Below are positions 1-64,000 of a DNA stretch of 64,000 nucleotides, one piece after another (the first letter of the stretch is position 1; every line of letters starts with the position of its first letter). The position numbers were made by a program, and so were the translations under genes. Source of the stretch: Octopus sinensis (Eukaryota); the NCBI RefSeq assembly GCF_006345805.1, contig NC_043015.1:12214001-12278000 (forward strand), in the 5' to 3' direction. The notes beneath the pieces were generated by a model. That model ran no database searches and was not told the origin of the DNA. It saw nothing but the letters and a program-made list of their open reading frames with translations.

Positions 1-665
1 AGTATAAAACACGTCAGCATAGAAGAAATAGGAGGAAGATAAAGTGAAGGAGTGAGAGGGGGAGTACACAGATGAAAAGAGTGAGAGTGAAAGAGGGGAA
101 AGGTAGAGTAAAACTATGTGACAGAGATAGAAACACTTAAAAGAGGAAATGTGAGAGGTGAAGAGGAGGAGTGACAGCTATAAAATAAACAAAGGTGGAG
201 GAGACATAGATGATAAGAGAGGGTGAGACAGATAAAGTAAAGAGAGAAAGAGGTGGAGGAGGAGATGACAGCTATAATGTAATAGAAAAAGAGGAGGTGA
301 GGTGCGCCTGTATGGTCGCCTGAGATTCTAACAATAGCAGCCAAATCTCCGTCAAGTTACCCCCTACAGCCCTAAAATAATGTCGGATGTGACTGAAAAA
401 ACAAAAAGGATTATCATGGTTGGAATGTCTCTCGTCATAATAGATCTTTTAATTGAATGAGAGATAGCTGCAATGAAAGAGAGAGAAAGATAACTCTTAC
501 AAAACTCGAAGACAGTAAAATAGAATGAGAGAAAGAAAGAGAGAGCTAAAACGAAACGGAGACACTGCTTTTATGAAACAGCGAAGAACTTGCAAGCCAT
601 TCAGTCCAGTGTTCTCTTGATTCCACCACTTATCTTCCCACACCATAATCTATATTAAATATCTT

Positions 666-1325
666 TAGGCGGCGAGCTGGCAGAAACGTTAGCACGCCGG
701 GCGAAATGCGTAGCCGTATTTCGTCTGTCGTTACGGTCTGAGTTCAAATTCCGCCGAGGTCGACTTTACCTTTCATCCTTTCGGGGTCGATAAATAAAGT
801 ACCAGTTTCGCACAGGGATCGATGTAATCGACTTTATCCGTTTGTCCTTGTTTTTCCGCTCTATGTTTAGCCTCTTGTGGGCAGTAAAGAAATATATATT
901 AAATATCTTAGCATACAGACCGAAAAATACACATATTCTTTTCTACTCTAGGCACAAGGCCCGAAATTTTTTTTGGGGGGGGGGGGGTCAGTCGATTAGA
1001 TTAACCCCAGAATGCAACTGGTACTTACTTTATCGACCCTAAGAGGATGAGAGGTAAAGTCGACCTCGGAGGAATTTGAACTCTGAACATAAAAACAAAC
1101 GAAATACCTATTTCTTTACTACCCACAAGGGGGCTAAACATAGAGGGGACAAACAAGGACAGACAAACGGATTAAGTCGATTACATCGACCCCAGTGCGT
1201 AACTGGTACTTAATTTATCGACCCCGAAAGGATGAAAGACAAAGTCGACCTCGGCGGAAACGGCAGACGAAATACGGCAACACATTTCGCCCGGCGTGCT
1301 AACGATTCTGCCAGCTCGCCGCCTT
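666..1325. repeat. tRNA-derived SINE family A, inverted cluster; other copies near 15480-15715, 19305-19800, 26820-27030, 29144-29733 and degenerate copies at 1930-2990, 5420-5910, 7020-7450, 8060-8530, 39020-39220
   Basis: Head GGCGGCGAGCTGGCAGAAACGTTAG (A-box-like) and GAGTTCAAATTCC (B-box-like); shared body GAGGTCGACTTTGCCTTTCATCCTTTCGGGGTCG. Confidence 0.85.
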
Positions 1326-4300
1326 AACATACGCATATATTAAAAGAGGAAAGTTGATGTTTTCTTGCACTCTCTTTGAAGGATTTTCACCTCCGTACAT
1401 CGTCCCATTGTAGCTCTCTCTCTCTGTTTTGTTATAGCTGTTTCTCTTCTGTTTTATTACAGCTATCTCTCTGTCGGTTTCAAATTGCGTGTGAACCAAC
1501 TTTTAATTTGAATTGTCTTCATCTTTCACACATCTAAGGATGGAAGGCAAAAAGTACCGGTAATCTGATGAATCTACACATAGCCATGCAGTGGAGTTCA
1601 CTGTGCAATCCTGAGGTTCAAGTTTCAAACCCACTGCACAGTACCTTAGGCAAACACCTTCTACCATGACCTCAGACCAACCCAAGCTCTGACAGTAAAA
1701 ATCAGGAAGATAAAAACAGTACAAAACAGCATCAGGAGCACTGTACCTGTTTTGGGATGATAGATTTAGTCTGTCATCTGAGTTAACACCACCACTTGGG
1801 ACACCCTGTTGCAAAAATTCAGACCAGGTCTGAGCTCTATGAATAACTCTTCTTCTCCATGCTAGTTCTCAGTGTCCTGTAAAAAGACACTGTTCTTCCT
1901 CCTCTGATTAAACCATAATAATTCTTTCTTCTATAGTGACAAGGCCTGAAAATTTGGGGGAGAGGGCTAGTCAATTACATTAACCCCATTGCTACTTATT
2001 TTATTGACCCCCAAAAAGATAAAAGGCAAAATCAGCTTTGGCAGCATTTGAACTCAGAATGTAGGGAGCTAGGAGAAATGCTGCTCAGCATTTAGTCCAG
2101 CATGGCAACAATTGTGCCAGGTCACCACCTTTGACTACACCATAATAATGCATCATTTCAGAGAGTGCAATATGGATCTTAGCTTGAAGAAGCATAGGTA
2201 TGGGACATGCTCAGTCTGCATGTTATATGTGTGTTTGCACAGTGCTAACAACAGGGTAAATCATCCTAAAGAAAGAATATGTAAGTATGTATGATGTATA
2301 TAGACACATAAAAACGATAAAACGTCGCCCTTTTCAAGCCTAGCCAGGCTCATGGGCCCGGTTTCCCAGTTTCTGTGGTGTATGTGTTCCCCCCAGCTGG
2401 ACGGGACACCAGTCCATCGCAGCGTTACTCAAGAAACAAGAAGAGAGAGTGAGAGAAAGTTGTGGCAAATGAGTACAACAAGGGTCACCACCACCCCCTG
2501 CCGGAGCCTCAGGGAGCTTTTAGGTGTTTTTGCTCAATAAGCACAAACAACACCCAGTCTGGAAATCAACTGCAAGTCTGCTGCCCTAACCTTTGGGCCA
2601 TTGTGCCTCCACATATAGACACATACACACCACAAAGTCCAGTCTTTGTAGCAGAGCGCAGATAATTGCATCAATGGCCCTGAGTGTTACACCAGGAGAG
2701 CATTTTGTCCAGTATGGCAACGATTCTGCCAGCTCACCACCGTTGACTACACCATAATAATGGTTTCAAATTTTGGCACAAGGCCAGCAATTTCAGGGTA
2801 AGGGCTAATTCAATTACATCAACCCCCTCCCCTTCCCAAGTTCAACTGGTACTTATTTTATCAACTCCAAAAGGATGAAAGGCAAAAGTGACCTCGGTGG
2901 AATTTGAACTCAGAACATGAGAAGTTTGGAGAAATGCCACTAAGCCTTTTGTCTGGCATGTTATGAATTTTGACTTATGACTACACCATAATAAGGAAAA
3001 AAAAACTACCCATTGTGGCCTGGCCTTCTGCAAAAGTTAGGAATCAATATAAAAGATATTAAATTATACATAGTAAAAACAAAAAGACAAATAATGAAAA
3101 GACAAAATTACGAAGAACCTACTCTTAGAAATCATACCCCTCTTGCTTACAGGGTTTGGAGGATATGGGGCAAAGAGGAAACCTTTATACAAGCTGACAA
3201 ATAATTTTGTACATGGTCACATCTTGATCAAATCACACCTGACTCTCTAGGCATTGAATTATGTAGTCCTAGTTAAACCATCTGAATAAAAGCTAGAAAA
3301 TTACCTTTCATCATTACCCTTCTAGATCAGGGTTGATATCCACAAAAAGCAGGATATTCACAGAGGCATTGGAAACCCATGCAACTGATCATTTCAGGGA
3401 GTGTAATATGGATCTTGGCTTTAAGCACAGTATATCCAGAACAGGTATGGGACATACACAATCTGCATGCCAAACATGTGTTTGCTCAGTGCTAACAACT
3501 GTGTAAATCATCCTAATGAATGAATGAATGAATGTGTGTGTGTGTATGTCCACACATACCACAAAGTCCAGTCTTTGTTGCAGTGGTTAATTGCATCAAT
3601 GACCCTCAGTGTTATGCCAGCAGAGCACAAGCTCCTGATAGGGCTTCCCATGCTGTAAAGGTCAAAGGATAAATGCCAAACTAATATGGACTATTGCATC
3701 CCTGACATAAAATAGGTTTGCATACGGCCAACAACCCTATCTAGAAAACAGCAAAGTTACAGGAACATCGACGACAATTCAAAACCAACAAGACCTGGGA
3801 GAGAAAGGCTTTCCCTCAGTTAAACATATACCCCAACTTAGAATCCAAGGGCTTAAGTAGGTACACACATTTACACACAAATTGTTTTCACAACAGCTTC
3901 TTCCATATTAGCAAGGGTTGGACAAGGCTTATTAACTCTTTAGCATTTAAACTTGCCATATCAAACCAACCAGATGTGGCCTCTCACACCAACCCTACAA
4001 TAACTTAACTCATCAAAATTTCAAAGCTATGAGATAATGCATGATTAATTTAAAACAATGTGGATAAACAAGCATTACTTTTGACAGAATAATGTGAATG
4101 CTAAAAGGTTAAACTATTTTTCTACAGTAAGATGCTCTTCCTGTTACCACTCACCATTCACATAAAGGTTCATTCAGAGGTTCATTATCATATATTGTAG
4201 GCATGAGATGTGGCAGAATTCATTCTTCTCCAGGTTATATAGCAACAAGGGAAACAGATCTCAGCACTGAAAACTAATACAAAAACATCACTTTTACAGT

Positions 4301-4578
4301 GCTCCTACCACGTACATTAATGACCTTTTGTGGTACCCATCTACAGCTAAATGGACTGAAATAATGAGACTGAAGTGTTTTGGCCATGGACACTGAACAT
4401 CACAGAAACGATACAAACCCTGTACCCTTTGGATAGCTGTCCTCCAAAATTATCAATTCAACTAGATTCAGCTCTCATGCATGTATGAGAATCTGAGGCA
4501 AAATCTGCAGCACAAATTGAATTCCAAGTTGAACAGTATCACTTAATCCTTTTCAAGCAAACAAGGGAGCCTCTAAAT

Positions 4579-5194
4579 CAGTGGTTTTTAATTAGGGTCT
4601 GTGTGACCCTTAGTAGTCCATGTAAGGTTTTTGGGGATCTACACAACAAAACAGTAAAATTGGGGATCCACAACAGTTCTTATGAGTTCATGAAAAAACT
4701 TTGCTTCAGATGTATTTTTATTGCTTATTTTATAAGCAATAAATGTAGCTTATTTTATAAGCTACATTTCTTTCTCTAACATTTTGCATCGTTTGTTTCA
4801 GTGAGTGCTATTGCAAACCTATGCAAGTGAACATGTGAAAAGCAAAATAGGAATTTCGAAAAAAGTCTCAATAAAACTAGTTTTTAACCCTTTAGTGTTC
4901 AGATTACTCTGTTAAACGTAATACTTTTTCACTCAAATTGTTTTTAATTAATCATGCATTATCTTATAGCTTTGAGGTTTCAATAATGTGATTGTTCATT
5001 TTTAGAATGTCAATGTAGGTTAGGTGTGAGAGGCCTGATCTGGTCAGTTTAAACATAAAATAGGTAGAAAACTTTGGCCGGATATGGCCAGTTTAAACAC
5101 TAAAGGGTTAAACATCAAATAGCTATGAGGGTCCACCAGAATAAAAATACTAATTAAAGGGGTCCATAGATAAAAAAAAAATCGAGAACCACAG
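4579..5194. mobile_element. hAT/Charlie-like MITE containing a nested piggyBac-like MITE
   Basis: Ends CAGTGGTTTT / GAGAACCACAG; imperfect 8-bp flanks ctctaaat / ctttgaat. Confidence 0.6.
4888..5107. mobile_element. piggyBac-like MITE (about 220 bp); family members also at 3936-4108, 9972-10191, 47130-47387, 53685-53905 and about 55217-55440
   Basis: TTAA|CCCTTTAG ... CTAAAGGG|TTAA and shared internal sequence. Confidence 0.8.
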
Positions 5195-5634
5195 CTTTGA
5201 ATGATGCTTGACCTGCTACAAATAGCAGTAAAATTTCACCTCAAATCATAGCCAACCGCCTTTAAAAATAAGTGGGGAGACCATGAATGATATTGCATCA
5301 GAAAAATTAAAACAGGAAAGATTGATAAGGGCTGTTCAGAAGTCTGTTTGATCAGAACTGACCTGATGCATAACAATGACTGTACCTAGCTTAGACTAAT
5401 AATAATAATAATAATTATTATTTCATATTTTGGCACAAGGCCAGCAATCTTAAGGGAGAGGGTAAGTCGATTACATCAACCCCAGTACTTGACTGGTACT
5501 TTATTTTATTCACCCTGTAAGGACTGACAGGCAAAGTTGGCCTTGATAGTATTTGAACTCAGAAAATAGCAAAAAATTGTTGCCAAGCATTTTGTCCAAC
5601 ATGCTAACAACTCTGATTCAGCTCACCACTTTAA

Positions 5635-5701
<67 letters not shown>

Positions 5702-5912
5702 ACAATAATAATCCTTTCTACTATAGGTACAAGGCCTGAAATTTTGGAGTGGGATAGTCAATTACATCAACCACAAGTACCCAACTAGTACTTATTTTAT
5801 CAAACCCGAAAGGATGAAAGGCAAGGTCAACCTCAATGGAATTTGAACTCAGAAATATCACTAAGCATTTTGCCTGGTGTACTAACAATTCTGCCAGCTT
5901 GCCATCTTAATA

Positions 5913-7020
5913 ATAAAAGAGACCGAGAGCATCATACTGGCAGCACAAAACCAAGCATTGGCCATAAATTGGAGAGTCAACTTTAGGAAAGAGCAAGTGT
6001 CTCCACTGTTTCACATCTGTAATAAAGTGGACAAAACTATTGCCCATTTCATAAGTTAAGTTAAGTAAATTTTTTGGCTCAAAAAGCAAAAAGCAAGACC
6101 ATGTAGGGGGACATGGAGTTATGTACAGGGTGGTGTTCATGCAAAGAGTTCAGGCCATTTGTGGTCAAGGGAGACTTTGAGCCGAGCGGTCGTCGGCATC
6201 TTCACTATCTCGTCCGGCAGCTTATTCCACGGATCCACAACCCAGACGGAGAAAGAATCTCTCCTTCGATTGAGATGAAATCGTCGCAGATAGAGCTTTT
6301 CAGAGTGACCCCGCAGCCGACGCTCTGGAGCAGGAGTGAAGAACAGCTCTTTTGAAAGGTTACACTTTCCACTTATGATGTTGTGAGCAAGAATGAGATC
6401 ACCACGGCGGCGGCGTTTTTCTAGAGAATAAAGGTCGAGCGTCTTCAGCCTTTCTTCATAAGACAAATGCTTGAGACCAAGAACCATGCGGGTATCCAGC
6501 TTCTGGACTCTTTCGAGAGTCTTTGAGGAGATGAGGCTTGAATCCCGTACTCCAATATGGGTCTCACCAGCGTAACATTTCATGAACAAATGCCCAAGGC
6601 TTGCCCCAAACCACTGTAAGTTGTGGCAATATGATGAAGTGGCGAAAACGCTACATTGGAAACTATGCAAAGAGTAGAGTCTAGAGAGATATAAGACATG
6701 GTATGACCACAAACGACAGAGAGCAGCAGAGTTGGAGACCTGCAAAATCTAGTGGGACTAGAGCACAATAAGCTGGATCTAGTGGTCATGGACAAGAACC
6801 ACATGTGCTATATAATTGATGTTGCATACACCTTTGATCCACAAATATTCAAGAAGGAAGGTGGAAAAACAGACTTATACAATGCTCTTATGTACGAAAT
6901 AGCCTGGCTGTGGAAAATGAAGGTGAAGACAGTGCCAATTATTGTTGGGTCCTTGGAGACAGTATCAGAAGGCATCAAAAGGAAGGAATATAAAGGGAAT
7001 CAGCATAGAGTGCTCAGTAG
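5913..7020 (+). mobile_element. R4/Dong-like (restriction-like endonuclease) LINE C-terminal fragments flanking the CR1 piece
   Basis: ETESIILAAQNQAL, YDEVAKTLHWKLCK, and HNKLDLVV...YIIDVA...VPIIVGSLETV, typical of the zinc-knuckle plus PD-(D/E)xK region. Confidence 0.75.
6140..6580 (-). mobile_element. CR1/L2-type LINE 3' fragment
   Basis: LERVQKLDTRMVLGLKHLSYEERLKTLDLYSLEKRRRRGDLI...LRGHSEKL...WNKLP. Confidence 0.88.
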
Positions 7021-7451
7021 AGCACAAGGCCAGCAATTTCAGGAAAGTGGGTAAGGCAATTACATCAACCCCAGTATTCAACTGGTACTTATTTTATCAA
7101 TCCCAAAAGGATGAAAGGCAAAGTTGACCTTGGTAGAATTTGAACACAGAACATAGTGGCAGACAAAATACCACTAAGCATTTTAGCTCATGTGCTAATG
7201 ATTCTGCCAGCTCACCACCTTTTTATTGATAATAATAATAATCCTTTCTACTAAAGACACAAGAACTGAAATTTTAGGGAGAGGGGTAATTCGACTATAT
7301 TGATCCTAGTGTTTCACTGGTACTTAATTTACTGACCCCCGAAAGGAGGAAAAGTAAAGTCAACCTCAGCAGAATTTGAACATAGAACGTAGTGGCAGAC
7401 AAAATATCACTAAGCATTTCATCCAGCGTGCTAAGGATTCTGCTAGCTTAC

Positions 7452-7488
<37 letters not shown>

Positions 7489-8272
7489 CCCTAATGCAAT
7501 ACCAGGCAATGGCTCTCATGGCTTCTGATCTTAACTGATTGGAAGTGTTATCATGCACATTGTTGTGTCTTGGTATAAAAGACAGGCTACAGCAAATATT
7601 CTGCTCAATACCACAGATTTGCTTGTCAGTTGTTTGACCATAACCAGTTGAGCATGTCCCTTAGTGGCTGATGACATGCACATTTCTGATCACAAACAGA
7701 AGTAGTAGGGAACATCATAGCCATGTGTTGAGGAGAATTCTTTGCGGGTTGGATAATTCACCTCTGGAAACACAGGTGTTTTGTTCAACATCTTTAAACA
7801 ACCCTTATTCAGGGACCTTTTGAGCAGGATGGGCTACTCGATCTGAACAAGATTCTAACTGGGCCCCACGTACAAGGTCATGCACCGTTTCTCTTAATAT
7901 GAGATCACTATGTCACACACATATGGTTGTGAGGCATGTGCCTGATGTACCCTTATCAGACAGGTAGTCATGATGGATATACTAGGCTTCTTCTATTTTA
8001 CCCCAGTGTCACTTTGATGGCATGCACTGCTCTCTCACTCAATAATAATAATAATGGTTTCAAATTTTGGCACAAGGCCAGTAAGTTCAAGGGATGGGTT
8101 AAGACTTTTACATTGACCCCAATATTCAACTGGTACTTATTTTATCCCCCTGCTTCAGATGAAAAGCAAAGTCGACTTTGGCGGAATTTGAACTCAGAAC
8201 ATAAAGATGAACGAAATGTCACTAAGCACTTTGTCCAGCATGCTAACAATTCTGCCAGCTTGCTGCCATATA

Positions 8273-8315
<43 letters not shown>

Positions 8316-8529
8316 GTCTCAAATTTTGCCACAAGGGCAGCAATTTGGGGGGAGGGGATGAGTTGATTACATCAACCCCAGTGTTCAACAGGTGCTTATT
8401 TCATCGACCCCAAAAGGATGAAAGGTAAAGTCAACCTCGGCAGAACTTGAACTCAGAACATAGCGATAGACAAAATACCGCTAATCATTTAATCTGGCAC
8501 TAACGATTCTGCCAGCTCGGCACCTTATA

Positions 8530-8571
<42 letters not shown>

Positions 8572-10638
8572 AAACATTAACACAAGGTCATAAATGTGGG
8601 AGTGGAGCCTAGTCTTAACCCTTTCATTACTAACCCGGCTGAAATTGGCTCTGGCTCTGAGTACAAATGTCTTGTTTTCATAAGTTTTGAATTAAAATCT
8701 TCCACCAAACCTTTATTTACAATTTATGTTCCTAACCACAAAAGAAAGATTTTTCTATAAGGCATGTTGCTATTATATATGTATGTATGTACACACACAT
8801 GCAAAAATACAAAACAAGCTTTCATGCAGTTTCTGTGTACCAAATTCACTCACAGAACATTGGTTGACCTGGGCCGTAGTAGAAGACACTTGTCCAAGGA
8901 GGTGCACAATAGGACTGAACCTGAAACACATTGTTGCAAAGTGAGCTTCTTAACCACACAGCCATATCTGTGCTGAGAGTTAAACTAGGTACATGGAAAC
9001 TGTAGAGAAGCATTCAGTTTGTTACACTAATTCTGTCCATGGATTAAGTTAAGGGTGTACATGTGTGTGGAGTACTCAGCCGCTTATAACCTAATTCAAT
9101 GAGTAGATAATTCAGATAGATCAACTGAGATTCATTTTCATTGTATTGTAGTAGTTGACCCTGTGAGGTGGTTGGTGTCAGGAAGAGCATCCAGCTGTAA
9201 AAGCCATGCCAAAATAGACACAGAGGTTTAGTGCAGTTTTCTGCCTAGCCAGCTGCTGTCAAATTGTCCAACCCATGCCAACATGGAAAAGCAGATGTTA
9301 AACGATGATGATAATGATGTAGTATGCTCTGTTTGTGGCTCCTGCAACAAATGAAAAATTGGTGGAATAGCAGAAATGGTAAAGTACTTGAGTAAATGCC
9401 TTGTATCATCAAATTATAGCCCACACATTCTAGGTTCAAATCCTGCCAGGACAACTTATTTTTTATAACTCATGGTCTATACTAAGCAGATTAATTTTAA
9501 AAATTGTGTCAGCCTCAAAAATGTACAAGCTTGTGTTAGTGCTTTTCATAGATTTACATGTTTTGGGAGCAATTCTTGCCAGAATCAGTTTTACCATACT
9601 TCCTTTGAACAGGGGTCAGTTCAACAGGCTTGGATGTTGGAACCACCCTGCACACTCTGAACAGCTAGGTGGCTTGTTTGCTAATGTCAAACAGTTGTCA
9701 CATGTAGAATACAGATCCCACACTCAAAAGAATCCAATAAGCAAAATACTTCCACCATATATCTTCAGTTAAAACAAGTAGGAAAAGTGACCCCTGTCAA
9801 GTATTTATCATAAAAACAGATAAAAATGGACACTTAGATTCCGCTTGCAAATACCAACAAATATTCTACCAAAAGAGGAAGGTGAAAGATATTTCAACAG
9901 TGCCTCACTAAGTGATGAAGCACAAATACCAACATTTTTAACATGTATTTTTAATATAAAGGTTCCATTAACCCTTTAGCATTAATCTTACTCTGTCAAA
10001 CGAAATGCTTATTCATTCATATTTTATATAACTGGTCATGTACTATCTCATAGCTTCAAGATTTTGAAGATGCGATTGTTTATTTTCAGAATGACATTGC
10101 AGGGTAGGTGCAAGAGACTAGATCTGACCAGTTTGAGCATAAAGCAGATAAAATGTTTTGGCCAGATATGGCTGGTTTAAATGGTAAAGGATTAAGTTAT
10201 TTGCAGTCCACTCACTTAAGTACACAGTTTCTAGCTTTATGTATACAAGTTGTAGGGATATATATGCACATTAACCAATTGCAGGTTGGTTGGGTGCTTC
10301 CATAGTTAAGTGATTAGTCTTGGCCACACATATGTATTTATGATCATCATTTAATAGCCAGAACCCATACTGGCATGGGTTGGATAGTATTAATAGAAAT
10401 CACCACCGTTCTCAGTGTTCATTTTTCCATGTTGGAATGGATCAGATGGAATTTATTGAAGCAGATTTTCTATGGTCAGATCATAATCCTGTTGCCAACA
10501 CTTACCAGTTTCTAATCAAGTTAACATTTCTCCATGGCCAGATATGTTTACACAGAATACTGCAAATGAATAACATTCAATTAATTTACAACTGCCTTGT
10601 GATGTCAAGGCACACACACACACGTGTATATATATATA

Positions 10639-11920
10639 TCAGGTCATCCCATAAGTTCTGTCCGAATTTTGAATAAAGGAAACAAGTGATCAAATGTTAT
10701 ATTCAATTGAAATTTAATCATCAATGTATTTTCCCTGATTATCTATGACTTCCTTCCATCTATTTACAGGCTTTTTAATCACATCAATGTAAAACTCTTT
10801 CGGTTTCAAAGCGAAGAACTCTGAAATGTCAGTTTCGACCTCCTCCTGGCTTGCGAAAGTTATATCCCCCAAAAGATTCTGTAAACTATGAAGCAAATGG
10901 TAGTCTGAAAGAGCAAGGTCAGGAGAATAAGGTGGATAAGGAATTTTTTCCCAACCAAGCTCTTTGATCTTCTGTGATGTGATCTTTGCAGTGTGGGGTC
11001 ATGCATTGTCCTGATGAAACATCACTCCTTTTCGACTCACTAAAGCAGGTCTTTTTTTCTTCAAAGCTTGGTTCAAACGCTCTAATTGCTGACAATAGAC
11101 TTGAGCATTGATTGTTGCATTAGGTGGTAACAATTCAAGGTGAATTACTCCTTTGCAATCCCACCAGATAGAGAGAAGAACCTTTTTTCCATGAAGTTCC
11201 CTTCACGGTTGTGGTTGAGCTTTTTCCCTTTTACCAAGCCACTATTTACAACATTTAACATTTGGATAGAAGATCCATTTTTCATCACCAGTCACAAGTC
11301 TATCCAAAGAGGTTGAAGTGAGTTCACGAGAATGGAGAGAAGAGCAGATGTCAACTCGGGATTTGCGGTTGCTTTCAGACAATTCATGAGGCACCCATTT
11401 TCTAAGTTTAGGAACTTTTCCAAGTTGTTGAAGATGACAATGAACAGTTGTATGGTTTGAACTAAGCTTTATGGCCAATTCTTCAACTGATAATGCAGGA
11501 TTTTTTTCAAATAATGCCTCAAAGAGCTTATCATCAAACTCAACTGGACATTGTTTGATCTTCATCTTCAAGGCTGAAATCTCCACTTCTAAATTTTGCA
11601 AATCATCTTCTGCAAATTCTTTCATTGAAGCATTCTTTCCCAAAAACTGAGTGTATGTTTCGAGTCACTTTGGCTGCAGAGTTTCCTTTTTTGCACCCAT
11701 AAAGCATTATGTGCCTCAAATGCTCTTTGGATACTTCCATGTTAGAAAATGTTTTAATCAAAGAAATTTTCATTCTATTATTCTGTAAAATAATATTTAA
11801 TTAGTTTAGATGTACACAAATACATAAAAATAATTTTTAATTCCATTAGACATTCTAAAATACTATTAAATTTCATTCAATTTTAAAAAAGGGAAAATCA
11901 GACAGAACTTATGAGATGAC

Positions 11921-11924
<4 letters not shown>
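10639..11924 (-). mobile_element. Full-length mariner transposon with disrupted transposase (about 11740-10714)
   Basis: TIRs tcaggtcatcccataagttctgtc / gacagaacttatgagatgacctga, TA flanks, 1286 bp; WVPHEL, LVTGDEKW and YSPDLALSDYHL motifs; stops and frameshifts. Confidence 0.93.
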
Positions 11925-11956
<32 letters not shown>

Positions 11957-12327
11957 AAAGGTAAGTCTATTGACTTCAAGCTTCATACTACAAAATAGTA
12001 GGATTCTAATTTATTGAGCCTCCTTGCCTCATCTCGAGGCCCTGTCCTTTCCTCTTCCCTTCGTTTATTTTATTTTATGTATTTGTATTCACTCAGATGA
12101 AGCTCGATGTACTGGATCAAATATGCTATAAAAATGGTGAATATTATTTTCAGAATTTTGACATTGGGAGCCAAAATGGCCCTAAGAAATGTTATGTAAT
12201 GTTATGTTTTGTATTAAAAATAATTAACCAATGTTGGTCAATTTGTTTGTTTCTTGATCAAAAGTTTTCTCCATTTTCTGCTATATATTATATATATATA
12301 TATATAATATATATATATTTTTTTATT

Positions 12328-12441
12328 TATAGAAGGAGCTTCTACAGGACTAGTACTGTTTCATTCAAGAGAAATCTTCAGGAGCTTCCTGAAGATTTCT
12401 CTTGAATGAAACAGTACTAGTCTGTAGAAGCTCCTTCTATA
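12328..12441. repeat. Near-perfect 114-bp palindrome with a hammerhead-like core on both strands
   Basis: About 55-bp arms, 3-nt loop, one bulge; CTGAAGA-tttc-tctt-gaat-GAAAC-AGTA at 12389-12416. Confidence 0.85.
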
Positions 12442-12688
12442 TAATAAATTAATTTTACTCTGCTATGTATTGAGTACCTTACTTACTGTGGTTAACCCCG
12501 ATCAACCGGGACCTACATATATATATATATATATAGGTAAACAGTAAAATAATTACAGACATGGACAAGAACATGAAACACCACAGAGACGACACAAGAA
12601 CCACAGACGGGACATTCGAAGCCCTCAGTCATCAGTCAAGAACCAGATCATCTTAGCAATTTTCGGCTGATTAATCTTGAGATTGCTC

Positions 12689-12724
<36 letters not shown>

Positions 12725-15700
12725 GAAATATTACATTTCTAAATCTCTCAGAGAGATTTATACAGTAGCAGCACGATAAAGTGATGGTATGTTGTCAACT
12801 TAATGTGACAGTCCCATGAAAAGGAAGAATGCTACTGCTATTTAGCCCTAGGAAACACCATTTCTTGTAGGCCACGACACATTTTCTGTGTTTTTATGTT
12901 TTCAAAGGGGGAGATAATCACCTCCACCCAGCAAAGCCAGCATCCAGAGACTAGTTTAAGTCATTGCTCATCATCAGTCTGAAATAGCATGGCTTGCTAG
13001 CTGCCGATGCCTATCTGCCTTTGAAAACATATATATTTCAAGCAAAATACATTCACGGATTTTGAAATAGTATGCAGGTGGCATGTAAATAACACCATTT
13101 GAGCGTGGCCATTGCCAGTACTGCCTGACTGGCCCTCATGCCAGTAGCATGTAAAAGCACCTACTACATCTCAGAGTAGTTGGCATTAGGAAGGGCATCC
13201 AGCTATAGAAACTCTGCCAGATCAGCTTGGAGCCTGGTGCAGGCATCTGGCTTGCCAGTCCTCAGTCAAACCGTCAAACCCATGCCAGCATGGAAAGTGG
13301 ACGTTAAACGATGATGATAAAATATTACATTTCTAAATCTTTCAGAGAGATTTATACATATATATGGATACAGATCTAGTAGAATAGATAAATTCACTTG
13401 ACAACCATGAGAACTTTAGTTTGATACCACTGCATGTTGGGCAAGTACTTTTTAACACACCCTCATATCACCCCAAGCATTATTAATGAAATTAGAAGCT
13501 GGAAATTGTAGACGTCCATCACATGTACTGTACTTGGAGCTCAAAGGTCCAGCTTTGTCACACTGATTCTACATGGGAATAATTTGAATGTTAAAGATAT
13601 CTATGGAATACCCAGCCACTTAACACATTAATTCAATGAGGTCATTCAGCTACTTGAACAAATGAATGCCTTTATATCAAAATTGACTAGATAATTCATA
13701 AAAGTATTATTAATAGTAAACTTCTAAATACAGATATATATTTGTGTGTATATGTATGTAGATATATGTACATGTACAAATACAGGTGTGTTTGTATGCC
13801 AACTCAAAATATACCAGATCCCTCAATTTGCTACACAATATCTCCTACTACAAATTTGTGGCCTCACCATGGTTATTATTGCATACAACAACAGTTAAGG
13901 TGGTTAACACCATTCTAAAAGTATACAGGAGCAAAGCATCACCTGGTCAAGTGAGTGAACTTGCAACTCAACACTTGAAGAAGCATGTCCATACTGGCAG
14001 ATAGTATAAGGTGCTAAATAGATGGATCAGTTAAGTCTGATTCAGCCTGGAGCTCTAGGTTGACTGAAACTGAGATGAAGTTACAAACAAGGAAGCCAGT
14101 CTTACTGAGAAATAGCTAAGATGGAGTTACCCCAAAACACCAAGCAGGGGTGGCTCTAGTTGTGATCTGACCAGTTTGGAGTATCTGCTCTTTTGCTTCT
14201 TGTGGAAAGAACCCATTCTGCTGGTCAAGTAATTCATTAGTTGTCAATATCCACTATGTGGAGAATTCAATACGCTGAGGTTGGTGATATACCAATATGC
14301 AATGAAGTTGCAACATCTACAGAGATTCTTGCATAGTGAACCGATGTGGTCACCTTTTGTCAGGTACATTTTCCCACTGTCTGTCTTTTTGATAAAGCTG
14401 CTGTCCTGAATCAAGCTAAAACCTAAACTGGGTAACTGACATCTGGAGTGTCATCAAGTGCTTACAGCCTTTTACAGGTCATGTAATGAGGTCAGTGAGA
14501 CTTCTGCTAATTTATAGAAGACAACAAGATGTTTGAGGGAATAGAAATTCTGGGTATGAGAGAACTATGAATGATTTTCAGAAATTTTTCGCTTGATGGT
14601 GCTACTGAGGGATATTACTAGTTCAAGATAAACTTTATAGGCATGGAAGCATAATCAGGTAGACCTATTTAGGTTGCACACATGGTGAGGAAACCATTTT
14701 ATATACACCGGTGGCACGTAAAAAGCACCATCCGATCATGGCCGTTGCCAGCCTCGCCTGGCACTTGTGCCGGTGGCACGTAAAAAGCACCCACTACACT
14801 CATGGAGTGGTTGGCGTTAGGAAGGGCATCCAGCCATAGAAACATTGCCAGATCAGACTGGGCCTGTTGCAGCCTTCTGGCTTCCCAGACCCCAGTTGAA
14901 CCATCCAACCCATGCCAGCATGGAAAGCGGACGCTAAACGATGATGATGATGATGATATTTAGTGTATGAATATTACTGGCTTGTAGCATGTAGGATGGA
15001 CTGGCTATTAACCAAATCTATTGTGAAGATTGCCTAACTGCCTTTCTTTAACCAGGAAGGGCAGGTCATTTTCTTGTCTGGTGGCTATGGTACAAGAGAT
15101 TTTGTGGTGGACAAGACTGATAGAACTAAAGACCAGACTCTCACTTTTTCAAGTTCCACTTAATATGAATGTGAGGGGAGAGAGAGAGGTTCTCTTCCAG
15201 TAAACTTGTTTAAAAGAGGGTGACAGTAGTGATCATGGACTGAATAAATGGCTCTCCTCTCAACATAAACATGCAGGGCTGGAAAATGGGAGGCATATGG
15301 CCTTGTGATATGATTGCCTTGACTACCAAGGATTCTGGCTCAATGCAATGGACCTTTTCTCTAAAAACTATGACCTATTTAAGTTCCACCTATGCTTTTT
15401 ACTTCACTCCATTTTTTACCTCTCTCATTTCTAAGTAAAGTGCATGTTTAGTAAGCTGTGTCTACATATTCCCTACATTTGAAAACCTTGAGCTGGCAGA
15501 AACATTAGCACACCGGGCGAAATCTTAGCGGTATTTCGTCTGCCGCTCCGTTCCGAGTTCAAATTCCGCCGAGGTCGACTTTGCCTTTCATCCTTTCGGG
15601 GTCGATTAAATAAGTACCAGTTACGCACTGGGGTTGATATAATCGACTTAATCCCTTTGTCTGTCCTTGTTTGTCTTCTCTGTTTGTCTACTACCTTGTG

Positions 15701-17887
15701 GGTAGTAAAGAAATAGGTAAATAAATAAAAGTAGTAGTAGTAGTAGCAGCAGCAGCATTGTGGCCGTCCTATCTTTTGACTTTCAGGAACTACACTGCCC
15801 AATGTTTTCTTTACTTAGGCCCGGTAGGATGTGATTTGTGGGTCATTTGACAGCTATTACATTATAGAAAGTCTGGAAACCTCACAGAGGTGGACTTCCA
15901 CGATATCTCATGGCTATCACTGGTATTAAAAAGTCGGCAGATTCGGAAAAACAGTCTATATAGTATTCTCTTGTACTTGTTTCAGTCATTTGACTGCGGT
16001 CATGCAGGAGCACCGCCTTACCCGGTTTTAGTCAAACAAATCGACCCCAGGACTTATTCTTTGTAAACCAAGTACTTATTCTATCGGTCTCTTTGACCGA
16101 ACCGCTAAGTTACGGGGACATTAACATACCAGCATCGATTGTCAATCGATGGTGGGAGGACAAACACAGACACACAAACATATATATATATATACACTAC
16201 GGCCTCTTTCAGTTTCCATCTACCAAACCCGAGGCCAAAGGTGCCACGCAGTGGGAGTGAACCCGAAACAATGTGGTTGGGAAGAAGCAAGCTTCTTACC
16301 AAACAGCCTTTATGATTATTATTATTATTATTATTAGGAACTGAGCTATATATATATATATAAGGAAAAGAGGAGGAAATATATATTAACGGTGACAGAA
16401 GAGCCTACAGATAACAACTAGTTTACATTACAGGCCTTCCAGTTAGACACGTGTGTACGTTACTATATACGTGTATATTAATTCATTTAGTATATAAATA
16501 TAGAATATATATAAACACACACACATATATATATATGGAACTCCGTGTTCAATCTTTTTTTTAATGAAATATAACATGCATGAGAAAAAATATGTTCTGT
16601 TAGCTATATATGTAGGAACACACGCGCACACTATATATATATATGTGTGTGTGTAGAGAGAGAGAGAGAGAATTATAAAATATTGTGGTGCACCTGAGCA
16701 CTGTATACAATAATTTCATTATTATTATTTTATTATTATAGAGAGAGCGAGAGATAGAGGTGTGTGCATACGGACAATATGCGAATCCCCAAATATGACA
16801 GCGTGTATCATAAACGTATATACGTACTTATTTATAGGGCAGATATCAATTTTTAGGTCCTTATTGGGAACTATAAATAAATATTGATTGGAAGGTTGAA
16901 GTACAATTATGCAGCACCATAACAGATCACACAAGGGAGGCTCCGACGTGGTTGCTCGATATGCAGGAGATAGCAACCGAATTTCCTTCTAATCTCACCT
17001 CACCATCGTAAAAAAAGGAATGGCACGTTGAATAAAGTTGCCCTGGATATACTAGCTGAATAAGACAGGGAAGCCATGGCTTGAAGATCTTTGATCATAG
17101 GTCTGCTCAGTTATATCTAAATCGGAGCTAAACAACATCTCTCGCTCACACACACAGACAAGCCAACGAAGGTGGTCACTCAACTTGCTAGAAACAACAA
17201 CCAAAATCGCTCTTAAATCACATCTTGCCATCTTACAAAATAAAGATAATCTTTGTTGCGATATGCCCGAAAATAAGATGAGTTAGTCATGCATGAAATG
17301 ACTTTTGATCGTAGGTTTACTCAATGAAATCTGACCCGGGACTAAACAACAATGTCACAAAGCTGTAGACAGACGATGTAGGTTTGATAGCACATGATTA
17401 GGACTTCGTGGAACACAGCAAAATGAAACGAAAACGTCAATCCGAGAAAGGCTTGAAACTAAAACCCTAGAAGAACTTGATAAACTATCAGGGGGTTCCA
17501 TAGTTTCTGCCTTCTAATCACAATAGCAATGTTTTCTAGCATTGTGGCAAACTCACAGTTAACTATGGTATTTTGTGTCTGCAGGGTCAGGTACAACTTA
17601 ATTTAAGTTTCAACTTAAATTGGTGCAGATATTAATAACAGACAGTTGGACATATAGAAATAGGGATTATATATTATATAGACAGATAAGTACACGGATG
17701 AATTGTTAATCAAATACACATGAGCACAGAGACATACATAGATATGGGGGTGGGTATATAAACACACAGATAGGTAGGTAAATGTACAGACTAGTATATA
17801 GATACAGAGGCACAGAGATGGGGGTGGTTGTTATATATACATATAAGTAGTTGTATAGATAGGTAGATATATGTAAATAAAATTAGG

Positions 17888-18203
<316 letters not shown>

Positions 18204-18290
18204 GGAGGGAGGTAGATAGATGATAAACATAGAAAAATAAGTAGGTATATATATTGAACATCGGGAGAGAAAAATATAGTTAGAACCCAC

Positions 18291-18711
18291 CTTTGATGTC
18301 ATAAATGCTGATGTAAGGAATTCCCATAACCAATGACCATAGAACAATGTTACATATGTCTAAAGAAGACACGTCTCTCTCGTTAAGGGCCAAGCCGAGA
18401 CTGGTTGGCAATTTCTTCAGTTCTTTACTATCACATCGGATGCGATTCAATTGCAAAGGTGTAGCAGCCGTCGTGGAGGTTGTGGTATTATTCAACGTTC
18501 TTGATGTTTTTGTTGACGACTTTCTTCTGTCCCTAAAGCAGCTAAAGATGTGCTTAACGAAATAGAGAAAGCCGTGGAAATTACTAAATCCACTGTTACC
18601 AGCGAATACAATAAAGCGCAGCTGTAGTATTTTCAACCACCAGTTGTAGATACAGGAGACGAACGACAGCAAATAGTGGAACAATCGGAGTAAGAATCTA
18701 TCAAGGAACAT
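18291..18711 (-). CDS. NUS1: Dehydrodolichyl diphosphate synthase complex subunit NUS1 (Nogo-B receptor), first coding exon
   Basis: ATG at 18711; hydrophobic N-terminus, then ...DSKELKKLPTSLGLALNERDVSSLDICNIVLWSLVMGIPYISIYDIK G|gtgggt, matching the NUS1 segment (human LEKLPVHMGL...[24 protein letters not shown]). An upstream acceptor at 18733 suggests a 5'-UTR intron. Confidence 0.9.
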
Positions 18712-18839
18712 GACGTTATATATGTATGTATGTCTGAAAGAAGGCAGAGGATATATATGGTGATGATAGTGATGAATATATGAAAGAAACTAGCCAAAAC
18801 AGTGCCTTTTTCCGACGTTAGAGACCGGTAACTACACAT

Positions 18840-18880
18840 AGACTGACTAGAAGCCTAGCCATTGTAGTCCCGCACTTGAC
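18840..18880 (-). promoter_or_regulatory. Possible NUS1 promoter-proximal region
   Basis: CpG-containing, repeat-free stretch upstream of the NUS1 exon with ATTGTAGTCC, a partial match to the ACTACA-type (ZNF143/Ronin) promoter motif. Weak. Confidence 0.25.
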
Positions 18881-19176
18881 GAAAGAAAGAATACTATTCG
18901 TATTCGGAAATTAGCAATACGTTAGAATTAGAATACGGTTACTATCGTTCTTCTATTCCTGAAAACACGTTATCGTTGATTTTTATTTATTTATTCATTT
19001 TTTTTTATGTAAGTTTAACTTACTTATTCTCGCATTCTTTAATATCTATCGAACTGTTGAATATTGTGTGTGTGTGTGTAAACACAAACACACACACACA
19101 CACACACATGTATATATTATGCATTTACATATACGTGTATACACATAATATATATATATATATTATGCATTATGTA

Positions 19177-19271
<95 letters not shown>

Positions 19272-19521
19272 TTAAATATTTTGTGTATAATATATAGATA
19301 AATAAGGCGGCGAGCTGACAGAAACGTTAGCACGCCCGGCGAAATGCGTAGCCGTATTTCGTCTGCCGTTACGTTCCGAGTTCAAATTCCGCCGAGGTCG
19401 ACTTTGCCTTTCATCCTTTCGGGGTCGATAAATTAAGTACCAGTTACACACTGGGGTCGATATAATCGACTTAATCCGTTTGTCTGTCCCCTCTGTGTTT
19501 AGCCCCTTTTGTGTTGTAAAG

Positions 19522-19562
<41 letters not shown>

Positions 19563-21874
19563 AATATTTTGTGTATAATATATAGATAAGGCGGCGAGCT
19601 GGCAGTAACATTAACACGCCGGGCAAAATGCTTAGCAGTATTACATGTCTTTACGTTCTGAGTTCAAATTCTGTCGAGGTCGACTTTGCCTTTTATCCTT
19701 TCGAGGTCGATAAATTAAGTACCAGTTGCGTACTGAGTTGATCTAATCGACTGGCCATCTCCCCACAAATTTGGGGCCTTGTGCATAGAGTAGAAAAGAA
19801 TATATAGATAGGTAGATAGAGACAGATATACATATATATCATCATCATCATCGTTCATCGTCCGCTTTCCATGCTAGCATGGGTTGGACGATTTGACTGA
19901 GAACTGGTGAACCAGATGGCTGCACCAGGCTCCAATCTGATTCCCCCACCATCACTTGACAACCGATGTTGGTGCGTTTACGTCCCCGTAAATTAGCAGT
20001 TAGGCATAAGAGACTGATAGAATAAGTACTAGGCTTACAAAAAATAAGTCCAGGGATCGATTTCTTCGACTAAAAGCAACCATCAAAATGACTGAAGCAA
20101 ATAAAAGAATATATATGCATATATACACACACAGGCATACATATACGTTTTTATTTTTTTTATTTTATTCTTTTACTTGTTTCAGTCATTTGACTGCAGC
20201 CATGCTGGAGCACCGCCTTAAAGAATTTTAGTCGAAGAAATAAACCCTAGGACTTATTCTTTGTAAGCCTATTGCTTATTCTATCGGTCCTTTTGCCGAA
20301 CCGCTAAGTTACAGGCGCATAAACACGCCAGCATCGGTTGCCAATGCCAAGCGATAAGGGTGGGGGTACAAACCCACACACATACACACATATACTTATA
20401 TATATATAATAGTGAAGGGTTATCAATCTTGGGCAAAATACTCCATAAGTTCTCTGTTGGCACACAAGGCTAACAATATTGATTAGATTAGTGAAGAACT
20501 CCAAGTATTCATATAGCAAGGCCCAAAGGTTATGGTTCATCACAATTCTATATTGTAAATCTGAAGATGGGCTCCAGACAAACTGGTTTTTACACAGACT
20601 GATCCATAAGACAAGTTACAAATAATGGTCCATTACATATTTTTCCTTTAAAAGAGCAATTTTGGCTGACAGCTTCTTCCAGTAGTCGTTACTGATAGAC
20701 TTACTCAGTCGGTCTGTAAGGGTTGGTTCTTGGGAAGGCAGCAATGCTCTTGTTCGGGGTAACCACTTGTAGCGGAAGAAATTGATTTGTAAACGATATT
20801 ATGAATTGCCGGAGTCAGTAGTTGTAACGATAAAGTTTTTAGTTGAAGTCGAGGGTCGCCAAATGTAACGGGTAAAATTAATTAAGCACACAATATTATG
20901 AAGAAATGTCGGAGTCACCAGTTGTAACGATAAAAATTTGTTGTTATAAAGACGAACAATGCATAAAGTTTTTAAGGTAATATTTATTTACCATTATATT
21001 ACAATACCTTGCCTCGGCGGGCAGGTTATGGTAAATCCAAAAGCATGCGAAGTAAGGTTTGTGTTCTCTGCATTACTTAGTAGAAATTGCGGAGAGAGAT
21101 AGAATGATGTAAGAGAACAGAATTAGAGCTAGTGAGAGTTGTAGGGTGTGGGATGTTGTCTCACAGTTGCTGACAGTAAACTTCATTTCTCCCTCTGACC
21201 AAGGTTCTAGCTGGTCAGCCAGACTTCGTTGTCATTGAGTCGTCACCATGTGACTGAACTCGTTGAGTTGTCACCGACTGTGACTAACTGATTTTTGCTT
21301 GGGGTGTGCTTGCTTTTATAACTATCCAGAAGGACAGATATATCATTGAGAACAATAGATTTAGTTGGTGGTCTTGTTATCTCTATTCTAGCATTTGGTG
21401 AAGTAGAAGAGGTTAGAAAGGGTCAAGTGGTGAAGATGTAAAATGTAAAACTGCTGTCAGAGAAAAACTATTGTTTAACCGTGGGAAAAGTTCTGTTGCA
21501 GTGTTAATTTAAATTTGGCTATGATGCATCGAATCCACTTCATGCATGCAAGATCCACTACAGGTCTATTGATAAGTTGAGGAGAATTGAACGACCTAAA
21601 AAAAATTAATGCTGCTTTCGTCTGAGCCATTTCTGGTTCTCTGTTGAAAGTGGCATTAACTTTTTTAGGTTGTAAGAGCTGTTGAGACATGCTTCCGGTT
21701 ACTTAACAACGGTGATCCTCTTTGCAAGCTTTTCTGTCAATCTAACCTCAGAGCCAAGACAAAACTATGTACTGCATTGATCGGGTAGCTTCAGTCACAG
21801 ATTGACCGCCTCTTTCAGGCTTGCAAAGATTTCGGGTTGACTATAAGTCTGAAGAAAACGAGCATTCTTGACAC

Positions 21875-22190
21875 TCCGTCGGTTACGACGATGACGTAGG
21901 TTCCAGTTGATTCAATCGACGGAACAGCCTGCTCGTAAAATTAACATGCAAGTGATTGAGTACTCCACAGATATGCCTACCTTTAACTTAGTTCTCAGGG
22001 ATATTCAGCGTGACACAGAATATGACAAGGCTGACCCTTTGAATTATATATATCACTAACTTTTGCCAGTAGAGTAGATTGGAGCAACATGAAATAAAAC
22101 GTCCTGCTCAAGGAGACAACATGTCGCCGGCAATCGAACTCATGACCTTACGATCGAGAGCCAAATACTGTAACCGCTAAGCCACGCGCC
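21875..22190 (-). repeat. tRNA-derived SINE family D (related copies at 30390-30600, 56160-56470, 8990-9130, 13490-13660)
   Basis: GGCGCGTGGCTTAGCGGTTA head and shared GTGTCTGTGGAGTACTCAACCACTTGCA body. Confidence 0.65.
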
Positions 22191-22379
22191 TTTATGTGCC
22201 TTGGGTAGAGATATAGAAACACTATCGGTCATAGTAATTCGTCACTATTATCACTGAAAACCTTGGTGAGTGACAAGAGGATAGAGATGGCCGCTTGTCT
22301 TCTATGGTGAGTGTGACCAAATCCCAAGCTAACTCTTAAAGCAAAGATGGCAATCAACAATGCGTGTGTCATAGGCACA

Positions 22380-22740
22380 CTACTTTACAGCAGTAGGGTA
22401 TAGACTACATATGCCAGACAGGAGAGAAAACTGAACACCTTCCACTTAAGCAATATACACTGCATATTAAAGAGTGTCCTGTCCCGTGCTAGACTTCCCA
22501 GTATCTACACTCAGCTCGGGAACGAAGACTGCATTGGCAGGGCTACGTCCACTACAAGAAGGATAGTTACATTCTAAAGGATAAATCCACAATGGAGAAA
22601 TAGCATCTGGGAACAGACTTATTAAACGTACTTGGCAGCACTACATGAACGTGTGCATGAAGGACAAGTAAGCGCTCGATATGAGTACGGAATCCTAGGA
22701 GAGCCTTGCAAATAACCGAGCGAGGCGGACGAGTAAACTG
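22380..22740 (+). mobile_element. Degenerate RTE-type LINE C-terminal fragment (different family)
   Basis: RRLHWQGYVH...KD-like remnant of the RTE RRLRWLGHVHRM motif. Confidence 0.5.
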
Positions 22741-22873
22741 AACTCATCCAGCTTGTCACTGTGTCATGCAGATTTTACTTAAGAATTAAGTTAATAGTCA
22801 GGAATTAATGGCAATTAATCAGCGATTTCACAGCTACATCACTTAATATGTCAGAAAGAAAGCTTTGAAGATA

Positions 22874-24165
22874 CGAGGGACGTTCAATAAGTAATGCCCC
22901 TGACCCACTTACAGTTGTTTGATCTAGTTGAAATTTTGCATGTGCAATTATTTATATCTCTATAGATTAAGTGGCAAATTACAGCTCTGAACTAATTGTG
23001 GTTTCTAATTTACAGGTGTTTGAACTGAGTCAAGTGTGAAATGGAGCCTGTTGAGTGTTGAGCAGTGATCCGGTTTTTGTATTTTAAAGGACGCACACCA
23101 CGGGAGACTTTCGATGAAATGAAAGTAACTTATGGTGATGATGCCCCATTATATGACCTTGTAAAACGCTGGCATCATGAATTCAAACATGGTCGGAACT
23201 CTGTGGAAACAGCTCCCAGATCTGGTCGCCCCCTTCTGTCATTGATGAGGCATCTGTCCGTCAAGTTGAGGCTGCTATTTTGGAAGATCGACGCATAGCT
23301 ATTCGCCAAATAGCCCATGAGGTCAAGATTAGTACCGGGTTTGTAGAAACTATCATTCATGACCATTCGCATATGCAAAACGTGTCTGCCAGATGGATTC
23401 CCAGGTTGCTCACGCCTTTCCAGAAGCAAGAACGCGTCGAGTGCTCGAGGATGAATTTGGAGATGTGCCAAGAAGATGAGTCAAAATTTTTCAAAAGACT
23501 GATTACACAGGGTAAAACCTGGGTCCATCACTACGATCCAGAGACCAAAGCCCAGTCAATGCAGTGGAAGCACCGTGACTCACCTCCTCCAAAGAAGGCA
23601 AGGGTGCAGCCCTCCGCTGGCAAGGTCATGCTCACAGTCTTCTGGGACCAGGACGGAGTAGTGATGACAGATTTCCTGGCAAAGGGTACTACAATTACAG
23701 GAGCCTATTATGCTTCCCTTTTGAGTAAATTAAGAGAAGCTATCAAAATCAAGAGGCGGGTCAAGATCAGCAAAGGCATCCTCCTCCTGCAGGACAACGC
23801 TCCTGTCCACAACTCGCTTGTCACCAGATCAGAAGCACAGCCGTGCGGCTATGAACTCCTACCCCATTTCGCCTACTCTCCTGACCTTGCACCCTCTGAT
23901 TTTCACCTCTTCCCAGCCATGAAGTTGTTTTTGAAAGGAAAGCGTTTCCCAGATGATGCAGCCTTGATTTCTGAAGTCACGTCATAGTTGGAGGAACAAG
24001 CTGGGGTCTTCTACAAAAACGGTCTCCAGAGCTGCATCAAACGATGGGAGAAATGCGTAACTCTGGGTGGTTCCTATGTAGAAAAAGACTAATAACTGTG
24101 CCAAGTTTCGTTGCTCTACTGCTATGGAAAGTGGGTCAGAGGCATTACTTATTGAACGACCCTCG
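22874..24165 (+). mobile_element. Full-length mariner transposon (irritans-like) with a transposase pseudogene at 23041-24092
   Basis: About 37-bp TIRs cgagggacgttcaataagtaatgcc..., TA TSD, 1292 bp; WIPRLL, QDNAP, YSPDLAPSD; first catalytic D appears changed (ITQGKTW); stops and a frameshift. Confidence 0.95.
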
Positions 24166-24619
24166 TATTTGTTCCGGCTGTCTACAAACTAACTTCAGAT
24201 CTCGAAAAGTCAACTTTACATTTCATCGTTTTGGGGTTGTTAAATAAATTAGGAACAAGGGTTGGCAGACTAGCAGAATTTTGAAGCGTCCTTATTGTAT
24301 CTGTTCTGGCTCTTTTCCTTCTGAAGGTAACGCCTTCAGCGATACTTATATCAAATTGTACCCACCCTTACTTTTCTCTTACTTTGGTTGTTGGTTGTGT
24401 AGACGTACATGCATTGTCTATCGCTGGCCTTTCATACAAAAAAAAAAAATAGAGATATATATTTGTATATATCGTGAAGTATATTTGCCACCTAATTATG
24501 GCTGACCCATATGGGACGATACTACTGTAGTTTATAGCCCCAGGAAGACATCTCCTCCAGCTGGCTAATGACACTCTGTCTGTGCCCTATCAGTATTTGC
24601 AATGGGAAATCATCGTTCC

Positions 24620-24705
24620 CATCCCTAGCCTGACATGATACTCACGGACTCGGGTTTCCGAATAGTAACCCGTCATCAGCGCGTGACAATCATCGGCCAG
24701 GGATG
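24620..24705 (-). ncRNA. Type I hammerhead ribozyme with extended stem I
   Basis: CUGAUGA (24679-24673), stem II CGGG/UUCG with loop UUACUA, GAAA, AC-CCGA-GU, predicted cleavage after GUC (24647); stem I UCACG/CGUGA, AUGAU/AUCAU, CAUCCCUGGCC/GGCUAGGGAUG. Confidence 0.8.
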
Positions 24706-25185
24706 AGAAGTGATATCTCCAATGCAAATATATATACTTTTTCCACACACACACACACGCATATATATATTTATATACACACACAAATATATACTATATA
24801 TACTACTACTACTATCATTGATACAACAACCACCACTATCACTGCTTCACTGTTGCTACTACTTTCACGTCTGCCGCGGTTTTCTGTTGGACAGCTTCAC
24901 TTCGTAGGGGGCATTTATCATTTAATTAAGAGTATAGAGTAAGAAGGAAGATAAGTGAAATACAAACACCACATTAACTGACCTATATAGGAAAATAAAC
25001 AATTTATAACCAGAGAACCTATTTATATACCATTCGACATCCTCGTCACGAACCAAACAAAATGAAACCGGCGTCAGTGATCAGATGGCAGTTGGTGTGA
25101 GAAAACTATTGTCACCAAATAATGAACCTGAAACCATGTGGTTGGGAAGCAAACTTCTCACCACACATTCACGCCTATGCATACA

Positions 25186-25230
<45 letters not shown>

Positions 25231-25279
25231 ATAGTTAAATATTTAAGTGGTCAACAGTCAATATGTGCTTTTAAGTGAA

Positions 25280-25660
25280 TTGTGGCTGTGTGGTAAGTAG
25301 CTTGCTAACCAACCACATGGTTCTGGGTTCAGTCCCACTGCGTGGCATCTTGGGCAAGTGTCTTCTGCTATAGCCCCGGGCCGACCAATGCCTTGTGAGT
25401 GGATTTGGTAGACGGAAACTGAAAGAAGCCTGTCGTATATATGTATATATATATGTGTGTGTTTGTGTATCTGTGTTTGTCCCCCTAGCATTGCTTGACG
25501 ACCGATGCTGGTGTGTTTACGTCCCCGTCACTTAGCGGTTCGGCAAAAGAGACCGATAGAATAAGTACTGGGCTTACAAAGAATAAGTCGATTTGCTCGA
25601 CTAAAGGCGGTGCTCCAGCATGGCCGCAGTCAAATGACTGAAACAAATAAAAGAAAAAGA
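25280..25660 (+). repeat. tRNA-derived SINE family B with an internal (TA)n(TG)n tract; copies at about 15965-16310(-), 26148-26500(+), 30838-31230(-), 32545-32910(+), 35510-35870(+), 40225-40540(+), 42900-43270(-), 50745-51125(+), 52935-53310(-), 55725-56130(-)
   Basis: TGGCTGTGTGGTAAG head, GGTTCAGTCCC B-box-like motif, CTTGGGCAAGTGTCTT core, 3' CAGTCAAATGACTGAAACAAGTAAAAG. Confidence 0.85.
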
Positions 25661-25752
25661 AAAAAAAATATATATATATATCCTTTTTTCTCTCCTTTTT
25701 TTTCTCTCCTCTTTTTTCTCTCCTTATTTCTCTCCTTGTTTTTTCTGTGTCC

Positions 25753-25788
25753 CTTTCTGTAGAAGAGCGTAGGCTCGAAACGTAAAAG
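25753..25788 (+). ncRNA. Variant minimal hammerhead-like motif
   Basis: CUUU-CUGUAGA-A-GAGC(GUAG)GCUC-GAAA-CGUA-AAAG; core has U in place of A6. Confidence 0.45.
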
Positions 25789-25878
25789 ACTTTTTCTATT
25801 CCTGAGCGTTATACTAATACATCTGTTTGTTTTGTACACCACCTGTCTTCGTCTTTTGTTTTTTTTTTCGTAAACTCT

Positions 25879-25937
<59 letters not shown>

Positions 25938-26265
25938 AGATCTTTTCTGGGTACTTTTGGTAATCTCACCTCCATTAAAAAAATGCCATTAAAAATTGGG
26001 TTACCTCCCCACTAAAAAAATCGAGTTAACGTGGCGAAAAGAGATTGGATTAAAAGAGTTCAGTCCTTTTGATTCAATACTTCAACACATTGTTGACGCT
26101 TGGCCTCTTCAATAGGCATGGTATGATTTGTTAGAAAAATATTATCATAGGCGCAAGAGTGGCTGTGTGGTAAGTAGCTTGCTTACCAACCACATGATTC
26201 CAGGTTCGGGCCAACCAAAGCCTTGTGAGTGGATTTGGTAGACGGAAACTGAAAGAAGCCCGTCG

Positions 26266-26325
<60 letters not shown>

Positions 26326-27181
26326 TCCCCACCCCCACCAGCATCGCTTGACATCGCTTAGTGGCTCGGCAAAAGAGCACCGACAAAATAAGTACTAGGC
26401 TTACAAAGAATAGGTCCTGGGGTCGATTTGCTCGACTACAGGTGGTGCTCCAGCATGGCCAGTCAAATGACTAAAACAAGTAAAAGAGAGTAAAGAGATT
26501 CAAGACGATGTTTTATCTCTTCACTTTTTATGTTTATTAATTTTTCCTTTCTTTTTTTTTTTTTTGCTTTATTGAGGGTTAAACAACTTTTTTTTAGTTG
26601 AAGGAGACAACCAAAAGTACCGACATTGCTCGCTAAACGGGGTGAGATAGCCCAATTTTTTTATAGGGGTGAGATAAGCAAAATGTATCCTTTTCTGTTT
26701 GACTGCCAGTTTTCAAGATTCAACTTGGAAAACTACATTAATCCACCAAATTCTAAAATGTTCAATAAACTTTGAAATTTCCACAACCGCAGCCAAACAG
26801 AGAAAACCCTATGTATCTATTTCTTTACTACCCACAAGGGGCTAAACACAGAGAGGACAAACAAGGACAGACAAACGGATTAAGTCGATTATATCGACCT
26901 CAGAGCGTAACTGGTACTTATTTAATCGACCCCGAAAGGATGAAAGGCAAAGTCGACCTCGGCGGAATTTGAACTCGGAACGTAACGCATTTCGCCCGGC
27001 GTGCTAACGTTTCTGCCAGTTTGCCGCCTATGTATCTTTTATCTGTTTCAGTCATTCTACTACGGCCATGCAGGTACACCAACTCGCACTACTTTTAGTC
27101 GAAAGCCTGGTAAATATTCTATCGGTCTCGTTTTGCCGAACCGCTAATTTACGGGGACGTAAACAAACCAACAAACCAACA

Positions 27182-27365
27182 TGGTCTGGTTTTCACGTTT
27201 TTTATTATCGTATTTTTTTTTAAATTTACAATGTTGAAGTGTGTTAAACATTTAAAAAATATTTTGTAATGCTCATAAAGTTCAATTAGCGATTACGTTT
27301 AACACACTTCAACATTATAAAAGAAATTTTTTAATACAATAATGAAAAATGTGAAAACCAGGCCA
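27182..27365. mobile_element. Small MITE-like inverted-repeat element
   Basis: tggtctggttttcacgttttttattatcgtatt vs aatacaataatgaaaaatgtgaaaaccaggcca, plus inner aatgttgaagtgtgttaaac arms; TSD unclear. Confidence 0.5.
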
Positions 27366-27394
27366 CGTTTTAACTTTATTCAATTGATATATTA

Positions 27395-28400
27395 TTCTAT
27401 GCACATTTACACAAATTCGCTCCAATTCACATCAACTATCTCTAACACCTCAGGTAAACTTCATTGACATCTCTCTTACCATTAACCACCCCTCCCATTC
27501 TGTCACCACATCCGCCTTCTTCAAACCCACAAATTCCCACCTCAACCTCAACTTCTCCTCCTCCTATCCCTTCCACACTAAAAGAGCCATCTCCTACTCC
27601 CAGTTCCTCCGCCTCCGACGCTTGTGCAGCCGGGACCAGGATTTTGAGACCGAGTCCCAGTACCTTGCCCGCCTGTTCAGGCATTGAGGATACCCCTCAG
27701 CACTTGTCCAAACTGCCCTTGCCCGCGCTCGTCGAATCGACCGCACCACCGCCCTTTCTCCTTCTCAACACTAACTCCCTAACCGCACCCCTTTCCTCTC
27801 CTTTTCCATCCCTCCACCCTACACCATCGTCAGAGGATCCTATGGGCCTTCCGTCGTCTCCAGCTCGATCTCACCACCCGCCCCATTTTCCCCAACCCAC
27901 CCTTGTCCTTTAAACGCGCCCGGAACCTACGCAATCTTCTGGTCCATAGCACCTTCTCTTCCCCCAGCCCCAGCCGGATCCTCCCTGTGCTCCAGATCCC
28001 GCTGCCACACCTGCCCCTTCATCACCAACACTACTTCTCTCACTGGTTCCAATCAGCACACTCTTCGCATAACAAATTCCTTCTCTTGCACCTCTTCTAG
28101 CCTCATATACTGTATTAGATGCAACCTCTGTGGTAAACTATAAGTAGCTGGCCGATCGGTTCACCGAAAATCTAAGGGATTTTTGGCTACGTTCGAACAC
28201 CCCCGTCGCCCGTCACTTCCACTTGGCCAACTACACCCCCTCTAACATCTCTGTCTTTGGCTTCGCTTTACACCACGGATACACACACACTCGCAACTCC
28301 TCCTGGAACAGCGTTATATTTTTAATCTACGAACAACTATCCCCCTCGGACTAAACACAACCCCCTCCTCCTATTGACTGCCTCTACACCTCCTGCAACA
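27395..28400 (+). mobile_element. Penelope-like retroelement relic (RT C-terminus and GIY-YIG endonuclease)
   Basis: Frame-shifted translation: FKPTNSHLNLNFSSSYPFHTKRAISYSQFLRLRRLCSRDQDFE...GYP, then FSCTSSSLIYCIRCNLCGKL and HPVARHF. Confidence 0.85.
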
Positions 28401-28509
28401 AAGCAACCTTATTTCATTTTTCATTTTTTATTTTTAATTGCACCATTTTATATTGCATTAATTTCTTCTTTATCCCCTTTCAACCTTATTTTTTATAATT
28501 TATTATAAT

Positions 28510-28920
28510 TTTTATTTCTATATACACGCACACATACGTACATATCCACACACACGAAAAAACACACGCACCCGTGCACACATGAACGCGCATATACCTC
28601 CCACACACACCATACACATACAACAGACATATATGCACATATATACACACACACATACATACACACACACAACCCCACGCACACAGACACACATACCTAT
28701 ACATACACACACACACACACACACATACCTATACATACACACACACAAACGTACACACGACCACATATACATACTCAAGCACACGCGCATACACGCAGCA
28801 AAACGCACGCATAACTCGACAGACATCTCCACGTTCACACACATATACACACGCACGCACATACACACATGCACATACCTACATACAGACACACGCACAC
28901 ACACATATATACACACACGC
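28510..28920. repeat. Degenerate (CA)/(TACA)-rich low-complexity tract
   Basis: Read directly from the sequence; source of several spurious ORFs. Confidence 0.9.
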
Positions 28921-31900
28921 TCATAAAGGTCAATCTGTCTCAGGCGAGCTGCTAGATAAGAGAGTGAGTAAGAGAAAGTAGAAGTTCGCCATTACCTTCT
29001 GTCGGAGACGCGTAGAGCTTAGATGATTCGCTCATAAACACACACATTCGAACCCGTGATACCTGACCGCGAGTCCGCTTCTCTAACCACTAGGCTATGT
29101 GCCTCCACTAAAAACAGCCAATTAGACTGGATTAAATATATATTTCTTTATTGCCCACAAGGAGCTAAACACAGAGGGGACAAACAAGGACAGATAAAGG
29201 GGTTAAGCGATTACATCGACCCCAGTGCGTAACAGGTACTTTATTTATCGACCCCGAAAGGATGAAAGGCAAAGTCGACCTCGCGGAATTTGAACTCAGA
29301 ACGTAGCAGCAGACGAAATACCTATTTCTTTATTACCCACAAGGGGCTAAACACAGAGGGGACAAACAAGGACAGACATAGGTATTAAGTCGATTATATC
29401 GACCCCAGTGCGTAACTGGTACTTAATTTATCGACCCCGAAAGGATGAAAGGCAAAGTCGACCTCGCGGAATTTGAACTCAGAACGTAGCGGCAGACGAC
29501 GTACCTATTTCTTTACTACCCACAAGGGGCTAAACACAGAGTGGACAAACAAGGACAGACATAGGTATTAAGTTGATTACATCGACCCCAGTGCGTAACT
29601 GGTACTTAATTTATCGACCCCGAAAGGATGAAAGGCAAAGTCGACCTCGGCGGAATTTGAACTCAGAACGTAGCGGCAGACGAAATACCGCTAAGCATTT
29701 CACCCGGCGTGCTAACGTTTCTGCCAGCTGGCCGATTAAATATAGCGAATTTACCTGACCCATATTAAGATAAATACAGTTGCCTCCCTTGCATCCAGTA
29801 TCTAGATTGGCTCAAAAGCTTTTAAAAATCCAATAGGACACTAGATACCAGCTCAATAAGCACGAAAGGCGAATGGCAAAATCATTAGAGTAATAAACAG
29901 AAAGGCACTGTAGTGTCTGGTTATAACTTCTGACGTACACCTGACGTTCAAATGCACCCAAGTTCAATTTTAGCTGTTTGTGTGTCTGTGTTTGTCCCCC
30001 TCACCCAACATTGTTTGACAACCGATGCTGGTGTGTTTACGTCCCCGTCAGCTAGTGGTTTGGCAAAAGAAATCGATGGAATAAGTGCTAGGCTTACAAA
30101 GAATAAGCCCTGGGGTCGATTTGTTCGACTAAAGGTGGTGCTCCAGCAAGGCCACAGTCAAATGACTGAAAACAAATAAAAGAAAAAAAATCACTCACTC
30201 CCATCTTAAATAAGGGTTTATTCTCTGATATACCGTTAATGTATGTGTATATGTGTGTATGTGTGTGTGTATGCGTGTGTGTGTATGTGTGTGTGTGTAT
30301 GTGTGTGTGCGTGCGTGCTAGCATGTGTGTGAGTTTTTACCGTATCCATGAGCATAGCAAACAAATACCAGTATGTTAATACCTTGTGGAGGTGCATGGC
30401 TTAATGGTTAGGATGTTAGATTCATAATCGTAAGATTGTGGTTCCGATCCCTGGACCAAGAGATGAGTAGTGTTATTTAGCGAAACACTACATTTCACAT
30501 TGCTCCAGTCCACTCAGCTAGCAAAATGAGTATTCCTGGGACGGACAGCGGGAAATATATACACCACAGAAACCAGGAAACTAGCTGTATGAGTCTAAAT
30601 GATCAGGAAGGTTTATCCTTAAATACCTTGTAACACAAATTCTTGATTTATTTGAATTATTTCTACCTCTAGCGGGTGTATCATTAATTACCAAATGGCA
30701 ATTATGACCAGCTCCACTTAAGAAGGGGAAATAGATTCAAGAATTTGTAGTGGGACCAATTTTTATTATGGCATAGTGAAAACATTTGATTTATATAGGC
30801 TTTTAGCAGTTGGTTAGCATGTTCTGGCCCTGGTATACTCTTTACTCTCTCTTTTACTCTTTTACTTGTTTCAGTCATTTGACTGCGGCCATGCTGGAGC
30901 ACCACCTTTAATCGAGCAACTCGACCCTTTTGTAAGCCCAGTACTTATTCTATCGGTCTCTTTTGCCGAACCGCTAAGTAACGGGGACATAAACACACCA
31001 GCATCGGTTATCAAGCAATGCTAGGGGGACAAACACAAACACACAAACACACACACGCATATATATATACATATATACGACGGGCTTCTTTCAGTTTCCG
31101 TCTACCAAATGCACTCACAAGGCTTTGGTCGGCCCGAGGCTATAGTAGAAGACACTTGCCCAAGGTGCCACGCAGTGGGACTGAACCCGGAAACAAGCTA
31201 CTTACCACACAGCCACTCCTGCGCCTATCATCATCATCATCATCATTTAGCGTCCGCTTTCCATGCTAGCATGGATTGGACGGTTCAACTGGGGTCTGTG
31301 AAGCCAGAAGGCTGCACCAGGCCCAGTCTGATCTGGCAATGTTTCTACGGCTGGATGCCCTTCCTAACACCAACCACTCCGTGAGTGTAGTGGGTGCTTT
31401 TTATGTGCCAGATGGGGCTGGCAAATGGCCATGGTTGGATGGTGCTTTTTATGTGCCACCGGCACTGGGGCCAGGCGAGGCTGGCAACGGCCATGATCGG
31501 TTGGTGCTTTTTACGTGCCACCGGCACAGAGGCCTGTCGGGGGGGCGCTGGCAACGGCCACATTAGGATAGTTCGCTTAGGTGCCATCGGCACTGGTATC
31601 ACAGCTACAATTTCCATTGATGTTGATCGATTTCGATTTTGATTCTGATTCTCACTTGCCTCAACAGGTCTTCACAAGTAGAGTTTTGTGTCCCAAGAAG
31701 GAAAGGTATGCATAAGTGGACAGGCTACATCCCAGGGTTCCAATGAGTCATGAAGAAACAGTGGAAAGAAATACAAGAAAACAAGTTGCAATTAACTATT
31801 ATGTTTTATTCAACCACTAAAGGAATTGGTACAGGAACTGTGGGTACATTGTGAATGATACTAGTTGAAGAAAATATATATATTTGTTTCTCAATCAGTT

Positions 31901-32702
31901 GGAACTTGTCTATGTGTGTTGGACAGACAGGAACAGAAGTACGCGACATCCTTTCTTGCTAGACTCTCATATCCCCTTTGCTTATAGGTGCATGATAAAA
32001 CAGGAACACACATAACTCGTCAAGGCTAGCTGCAAATATCTCCCCTCTCTCTGCAAAGATTCCCACCTCACTGGTGAAAATAGGTAAGATCCTTCTACTT
32101 AAAGATGATTAAGGGCTCCAGCAAACAAACATATTTTGCTGCTTGACAAGATCACTCAACCAGCTAAAATCTCCTTCAAATCATGCCCTACATTAAAAAA
32201 AAAGATAGCCAGGCCAGTCAACCAAAACAACCTTTATGCAGTCAATTGACCTGTTTGTTTTAATCACAAAATCTTCAAATCGTATCCTATTACCCTAAAG
32301 ACTAGAATTCATTAAACAAGACATGGCTGTGTATCAAGAAACTTGCTTTGCAACCATGTGGTATTAAATTCAGTCCTACAGCATGACACTTTAGGCAAAT
32401 GTCTTCAAATTTAGCCCAGGGCTTACAAATGCCAGCAAAAGAGACTGATATAATTGGTCTCAAGCTTAAAATTAAATACTGGGGTTGAATTGTTTGACTC
32501 CAGCATGGCTGCAGTCAAATGACTGAAATAAGTAAAAAATATACATACAGGCATGACCATGTCATAAGAAGCTTGCTTCGCAACCACATGGTTTCAGGTT
32601 CAGCCCCACTGCATGGCACCTTCAGCAAGTGTCTTCTATAGCCTCAGGCCAACCAAAGCCTTATGAGTATATTTGATAGTTGGAAACTGAAATAAGCCTG
32701 TC

Positions 32703-32746
<44 letters not shown>

Positions 32747-32919
32747 GTATATGTGTTTGCCACCTGCCATCACTTAACAACTAATGCTGGTGTGTTTATG
32801 TCTCCGTATTAGGCTTACAAAGAATAAGTCCTGGGATCGATTTCTTTGACTAAAACCATTTAAGGTGGTGCTCCAACAACATGGCCACAGTCAAATGACT
32901 GAAACAAGTATATATATAT

Positions 32920-35510
32920 ATAAATCTGTGGATGGTGCAAAGTCCCCTCTTAACCCAAAGTAATGTCGTGGTGGAACAATGTAGTTGACAGGGTCATTAG
33001 GGAAAAGAAACAGGCATGGAGGTACTGGAAGAATGGCGGTAGCAGGGAATTGTATCAGACTGCCACAAGGGAAGCTAGGAGACAGGTTTATTTAGCCAGA
33101 GGAGAAGCATATAAGAAAAAATTTGCCAATGTCCTGCATTGTGAGGACCGAAAACTTGAGGTGTTTCGTGTTGCAAGACAGTGCATGAGAGAGAATTGTG
33201 ATGACATAGGAGAGAAATGTGTCTGCATGTATGACAGTTCACTTGTATTTAATGAGGCTGCAAGGAGTGAGACTTGGAGACGTCCATATGAAAGGTTTCT
33301 AAATGAAGAGAATGAATGGGAGAAAGAGAGTTTGCCAAATGTTGAACCAACAGAGGGACCAGCTATCTGAATTGAGAGTACCTTGGTAGATAAAGCAATT
33401 AAGGGTATGAAGACAGGGAAAGCCTCTGGCCCATCAGCAATCACCACAGAGATACTTAAGATATCTGACAGTGTCGGCTATAGTCTAGTCACCCATATAG
33501 TCAACTAGGTGATACATGGAATCATACCCAATGACCAGTGTAGACACCTGCTACAAAGGTAAAAGTGACACATTAGATACAAATAATTACAGAGGTATCA
33601 AGTTGTTGGATCAAGTAATGAAAGTCATAGCCCAACTAATTAGAGAGAGAGTTAGTTTAGATGAGATGCAGTTTGGGTTTGTGCCAGGGAAAACACCACT
33701 GATGCTATATTTCTGGTAAGACAGCTGCAGGAGAAATACCTAGCCAAAGATAAACCTCCGTACATGGCTTTCATTGGCATGGAGAAAGCCTTTGACAGGG
33801 TTCTCTGATCACTTATCTGGTGGTCAATGAGGAAACTAGGGATAGATGAATGGTTAGTGAGGGCTGTACAAGCCATGTACAGGGATGCTGTCAGTAAGGT
33901 GATGGTTGGCAACGAGTACAGTGACAAATACCAGGTAGGGGTAGAGGTCCACCAAGGATCAGTCCTCAGCCCATCTTATTCATCATAGTCCTCCAGGCAA
34001 TAACAGAGGAATTCAAGACAAGGGTGCCCCTGGGAGTTTCTCTATTATAATGACCTTGCTCTAATTGCTGAGTCCCTATCAGAACTAGAGGAGAAGTTTC
34101 AGGTGTGGAAGCAAGGATTAGAATCGAAGGGCCTTAGAGTCAACCTAGCAAAAACCAAAGTCTTAATAAGTAGGAAGGCAGACAAACCACAAATCCCTTC
34201 AGGTAGATGGCCCTGCTCAATCTGTAGCAAAGGCATAGGTAGAAACTCCATAAGATGTACCCAATGTAAGCTATGGACACATACAAGGTGCAGCAATATC
34301 AAAGGAAGGCTAACTGGGAAGATAGTTTTTGTGTGTGGCAAATGCTCAGGAGCAACAAACACTGAAAATGTGCAGAGAAAAGCTTCCATCACATTCCAGG
34401 GGGAAAAACAAGTAGTTGATAGCTTCTGTTACCTAGGTGACCAAGTCAGTAGCGGGGGTGGATGCTCTAAAAGTGTAGCTGCTAGAGTAAGGATAGCCTG
34501 GGCAAAGTTCAGAGAGCTCCTACCTTTGCTGACAAAGGGCTTCTCAATCAGAGTAAAAGATAGATTGTATGACGCATGTGTGTGAACAGCCACGCTACAT
34601 GGCAGTGAAACATGGGCCATGACTGCTGAGGACATGCGTAAACTTGCAAGGAATGAAGCCAGTATGCTCCACTGGATGTGTAATGTCAGTGTGCATACAC
34701 GACAGTGTAACTGCCCTGAGAGAAAAGTTGGACTTAAGAAGCATCAGATGTGGTGTGCAAGAGAGATGACTGCGATGGTATGGTCATATGTTGTAAATGG
34801 ATGAGGACAGCTGTGTGAAAAAGTGTCACACCTTAGCAGTTGAGGGAACCTGTGGAAGAGGTGGTGAAGCACTATCTTCGAACATTGGGCCTCACAAAGG
34901 CAATGGCAAGTGATAGAGAGCTTTGGAGATATGCTGTGCTTGAGAAAACCCAGCAAACCAAGTGAGATCATAACCATGGTCTATGCCAGTGCTGTATAAC
35001 CAGCCCATCTAAAAGTACCCTTCAATCATTGGGCAATAAACTATACTTGCGAAAACCTGTTGAGGCAAGTGAAATCATTGTCATGGCAGATGACAGTACC
35101 GCCTGATTGGCACCCATGCCAGTGGAACATTTAAAGCACCATTTGAGCATGATCGTTGCCAGGGCCGCTGACTGGCTCCCGTGCCAGTGGCACATAAAAA
35201 AGCACCATTCAAGCATGGTCGTTGCCAGTGCCAACAGACTGGCTCCTGTGCAGGTGGCACATAAAAAGCATCATTTGAGTGTGGCCAATGCCAGGACCAC
35301 CTGACTGGCCCTCATGCTGGTGGCACGTAAAAGCACCCACTACACTCTCGGAGTGGTTGGCCTTAGGAAGGGGATCCAGGTGTAGAAACTTTGCCAGATC
35401 AGATAAGAAACTGGTGCAGCCTTCTGGTTCGCCAGCCCTCAGTCAAACCGTCCAACCCATGCCAGCATGGAAAACAGAAGTTAAACGATGATGATGATGA
35501 TGATGATATA
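32920..35510 (+). mobile_element. RTE-clade LINE, 5'-truncated and degenerate, with a repeat-array 3' tail ending in (GAT)n
   Basis: RT motifs (NYRGIKLL, QFGFVPG, HQGSVLSP, GLRVNLAKTKV, zinc-finger-like WPCSICSKG, FCYLGD); tail with repeated TGGCACGTAAAAAGCACC units. Confidence 0.88.
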
Positions 35511-36108
35511 TAGGTGCAGGCGTAGCTGTGTGGTAAGAAGTTTGCTTCCAGCCACACAGTCCTAGATTTATCCTAGTGTGGTACCTTGGTCAAGTGTCTT
35601 CTGTTATAGCTCTGGATCAACCAAAGCTTTACGAGTGGGCCGGAGAGGTGGAAACTGAAGAAGCCCATCATATATGTATATATATATATGTCTTTGTGTT
35701 TGTCCCTACCACTCCTTGATAACTGGTGTTAGTTGGTTTACATCCCAGCAAAAGATACCAACAGAACAAGCACCAGGCTTAAAAAAAGAAAATGCTAGGG
35801 TTGTTCTGTTCAACAAAAACCTTTCATGAAGGGGCCTTGACATGTCTGCTGTCAAATAACAGAAACAAGATAAAAAGATACACACATACAGATGCAGATA
35901 TATTAAATATTATACAACATACATTCTTGCTTTATTAAAACTCTCTGCCTCTAGAGAATGTGTTTTAATGACCAAATAATTTCAAGGATCAAGAATTCTC
36001 CATAGTTGACATACTATTAAGGGAAGGGACAAATTCAGTGTCTGAGATAACCTATGTGATCTGCTCTTTTCATTTATGTCAATGTCCCTTAGCTGCCAAG
36101 ACAATCTA

Positions 36109-36165
36109 GGACAATTGTTGCCTGATGATGCTTACTATGACAGAAACTCAAGTCCACAACTGTCC
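36109..36165 (+). ncRNA. Degenerate type I hammerhead-like motif
   Basis: CUGAUGA-ugcUUACUAUgaca-GAAAC-UCAA-GUC; GUUG/CAAC and GGACA/UGUCC stem I; stem II is damaged. Confidence 0.5.
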
Positions 36166-37229
36166 TCTCGCCCCCAGACAGTAAATTAGTCGTTTGTTTT
36201 AATAGCCGGTCAACTTTTGGGAATTCTTGTTTCTTGAGATTACCTCCCTTCCTTAAATGGATCTAGTCTGAACTGCTCTTTGGTTATTGAGTTACATCCT
36301 CTAGAGGCAGAGAGTTTTAATAAGTGAAGCATGTACACCACCTTTCAAGGGTTTCGTCAACGATATCAGCTCTAGTACTTTGGTACTTATTTTATAATTC
36401 CTGTAAGATATGAAACATTGTGATTAGCCCGAAGGGAGACAATTCTGTCAGACTTCAGATTTAAATACTAATAAACACAGATGCATTCCATACATTCGCT
36501 TTATAATTTATTTTCATTCATTTTATTATTGTACTTCTGTTGTATTGAGTTTCACTTTATTCAGTCCCACAAAATAAAGCTCAAAGGCAGTTTGGAAAAT
36601 TTGTTCAGTCTAAGAATTTCTTTGGTAATGAATAAACAAGTACCATCCATTGATCTATATTTCTTTTTAGGCAAGTTTACAATGTATAAAGTATGTATCT
36701 AATAATCTAGGTTATCTTTTATTTCTGACTCAAAATTTTAGCACCCCCACCAAAAAAAAAAAAAAAAAAAAGAAAAAAGAGAAAGAAGGCTAACTCACAA
36801 GATAGCTAATTTATTCATTTTACTTGATTATATCCAACCTACATTTACTTTTAGGTAACACAGTTGTATTTCACTGCTTCAGGAAAAAATAGGGGACAAG
36901 AACACTGAACCCAAGCAGGATAGATGGTTCGTTGAAAATCACACAAGCTAGTAACAGTGACTGCACCTCAAATCAGAGGGTCTCTTGTCATTTAACTAAA
37001 ACCAAGGATGACAGCATATGAATTCAAATGACCCAGTTTGCTGAAGGTTATTGGAGTAGAATGTGGTAAGTCATGGAGTGCCCTGATCCTAACTCTGTGG
37101 TAACTTCTTTGCTCTTTATTTTGAGAACTAAACTTTCAGCTTATTTCAATACCTTGTATATTTTATATAGTTTCTCATCCTAACTCCCTTGTTTAATATA
37201 CAAGAGGAAGTCAAATATTATCTGCACTT

Positions 37230-37545
37230 TTAAAACGATAAACGTCACCCTTTTCAAGCCTAGCCAGGCTCATGGGCCCGGTTTCTGTGGTGTATGTGTT
37301 CTCCCCCAGCTGGACGGGACACCAGTCCATCACAGCATTACTTGAGAAACAGGAAGAGAGAATAAGAAAAAGTTGTGGCAAAAGATTACAACAGGGGTCA
37401 CCACCACCCCCTGCCAGAGCCTCATGGAGCTTCTAAGTGTTTTCACTCAACAAACACAAACAACGCCCAGTCTGGGAATCAAAACCGCGATCCTCCAACC
37501 AGAAGTCCACTGCCCTAACCACTGGGCCATTGTGCCTCTATCTGC
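37230..37545 (-). repeat. tRNA-derived SINE family C (second copy at 2312-2612)
   Basis: Minus-strand head GGCACAATGGCCCAGTGGTTAGGGCAG...GGTTTTGATTCCC; the two copies are clearly homologous. Confidence 0.75.
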
Positions 37546-37586
37546 ACTTTTGCCATATCTTTATTATTGTCACACTGCCTTCTGTA

Positions 37587-38106
37587 CATGAGTGCTTATA
37601 GTCGGTACTATTGTGGTCACATGAACGGCATTTGAACCTGATTGCACCATTTTTCTTTCTGGCTTTGCAGTGTAACCATGGCCACTCCACTAGCAATGTG
37701 CACCAAAGAAGAACAAAGAGCAGTGATCCGAGATGGTAATGGTGAACTGGTTCACCATTACCATCTCTCGAGCTTGCTGAATCTTCTCATCAGTGGTAGG
37801 GGTTGACGGGCGTCCTGCTCTCTCTTTGTGCATCATGCTTGTCCAGTCGCTTTTAAACTTCTAGATCCACTCATACACACTTCTACACAGTAGTGCACTG
37901 TCCCTATATTGTACTAAAAGCCTCCAATGAATTTCAGCACCTGATATCTTTCGACCAGAGAAATTGCATCACTGCTCTTTTTACTTCTTTGGTGTACATT
38001 GCTAGTGGGGCAGCCATGCTTACACTGTAAAACCAGAAAGAAAAATGGCGTGATCAGGCTCACTTCAATCACATGACCACAATAGTACCAACTATAAGCA
38101 CGCATG
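37587..38106. mobile_element. Palindromic mariner-derived element made of two 5' ends
   Basis: 37587-37730 is an inverted copy of about 37965-38106; TA on both sides; the minus strand reads a degenerate mariner N-terminus (MAAPLAMYTKEVKRAVMQFLWS); 18-bp fold-back at 37730-37767. Confidence 0.75.
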
Positions 38107-39707
38107 TACAAAAAGAAAAGTTTCCAGAGAGCAGATTAGCAAACTTCTTAAGCAGCAGTTAACAGGGCAATTGTCAACAACATGTTGCATTCCACTCTGA
38201 AAAGAGCCATTAGAGAACTGATAGGATATAGCAAACCCTTAGCAATAAAAAAAAATATACTTGTGCAGGGAGCTTGTTAGTAGATTATAAGAGACAATTA
38301 GACAATTATATAGAGACTGGATTGCTTCAATGTACAGCAGCATATATTTGGTGGCCTGATTAAATGTCCACCTATTGAAACAGTTCTGAATTGCACATCC
38401 AACATGTCAAATATGTCCTCTCTCATTGGTTCTGTATCTTTTGAGCTATTGCTGCTAAAGCTAAGAGTTGATGGATGTTTCACTAACACTGGAATACTGT
38501 AAAGCCATGGCAGCAATACAAGTGTAAACATTAACCTGGATAAGTCAATAGACTTACAGCAGTCTAACACTCAGAGAAGCAAGTGCAAGCAGGCTAGCAC
38601 TGTAGCTTATAGGACTGAGGGTTCTGAAAAAATTGTTAAGATGCTTGAGGTCAAGTTCAGGCTAGACTGCCAGGTGAATAGGTACTGACCACTTGCTGAA
38701 ATTAACTCCCCACCCCAGAAAATTTCTGGCCTCATGTCTACATCGAAAACGATTGGCCTCCGTGCCGGTGGCACGTAAAAAGCACCATCTGATCATGGCC
38801 GTTTGCCAGCCTCGTCTGGCACCTGTGCCGGTGGCATGTAAAAAGCACCCACTACACTCACAGTGGTTGGCAATAGGAAGGGTATCCAGCCGTAGAAACA
38901 TTGTCAGATCAGACTGGGTCTGGTGCAGCTTTCTGGCTTCCCAGACCCCAGTTACACCGTTCAACCCATGCCAGCATGGAAAGCGGACGTTAAACGATGA
39001 TGATGATGATAAGGAGCTAAGCAGACAGAATCATTAGCACACCAAGCAAAATGCACAGCAGCATTTCATTCATCTTCACGTTCTGAATTCAAATTCCGGC
39101 GAGGTTGACTTCGTCTTTCATCCTTTCAGGATTGATAAAATAAGTACCAGTTGAACACTGGAGTTGATGTAATCAACGTAGTCCCTTCCCCGAAATTACT
39201 GGCCTTGTACCTAACTTTGAAACCCATATTATTATTATTATTATTATATTATTATTATTGATTATGACGTGACCATTTAAAAAACAAAACAACCAAAACA
39301 GAAAAAGGGAAACAAAACCTCAACACTTCCATTTCTTACATTTATTATTAATAATAATCTTTGTTATTATTGTTCTTGTTGATGTCATTTAAGAATTTGA
39401 TGAACATTTCCAGAAGATAGATTTTTTTTTTATATATGTTAATTTTTTTCAATTACATTTTTTTTTTACAGAGATTAATTTTTTATTAATTTATTATGTG
39501 TGAATATATATATATATATACACACATGTGGATGAAAGTATGTGTGCACACATTATATATATAACGTATGTATATATGTGTGTGGGTTCATGTAAGTAAA
39601 TATAAATATTTATAAACATGTATGTAATTATATATCTGTATGACATATTTATACACACCTTCATACATATATGCATTTATATATATATACACACACGCAC
39701 ACACATA

Positions 39708-39759
<52 letters not shown>

Positions 39760-39779
39760 TATGTTGCAGTTTCATTTTT

Positions 39780-40014
39780 TTTTTCTTTTTATCTTCATTA
39801 TTTATTGATCATGTAGAAATAGTTGTCTGTGTGAAATCCAATACATCAGCAGGTGATTCTTGCATGCAGAAGTGTCCAAGGACATCCAGCCAGAGTCTCC
39901 AGCATATGACTGGTTTATACCCTGGCCTTCATTGACTCAGCATACAAAAAGCAAGTGTCAAGGCGCCAAGATGACACACGGTTTTATAAATATATATATA
40001 TAATATATAGGCAG
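39780..40014 (-). other. SELENOT: Selenoprotein T non-coding terminal exon (3' UTR); 3' end approximate
   Basis: Strong acceptor atttcttttctttttttattccag| at 40014; contains the SECIS and an AATAAA at 39801-39806. Confidence 0.8.
39860..39947 (-). promoter_or_regulatory. SECIS element, type II
   Basis: Minus strand reads A-UGAA GGCCAGGGU AU AAA CCAG UCAUAUG CUGG AG ACUCUGGCU GGAU: tandem G.A quartet, 9-bp helix II with 2 GU pairs, unpaired AAA, CCAG/CUGG mini-stem; lower helix UUGUAUGC/GCAUGCAA. Confidence 0.92.
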
Positions 40015-40639
40015 CTGGAATAAAAAAAAGAAAAGAAATATATTGATTTTGTTAAATAAACAAATGATCGACATGGCAGTTTCAACGTGAATTCAAAATG
40101 TGTGGACATGATGCAAGATATTAAACTCCAGGTCACCCCCTGATAAATGAGCAACCTTTTCTTCAAAGGAATTCATGCCATAAGCACTGCATCTATTTCT
40201 TTAAAAAATTTTTTTTTTTTTTGCAGACAGGTGTAGGCATGGCTGTGTGCTAAAAAGCTTGCTTCCCAAGCATATGGTTCTGGGTTCAGTCCCACTGCAT
40301 GGCACCTTCAGCAAGTGTCTTCTACTATAGCCTCAGGCCGACCAAAGCCTTATGAGCGGATTTGATAGTCAAAAAAATGAAAGCCAGTTGTGTGTGTGTG
40401 TGTGTTTGTCCTCCACTACCACTTGACAACTGGTGTTGGTGTGTTCCCATAACTTAGCACTTTGGTAAAATAGAATAAGTATTAGGCTTAAAATATAAAT
40501 TTCTGAGGTCGATTTGTTCAACTAAAACTTCTTCAAGTGAGTGTTCATATGTGGAAGATGCACAGGATCCATAAGAACTATAGAGACCCAGGAAATTGAG
40601 TTTCTCAATTGCCCTGGTGGTTCATTAGAGGTAGCAGAT

Positions 40640-41510
40640 AATTTCTGCTGCCAGAAGAGACCAAAGTAGTAATGGAGAAGGATGCATGGAGAGTGTGACA
40701 GCCATAATAAGAAAAGAATGGAGGAAATTCAGAGAGCTGTTACCTCTGTTGGCTACAAAAGGTTTCTCTCTCCAAGTGAAAGGAAGACTGTCTGATGCAA
40801 GTATACAGACAGCAATTCTAGATGGTAGTGACACATGGGCTCTGAACAAAGAGGAAATGTGAAGGTTAGAAAGGAATGGGGCTAGTAAGCTCTGCTGAAT
40901 GCATAATGAAAGTGTACATGTTCGACAGCGTGTTAGTGTATTGAGAGAGAAGTTGGGAATAAGAGGAATTAGTTGCTGTGTGCAAGGGAGAAGACTGCGC
41001 TGGTTTGGTCATGTCATGCAGATGGATGCTGACAGCTCAATAAAGTGCTGATCTCTCAAAGCAGATGGAACATGTAGAAGTGGGAGACCCAGGAAGACAT
41101 GGGACGAAGTACTGGAAGAACGACTTCAGTACACTGAACCTTTCAGATGAGATGAAAAAGGACCAAGATGCCTGGTGCTTTGCTGCATTCAAGAAGACCT
41201 GTACTCTGCGGCAGAAGTGTTAAGACCGGTCCCACTGGTGGTAAGAATTGACCTGCAAGAGTCCTGTGCCAATGCCATGTAAAAGCACCCGTGCAGTACC
41301 ACGTAAAAGCACCTGTGGAGTGTTGTGTAAAAGCACCCATGCAACACCGCATAAAAGCAAGCACTCAGTACACTCTGTAAAGTGGTTGGCGTTAGTAAGG
41401 GCATCCAGCTGTAGAAGCCAAACTGTGTCAAATCAGACTGAAGTCTGGTGCAGCTCCCCAGACCTGGTCAAACCATCCAACCCATGCCAGATGGACAATA
41501 GACATTAAAT
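40640..41510 (+). mobile_element. RTE LINE 3' fragment plus tail
   Basis: Homologous to 34450-35510 (KFRELLPLL, RLRWFGHV); ends in the same tail. Confidence 0.75.
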
Positions 41511-41517
41511 GATTATA

Positions 41518-41915
41518 TCTATATATATAAAAGTGATGATGTGTGGTGTCTGTCTCCTACGATTTAGATTCCTAACTACTCCCACATTTTGCAGTGCAGT
41601 TTAACCAAAAGCGGGTATCTTATAGTCGTGATTCATATCGAGCCCTTCTGGGTATTAGCGCGTGTCTACGATGAGTCTACGATTTAAAAAAAAATTTACC
41701 ATAACTTTTCCGCATTTTTAATGCATTTTCGCTCGGTTTATATAAGGGAAGTAACTCTCTAAAAATGTATTATTAAATCTCAGAACATAAAAAGCTACAG
41801 TAACACCCCCTTTGTGGTTAGCCATATTGAGATGGCTATTATACATTACATCTCTAAAAATGCTTATATAGTTATTTCCCTTATAAACCTGAGCAACGCC
41901 GGGCGATAATGCTAG
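41518..41915 (+). mobile_element. Non-autonomous Helitron (398 bp)
   Basis: A|TCTATATATATAAAAG ... subterminal hairpin cctgagcaacgccggg ... CTAG|T; no TSD. Confidence 0.85.
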
Positions 41916-41921
41916 TATATG

Positions 41922-41986
<65 letters not shown>

Positions 41987-43093
41987 ATCCAAGCTGGAGA
42001 AGCACATCCACCTGTAACAGCGCAGAATTCACCTCTGCAAGCTAATGTAGCAAGCTTACAGTGCTACCACTATTTACCGTCTGTAGATATGTTGTTTCTA
42101 CCTTGCAGTGCCTGTAAACCTTTGTATGGACTGGATCAGTTTGATTATAAACGCAACAGAATTTTGTTTTGAGATGACACAAACCAACTTTTAGCTTGAT
42201 TGTCTGCTAATTAATGAATATGACAATCTGTCCACATGTGCAAAAACACTCACTGGACATTTTCTCTCAAAGCATTGGACTTAATGACTAGCAGCATATA
42301 TTGTTCCCATACACAACTTGATGTTCTGATTTTTGTCCATACTCTCCAATAGTCACAAGTGTGCTTGTGTAGTTAAGTTTGCTTCCCAAACAAACGGTTA
42401 TGAGTTCAGTCCCACTGAGTGGCACCTTGGGCAAATGTCCTACTTTAGCTCCAGGCCAACCAAAGTCTTACAAGTGAATTTGCTAGAAGGAAACTGAAAA
42501 AAGCCTGTTATAAATATAAATATGTAAGTCTCCTCGTCTCAACATTGAGATCCCATGATAGTTGTGTCACTGTTATAAAAGCAGCATCACTCATTTCTAA
42601 TGTTCTGCAAAACATCTGGCCATAGGGAAATATTACCTCACTTGGAAACAAGTAAGGGTCAGCACAGAAAGAGCATCTGGCCATAGAAAAATCTAAGTCC
42701 ATTTAACCATACATGCACGCATGCAAAAGTGGATGTTAAAATGATGAAAGTGAACTTGGCTCAACCTAAGCCTTGTGTGTAAACATGGATAGATAGAAAC
42801 TGTGTAGAAGCCTGCTAGTATAGACTGTATTCATAATTCAAAGGTGTAGCCTTGTTACACATTATGCCTTGCTGAATCTACCTTTATACACATATATTCT
42901 TTTATTCTTTTGTTTGTCATTTGATTGCAGCCATGCTGGAGCACCACCTTTAGTCAAACAAACTGAACCCAGAACTTATTCTTTGTAAGCCTAGTACTTA
43001 TTTTATAGGTCTCTTTTGCCAAACCGCTAAGTTACGGTGATGTAAACACACCAACATCGGTTGTCAAGTGATGGTGGTGGGGAGGAACAAAAA

Positions 43094-43124
<31 letters not shown>

Positions 43125-43850
43125 ACAGGCTTCTTTCAGTTTCCGTCTACCAAATCCACTCACAAGGCTTTGGTTGGCCCGAAGCTATTGTAAAAGACAC
43201 TTAACCAAGATGCCATGTGGTAGACTAAACCCAGAACCATGTGGTTGAGAAGCAAGCTTCTTACCACATATATCAAAAGGGTACATATATCTATGGAATA
43301 CTCACTAACTCAATAAGCAGGTAATCAAGTTAATCAAACAACCGAAGACTTACCTAATCAGAAAGTCTAACCAAGATTCATACATGAATTACCTAAACAT
43401 CAATACTGCAACAATTGCTGAATAAATACTACACTATATTTGCTTACATGAAATAACAACATCCATTTATAGAGAATCATTAGAGCTCGTTGAAGATTTC
43501 AATTTTATTTCATGTTTTTTTTTTTTCGTTTTCAATTTTCCCTCTAATGATGAAATTTGAATTCATCATCATCATCCTTTAACGTCCATTGTCCATGCTG
43601 GCATGGGTCAGACAGTTTGATTGGGCAGACATGCTGGAAGGCTGCGCCAGAATCCAGTCTGATTTGGCATGGTTTTCTATGGCTGGATGCACTTCCTAAT
43701 GCCAACCACTCCGGGAGTGTAATGAGTGCTTTTACATGCCAGCAGTACAGGTGCCATTTGCGTGACACTGGTATCTGTCACAACTGCAATTTTGCTCAGC
43801 TTGATGGGTCTTCTTCTCAAGCACAACATAATGCCAAAGGTCTTGTCATT

Positions 43851-44085
43851 GCCTCCATAAGGTCCAACACTTGAAAGGAGCTCAGCCACTTTGCCTCCAT
43901 GAGGCCCAATGTTCAAAAGGAACTCCAACCACTTCACTACCGTGAGCCCAACACGTAAAAGAAACTCAGCCACTCTACCTCCATGAGGCTCAACACTCGA
44001 AAGGTACTCAGCCACTTTGCCTTCGTCAGGTCCAATGCTCGAAAGCCACTCGGCCGCTTTGCCTCAATGAGGCCCAACATTCAGA
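43851..44085. repeat. Degenerate minisatellite, about 42-bp unit, about 6 copies
   Basis: Unit like GCCTCCATGAGGCCCAACACTCGAAAGGAACTCAGCCACTTT. Confidence 0.75.
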
Positions 44086-44099
44086 AGTTGATTTCTTTT

Positions 44100-44500
44100 A
44101 CGTACCACCAATATAGGTGCACTTGGCTTGACAAGTCCTCCTAAGGAAAGCACATCGCCAAAGGTCTTGGTTACTAGTCATTGCTGCTGTGAGGTTCAAA
44201 GTTCATGCTTCACCACCTCATCCCATGTCTTCCTGGGTCTGCCTGCCTCTACCACAGGTTCCCTCCATAGTTAGAGATCAGCACTTCTTTACACAACTGT
44301 CCTCGTCCATTTGCATCACATGACCATACCAGTGCAGTCGTCTCTCTCTTACACACAACATCTGATTCCTCTTACGCCTAAACTTTCTCTCAAGATGCTT
44401 ACACTCAGTCGAACAAGCACACTGACACTGCACATCCAAAGAATGAATTCAGAGCTCCTAACAAAGGACAGATTAATATAATTAAGAGATTGACATAAGT
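44100..44500 (-). mobile_element. RTE LINE 3' fragment
   Basis: Reverse complement resembles 34650-34960 and 40900-41110. Confidence 0.6.
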
Positions 44501-44532
44501 CTAGAGAGTCGTTTCTTACCTTGAGATAGAAA

Positions 44533-44639
44533 TTAGGCCAGATCATCTTTATGAAGTCTCATATGATTATCTATAATCTGGAACATTTCGCTTGGAGATG
44601 GAATACGTCCATTTTCAAGTTTGGACCAAACTGGAACAT
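44533..44639 (-). CDS. SELENOT: Selenoprotein T, last coding exon (exon runs on to a donor after 44520)
   Basis: ctag|(D)VPVWSKLENGRIPSPSEMFQIIDNHMRLHKDDLA*. TAA at 44533-44535, then 13 nt of UTR (44532-44520) and AAG|gtaag. Confidence 0.95.
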
Positions 44640-44711
44640 CTAGAAAGATAAATAAAAAGAAAATTAAATGTGGTGTTTTAATAAAAATACCTTATGGCTG
44701 ACATCACTTAC

Positions 44712-44720
44712 TTTCAATGT
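44712..44720 (-). CDS. Candidate 9-nt alternative microexon of selenoprotein T
   Basis: Long pyrimidine tract ...tttgtatttatattcttttatccag|ACATTGAAA|gtaagt; preserves phase 1; 72-nt downstream intron. No transcript evidence. Confidence 0.4.
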
Positions 44721-45785
44721 CTGGATAAAAGAATATAAATACAAAATAAAGACCAGAAAACAATAACCTAGAAAGTAAACCTGTTTTGTAAGTCTTATTC
44801 TACAAACTTTAAATAGCAGTTCAAAAACAGCTTCAAGAAGATATCAACAGTTTATATACTAGGTATATAGCAAACTACCATATTTTATGGCCTATAAGAT
44901 GCATGAGGCTATACTTTTGCAAAATAAATTACCACTAAAATAATGTTTTAATTCCTCTACTGTATAATTTTGTTATTACCGGTCATTATAAGCAATTTAT
45001 TGCATCCACATTCAATATAAACATACTGTAGGTGATTCTTCACCAAAAGGTGGCAGCACACGTTTTGTAAACATACATATCGTAGGTAAACCCTCCCTTT
45101 CTCCCTCTGATGTTACCATGTTGTTCTTTCTAGCAAAATATAGTATTAGAAATGCTGTTTTTTTTTTCCTTAATCATTATGTAAATTATTTAGTGTTAGT
45201 TACAAACACTTTTATTAATGTCAATAATAATAAAAGATACCATAGTTTATGGTATATTCCAAAAAAAAATACGGTAAACACTAGTTGTTGTCTTGTAAAT
45301 TAACAAATCCAATAGTTATACCATAGGACAATTTGTTTTAAAATATATATTATAATATATATCATATAGGAAAAATTTTAATGTTCCATAAAAACTTATC
45401 TCCAAATTAGGGAAAAAATGATAAAAAAAAAAAACAAGCTATGATTAGTAATGTAAGGTGTGTATGAACAACAATTGGGGGAAAAACTAGAACACAAGCC
45501 TATGAAATATGTATAAATAGCAAGTCATTATTATACCATAACTGAACAGAAAACAATAGAAAAAAAAAAGAAAGAAAGAAAACTAGGTCATCAAAATTTT
45601 ATTCATCTTCATCATCATCATCGTTTAACGTCCGTTCTCCATGCTAGCATGGGTTGGACGGTTCGACCGGGGATCTGGGAAGCCAGAAGGCTGCACCAGG
45701 CTCCGGTCTTATCTGGCAAAGTTTCTACAGCTGGATGCCCTTCCTAATGCCAACCACTCCATAAAAGCCAGAAAATTCATCCTTT

Positions 45786-46060
45786 TCAAATAATGTGTCG
45801 TCTTCCGTTCCACCAAGTGCATTGCTTAATGCTGCACTTTTTAAAAGATTTCACAACAATTTCTGGTCTGATGTCATCCCAAGCTTGTTTCACCCATTCA
45901 CAGACTTGTGCAATGCTGGGTCTTTTCATCCTTCCTGTGGGTGTGAGGTTGTGGTCTGGCATTGTCATCCATGTATTCCATTGCTCCTTCATGTTCTGCT
46001 TAAATGGCCTATTCAAAAGACATCTAGAGGTTGCAACTGACTTGTCAGCCCACATAAAAC
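45786..46060 (-). mobile_element. pogo-family DDE transposase C-terminal fragment
   Basis: NRPFKQNMKEQWNTWM...LTPTGRMKRPSIAQVCEWVKQAWDDIRPEIVVKSFKKC. Confidence 0.8.
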
Positions 46061-48533
46061 TATTTCATTGAACCCCCCCCCCCCCCAAAAAAAAACAGTG
46101 AATTGATGACACTAAACTTGTAGAACATGGTGACTTTTCAGCTACTGAGAGAATCATGTTGTGATACCAGAAATGATTATAAATACCAGCAAATCCCACC
46201 CAAGTGTCTTGAAAATGGAAAGTTATACCAAAAAACATATTCACAGGCACAGGCATGGCAGTGTTGCAAAGTTTGCTTTGCAGATACATGGTTTACAGCA
46301 GAGTACCTCAAGTAAATGTCTTCTATTATAGTCCCAGGTCAACTAATACCAAGCGCATGAATTTGATAGACAGAAACTACACAGTAACCTGTCGTGCATG
46401 TGTGTGTCCACAACAGTATGACATGGCGTTGGTTTGTTTACATTCCTCATAACAGAGTAGATCAGCAAGAGACTGATAAGAGTAAGTAGCAAACCTAAAA
46501 ATAAATATTGGGGTCAATTTGCTTAATGTGAAGCCCCAGTATGGCCACAATCCCGCGACTGAAACAAAAACGTATAGATACACTCTGCTTGATAAGAAAA
46601 GGAAATAGCAATTGTACGAGCTAAAGAGGAAGCCTCTATGCAGTGACTCAACGTGTTAGAAATAGTTGTCAAATTTCCTTTCAATTGTATCCTATCTTTA
46701 AAAAGACAGAGGGAAATGTATTCTGAGATAAGAAATGCTTTATATAAAAGCAAGTCACAGCTGGAATGCATGCCTTAGATTTTAGATCTGATGAATCATG
46801 CTGGCCCGGCGATAACAAGTAACTCTAAAGTAAGAGTAGAATATTTTCTTGTCCAGACAAGCAAATTATAACAGAGTTATCTACCCTTACATCGATAAAT
46901 ATTGTGAGAATCAAAATTGTTAATCAGAAAAATTGCTTTTCAATATTTTTTCCAGTTCTCTACGTTCTAAGTTCAACTACCATCGATGTCAACTTTGCCT
47001 TCCATGTGTTTGGAGTCGATAAAATAAGCATCAATCAAGTACTGGTATGGATGCTATCGACTAATTCTTTCCCCTCAAAGCTACTGACTGTGTCTCAATA
47101 CAAAACCATTAATTTTTTTTATGCCTTAATCCTTTTAGCATTCAGATTACCCTGTCAAATGTAATGTTTATTTATTCACATTGGAATTTATCATGCATTA
47201 TCTTGTAGCTACGTGATTTTAATATCATCATCATAATTTAACGTCTATGTTACATATTGGTATGAGTGCAACTGTTTATTTTCAGAATTATATTGTAGGA
47301 TAGGTGTGAGAGACTGAATTTGGCCAGTTTGAACATAAAACAAGAGGAATGTTTGGGCTGGATAAAGCTGGTTTAAATGCTAAAGGGTTAAGTTAAAATA
47401 GAAGGCAGGCTCATTACCTTTTTCTTTTTTTCGGCCCCAGAGACTGGTGGGAGAAAAGATTTTGATAGCTAAAGACTGAAGACTTGGTCTGAATGCTTTT
47501 AACAGGGGTGAATCTATTAAAGGCAGCCAAGAGCCAACCAACGGTGGTGTTAAACTGATACATTAAGTCTATCACACTGGAACAAGTAGAGTTCATCTGA
47601 AGATTTCTACACAATTTCTGGCAAATTAATTTCACTCACCAGACTTGTGTTAACATGAGGTTGGGTGAGTAATCTAATAAAAAGTCAACTGACATAAATA
47701 TGGTTTTCATCATCATTTTAACGTCCACTTTTCCATGCTCATATGGGTTAGACAGAATTTGTGTAGGAAATTTTTCTAAGGCTAGATGCACTTCCTATCA
47801 CCAATCCTCACTCGTTTCCAAGCAAGTTTCCCTCATTGCTGGACATGCTTTTACAGAAGACTGGGAAACAATGGACATCACTTGTATATTGGTGATACTC
47901 ATTTACAACTATCACATGATGTCATGATAAGGAGACACTAACATGCTTGCACACACCATCATTATCATTATTTAGTGTCTATTTTCTATGCTGGCATTGA
48001 CTAGATGGTTTGACAGGAACTTGTAAGCCAGAGAGTTGTACTAGGCTCTGGTCTGGTTTGGTTTCTATGGCTGGATGCCCTTCATAATTTCGTGCTTTTT
48101 ACGTATCACCAGCACTGGCCACAACTAGGATTTCATTTTGCTTCACATGTCTCCTCAAGCACAGCAAATCATCAAAAGTCACTTGTCACTGCCTCCATGT
48201 GACTCAACATCCAAAGATCAAATTTCACCACCTCACCTCATGTCTTCCTGGGTCTACCACTTCCACAGGTTTCTTCCGTAGTAAGAGATCGGCACTTCTT
48301 TGGCATGCTTTTTTCAGTTTCCTTCTACCAGGTCCACTCACAAGATTTTTGTCAAGTTCGGGGTTATAGTAGAAGACACTTGTCCAAAGTACCACACAGT
48401 GGGACTGAATATAAAATCACATAGTCAGAAAGCAAACACTTTAAATCACACAGGCACACTTGCACAATAACAAATATAAAGTACACAAGTTCAATTTCAC
48501 CTGAGAGAGAGAGAGAAACATGCAGAGGCTTAC

Positions 48534-48621
48534 CATTGAATGTTACTTCAAAAGCTCCGGTAGAAATCATATGACCTTCAAGAGCATTACTTAGAAAGAA
48601 GACCATCATACAAGAATAAAT
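48534..48621 (-). CDS. SELENOT: Selenoprotein T, internal exon (88 nt)
   Basis: ccag|IYSCMMVFFLSNALEGHMISTGAFEVTFN G|gtaag. Close to the conserved SelT segment YACMMVFFLSN...STGAFE; phases match both neighbouring exons. Confidence 0.96.
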
Positions 48622-49398
48622 CTGGAATTGATAAAAACACAAATCACAATGAATTGAACCATCACCAATAACAAAATACTTCAACAAAAAAATTTTGAAG
48701 ATTTTCACCCATTGATAATCTTTATTTAACGCAGAAGAAGAGAGGGTGAGGGAGAGTTAACCCTTTTGTTACCATATTTCTATTAAAATACACTGTCTTT
48801 ATTTCAATTAATTTGGAAACTAATTTAGAATTTAGTAAAATAATTTTGTGATTATTTAGCTGGTATTTGGAAGATAAATTAATATGAAATTTTGATAGGC
48901 TTAAATTCAGACCATTTTAAAACGAAGCTAATATCATAGGACCAAAATTGGTCTCAGGTACATGACCAGCCACCTCTAATGAGAGAGATGATTAAAGGAA
49001 CAGAATAAGACAGTACACCTGGGGGCCAGAGGCCAGAACATGGCGCTTTTGTCAGTGATTTTCTGTTTGTTCACACCTGGGACTAGATACCATAACCAAC
49101 ACAATGGGATAAGCAGCTTCTATATGGTTGCTAAATATACTAGAAATAGGAGTCAAATCTTCAATTCATGCTATTGTCTTCAAAAAGGAGCAATGAGTGA
49201 CAGTCCTGGATTTCTTGTATAGCAACTGCTGGAATGGCTTTAGTTCTAGATCCATTTGATCAGTGCTGGCCTGGGGGTTAAATACCAACACCACCACCAT
49301 AGAGAATATAACCAAAGAGGGAATGTCTACGCGATAGCTTGACTTGCAAGAAATAACAACCAAATTTCCTTTGAATCAGAACATATGATCTTAAACAC

Positions 49399-49640
49399 AG
49401 AAGTGCACAAGGAATTTTTAGTATTCCTTACATTGCTTGAAAATTCGTTGGAATGGTCATGCCTGGAATACTGATTACAGATCTATTTGTTCAGAACTAA
49501 TCCAGAGCAAAACAAAACAGAGAAGGGCACAAGGAATTTTTAGTATTCCTTACACTGCTTGAAAATTCGTTGGAATGGTCATGCCTGGAACACTGATTAC
49601 AGATCTATTTGTTCAGAACTAATCCAGAGCTAAACAAAAC
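49399..49640. repeat. Tandem duplication, about 122-bp period
   Basis: gcacaaggaatttttagtattcc... begins at both 49405 and 49527. Confidence 0.9.
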
Positions 49641-49693
49641 ACTACACTACTAGAACATCACCATCACCACCAGCAAGAAAAAAAATTACTTAC

Positions 49694-49931
49694 CTTATTT
49701 GAAGTGGCCCAAGTGAACATACTAGGAGTTTGCATATTGAGATAATGGAAAGGGTTAAACTCTGATAAAATGATACCTATTAAGGACAACTTGAATATAC
49801 TGAGAAACTGTGCTATAACTGCCTTGATAGTTGGAGGTGGAAAGTTCTCGCCTTCAACTTGGAGATTAGGAAATCTTTGATGAATTGCTTGTGCATATTG
49901 CTCAAACACTTTTCGGTAGCCTCAGGAATAA
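49694..49931 (-). CDS. SELENOT: Selenoprotein T, Sec-containing exon (238 nt; in-frame TGA at 49922-49924)
   Basis: Acceptor ...tctttcag, then T TAT TCC TGA GGC TAC CGA AAA GTG = (C)YSUGYRKVFEQYAQAIHQRFPNLQVEGENFPPP...FTWATSNK, then donor gtaagt. Matches the SelT CxxU redox motif and downstream sequence. The supplied ORF 49664-49909 is the same frame, cut short by the TGA. Confidence 0.96.
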
Positions 49932-50269
49932 CTGAAAGAAAGAAGAGAAATAGGGATTTATAAAATGTTAACCACATAGAATTTCATATCGCATAATAAC
50001 TAAATACAAGGTTATTACCACAGTCTGAGTATGTGGCACTGCAAGCTGAGTTTGGTGTATTTACACCATTTGTCTACACAAAGAAATTTTCTCCATGACA
50101 AAACACAGTGAATGGCTTTCTTACTGGTTTGAATATCCCCCAAGCATATTTAAACAGATAATAACTTTGTATTTATATACATCACTACTTAGTACTATCA
50201 CTTCACATAATGACTGCTCTATAACAATATAAGTACAAAATCCAGACAGCAAATGTAAACATACATAGA

Positions 50270-50326
<57 letters not shown>

Positions 50327-50328
50327 TG

Positions 50329-50369
<41 letters not shown>

Positions 50370-51145
50370 ACACACACACACACATACATATTAAAGCTCT
50401 CGACACTTAGTCTAAAGTGATCACTATCATATATTCCCAACTCAGGCAAGGGAGTATTTCGGTCTTGTGACTTGCAAGGCAATAACAATAATGCTGGCAC
50501 CATGAGAAAAAAGCACTCAGTACAGTCTTAAAGTGGTTGAAGTTAGGAAGAACATTGAGCTGCAGAATCTATATCGAAAGTAAAACACTGGAGCAAGACA
50601 TAGTCCTCTAAACCCATTGGAGCCTATCTAACCATCCAACCCATGCCAGCACAGAAAGCAGACATAAAAAAATGTTGCTGATAAATATGTTTCTTGCATG
50701 CAGTGCACAAATGAATAAATAAATATATATCTACATATATTTATAGGAGCAGGAATGGCTGGGTGCTAAGAAGCTTGCTTCCTAATCACATGGTTCAAGG
50801 TTCAATCTCAGGGCATGGCACCTCGAACTACTGTCTTCTACTGTAGCCTTGGGTTGACCAAAGCATTGTGAGTGGATTTGGTAGATGGAAACCAAAAGAT
50901 GATCATTGCGTATGTGCGTCCCCCCCCCGTCCCCACGACCACTTGACAACCAGTATTGGTGTAACTATGTTGTCCCCATAACTTAACAGTTTGGCTAAAG
51001 AGACCAACAGAATAAGTATCAGGCTTAATAATAAAAAAAAAAGTACTGGGATCAATTCATTCTCCTAAAAATTCTTCAAAGCAATACCCTAGCATGGCCA
51101 CAGTCTAATGACTTAAACAAGTAAAAGATAAAATGTGTATGTGTG

Positions 51146-51263
<118 letters not shown>

Positions 51264-51333
51264 TAGGGAATAAATCCAAATTTACAGGGAAAAAATCAGA
51301 TTTAGGATTAAATCCAATTTTATAGTAAAATAT

Positions 51334-51488
51334 TATATAATATTAATTAGAGACAAAACCACTATTTTGCAAAACAAACAAGGAAAGACTTAATCAATAC
51401 ATAAAATTTTAATAAAATTTTATTAAAATTTTATGTATTGATTAAGTCTTTCCTTGTTTGTTTTGCAAAATAGTGATTTTGTCTCTAA

Positions 51489-51501
<13 letters not shown>
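51334..51501. repeat. 168-bp spacerless palindrome
   Basis: 84-bp arms, one mismatch, centre aaaa|tttt at 51417/51418. Confidence 0.9.
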
Positions 51502-51534
<33 letters not shown>

Positions 51535-53419
51535 TTTGAGGTAGATTTTCTAGTTGGATGCCCTTCGTCATGCTAGCAAGTTTAGAATTCTCCATGGCCA
51601 GACAAGTTCTTGCAGAATATTGGAAATGAATGACATTGCTTATACGTGTGATAATCATTTACAACCTTCACGTAATGTCAAGACAAGGCATCACACACAC
51701 ACACAGAATGGGCTTCTTTCAATTTGTCTACTAAATCAGCTAACAAAGCTTTGTTCAGCTCAGGGCTATAACAGATGACATTAGCCCAAGGTACTATGCT
51801 CTGAACATGATTAGGAAGCCAAAAGTTTCTTTTAAAAATTTTTTGATTAATCTAAATGAAATTAAATAGAGATTCTATTAATTTTGTTATGAAGAATAAA
51901 ACTTGGCTCTATATGAGTTTTATTGTTCATAACATAATATTAATAAAATTTCAATTATTTAATTTCTTGTAACTTGATCTAAAAATTAAATTTATGTTTT
52001 TTTTTTTTTTATGTATTTATTTGATAAATAGTAAGTATGCAACAAAGAAAGAGTGATATAGTATAATTAATACCAATTTATTCACTGCTGAATGCACAGT
52101 AACCAATTTTGGATAGAAAGAAAACATTTTAACCCAGTATTTCTCAATCATTTTTTACTCTTTGAACCCCTTTGATACCTATTTTATTTGGGTGAACCCC
52201 AATAGCCAATCAATGTTTTAAAAAATCCTCTGTACTTTCATAATTAGATATTATTAGGAATTGTATAAAAAAAGAATTGTTAAAATATTTTGTGTATTGT
52301 AAGAGTAAAACCAATTTATTGCTAACAGATAATAACAAAATCTTATGTAGACCCCCAAAGATCATAGTTTGAACCCTTTCAATACCACATATCCATTGAA
52401 ATACACATTTCAATTACTTTTGAAAATAAGGAAGAATTTAGTAAAATAATTTTGTCATTAAGCAGGTGTCTGGAATATAATAAATTAGCATAAATTTTGA
52501 TGGAAGGTTTTAACTAAGATCATTTTAAAATGGGAAGTTTGTATCATAGAACCAGGGGTGATTTCAGACAGTTTGGTATCGAAAGAGTTAAAAGAAAAAT
52601 AAACGCAATTTCACAATGCTATAACCTACAAATCTAAATACGCCTTTTTTCTTTACTATGCATCCTAGGTGTGCTAAGTAAAAGGGTTGGCATCAGGAAG
52701 GGCAACTGGCCATAAAATAATTCTTCAAAATGTTTTGTGCAGCTTATGGCAGGTATGGAAATGTAGACAATGATGTAAAGAAATATGTAACAATTATTTT
52801 TAAGTCAAACGAATATATTCAACTGAACAAAAAAAAAATAATTTTTACATTGATACAAATTCAAAAAGTTAATGTAGATTCAATTTCTTAAATGGATTTT
52901 AAAATTTCCTAATTTTACAGTTTTTTAGCATTTATCTTTTGTTTCATTCAGTGAACTGCAGCTATGCTGGGCCCAGCCTTGAAGGATTTAGTCAAGCAAA
53001 TCAACCCCCAGGACTTATTTTTTAAAGCCTAGTACTTATTCCATCTGTCCTGGAACCACTCAGTTATGGGGTCATAAATCAACACCATTGTCAAATGAGG
53101 GACAAACACAGAGATATATCTATACAAACACCTACACACATACAGGCTTCTTTCAGTTTCCATTTACCAAATCCACACACAAGGCTTTGGTTGGCCTGGA
53201 GCTATAGTAGAAGATACTTGCCCAAGGTATCACACAGTGGGACTGAACCCAAAACCGTGTGGTTGGGAAACAAACTTCTTACCACACAGCAACACTTGTG
53301 CCTATGTGGACTTTTGTTTTGGAGCAACCACTGTATTTTAAACATATGCTAGCATAATTTGTTGCATAGAGAAACATAGATTCTGTTCAGAGTAAGTAAG
53401 AAACATCCATACATGATGG

Positions 53420-55570
53420 AGCTTTAGACCAAAATACCTTTACAATTGCTTTTTTTTCTATCATTATCAACAGAACAAATTGTGGATTCTTGATCTTCCT
53501 CATTAACAACACTTGATGGTAAACTGATTTGAAACATTTTGGGTAAATTCAAAATCTTTGTCACAATCTGATCATCAATGTTTTTATGCTTGGGACAATG
53601 TAATGGATTTTTAATAGATATTTTTCTGGTGCTCAAAAAGAAGTCAGCATTTTCATCTCACTCTCAAAAGAGGGTCAGGTTTAACCCTTTAGCATTTAAA
53701 CCGGCCATATCCGGCCAAAAGTATTCTGCCTGTTTTATGTTCAAACTGGCCAGATCTGGTCTCTCACACCAGCCCTACAATATCGTCTTAAAAATTAACA
53801 GCTACCTCATCAAAATCTCATAGCTACAAGATAATGCATGATTAGTTCAAAACAATGTGAATGAAAAAGGATTAATTTAGGCAGAATAATGCGAACACTA
53901 AAGGGTTAAAAGCTTATGCGGTAGCAGATGCAGCAAGTACACCATAAATTACAAACTGGCACCAAAAGTCAGAGATATGATGATGGTTTCAAATATTTAT
54001 TTCTATTGTGACATCCGAAATTTTGGTTTATTAGTTGTATGGGAGATACACTGTTGGATGATAGAAGGTACAAAAATATTTCTACATTTTAAAACTAACT
54101 TAGATCCATGGGGACAGGCTCTAAAGTTATCAAAGGTTTTTAATTTTTTTTATGTCAAACTGCAAATCCAATTTATCAAGTAAACCAATTTTAAAAAAGT
54201 TCCTTATCCAAACACACATTCTTTTGGGCTTAGTAAGAGATCAGTAAATGCATTATTCATTTCAAGGCTGTATGACAATGGAACTTAATCACTGCATGTT
54301 TTATCTTGTGTTGGGCAGATGCATTTGACAAGAACTGTCAGCCATTTATTTTGCTTGAATCCTCTGGCAGCTGCTTCAATACAAACTGCCAATGTTTTCA
54401 CTACTAAACATTTTTTAGTAAAGGCCAATTTCACTGGCATTGTATATTCAATCAGCTCTAAGATTATGTTCCTAAACAAGTTAATCAGATATTGGACTGA
54501 ATGCTTTTAGTCACTTGTAAATCAGTTGTTTTCACCAGTAATGTTCAGTTTCCACAGTTTGGTTAATGTAAACTATTCCTATCAGCTATTTTATAATTAG
54601 GCCAGAACATATAAAACCTAAAAAGCTTTAGCTTTTTGATAATGTTCTTAATTTTGTTTAAAGTTGTCATCACCGTTTAACATTCTCCTTTCATGCTGGC
54701 ATGGGTTGGATGGTTTGGAAGGAGCTGGAAAGTCACAAGACTGTGTCAAGCTCTACTGTCTGCTTGGCATGGTTTCTACAACTGGATGCCCTTCATAATG
54801 CCAACCACTTTACAGAGTGTACTTGGGGCTTTTTTTCATTGCATCAACAGCAGCAGTAAGACACCAAGTAGCTTGCAAGATAAGACCCCTCAACTAGGGG
54901 AGGAAGAATATTGAGGGAGGTGGGTTTTTGCTAGATGAATATTGCGTTTGCAATAAGAGGAGATACCTGGCTATCTCAGTTGAGGAGAGAGATGGTGAAG
55001 ATGTGATGGAGAGTATACTCAAGTTACAGGGAAGTGTATATGAGTGAGTTGGAAGCAAGGATTGGATAGGTTGAGCGAGTGGGTAAGTTTGTGAGATTGT
55101 GAAAGGAGGAGAGGGGGAATGTAATAAGTGGAGACAGGTAGAGAGAGGAGGCATTGGAAGGTATGTTGTGGAGGAAGAGATACGACAATGATTCAAAATC
55201 ATATCATATATCATTAACTCTTTCACATTTAAACTGGCCATATCTGGCCCAAATATTCTACCTGTTTTATGTTTAAAACTGGCCAGATCCAACTTCTCAC
55301 ACTTCCCCTACAAAGACTTTCTAAAAGTATATTATCACACTATTGAAATCTCAAGGCTACAAGACAATGCATGATTAACCCAAAGCAATGTAAATAAATA
55401 AGTATTGCTTTTAACTGAACAATCTGAATGCTAAAGCATTAACAAACTTACACATATGCCTCATAACCATTTTTCTTAATGTCTACTGTTGTAGTATAAA
55501 ATTTCTGTCTCTTTTGTTGTTTCTTCTTCAGTAACTTTAAACATCATGATGGAATATGTGACAAAGAATA
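53420..55570 (-). mobile_element. Heavily degraded Tigger/pogo transposase fossil with nested insertions; ends approximate
   Basis: Across frames: TTVDIKKN (HTH-psq-like, about 55480), KLNITGE (about 54540), IYNASEIGLY and KTLA...GFKQNK.LTVLV (54330-54450). Confidence 0.55.
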
Positions 55571-57385
55571 AAATGTTTAAAATACAGCACCAGGCATTTC
55601 ACGTTATATGCTTGGCATTCAGTTTACAACTGGTAGTTGCAGACATAAACAAGCTGGCACGATGATGGCAATATTCCTGACAATGATTTTCAAAAGTACC
55701 ATTAGCTTTGATTATCTGTTATTCTCTTTTACTCGTTTCAGTCATTTGACTGCGGTCATGCTGGAGCACTGCCTTTAGTGGAGCAAATCGACCCCAGGAC
55801 TTATTCTTTGTAAGCCCAGTACTTATTCCATCGGTCTCTTTTGTTGAACCGCTAAGTTACAGGGGACGTAAACACACCAGCATCGGTTGTCAAGCGATGT
55901 TGGGAGGACAAACACAGACACACAAACATATACACACACACAGTATATATATATATATATATACATGACGGGCTTCTTTCAGTTTCCGTCTACCAAATCT
56001 ACTCAAAAGGCTTTGCTCGGCCCGAATCTATAGTAGAAGACATTTGCCCGAGGTGCCATGCAGCAGGACTGAACCCGGAGCTATGTTGTTGGTAAGCAAG
56101 CTACTTACAACACAGCCACCCTGTGCCTATAATTCTAGATAATATTATTTCATAAGTTTAGTGATGGCATGTAACTTAATGGTTAGGATATTTGGCTTAC
56201 ACTCATAGGATCAGACATTCAATTCCCAGCAGCATGATACTTTATTTCACAAAGCTCCAGTCCACTCAACTGGCACAATTGAATAGCACCCATATTTCAA
56301 AGGGCCAGCCATGCCACATTCTGTGTCATGCTGAATCTCCCCGAGAACTAAATTATGGTCACGCGTGTCTGTGGAGTCCTTAGCCACTTGCAAGTTACTT
56401 TTGCCAGCAAGCAGTTCTATTGAGCAGATCAACTGGATCACTCATCACCATAACCAGTGGAGTGCCAGTCAGATTTCATAAGTTTATTGTAGTAATAATA
56501 TATACCATTTCCCTTCAAATCCAACCAACAAAGTTATCTATCTTCCTCCTTTATCCATGTTGTCTGTCTGTCTGTCTCACTCCTTCCAGGACTGACATCC
56601 TTCTGCTCCAGAACATCAACTCCCAAGAATTCCGTCCTCATCTATGTTTTTCTTACAAATTTCAATTTGCTGCTTTTCAATTGCATGAGCTCAAAATCCA
56701 GAAAGAATCTGTTCAGATCATGAACTTTGTCCCTCCTTCCTAAAACCATCTTGACGCCTCTGTCAGTCAGCACTGACCATGGACCTGCACCAGGAATATT
56801 TTTCACTCAAGTGTATACCTTGGTAAAGTTTCTTCATAGAAGACCAGCAGTTGATGCTACAGGTCTCTCTTCTCAATGCAACTTATGTCCAAGAGAAAAG
56901 CAAGGCCCAATTCAACTTGGCACCATTATCATCATAAGGGAAGTCAGAACACAAAGTGACAGAACAAATACTTCCAAACTCTAACAATTCCTCCAAACCA
57001 TCGCAACAGACTGGTAGTTTATTACATTGAGTTCAGAATGATAAAAAGGATATGGTCAACCTCAGCAAGAGTTTAACTCCCAAGGTTAAAAGCTCAAACA
57101 AATAAATATAGGGATTTTTGCCCCATGCCCTAATAACCCTGCACAAGCTATCGCCTAGCTAAAACTCTTAAAAACAATTATCATGCCTACAAGTATATGC
57201 TGATATTTGAAATGTCTACAGAAATGTGAAATTTTCCACTAAAAAAAAGAATAAAAACGTTCTGTAAAATAGAATCACTCTTCGAACCATGGAAGAAATT
57301 GGTAATATAACAAAAACAATCAGACAACCTGGAAGTCATGGAATTTCCCAGAATGTCGTTCAGATGTTATTTTCGGAATACTTTG

Positions 57386-57767
57386 GGATCTTTTCCTTTT
57401 GAACGGCACTTTTCAACACAATTTCTAGTTAACTAAACACTTTTAAACTTCGAATACTGGTAGAATGTGTCAAAATAAAACATTTTTCTCTCCTGGCTTT
57501 CTTGAGAAAATTGTAATTTGTAAGTTTAACGTAGTTTAATTTTTCGAATTTTAACCAATCAATGGCTTCTATTGAGCTAAAATCATTTGCTGCGTCTAAA
57601 ACTGAGACAAAAATTAAACTACGTTAAACTTACAAATTACAATTTTCTCAAGAAAGCCAAGAGAAAACAATGTTTTATTTTGACACATTCTACTAGTATA
57701 CGAAGTTTAAAAGTGTTTAGTCAACTAGGAATTGTGTTGAAAACTGCCGTTCAAAAGGAAAAGATCC
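57386..57767. mobile_element. MITE with about 159-bp TIRs and an 8-bp TSD (Merlin-like)
   Basis: Ends GGATCTTTTCCTTTTGAACGGCA / TGCCGTTCAAAAGGAAAAGATCC; flanks ATACTTTG / ATACTTCG. Confidence 0.8.
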
Positions 57768-59350
57768 ATACTTCGTCCAGTTCGCTCAGCTCTCGGTTGT
57801 CACTATGATCGTTTCTCTGGACGCTACGTTTGGCACCTCTTTAACTTGTTTGGCAAATTCCTCCTGAACACACTCATATAAAACCCACAATATTACAACC
57901 CTTTAATACTACCCAGTCGCTTTCTCACACGAGAGAACGAAGAGAGAACGTGTGAATGAAAGGCTGAGAGTGTACAGCCCAGCGTTTCCATTACACAAGT
58001 TCAACAAAACATGACATACTTTAAACCTGTTGTCTAAGACATCCGTCTCCGTCACCACCACCAGGATAACTAACTGCACAACTTGCAGAAGAAGAGAGAG
58101 AAGGAAAGAAACATTTGCAGAGGTGGTGGTCTGAAAATGTTACAGCGTTAATGTAGTAATTAGTTTTCGAGTACGTCAGAGCATTCACATACAAAAGACG
58201 ACACAGGGAGCGGAAGTTGTTGGACAGGATGATGTTCGTTTAGTTTCCCCCAATTACTGTAGTTTCCCGTCCTCCTCCAGACACCAATGAACTCTCTCAC
58301 ACACACACAAAACACCCATTCTCCAAACCTCACCAACCAACTGTCAGACACTGTCAGACTCGGCCCTTCCACAGACTGACATTGTCAAATCCTCAACAAT
58401 AAGTAGCGAATACACCTAACATACACATAAAATAAAATGCTTTTACAGAGAGATAGCCAGATGTGTAACGCGTGCACACAATAAGGTCGTTAGCTGTTTA
58501 GTTACATACACACACCGGGAAAGCAAGCAATATGACATACATACGGAAAAAGACGTAGCCAAGTGGCTAACAACAACGCATACAATTTGTGTATTTGTTT
58601 ATATATCGAGCCGTTTGCCCTCATGAGAACCCAATTTCTGTTTGGGCTTGACTCCTTTCTATATATTGTTAAAGGGGAAGAAGAGGGGTCAATTATACAC
58701 ATTTGATTACTTCCGTAAGATAAACAGACAGGGTACAGCCTCGGGTATATCAAGTCGGAAGAGATAAAGAATACGCACACCACCCGTTTCCGGCGTAACC
58801 CTGATCCTAAACACCGGGTGTGCGTATTCTTTACCTTCGCCATCAAGTCTTACTAAATCAGTGATCGCTATTCTTCCCGAACAGTACTGGCTGCGTTGAT
58901 AAAAGCCCATAATTAAAATAAGTTAACAAAACTACCATACAGAGGGTCGATTAAGTACCAGTAATATGCTGAAACCATCTCAATCTACTATTTCCTAGTT
59001 CCATAAATCGGTGGGCCTAAATACCTCTATCAAATATGTATCAGTTGTAACTAGAAAGTTTCAGCGTAATCAATAGGGATGCTAAAAATAGCTGCCAAAT
59101 ATACCCCAAATCACGTCTTTACAATCTCAGAAAAGAGGCCACAATAAATAAAGTGGTCCTGGGTTCTCTTGCACGACGGCATGATTCTGGTTAGAATGTC
59201 TTTGATCGTAGATATGTTCAATCAAGACTGAGCCGAGGTTAAACAACAATACCACTAACGTACTAGACTAGACTCAATTTAATCTTAAACTGTTTACCAA
59301 ACTTCAATAGGTTATAATACAGTTCTATATTTAAGAGATGAGGGATTATT

Positions 59351-59592
59351 TACATTATTTACATTTGACGGGTATTTGTCCTCATCTTGTTTATTGTTAA
59401 CACAACGTTTCGGCCGACGTTAGACTTCAATGGAGACATATTGAGAAACTCCATCAAAAACTAGCTCGTCTTTCGACTCAGGTTCAAAATTTCCCCAAGA
59501 CACCTGATGAAAGCTGAAGGGTATATCAGCCGAAACGTTGTGTTAACAACAAACAAGATGAGGACAAATATCCGCCAAATGTAAATAATGTA
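59351..59592. repeat. Inverted repeat (64-bp arms) of Penelope pseudo-LTR type
   Basis: 59351-59414 vs 59529-59592 with about 3 mismatches; the right arm overlaps the hammerhead motif. Confidence 0.85.
59499..59544 (+). ncRNA. Minimal hammerhead-like motif of the Penelope-associated type
   Basis: GACAC-CUGAUGA-AA-GCUGA(AGGGUAUA)UCAGC-C-GAAA-CGUU-GUGUU; AACGUU palindrome in place of stem III. Confidence 0.65.
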
Positions 59593-60295
59593 CTCAATAG
59601 GTTATGTTAGAAAACGCAGTCAACTTTGCTTTGTTTAGTCTTCCGAAGTTGATGAAATAAAGTACGAGCCAAGTGTTGAGGTTGATATCATTAACTGCTC
59701 CCTTTCTCAAAATCTGGTCGATGTACCCAAATAAGACAATATTTTAACATTTGAGGGTGGTGGAACGGCAGAACTGGTGCAGCATGAGGCAAAATCACGA
59801 GCCTTTTATGTTTTAAGTCCAAATTCCACTGAAGTCAGTAAAAGTACTAACTTTTTCACCTTGTGGTTATGCAAGATGGAAATCTAGAATTCACTTCTGA
59901 CTTTAATCAACCCTAATGAAGCAGATCTATAATCAATAAGTGTTGTTGGAGATTTGGTTGCTATTTCTAACAGGTCGGCGAGCACGTAGACTCACCCGTT
60001 GACTTTGCGAACAAAGTCAACAGGAAAGCTGTGACACAGCATGTAAATATGTCAATTAACAACAGTATGATTAACCTTAGTGTTTTTTGTGATAATGTAT
60101 TAAAATAAGGTTTTTTAAAAAAAGTAGCTCGAAATCAATTATCCATATCATCAAAAACCCCACGAACTAGGAACAAATTATCATTGAAGCCGTTTTTAAA
60201 CGGTGTGTGGAGAGGCTACACCAATCCTTATACATTAAAACGCGTGTTAATGTGACGAGAGGTGGAGTGAGTGTTTGTGCTATATATATAGAATA

Positions 60296-61116
60296 CTAGC
60301 AGTATCGCCCGGCGTTGCTCGGGTTTGTAAGGGGAAATAACTATATAAGCATTTTTAGAGAGTTATAGCCAAAAAATAGCAAAAAATGCATTAAATATGG
60401 GAAAAAAATAATGGTAATTTTTTTTTTTATCGTTTATCTTACTCATCGTAGACAATTTTAGAGAGTTACTTCCCTTATATAATAGCGAAAAATGCATTAA
60501 AATGGGAAAAAATGATGGTAAATTTTTTTTTAAATCGTAGACTCATCGTAGACGCGCGCTAATACCCAGAAGGGCTCGATATGAATCACGACTATAAGAT
60601 ACCCGCTTTGGTTTAAACTGCACCGCAAAATGTGGGAGTAAGGAATCTAAATCGTAGGAGACAGACATACAACCTCTCTTTTATATATAAAGATATCACA
60701 TACATACAAGCGTATCTACAAATATATGGTGTGGATGAGTTTAGGTAGGTAGATAGATAATAAATTAAGTGACAATTTTCAAATTCAGTATATTGTTGTG
60801 TACTTTTCAAATGCATTAAATATGGGAAAAAAATAATGGTAATTTTTTTTTAAATCGTTTACTCATCGTAGACATTTTTAGAGAGTTACTTCCTTATATA
60901 ATAGCGAAAAAATGCATGTTTAAAATGGAAAAAATGATGGTAAATTTTTTTTTAAATCGTAGACTTCATCGTAGACGCGCGCTAATACCCAGAAGGGCTC
61001 GATATGAATCACGACTATAAGATACCCGCTTTTGGTTAAACTGCACCGCAAAATGTGGGAGTAAGGAATCTAAATCGTAGGAGACAGACATACAACCTCT
61101 CTTTTATATATAAAGA
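60296..61116 (-). mobile_element. Helitron of the 41.5-kb family: complete copy 60296-60693 plus a tandem 5' partial copy ending at 61116
   Basis: 3' CTAG with hairpin cccgagcaacgccggg at 60296; TC 5' ends at 60693 and 61116; internal homology to 41518-41915. Confidence 0.85.
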
Positions 61117-61970
61117 TATCACATACATACAAGCGTATCTACAAATATATGGGTGGATGAGTTTAGGTAGGTAGGTAGGTAGGTAGGTAGATAGATATAA
61201 ATTAAGTGACAATTTTCAAATTCAGTATATTGTTGTACTTTTTCATGCGGAATCAGAGTTTGTAATTCAGTTATCGCAGAAAAAAAAAGAAAAAATTTCA
61301 GGAAAATGTAACAAAGGTTTAGAATTTCCTCATTTTTACCCAATCAGAGAAAAGGGTTTGTGCGTAACAGCCGTGATAAAATGAAACTAAACAAGTTTTA
61401 AAACAAACTGAAAGCAATGCATGAGAAATAATATAGTAACTAATAGAGAGAGAGAGAGACCGATGGTGATAGTGGGAGAGTTGTCGATCTGAAAGTTTGA
61501 GTTATTTCCAGGGCTGGACGCGAAATTTTTTTCCCACGAGAGCTCCGGACCCCAGTTATGAACTCATTTGCATACAGCCAATCAGAGCTCAAACTAATTT
61601 ATGAGCACATAAGTGATGGGCGATAAGGTCACTTGAGTAAGGAGTGACCATGCTTCTTTTCACTTTTAATAACGCTTGTTCTTGTTCCAACCATGGCTGC
61701 CTCTGCGTAGTTATTTGTGTTGTTGTTTACTTTGTAAAACAGTAAGGGGAAAGGGTTGCTAGTACATCACCCTCTACCCACATTTTTCCCATCCACATCT
61801 TTACCATATGGGGCCCTAACAAAATTCGATAATAGCTATAGATGCAAATCTAATTATCTTCTAAAATCAAGCATTGCTTACAACACCGTTCTTCGTCTTG
61901 AGCTTACTTGGTAGAGTGTGTTTGTTAACTTGACAACAAAATCAAAGTGAGCTCTGATTGGCTGTATGCA

Positions 61971-62499
61971 AGCGCAAATTTTTTTTCCACGAGAGTTCCG
62001 GACCCCAGTAATGAACTCATTTGCATACAAGCCAATCAGAGCAGAGCAGAGCCATCTTTATACTTTCTTGTCAGCACCTTGCATTCCTTACTCTTTCCCT
62101 TTCTACTGGCAGACGACAACCTTTTTGTCAATATCGAAATTTTTTTTCGCTAACCCCATGAGTACTACTGTCTCTCTAACTACCTGTCGGGCAAAAAATA
62201 AATATATGTAAATAATATTTCTTCCTTTTTGGTATTGATCCTTCGATGTTCACTAGTTACTCCGACGTTGCCACAATAATACACTTGCCCAAACTGAATT
62301 GTTGGAGTAATTTCATTTTTTCTAGAAAATGTTTTTAAAAAGTTATAAAAGTTTAAAGTTTGATCATTTCCACCCAGACAAGAAACAGGATTTGGAAGCC
62401 GTCATTTTGTGCGTGAGCATTTTTCAATCAAGCTCCTTAAGGTCATCAAATTAATTTACATTTTTATATTTTCCGTGAATTTTTCACGGGTCCAGCTAG
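61971..62499 (+). mobile_element. Helitron-like element, second family, 5'-truncated
   Basis: Hairpin ccgtgaa/ttcacgg followed by gtccagCTAG|T; homologous to 62851-63264 in inverted orientation. Confidence 0.7.
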
Positions 62500-62850
62500 T
62501 TATATAAATAGATCTATAATTTACTATTAATAATATAATAGTACTCAGCAAATTTTTTTAGTACACACACATTTTCGTTTTTTTTTTGTTGATCTTTTTG
62601 TTTGGTTACCAGCGTCAATTTTCTGTTCGAATTGATTTCATATTCCGTGTAATGATACACTTTTATAGGCCAATTAATAAAGTGAAAGTAGTTTTGGCTA
62701 TAAATCAATAAATAGTTATTAGTAATTAAAGTTTGAAAATTTTGGAAATTTTACTCAATCGTAAGCCACAGACACATCATGCTTTTCTATTTTAAATTAA
62801 CAAACATTTCACGTCTTGTTTACAAATATTGACAACATGTGCTATTTTGT

Positions 62851-63582
62851 CACACACAAAATGACAGCTTCCAAATCCTGCTTCTTGACTGAGTGAAAAT
62901 GATCAAACTTTAACCTCTATAACTTTTTAAAAACATTTTTCTGGAAAAAATTAAATAACTCCAGCAATTCAGTTTGGGCAAGTGTATTAATGTGCCAATG
63001 TCGGAATAAGCAGTGAACATAGAAGGATCAACACCAAGAAGGAAGAAATATTTACATATATTTATTCGTTACAGTAGTACTTATAGAGATAGCGAAAAAA
63101 ATTTTCGATAGTGACTAAAAGGTTGCTGTCTGCAAGTGGAGAGGGAAAGAGTAAGGGATGCACGGTGCTGACTAGAAAGGATAAAGGTGGCTCTGTTCTG
63201 ATTGGTTGTATGTAAATGAGTTCATTACTGGGGTCCGGAACTCTCGTGGAAAAACATTTTGCGCCTCGGGCAAGCTGAACTTCGGCGTGTACAAGCTGAC
63301 GGTCGTGGAAGTTTCCTTGTCTTTGTCACGCCCTCCTTGTGCCCATATCACCTTGATGGCCTTGGCCTCGGGGACTACCCGAGGGGCCGGTACCTGAAGC
63401 TGGCCTGGTTATTCTTAAAAAGCACAAGTATATATATTTTATCTTACAATTTATGGAGCCAGCTTCTCTTGTGAGCTCGAACCGGGGGGCATGTTCTCGA
63501 AAATCAAATTCGTTTTTCTCGAGACCGCACTGTCTCAGAGCTTTTCAGGGCTAATCTCATACACTCGCATTTATATAATAGA
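62851..63582 (-). mobile_element. Helitron-like element, second family, 5' portion
   Basis: A|TCTATTATATAAA 5' end at 63582; inverted homology to 61972-62415. Confidence 0.65.
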
Positions 63583-64000
63583 TATATTCAAATATATATG
63601 TATGTATACACACAAATAAACTGAGACCCCCACACCATTACATATTCACACACACACAAAGGAAAATATTCTCTATAAATGCAATATCAAAACACAACTC
63701 AGCCAACAGAGTGTACATCAGAATCACCATCAAGAAATTTAAGACCACATTTAACTAGCACCATATATATTCTGGAATCCTAACGAGAGAAATGTCACAT
63801 TGTCCTTACACATTTGGCATCAAGTGATAACCACACACTACACGAGCTTCAGTGAATAATGTTACCAAAACCACTATAAGACCACAGTCGCTGCCAGTCC
63901 TGTAATTTATGTACAAATGAATGTTTTCACATCCTATTAGCCCTCAAACAACAAAAAACAAAAACTCATAATTACCTACAGACTTTCAAAATCTATTTCA

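Follow-up and report, generated by a model that had tools for sequence, protein, structure and literature searches.

The minus strand of the 64 kb window, by which we mean the whole stretch of DNA analyzed here, carries a gene for selenoprotein T (SELENOT), a selenoprotein of the Rdx family. Its coding exons were mapped by tblastn with SelT proteins and by blastn with SelT mRNAs from related species. The alignment edges of three coding exons coincide exactly with GT/AG sites, and the exons are colinear with both the proteins and the mRNAs. Coding exon 2 (49931-49694, minus strand, as for all following features of the gene) begins with a T, the third position of the CxxU motif's Cys codon, and ends at the donor AAG|GTAAGT. 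At 49924-49922 lies an in-frame UGA that aligns to the Sec of SelT relatives, and the same codon is also TGA in the related SelT mRNAs. Coding exon 3, IYSCMMVFFLSNALEGHMISTGAFEVTFN, spans 48621-48534 and ends in phase 1, with three related mRNAs (L001-L003) aligning at 48623-48534. The last coding exon, exon 4 (DVPVWSKLENGRIPSPSEMFQIIDNHMRLHKDDLA), was placed at 44639-44520 by the tblastn and blastn edges; it contains the stop codon TAA at 44535-44533, after which 13 nt of 3'UTR (44532-44520) lead to the donor AAG|GTAAGA. Joined together, exons 2-4 translate as (C)YS-U-GYRKVFEQ...FEVTFNDVPVWSKLENGRIPSPSEMFQIIDNHMRLHKDDLA-stop. The redox motif, which reads C-Y-S-U in relatives, is present as x-Y-S-U, since intron 1 interrupts its first codon, of which the final T alone lies within the window.

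The assignment to selenoprotein T is well supported by a Pfam Rdx (PF10262) match of 65.7 bits, compared to a cut-off of 22.6, and both the profile and the orthologues match over the whole mature region. The best homologues are transcript-encoded SelT proteins with 83% identity (phmmer, E 5e-70), and the nearest mRNAs are approximately 78% identical in the CDS. Identity to other molluscan SelT proteins amounts to 64% for Lottia, 65% for Nucella and 62% for Lymnaea, and to approximately 55% for mammalian (human) SELENOT; for the mollusc Lottia, SelT is on record as a selenoprotein (PMC3473315). The collections searched contained no protein or transcript with more than 83% identity to the SelT of the window, and the 120 homologues listed include no transcript from the same species as the window, Lottia or Tegillarca.

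Exon 1 would hold the start codon, the signal peptide and the two leading bases of the Cys codon. A search of the 14 kb of the window upstream of exon 2 with the N-termini of five relatives, at E values up to 1000, gave no credible match to it. One candidate at 62377-62291 was rejected, as it has neither an open exon nor a donor, and a match to 'GPKYLYQICISC' at 59013-59048 on the plus strand was taken as chance. With exon 1 not located in the window, the gene is only assumed to be intact.

The surrounding DNA has a G+C content of 33-45% and is rich in microsatellites and interspersed repeats. Among the latter, a SINE-like repeat of approximately 250 nt occurs in at least 17 copies within the 64 kb, on both strands and with 70-86% identity. 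Taking 40480-40225 as the reference copy, other copies lie, e.g., at 25425-25283, 32680-32549, 31088-31195, 43010-43268, 51003-50745, 53124-53290 and 55976-56118; three are located in the 3'UTR intron of the SelT gene discussed below, and others in its coding introns. Two open reading frames on the plus strand gave Pfam matches. The first (23280-23987, 235 aa) matches Transposase_1, a mariner-type partial DDE domain (E 7e-25), and by this match is probably a mariner-like transposon remnant. The second (34103-34585, 160 aa) contains a PHD finger (PF00628, 27.7 bits vs. a cut-off of 24) and may represent an exon of a neighboring gene on the opposite strand. ARAGORN called no tRNA genes in the window. 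Furthermore, sub-threshold Rfam hits to miRNA families (mir-297, mir-1277, mir-466 and others) fall on (TA)n/(CA)n stretches at 39696-39770, 50327-50402 and 51130-51270 and are simple-repeat artefacts. Positions 869-915 of the related SelT mRNA contig L003, at its far 3' end, match an unrelated site at 26513-26565 on the plus strand (81% over 53 nt), probably reflecting a shared repeat or low complexity.

Downstream of the SelT exons and on the same strand, a form 2 SECIS stem-loop is predicted at approximately 39950-39857 by a minimum free energy (MFE) fold, a consensus fold and a covariance model. The 95 nt around the AUGA fold into a long stem (MFE -34 kcal/mol, z -2.7), in which helix 1 pairs 39950-39940 with 39867-39857, the AUGA occupies 39932-39929, and helix 2 pairs 39927-39919 with 39896-39888 (9 bp plus an A.G). 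An AAA internal loop follows at 39916-39914, helix 3 pairs 39913-39909 with 39903-39899 (5 bp), and the 3' GA is found at 39886-39885. The hairpin therefore shows the features of form 2, namely a helix 2 of approximately 9-12 bp, an unpaired AA(A), a short helix 3 and an apical loop, together with the AUGA/GA quartet. AUGA and GA are invariant in all 9 sequences of the two alignments described below, and one A of the AA motif is also invariant across the SelT SECIS alignment. Moreover, a blastn search with the mRNA of a related species gave a match at 39932-39882 (E 2e-7).

The initial annotation had called this element a textbook type II SECIS. While all defining motifs are indeed present, this wording is a slight overstatement with regard to Rfam, as the SECIS_1 model (RF00031) scores the element at 25.3 bits, below the gathering score of 35, with an E value of 0.6 over 28 kb, which lacks significance for a search of tens of kilobases. 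An Rfam search of the window at gathering thresholds gave no matches. The element is the sole SECIS_1 match in 36000-64000 on both strands, and accepted SelT SECIS elements from Lottia (32.4 bits), mammal (34.9 bits) and Tegillarca (35.3 bits) themselves score close to or below this threshold. For the 3 closest mRNAs (L001-L003), SECIS_1 reported nothing at E≤1. Because accepted SelT elements score at or below it, the gathering threshold is insensitive for the SelT subgroup; with SECIS_1 being marginal even for these, a SelT-only model was therefore built. The covariance model is based on an alignment (A2) of 8 SelT SECIS loci from which the window was left out, comprising 5 invertebrate mRNAs (L001, L002, L007, L009 and L010), one mammalian mRNA (L006) and the genomes of Lottia (L004) and Tegillarca (L011). 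Searched against the whole 64 kb on both strands, this model returned a single hit, 39873-39942 on the minus strand, with 48.8 bits (E ~7e-9), the runner-up scoring 13.7 bits.

A second alignment (A1), which includes the window, was folded with RNAalifold and independently predicted an identical helix 2 and helix 3. Across A1, 94.6% of cells are paired, compared to 27-44% in controls in which the 3' partners were slid by 1-3 columns, and 11 of the 14 SECIS base pairs show compensatory changes on both sides across species. Judged by its sequence and covariation, the hairpin is the orthologous SelT SECIS and more than a chance resemblance. The opposite view, that it is a chance or relic SECIS-like sequence, or part of a decayed gene copy without present function, could draw on the missing exon 1 and on the Rfam score under the threshold. 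It is, in our estimate, extremely improbable, given that the three coding exons are open with intact splice sites, that the protein is 83% identical to that of expressed relatives, and that every invariant SECIS position is kept, with compensatory pairing and an AATAAA downstream.

This SECIS lies far from the stop codon in the genome: the distance from the stop to the AUGA is 4,600 nt in the window, compared to 81, 79, 79, 90, 168 and 67 nt in 6 related mRNAs. It would belong to the same mRNA as the SelT exons, and hence to the 3'UTR, only if a predicted 3'UTR intron of 4,505 nt (44519-40015) is spliced. Splicing of the donor at 44520 to an acceptor at 40014 (TTTCTTTTCTTTTTTTTATTCCAG|CTG) would reduce the distance from stop to AUGA to 95 nt. 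The resulting non-coding terminal exon would extend from 40014 to approximately 39775, its 3' end being approximate and set by an AATAAA poly(A) signal at 39806-39801, which is situated approximately 80 nt beyond the 3' GA of the SECIS and precedes an A-rich stretch. The gene has a consensus donor 13 nt past the stop and a consensus acceptor upstream of the SECIS, as in a SELENOT-type split 3'UTR.

Splice-site quality points to the same boundaries. In a census of the minus strand from the stop codon to the SECIS core, the acceptor at 40014 ranked first of 295 AG sites by polypyrimidine content (19/20) and follows the longest AG-free zone (109 nt), and of the 281 GT sites just two match MAG|GTRAGT at 8/9 positions, the donor at 44520 being one of them. 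The interval itself contains three of the SINE-like copies of approximately 250 nt, a (TA)n stretch at 41916-41982 and a 42-nt tandem repeat at 43849-44079 (5.5 copies, ~70% match), as well as three AATAAA/ATTAAA motifs (43509, 42906 and 41722). A 24-nt repeat is also found here, at 41275-41359. Such a repeat content is usual in introns and would sit oddly in a UTR. Another gene within the 4.5 kb as the owner of the SECIS was rejected, as the interval consists of repeats and holds no ORF of 130 aa or more.

It is very improbable that the mRNA lacks a 3'UTR intron and keeps the entire 4.6 kb between stop and SECIS, with the latter acting at long range within a single terminal exon. SECIS elements are generally known to act over kilobase distances, and the genomic gaps of 390 nt in Lottia and 583 nt in Tegillarca would work unspliced as well. 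However, the top acceptor and the joint-top donor of the interval sit exactly at its ends, and an unspliced transcript would include the three AATAAA/ATTAAA signals and many SINE-like repeats. It would also depart from the related mRNAs, as in 6 of 6 the SECIS core lies within 67-168 nt past the stop (67-90 nt in five), and from mammals, in which the homologous intron is spliced according to both the alignment to an ape locus described below and published work (PMC3316567).

A 3'UTR intron with other boundaries, or an extra small non-coding exon within the 4.5 kb, is likewise quite unlikely. The second 8/9 donor at 43354 and several moderate acceptors, e.g., at 40841, would offer the sites for it, and when the UTR between stop and SECIS was globally aligned to L001 and L002 in its spliced and unspliced forms, this AT-rich and diverged stretch did not tell the models apart or place the junction. 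Nevertheless, the 109 nt preceding 40014 are free of AG, and the sole AG between 40014 and the SECIS core would cut helix 1. Furthermore, the spliced distance of 95 nt is within the range of the relatives, and a donor 13 nt past the stop resembles those of Tegillarca, Lottia and apes (22-29 nt). Taken from the splice sites and the stop-to-SECIS distances in related mRNAs, the junction 44520|40014 and the splicing of the 4.5-kb intron are the predicted configuration.

The arrangement was further compared with other SelT genes. Alignment of the mammalian SELENOT mRNA (L006) to a great-ape locus (L005) gave six blocks, corresponding to six exons with the stop in exon 5 and the SECIS in exon 6. 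Exon 5 ends 29 nt past the stop at GTAAGT and is followed by a 496-nt intron, and the SECIS AUGA is located 38 nt into exon 6. Three coding introns occupy the same positions in the window and in ape SELENOT, one interrupting the Cys codon of CxxU, one following ..NK and one lying at N|DVPVW (phase 1), and in both the window and mammalian SELENOT a form 2 SECIS starting with AUGAAGGCC resides wholly in the non-coding last exon. The two genes differ in the distance from the stop to the last junction (13 nt in the window vs. 29 nt in ape), in the offset of the SECIS core within the last exon (82 nt vs. 38 nt) and in the intron, which is 4.5 kb long and repeat-filled in the window and approximately 0.5 kb in ape, i.e., enlarged approximately ninefold by repeats. 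In addition, mammalian SELENOT exons 2 and 3 correspond to one exon in the window, as they do in Tegillarca.

The SelT genes of Lottia gigantea and Tegillarca granosa, the proteins of which are 59-64% identical to that of the window, have the same coding exon structure, with the SECIS hundreds of nucleotides beyond the stop; here, too, splicing is predicted. For Tegillarca, a candidate donor (AAG|GTATAC) lies 23 nt past the stop and a candidate acceptor (TTTTAG|A) 61 nt before the AUGA, so that removal of a candidate intron of 507 nt would shorten the genomic gap of 583 nt between stop and SECIS to a predicted 84 nt. The corresponding candidate sites in Lottia are CAG|GTACTA, 22 nt past the stop, and TTTTTTAG|A, 50 nt before the AUGA, and a candidate intron of 327 nt would reduce the genomic gap of 390 nt to 72 nt. 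Both predicted spliced distances are within the range of the related mRNAs.

A split 3'UTR with the SECIS in the last exon has been reported for mammalian SelT (Mariotti et al. 2012, PMC3316567). Because it has already been described there, the arrangement in the window represents the normal architecture of the gene family. The same study described split 3'UTRs in which the last exon contains the complete SECIS for SelW, SelH, SelV, TXNRD2/TR3 and the five-exon form of rodent MsrB1, and a splice site that abuts the stop codon for SelK (PMC3316567). These genes (SelW, SelH, SelV, TXNRD2/TR3, SelK and MsrB1) resemble the window in their split 3'UTR, a likeness drawn from description and between different proteins.

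Altogether, we consider it highly probable that the locus represents the 3' end of a mollusc-type SELENOT gene, which is spliced from 44520 to 40014, carries its SECIS approximately 95 nt past the stop and has its UGA read as Sec. The initial annotation had proposed a separate 3'UTR exon for the SECIS, and this reading is upheld by the identity of the gene, the orthology of the SECIS, the splice sites and the comparison with the mRNAs of relatives and the ape locus, with the junction itself as a prediction. Its more detailed placements agree with our mapping as well: the stop is 13 nt upstream of the last junction, the SECIS lies approximately 80 nt into the terminal exon (the AUGA being 82 nt in), the Sec-UGA is upstream of three junctions (49694|48621, 48534|44639 and 44520|40014), and all coordinates were correct on the minus strand.

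The kink-turn core of SECIS elements binds SBP2, and SBP2 together with eEFSec and Sec-tRNA recodes an upstream UGA. In the proposed mechanism for this gene, the donor 13 nt after the stop (44520) would be spliced to the acceptor at 40014, which would remove the repeat-inflated 4.5-kb intron and bring the form 2 SECIS to approximately 95 nt downstream of the stop. The predicted SECIS, which has an AUGA/GA kink-turn core and an AAA loop, would then recruit a SECIS-binding protein and the Sec-specific elongation factor, and the in-frame UGA at 49924-49922 would be decoded as selenocysteine within the CxxU redox motif. Binding of SBP2 by the SECIS of the window is likewise a prediction.

The position of the junctions also bears on nonsense-mediated decay (NMD). 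According to the mammalian rule, decay is triggered when translation terminates more than 50-55 nt ahead of an exon junction (PMC4105750), and this rule is the published basis for the predicted NMD sensitivity of those mammalian selenoprotein mRNAs that have their Sec codon in exon 2 or 3. In the window, the UGA precedes three junctions, the first of them by 228 nt, and the natural stop is only 13 nt from the last one. If the rule applies in this mollusc-like animal, the natural stop would be exempt from NMD and the UGA would become a target when Sec decoding fails, in line with what the initial annotation had proposed. The distances from stop to junction are 13, 22, 23 and 29 nt in the four genomes, all under the NMD threshold of 50-55 nt. 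These short distances are as compatible with constraint as with the simple persistence of an ancient intron position.

With respect to annotation, the analysis yields a model that covers four of the gene's exons, including a non-coding last one, along with the Sec codon, the SECIS and the poly(A) signal; selenoproteins of this kind are usually cut short or wrongly joined at the UGA by automatic pipelines. It is plausible that an annotation of this locus would miss the terminal exon, as had been anticipated. Several deposited SelT protein models are mis-built at the Sec codon: the Lottia model (P0004, locus L004) begins directly after Sec, the Tegillarca model (P0106, locus L011) leaves out the Sec region together with some of exon 2, and the great-ape model (P0118, locus L005) reads 'IWVSS' in the Sec region. 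In Logan gene calls for SelT, the TGA was taken as Trp or the start was placed downstream of it.

The window adds a SELENOT orthologue from another lineage, and its arrangement is real but ordinary. It extends the split-3'UTR arrangement of SELENOT to a mollusc-like genome and leaves the understanding of Sec decoding unchanged. The layout with the stop in the penultimate exon and the SECIS in the last exon points to an ancestral state of SELENOT, inherited from the bilaterian ancestor. One may speculate further that the intron between stop and SECIS, which in all four genomes lies fewer than about 30 nt past the stop, dates back to the bilaterian ancestor or earlier and has been kept by selection rather than by inertia, with splicing just upstream of the SECIS aiding the nuclear assembly of SECIS and protein or a selenium-dependent surveillance of the mRNA; we regard this as unlikely. 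If it were true, the presence of such an intron in all Rdx-type selenoprotein genes (SelT, SelW, SelH and SelV) would reflect this function.

Follow-up and report, generated by a model that had tools for sequence, protein, structure and literature searches.

Organization of the locus

The window analysed here, a 64,000-nucleotide stretch of the Octopus sinensis genome (contig NC_043015.1, positions 12,214,001 to 12,278,000), carries on its minus strand an ordinary orthologue of selenoprotein T (SELENOT, SelT). SELENOT is an ER-membrane, thioredoxin-like oxidoreductase of the Rdx family with a redox centre of the form C-x-x-U. The part of the gene that lies in the window would comprise a 238-nt exon with an in-frame TGA, referred to as the Sec exon in the following, an 88-nt exon, the last coding exon and a final 3'-UTR exon that harbours a form-2 SECIS (Table 1).

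Table 1. Features of the SelT gene in the window. Sequences are given in gene sense; a slash marks an exon boundary.
Feature	Position	Strand	Remarks
Redox motif	49916-49931	-	T TAT TCC TGA GGC TAC, i.e. third base of the presumed Cys codon, then Y-S-U-G-Y; direct read
UGA, Sec codon (very probable)	49922-49924	-	in frame; flanked by conserved coding sequence
Sec exon, 238 nt	49694-49931	-	(C)YSUGYRKVFEQY...TWATSNK; enters in phase 2, exits in phase 0
Next coding exon, 88 nt	48534-48621	-	IYSCMMVFFLSNALEGHMISTGAFEVTFN plus G of an Asp codon; ttccag/ATT ... AAT G/gtaagc
Last coding exon	44520-44639	-	tttctag/AT GTT ... DVPVWSKLENGRIPSPSEMFQIIDNHMRLHKDDLA; stop TAA 44535-44533; 13 nt of 3'-UTR; donor CAAG/gtaaga
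Predicted 3'-UTR intron, 4.5 kb	40015-44519	-	GT 44519-44518, AG 40016-40015; both splice sites fit the consensus
SECIS, form 2	39876-39940	-	Rfam SECIS_1, 25.3 bits; about 10 kb downstream of the TGA
Putative polyadenylation signal	39801-39806	-	AATAAA, direct read; about 70 nt past the SECIS

Direct reading of the sequence places a strong acceptor (tttctcttctttctttcag, AG at 49933-49932, with a long pyrimidine tract ahead of it) immediately before the Sec exon and a donor (AAG/gtaagt, GT at 49693-49692) at its end. In the frame starting at 49930 the exon reads Y-S, a stop and then GYRKVFEQYAQAIHQRFPNLQVEGENFPPPTIKAVIAQFLSIFKLSLIGIILSEFNPFHYLNMQTPSMFTWATSNK, i.e. 79 codons are open to the donor and the TGA is the sole stop. 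The motif coordinates and the exon length that a preliminary description of this DNA had given proved to be exact. For comparison we used orthologous sequences from five intronless transcripts (contigs L001/L002, L004, L005, L006 and L007) and from one genomic contig of a very close relative (L003). In a tblastn search the Sec exon aligns with L001 without gaps and with 72% identity (E=5.8e-37), a similarity to an orthologous SelT mRNA that is far beyond chance, and the TGA of the window falls exactly onto the in-frame TGA of this transcript (TGT TAT TCT TGA GGT TAC). The exon also aligns without gaps to residues 46-125 of human SELENOT, including the hydrophobic insertion, which corresponds to 1+79x3 = 238 coding bases; the human query served only as a lead.

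Two further coding exons were located by tblastn, using the human SELENOT query and subsequently the real orthologous protein. The junctions around the exon at 48621-48534 reproduce the uninterrupted reading of the L001 mRNA, and the last coding exon, with its coding part at 44639-44533, is 87% identical to the L001 C-terminus (tblastn). Splicing of the three exons yields a product of 144 residues, and the 144 codons contain neither another stop nor a frameshift.

The 5' end of the gene presumably lies beyond the window. Orthologous transcripts have a hydrophobic leader, e.g. MATLNVITTVALCLCFCALT, at their start, and the N-terminal segment ...KLTKFAGPTIKFMFC is highly conserved in molluscan SelT. 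On the minus strand from 49932 to 64000, however, an exon with the conserved ending ...KFAGPTIKFMF-C was detected neither by tblastn with seven N-termini (one human and six molluscan) nor by scanning every TGG[TC] donor, for which the peptide upstream of each such site was scored on both strands. The best candidate (62305-62270, PTIQFGQVYYCG) was rejected as it has no donor or frame support. As no match was obtained up to 64000, exon 1 would be situated beyond the window, at a distance of over 14 kb on the upstream side, and would supply the signal peptide as well as the bases TG of the split Cys codon. All five orthologous mRNAs have TGT or TGC at this position (TGT/TGC-xxx-TCx-TGA-GGx-TAC), suggesting that the residue is Cys in the octopus protein, too. 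The preliminary description had claimed that splicing restores this Cys via a phase-2 intron: the third base T directly after the acceptor and the phase-2 entry of the exon agree with this, whereas the TG half-codon itself is absent from the window and the identity of the residue follows from the orthologues.

Family membership

The 144-residue product contains the Pfam domain Rdx (PF10262; residues 1-134, E=4.4e-18, 65.7 bits versus a cutoff of 22.6). A database search returned 342 homologues, all of them with PF10262, and every family-named entry among the best 120 of these 342 is annotated as selenoprotein T or SelT-like, the species ranging from molluscs to mammals. Identity to the window protein is highest for two unnamed, transcript-derived and cephalopod-like entries (P0003, 83%; P0002, 82%) and amounts to 64% for Lottia and to 55% for chimpanzee and Bos SELENOT over 98-99% of the query. 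Searches of a collection of 5.8 billion proteins gave no exact match to the SelT protein of the window.

Other Rdx proteins, i.e. SelW, SelH, SelV and MIEN1/C17orf37, have the Pfam Rdx fold in common with the octopus protein, but they do not contain the SelT-specific hydrophobic insertion and their similarity to it is much lower. None of them occurs among the named matches in the best 120 of the 342 homologues. The nearest solved structure is that of MIEN1 (2LJK), a distant Rdx relative that matches residues 95-132 with E=2.8e-5. Neither a second SelT copy nor a SelT pseudogene was detected in the window by tblastn.

SECIS element and 3'-UTR

In relaxed-threshold scans the sole SECIS_1 match in the window is located at 39940-39876 on the strand of the gene. 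Its E-value is 0.73 for a search of 34 kb against 4227 families and 0.0065 for the 301-nt 3' region alone, and at the gathering threshold Rfam gives no matches at all (25.3 bits for the SECIS versus 35 for RF00031). The same model assigns 23-26 bits to the 3'-UTR elements of L005-L007 and misses those of L001 and L004 at E<=1 despite the AUGA...AAA...GA motif present in both. As bona fide orthologous elements thus also score low, the SECIS_1 model is insensitive for this lineage and the element of the window is not aberrant.

The predicted fold exhibits the core of a SECIS, with AUGA at 39932-39929, AAA at 39916-39914 in an AUAAA loop and GA at 39886-39885. The core is framed by a 9-bp helix II (GGCCAGGGU and ACUCUGGCU), an apical mini-helix (CCAG/CUGG) and a flanking helix I, and the predicted minimum free energy is -23.5 kcal/mol (z = -1.98). 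About 80% of the bases match the elements of L001 and L004. Across three cephalopod sequences 97.4% of the helix cells are paired, a value that drops to 23-54% if the partners are slid, and four pairs with a one-sided change remain paired; double compensatory changes do not occur in these three close sequences. Pair counts were restricted to the cephalopod sequences because the MAFFT alignment with the distant SECIS of L005-L007 is 2 nt out of register. In L005 and L007 the architecture of the element is kept, the helix sequences being different, and all five orthologous transcripts contain an AUGA...AAA...GA hairpin 58-90 nt past the stop codon. Thus, on the basis of sequence and motif, we regard the SECIS of the window as the orthologue of the 3'-UTR SECIS of its relatives (L001/L004).

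In the genome 4.6 kb separate the SECIS from the stop codon. The distance can probably be attributed to a 3'-UTR intron that separates the SECIS from the stop codon, on which the preliminary description was silent. The acceptor at 40016-40015 consists of a pyrimidine tract and AG, followed by CTGCCTATAT, and the junction that splicing would create, CAAG/CTGCCTATAT (AAG/CTG..CTATAT), matches the sequence of L001 (GAAGCTGGTGCTATAT, AAGCTGGTGCTATAT). Removal of this intron would put the AUGA about 95 nt past the stop codon, as compared to 58-90 nt in the relatives. The last exon would then probably extend from 40014 to about 39785.

A conserved stem-loop directly after the UGA, i.e. a selenocysteine redefinition element, was not detected in the six orthologues with RNAalifold (-0.72 kcal/mol, 5 weak pairs), and thus no local recoding enhancer was found. 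ARAGORN predicts no tRNA genes in the 64-kb window.

Probable decoding of the in-frame TGA as Sec

Based on these findings we consider it very probable that the TGA is the Sec codon of an octopod SELENOT orthologue and that it is read by SECIS-dependent recoding of UGA. In the canonical pathway the SECIS, with its kink-turn AUGA/GA quartet and AAA loop motif, would be bound by SECIS-binding protein 2 (SBP2), which would recruit eEFSec together with Sec-tRNA[Ser]Sec to the ribosome as it pauses at the UGA, so that Sec would be inserted instead of termination taking place. The product would have about 200 residues and a Cys-Tyr-Ser-Sec selenenylsulfide redox pair. The preliminary description had likewise called the gene a true SelT selenoprotein with a recoded UGA, and this call is borne out by the Rdx domain, the conservation of the TGA, the constraint on the codons that follow it and the SECIS on the same strand.

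The sequence past the TGA evolves as coding sequence. Over the 137 codons downstream of it, comparison with L001 and L004 gives pN = 0.09 and pS = 0.73-0.75, the synonymous sites being almost saturated, and pN/pS is about 0.12 versus L001. In L003, 6 of the 238 bases of the Sec exon differ, five of these changes being synonymous and one non-synonymous, and the acceptor, the donor and the TGA are unchanged. Purifying selection past the TGA is hence strong, so translation continues beyond it. This conservation of the downstream coding sequence also weighs against the idea that the UGA mostly terminates translation and that the main product is a short N-terminal peptide, the SECIS being too distant, or non-functional, if the 3'-UTR intron is retained. 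Termination always competes with Sec insertion, the genomic distance between SECIS and stop codon is considerable and the element scores below the Rfam threshold; yet eukaryotic SECIS act at kilobase distances anyway, related mRNAs have their SECIS close to the stop codon, and the predicted splice restores this spacing. We therefore regard predominant termination as very improbable.

The TGA is kept in all six independent orthologous sequences (L001/L002, L003, L004, L005, L006 and L007). In the five transcripts it lies in frame within a reading frame of 196-199 codons, in the context TGT/TGC-(TAT/TTC)-TC(T/C)-TGA-GG(T/C/G)-TA(C/T). Its presence in these transcripts and in the independent assembly of the close relative (L003) argues against an error of sequencing or assembly and against a rare allele in place of a real TGC or TGT codon, i.e. 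a Cys-type SelT as in insects. Such forms do exist (CxxC is found in 29 of the best 120 of the 342 homologues, the named ones being mainly insects), but a conserved SECIS would be purposeless in a Cys form, and we consider an error or allele hardly credible.

Besides these Cys entries, the Sec column of the best 120 of the 342 homologues contains 22 entries with W, which represent TGA translated as Trp, about 50 entries that start just after the codon and about 17 that dodge it. Trp readings and starts just after the codon are what a Sec codon usually leaves behind in automatic annotation. Six public mammalian and fish entries named 'Selenoprotein T' (P0085, P0094, P0106, P0110, P0113 and P0121), among them chimpanzee 'SELENOT isoform 1', have wrong residues in the CxxU motif (e.g. 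WVSSGY, CVSKGY), which are artefacts of the annotation at the Sec codon.

A decaying gene or pseudogene in which the TGA is a genuine premature stop is just as hard to credit: the searches of the window did not reveal exon 1 and mammals have several SelT pseudogenes (PMC3316567), but the introns with consensus splice sites show that this is not a processed pseudogene, the 144 codons are otherwise free of stops and frameshifts, selection past the TGA is strong in the comparisons with both L003 and L001, and the window contains no second SelT copy.

Comparison with known SelT genes

Vertebrate SELENOT/SelT1 (human, mouse) and the octopus protein have the Rdx/thioredoxin-like fold and, given the presumed Cys of the octopus protein, a C-x-S-U-G-Y redox centre in common, but the motif is CVSU in mammals and would be CYSU in octopus, and the C-terminal tails differ as well. 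The thioredoxin-like fold of mouse SelT is encoded by exons 2 and 3, and Sec belongs to exon 2 (PMC4840926). In octopus Sec would likewise lie in the second exon, whereas the thioredoxin-fold region is contained in one 238-nt exon as opposed to exons 2-3 in mouse, which would imply that one intron was gained or lost. The preliminary description had equated the 238 nt with human exons 2 and 3 (111+127 nt); the mouse exon layout and the gap-free alignment to human residues 46-125 would be indirectly compatible with this.

The 3' ends can be compared in the same way. In mammalian SelT the 3'-UTR is distributed over two exons, the SECIS lying wholly in the last one (Mariotti et al. 2012, PMC3316567), which is the layout deduced above for the octopus gene. 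It is conceivable, although we rate it as rather doubtful, that the intron in the Cys codon and the 3'-UTR stub and intron, with the SECIS in a terminal exon of its own, are orthologous between octopus and mammals and as old as the bilaterian ancestor, one intron of the thioredoxin fold having been gained or lost since. If so, retention of a stop-proximal 3'-UTR intron would suggest selection on the arrangement of the SECIS exon, e.g. by a coupling of Sec decoding to nonsense-mediated decay.

Molluscan and other lophotrochozoan transcripts (L001/L002 and L004-L007 as well as partial ones from Lottia, Lymnaea and Lingula) encode CYSU or CFSU with TGA. In these transcripts the segment ...KFAGPT(I/L)(K/R)FMFC precedes the Sec motif and the SECIS is located within 100 nt of the stop codon; they stem from different species, and their proteins are 64-83% identical to the window protein. 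The corresponding public protein entries break off at the Sec codon or have Trp there. The insect 'thioredoxin reductase-like selenoprotein T homolog CG3887' belongs to the same family and has the same architecture with 52-59% identity, but contains CYSC, i.e. Cys in place of Sec, so these proteins need neither UGA recoding nor a SECIS. According to the preliminary description the homologue from Drosophila contains Cys; at the level of insects this holds, as CG3887-homolog entries from hemipterans and other insects read CYSCGY.

Sec decoding by SECIS, SBP2 and eEFSec is textbook biology, and the locus adds nothing new on its mechanism or on the function of SelT. Its main value lies in annotation, as SelT models from automatic gene callers come out truncated or distorted at the Sec codon. 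With a correct gene model, which places Sec at 49924-49922 and includes three coding exons in the window, a spliced 3'-UTR and the SECIS, the octopod gene could be annotated properly and counted in cephalopod selenoproteomes.

Repeats and neighbouring sequences

The introns of the gene contain several repeats. In the intron that, in gene sense, directly follows the Sec exon a 122-nt unit occurs twice in tandem (49393-49514 and 49515-49636, 96% identical), and the related contig L003 also has part of this unit beside the exon. The intron upstream of the Sec exon contains a near-perfect palindrome (51334-51501) that consists of two 84-nt arms with 99% complementarity and no spacer and that is flanked by (TA)n. 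SINE-like repeat copies, which by eye we take to be octopus SINEs, are found at 40260-40480 (minus strand) and 50740-51110 (plus strand), the former inside the predicted 3'-UTR intron and the latter in the intron that precedes the Sec exon.

Microsatellites at 50267-50395 and 51126-51260 are made up of long (GA)n, (GT)n/(CA)n and (TA)n tracts. All other relaxed-threshold Rfam matches were discarded as artefacts of low-complexity microsatellites or of the palindrome: the microsatellites explain the sub-threshold matches to mir-297, mir-466 and mir-1277, and the palindrome gives rise to spurious matches to plant and animal miRNA families (MIR774, mir-1284).

Elsewhere in the window, a remnant of a mariner/Tc1-type transposase lies at 23280-23987 on the plus strand (Pfam Transposase_1, 6.6e-25), and the minus-strand segment 11242-11643 looks by eye like the HTH part at the N-terminus of a mariner transposase and has no Pfam match. 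Retroelement fragments with a reverse transcriptase and a PHD finger are present at 32963-34585 (plus strand) and 6137-6745 (minus strand). The retroelement ORF at 34103-34585 shares 67-88% identity with many proteins of Octopus bimaculoides; these are its sole named matches, and they identify the window as octopod. Finally, an ORF of 143 amino acids on the minus strand (18280-18711) begins with ATG, ends with ...NIVLWSLVMGIPYISIYDIKGGF and has no Pfam match. It resembles the start of the NUS1/Nogo-B-receptor family (cis-prenyltransferase subunit) and may represent a neighbouring gene's first exon.
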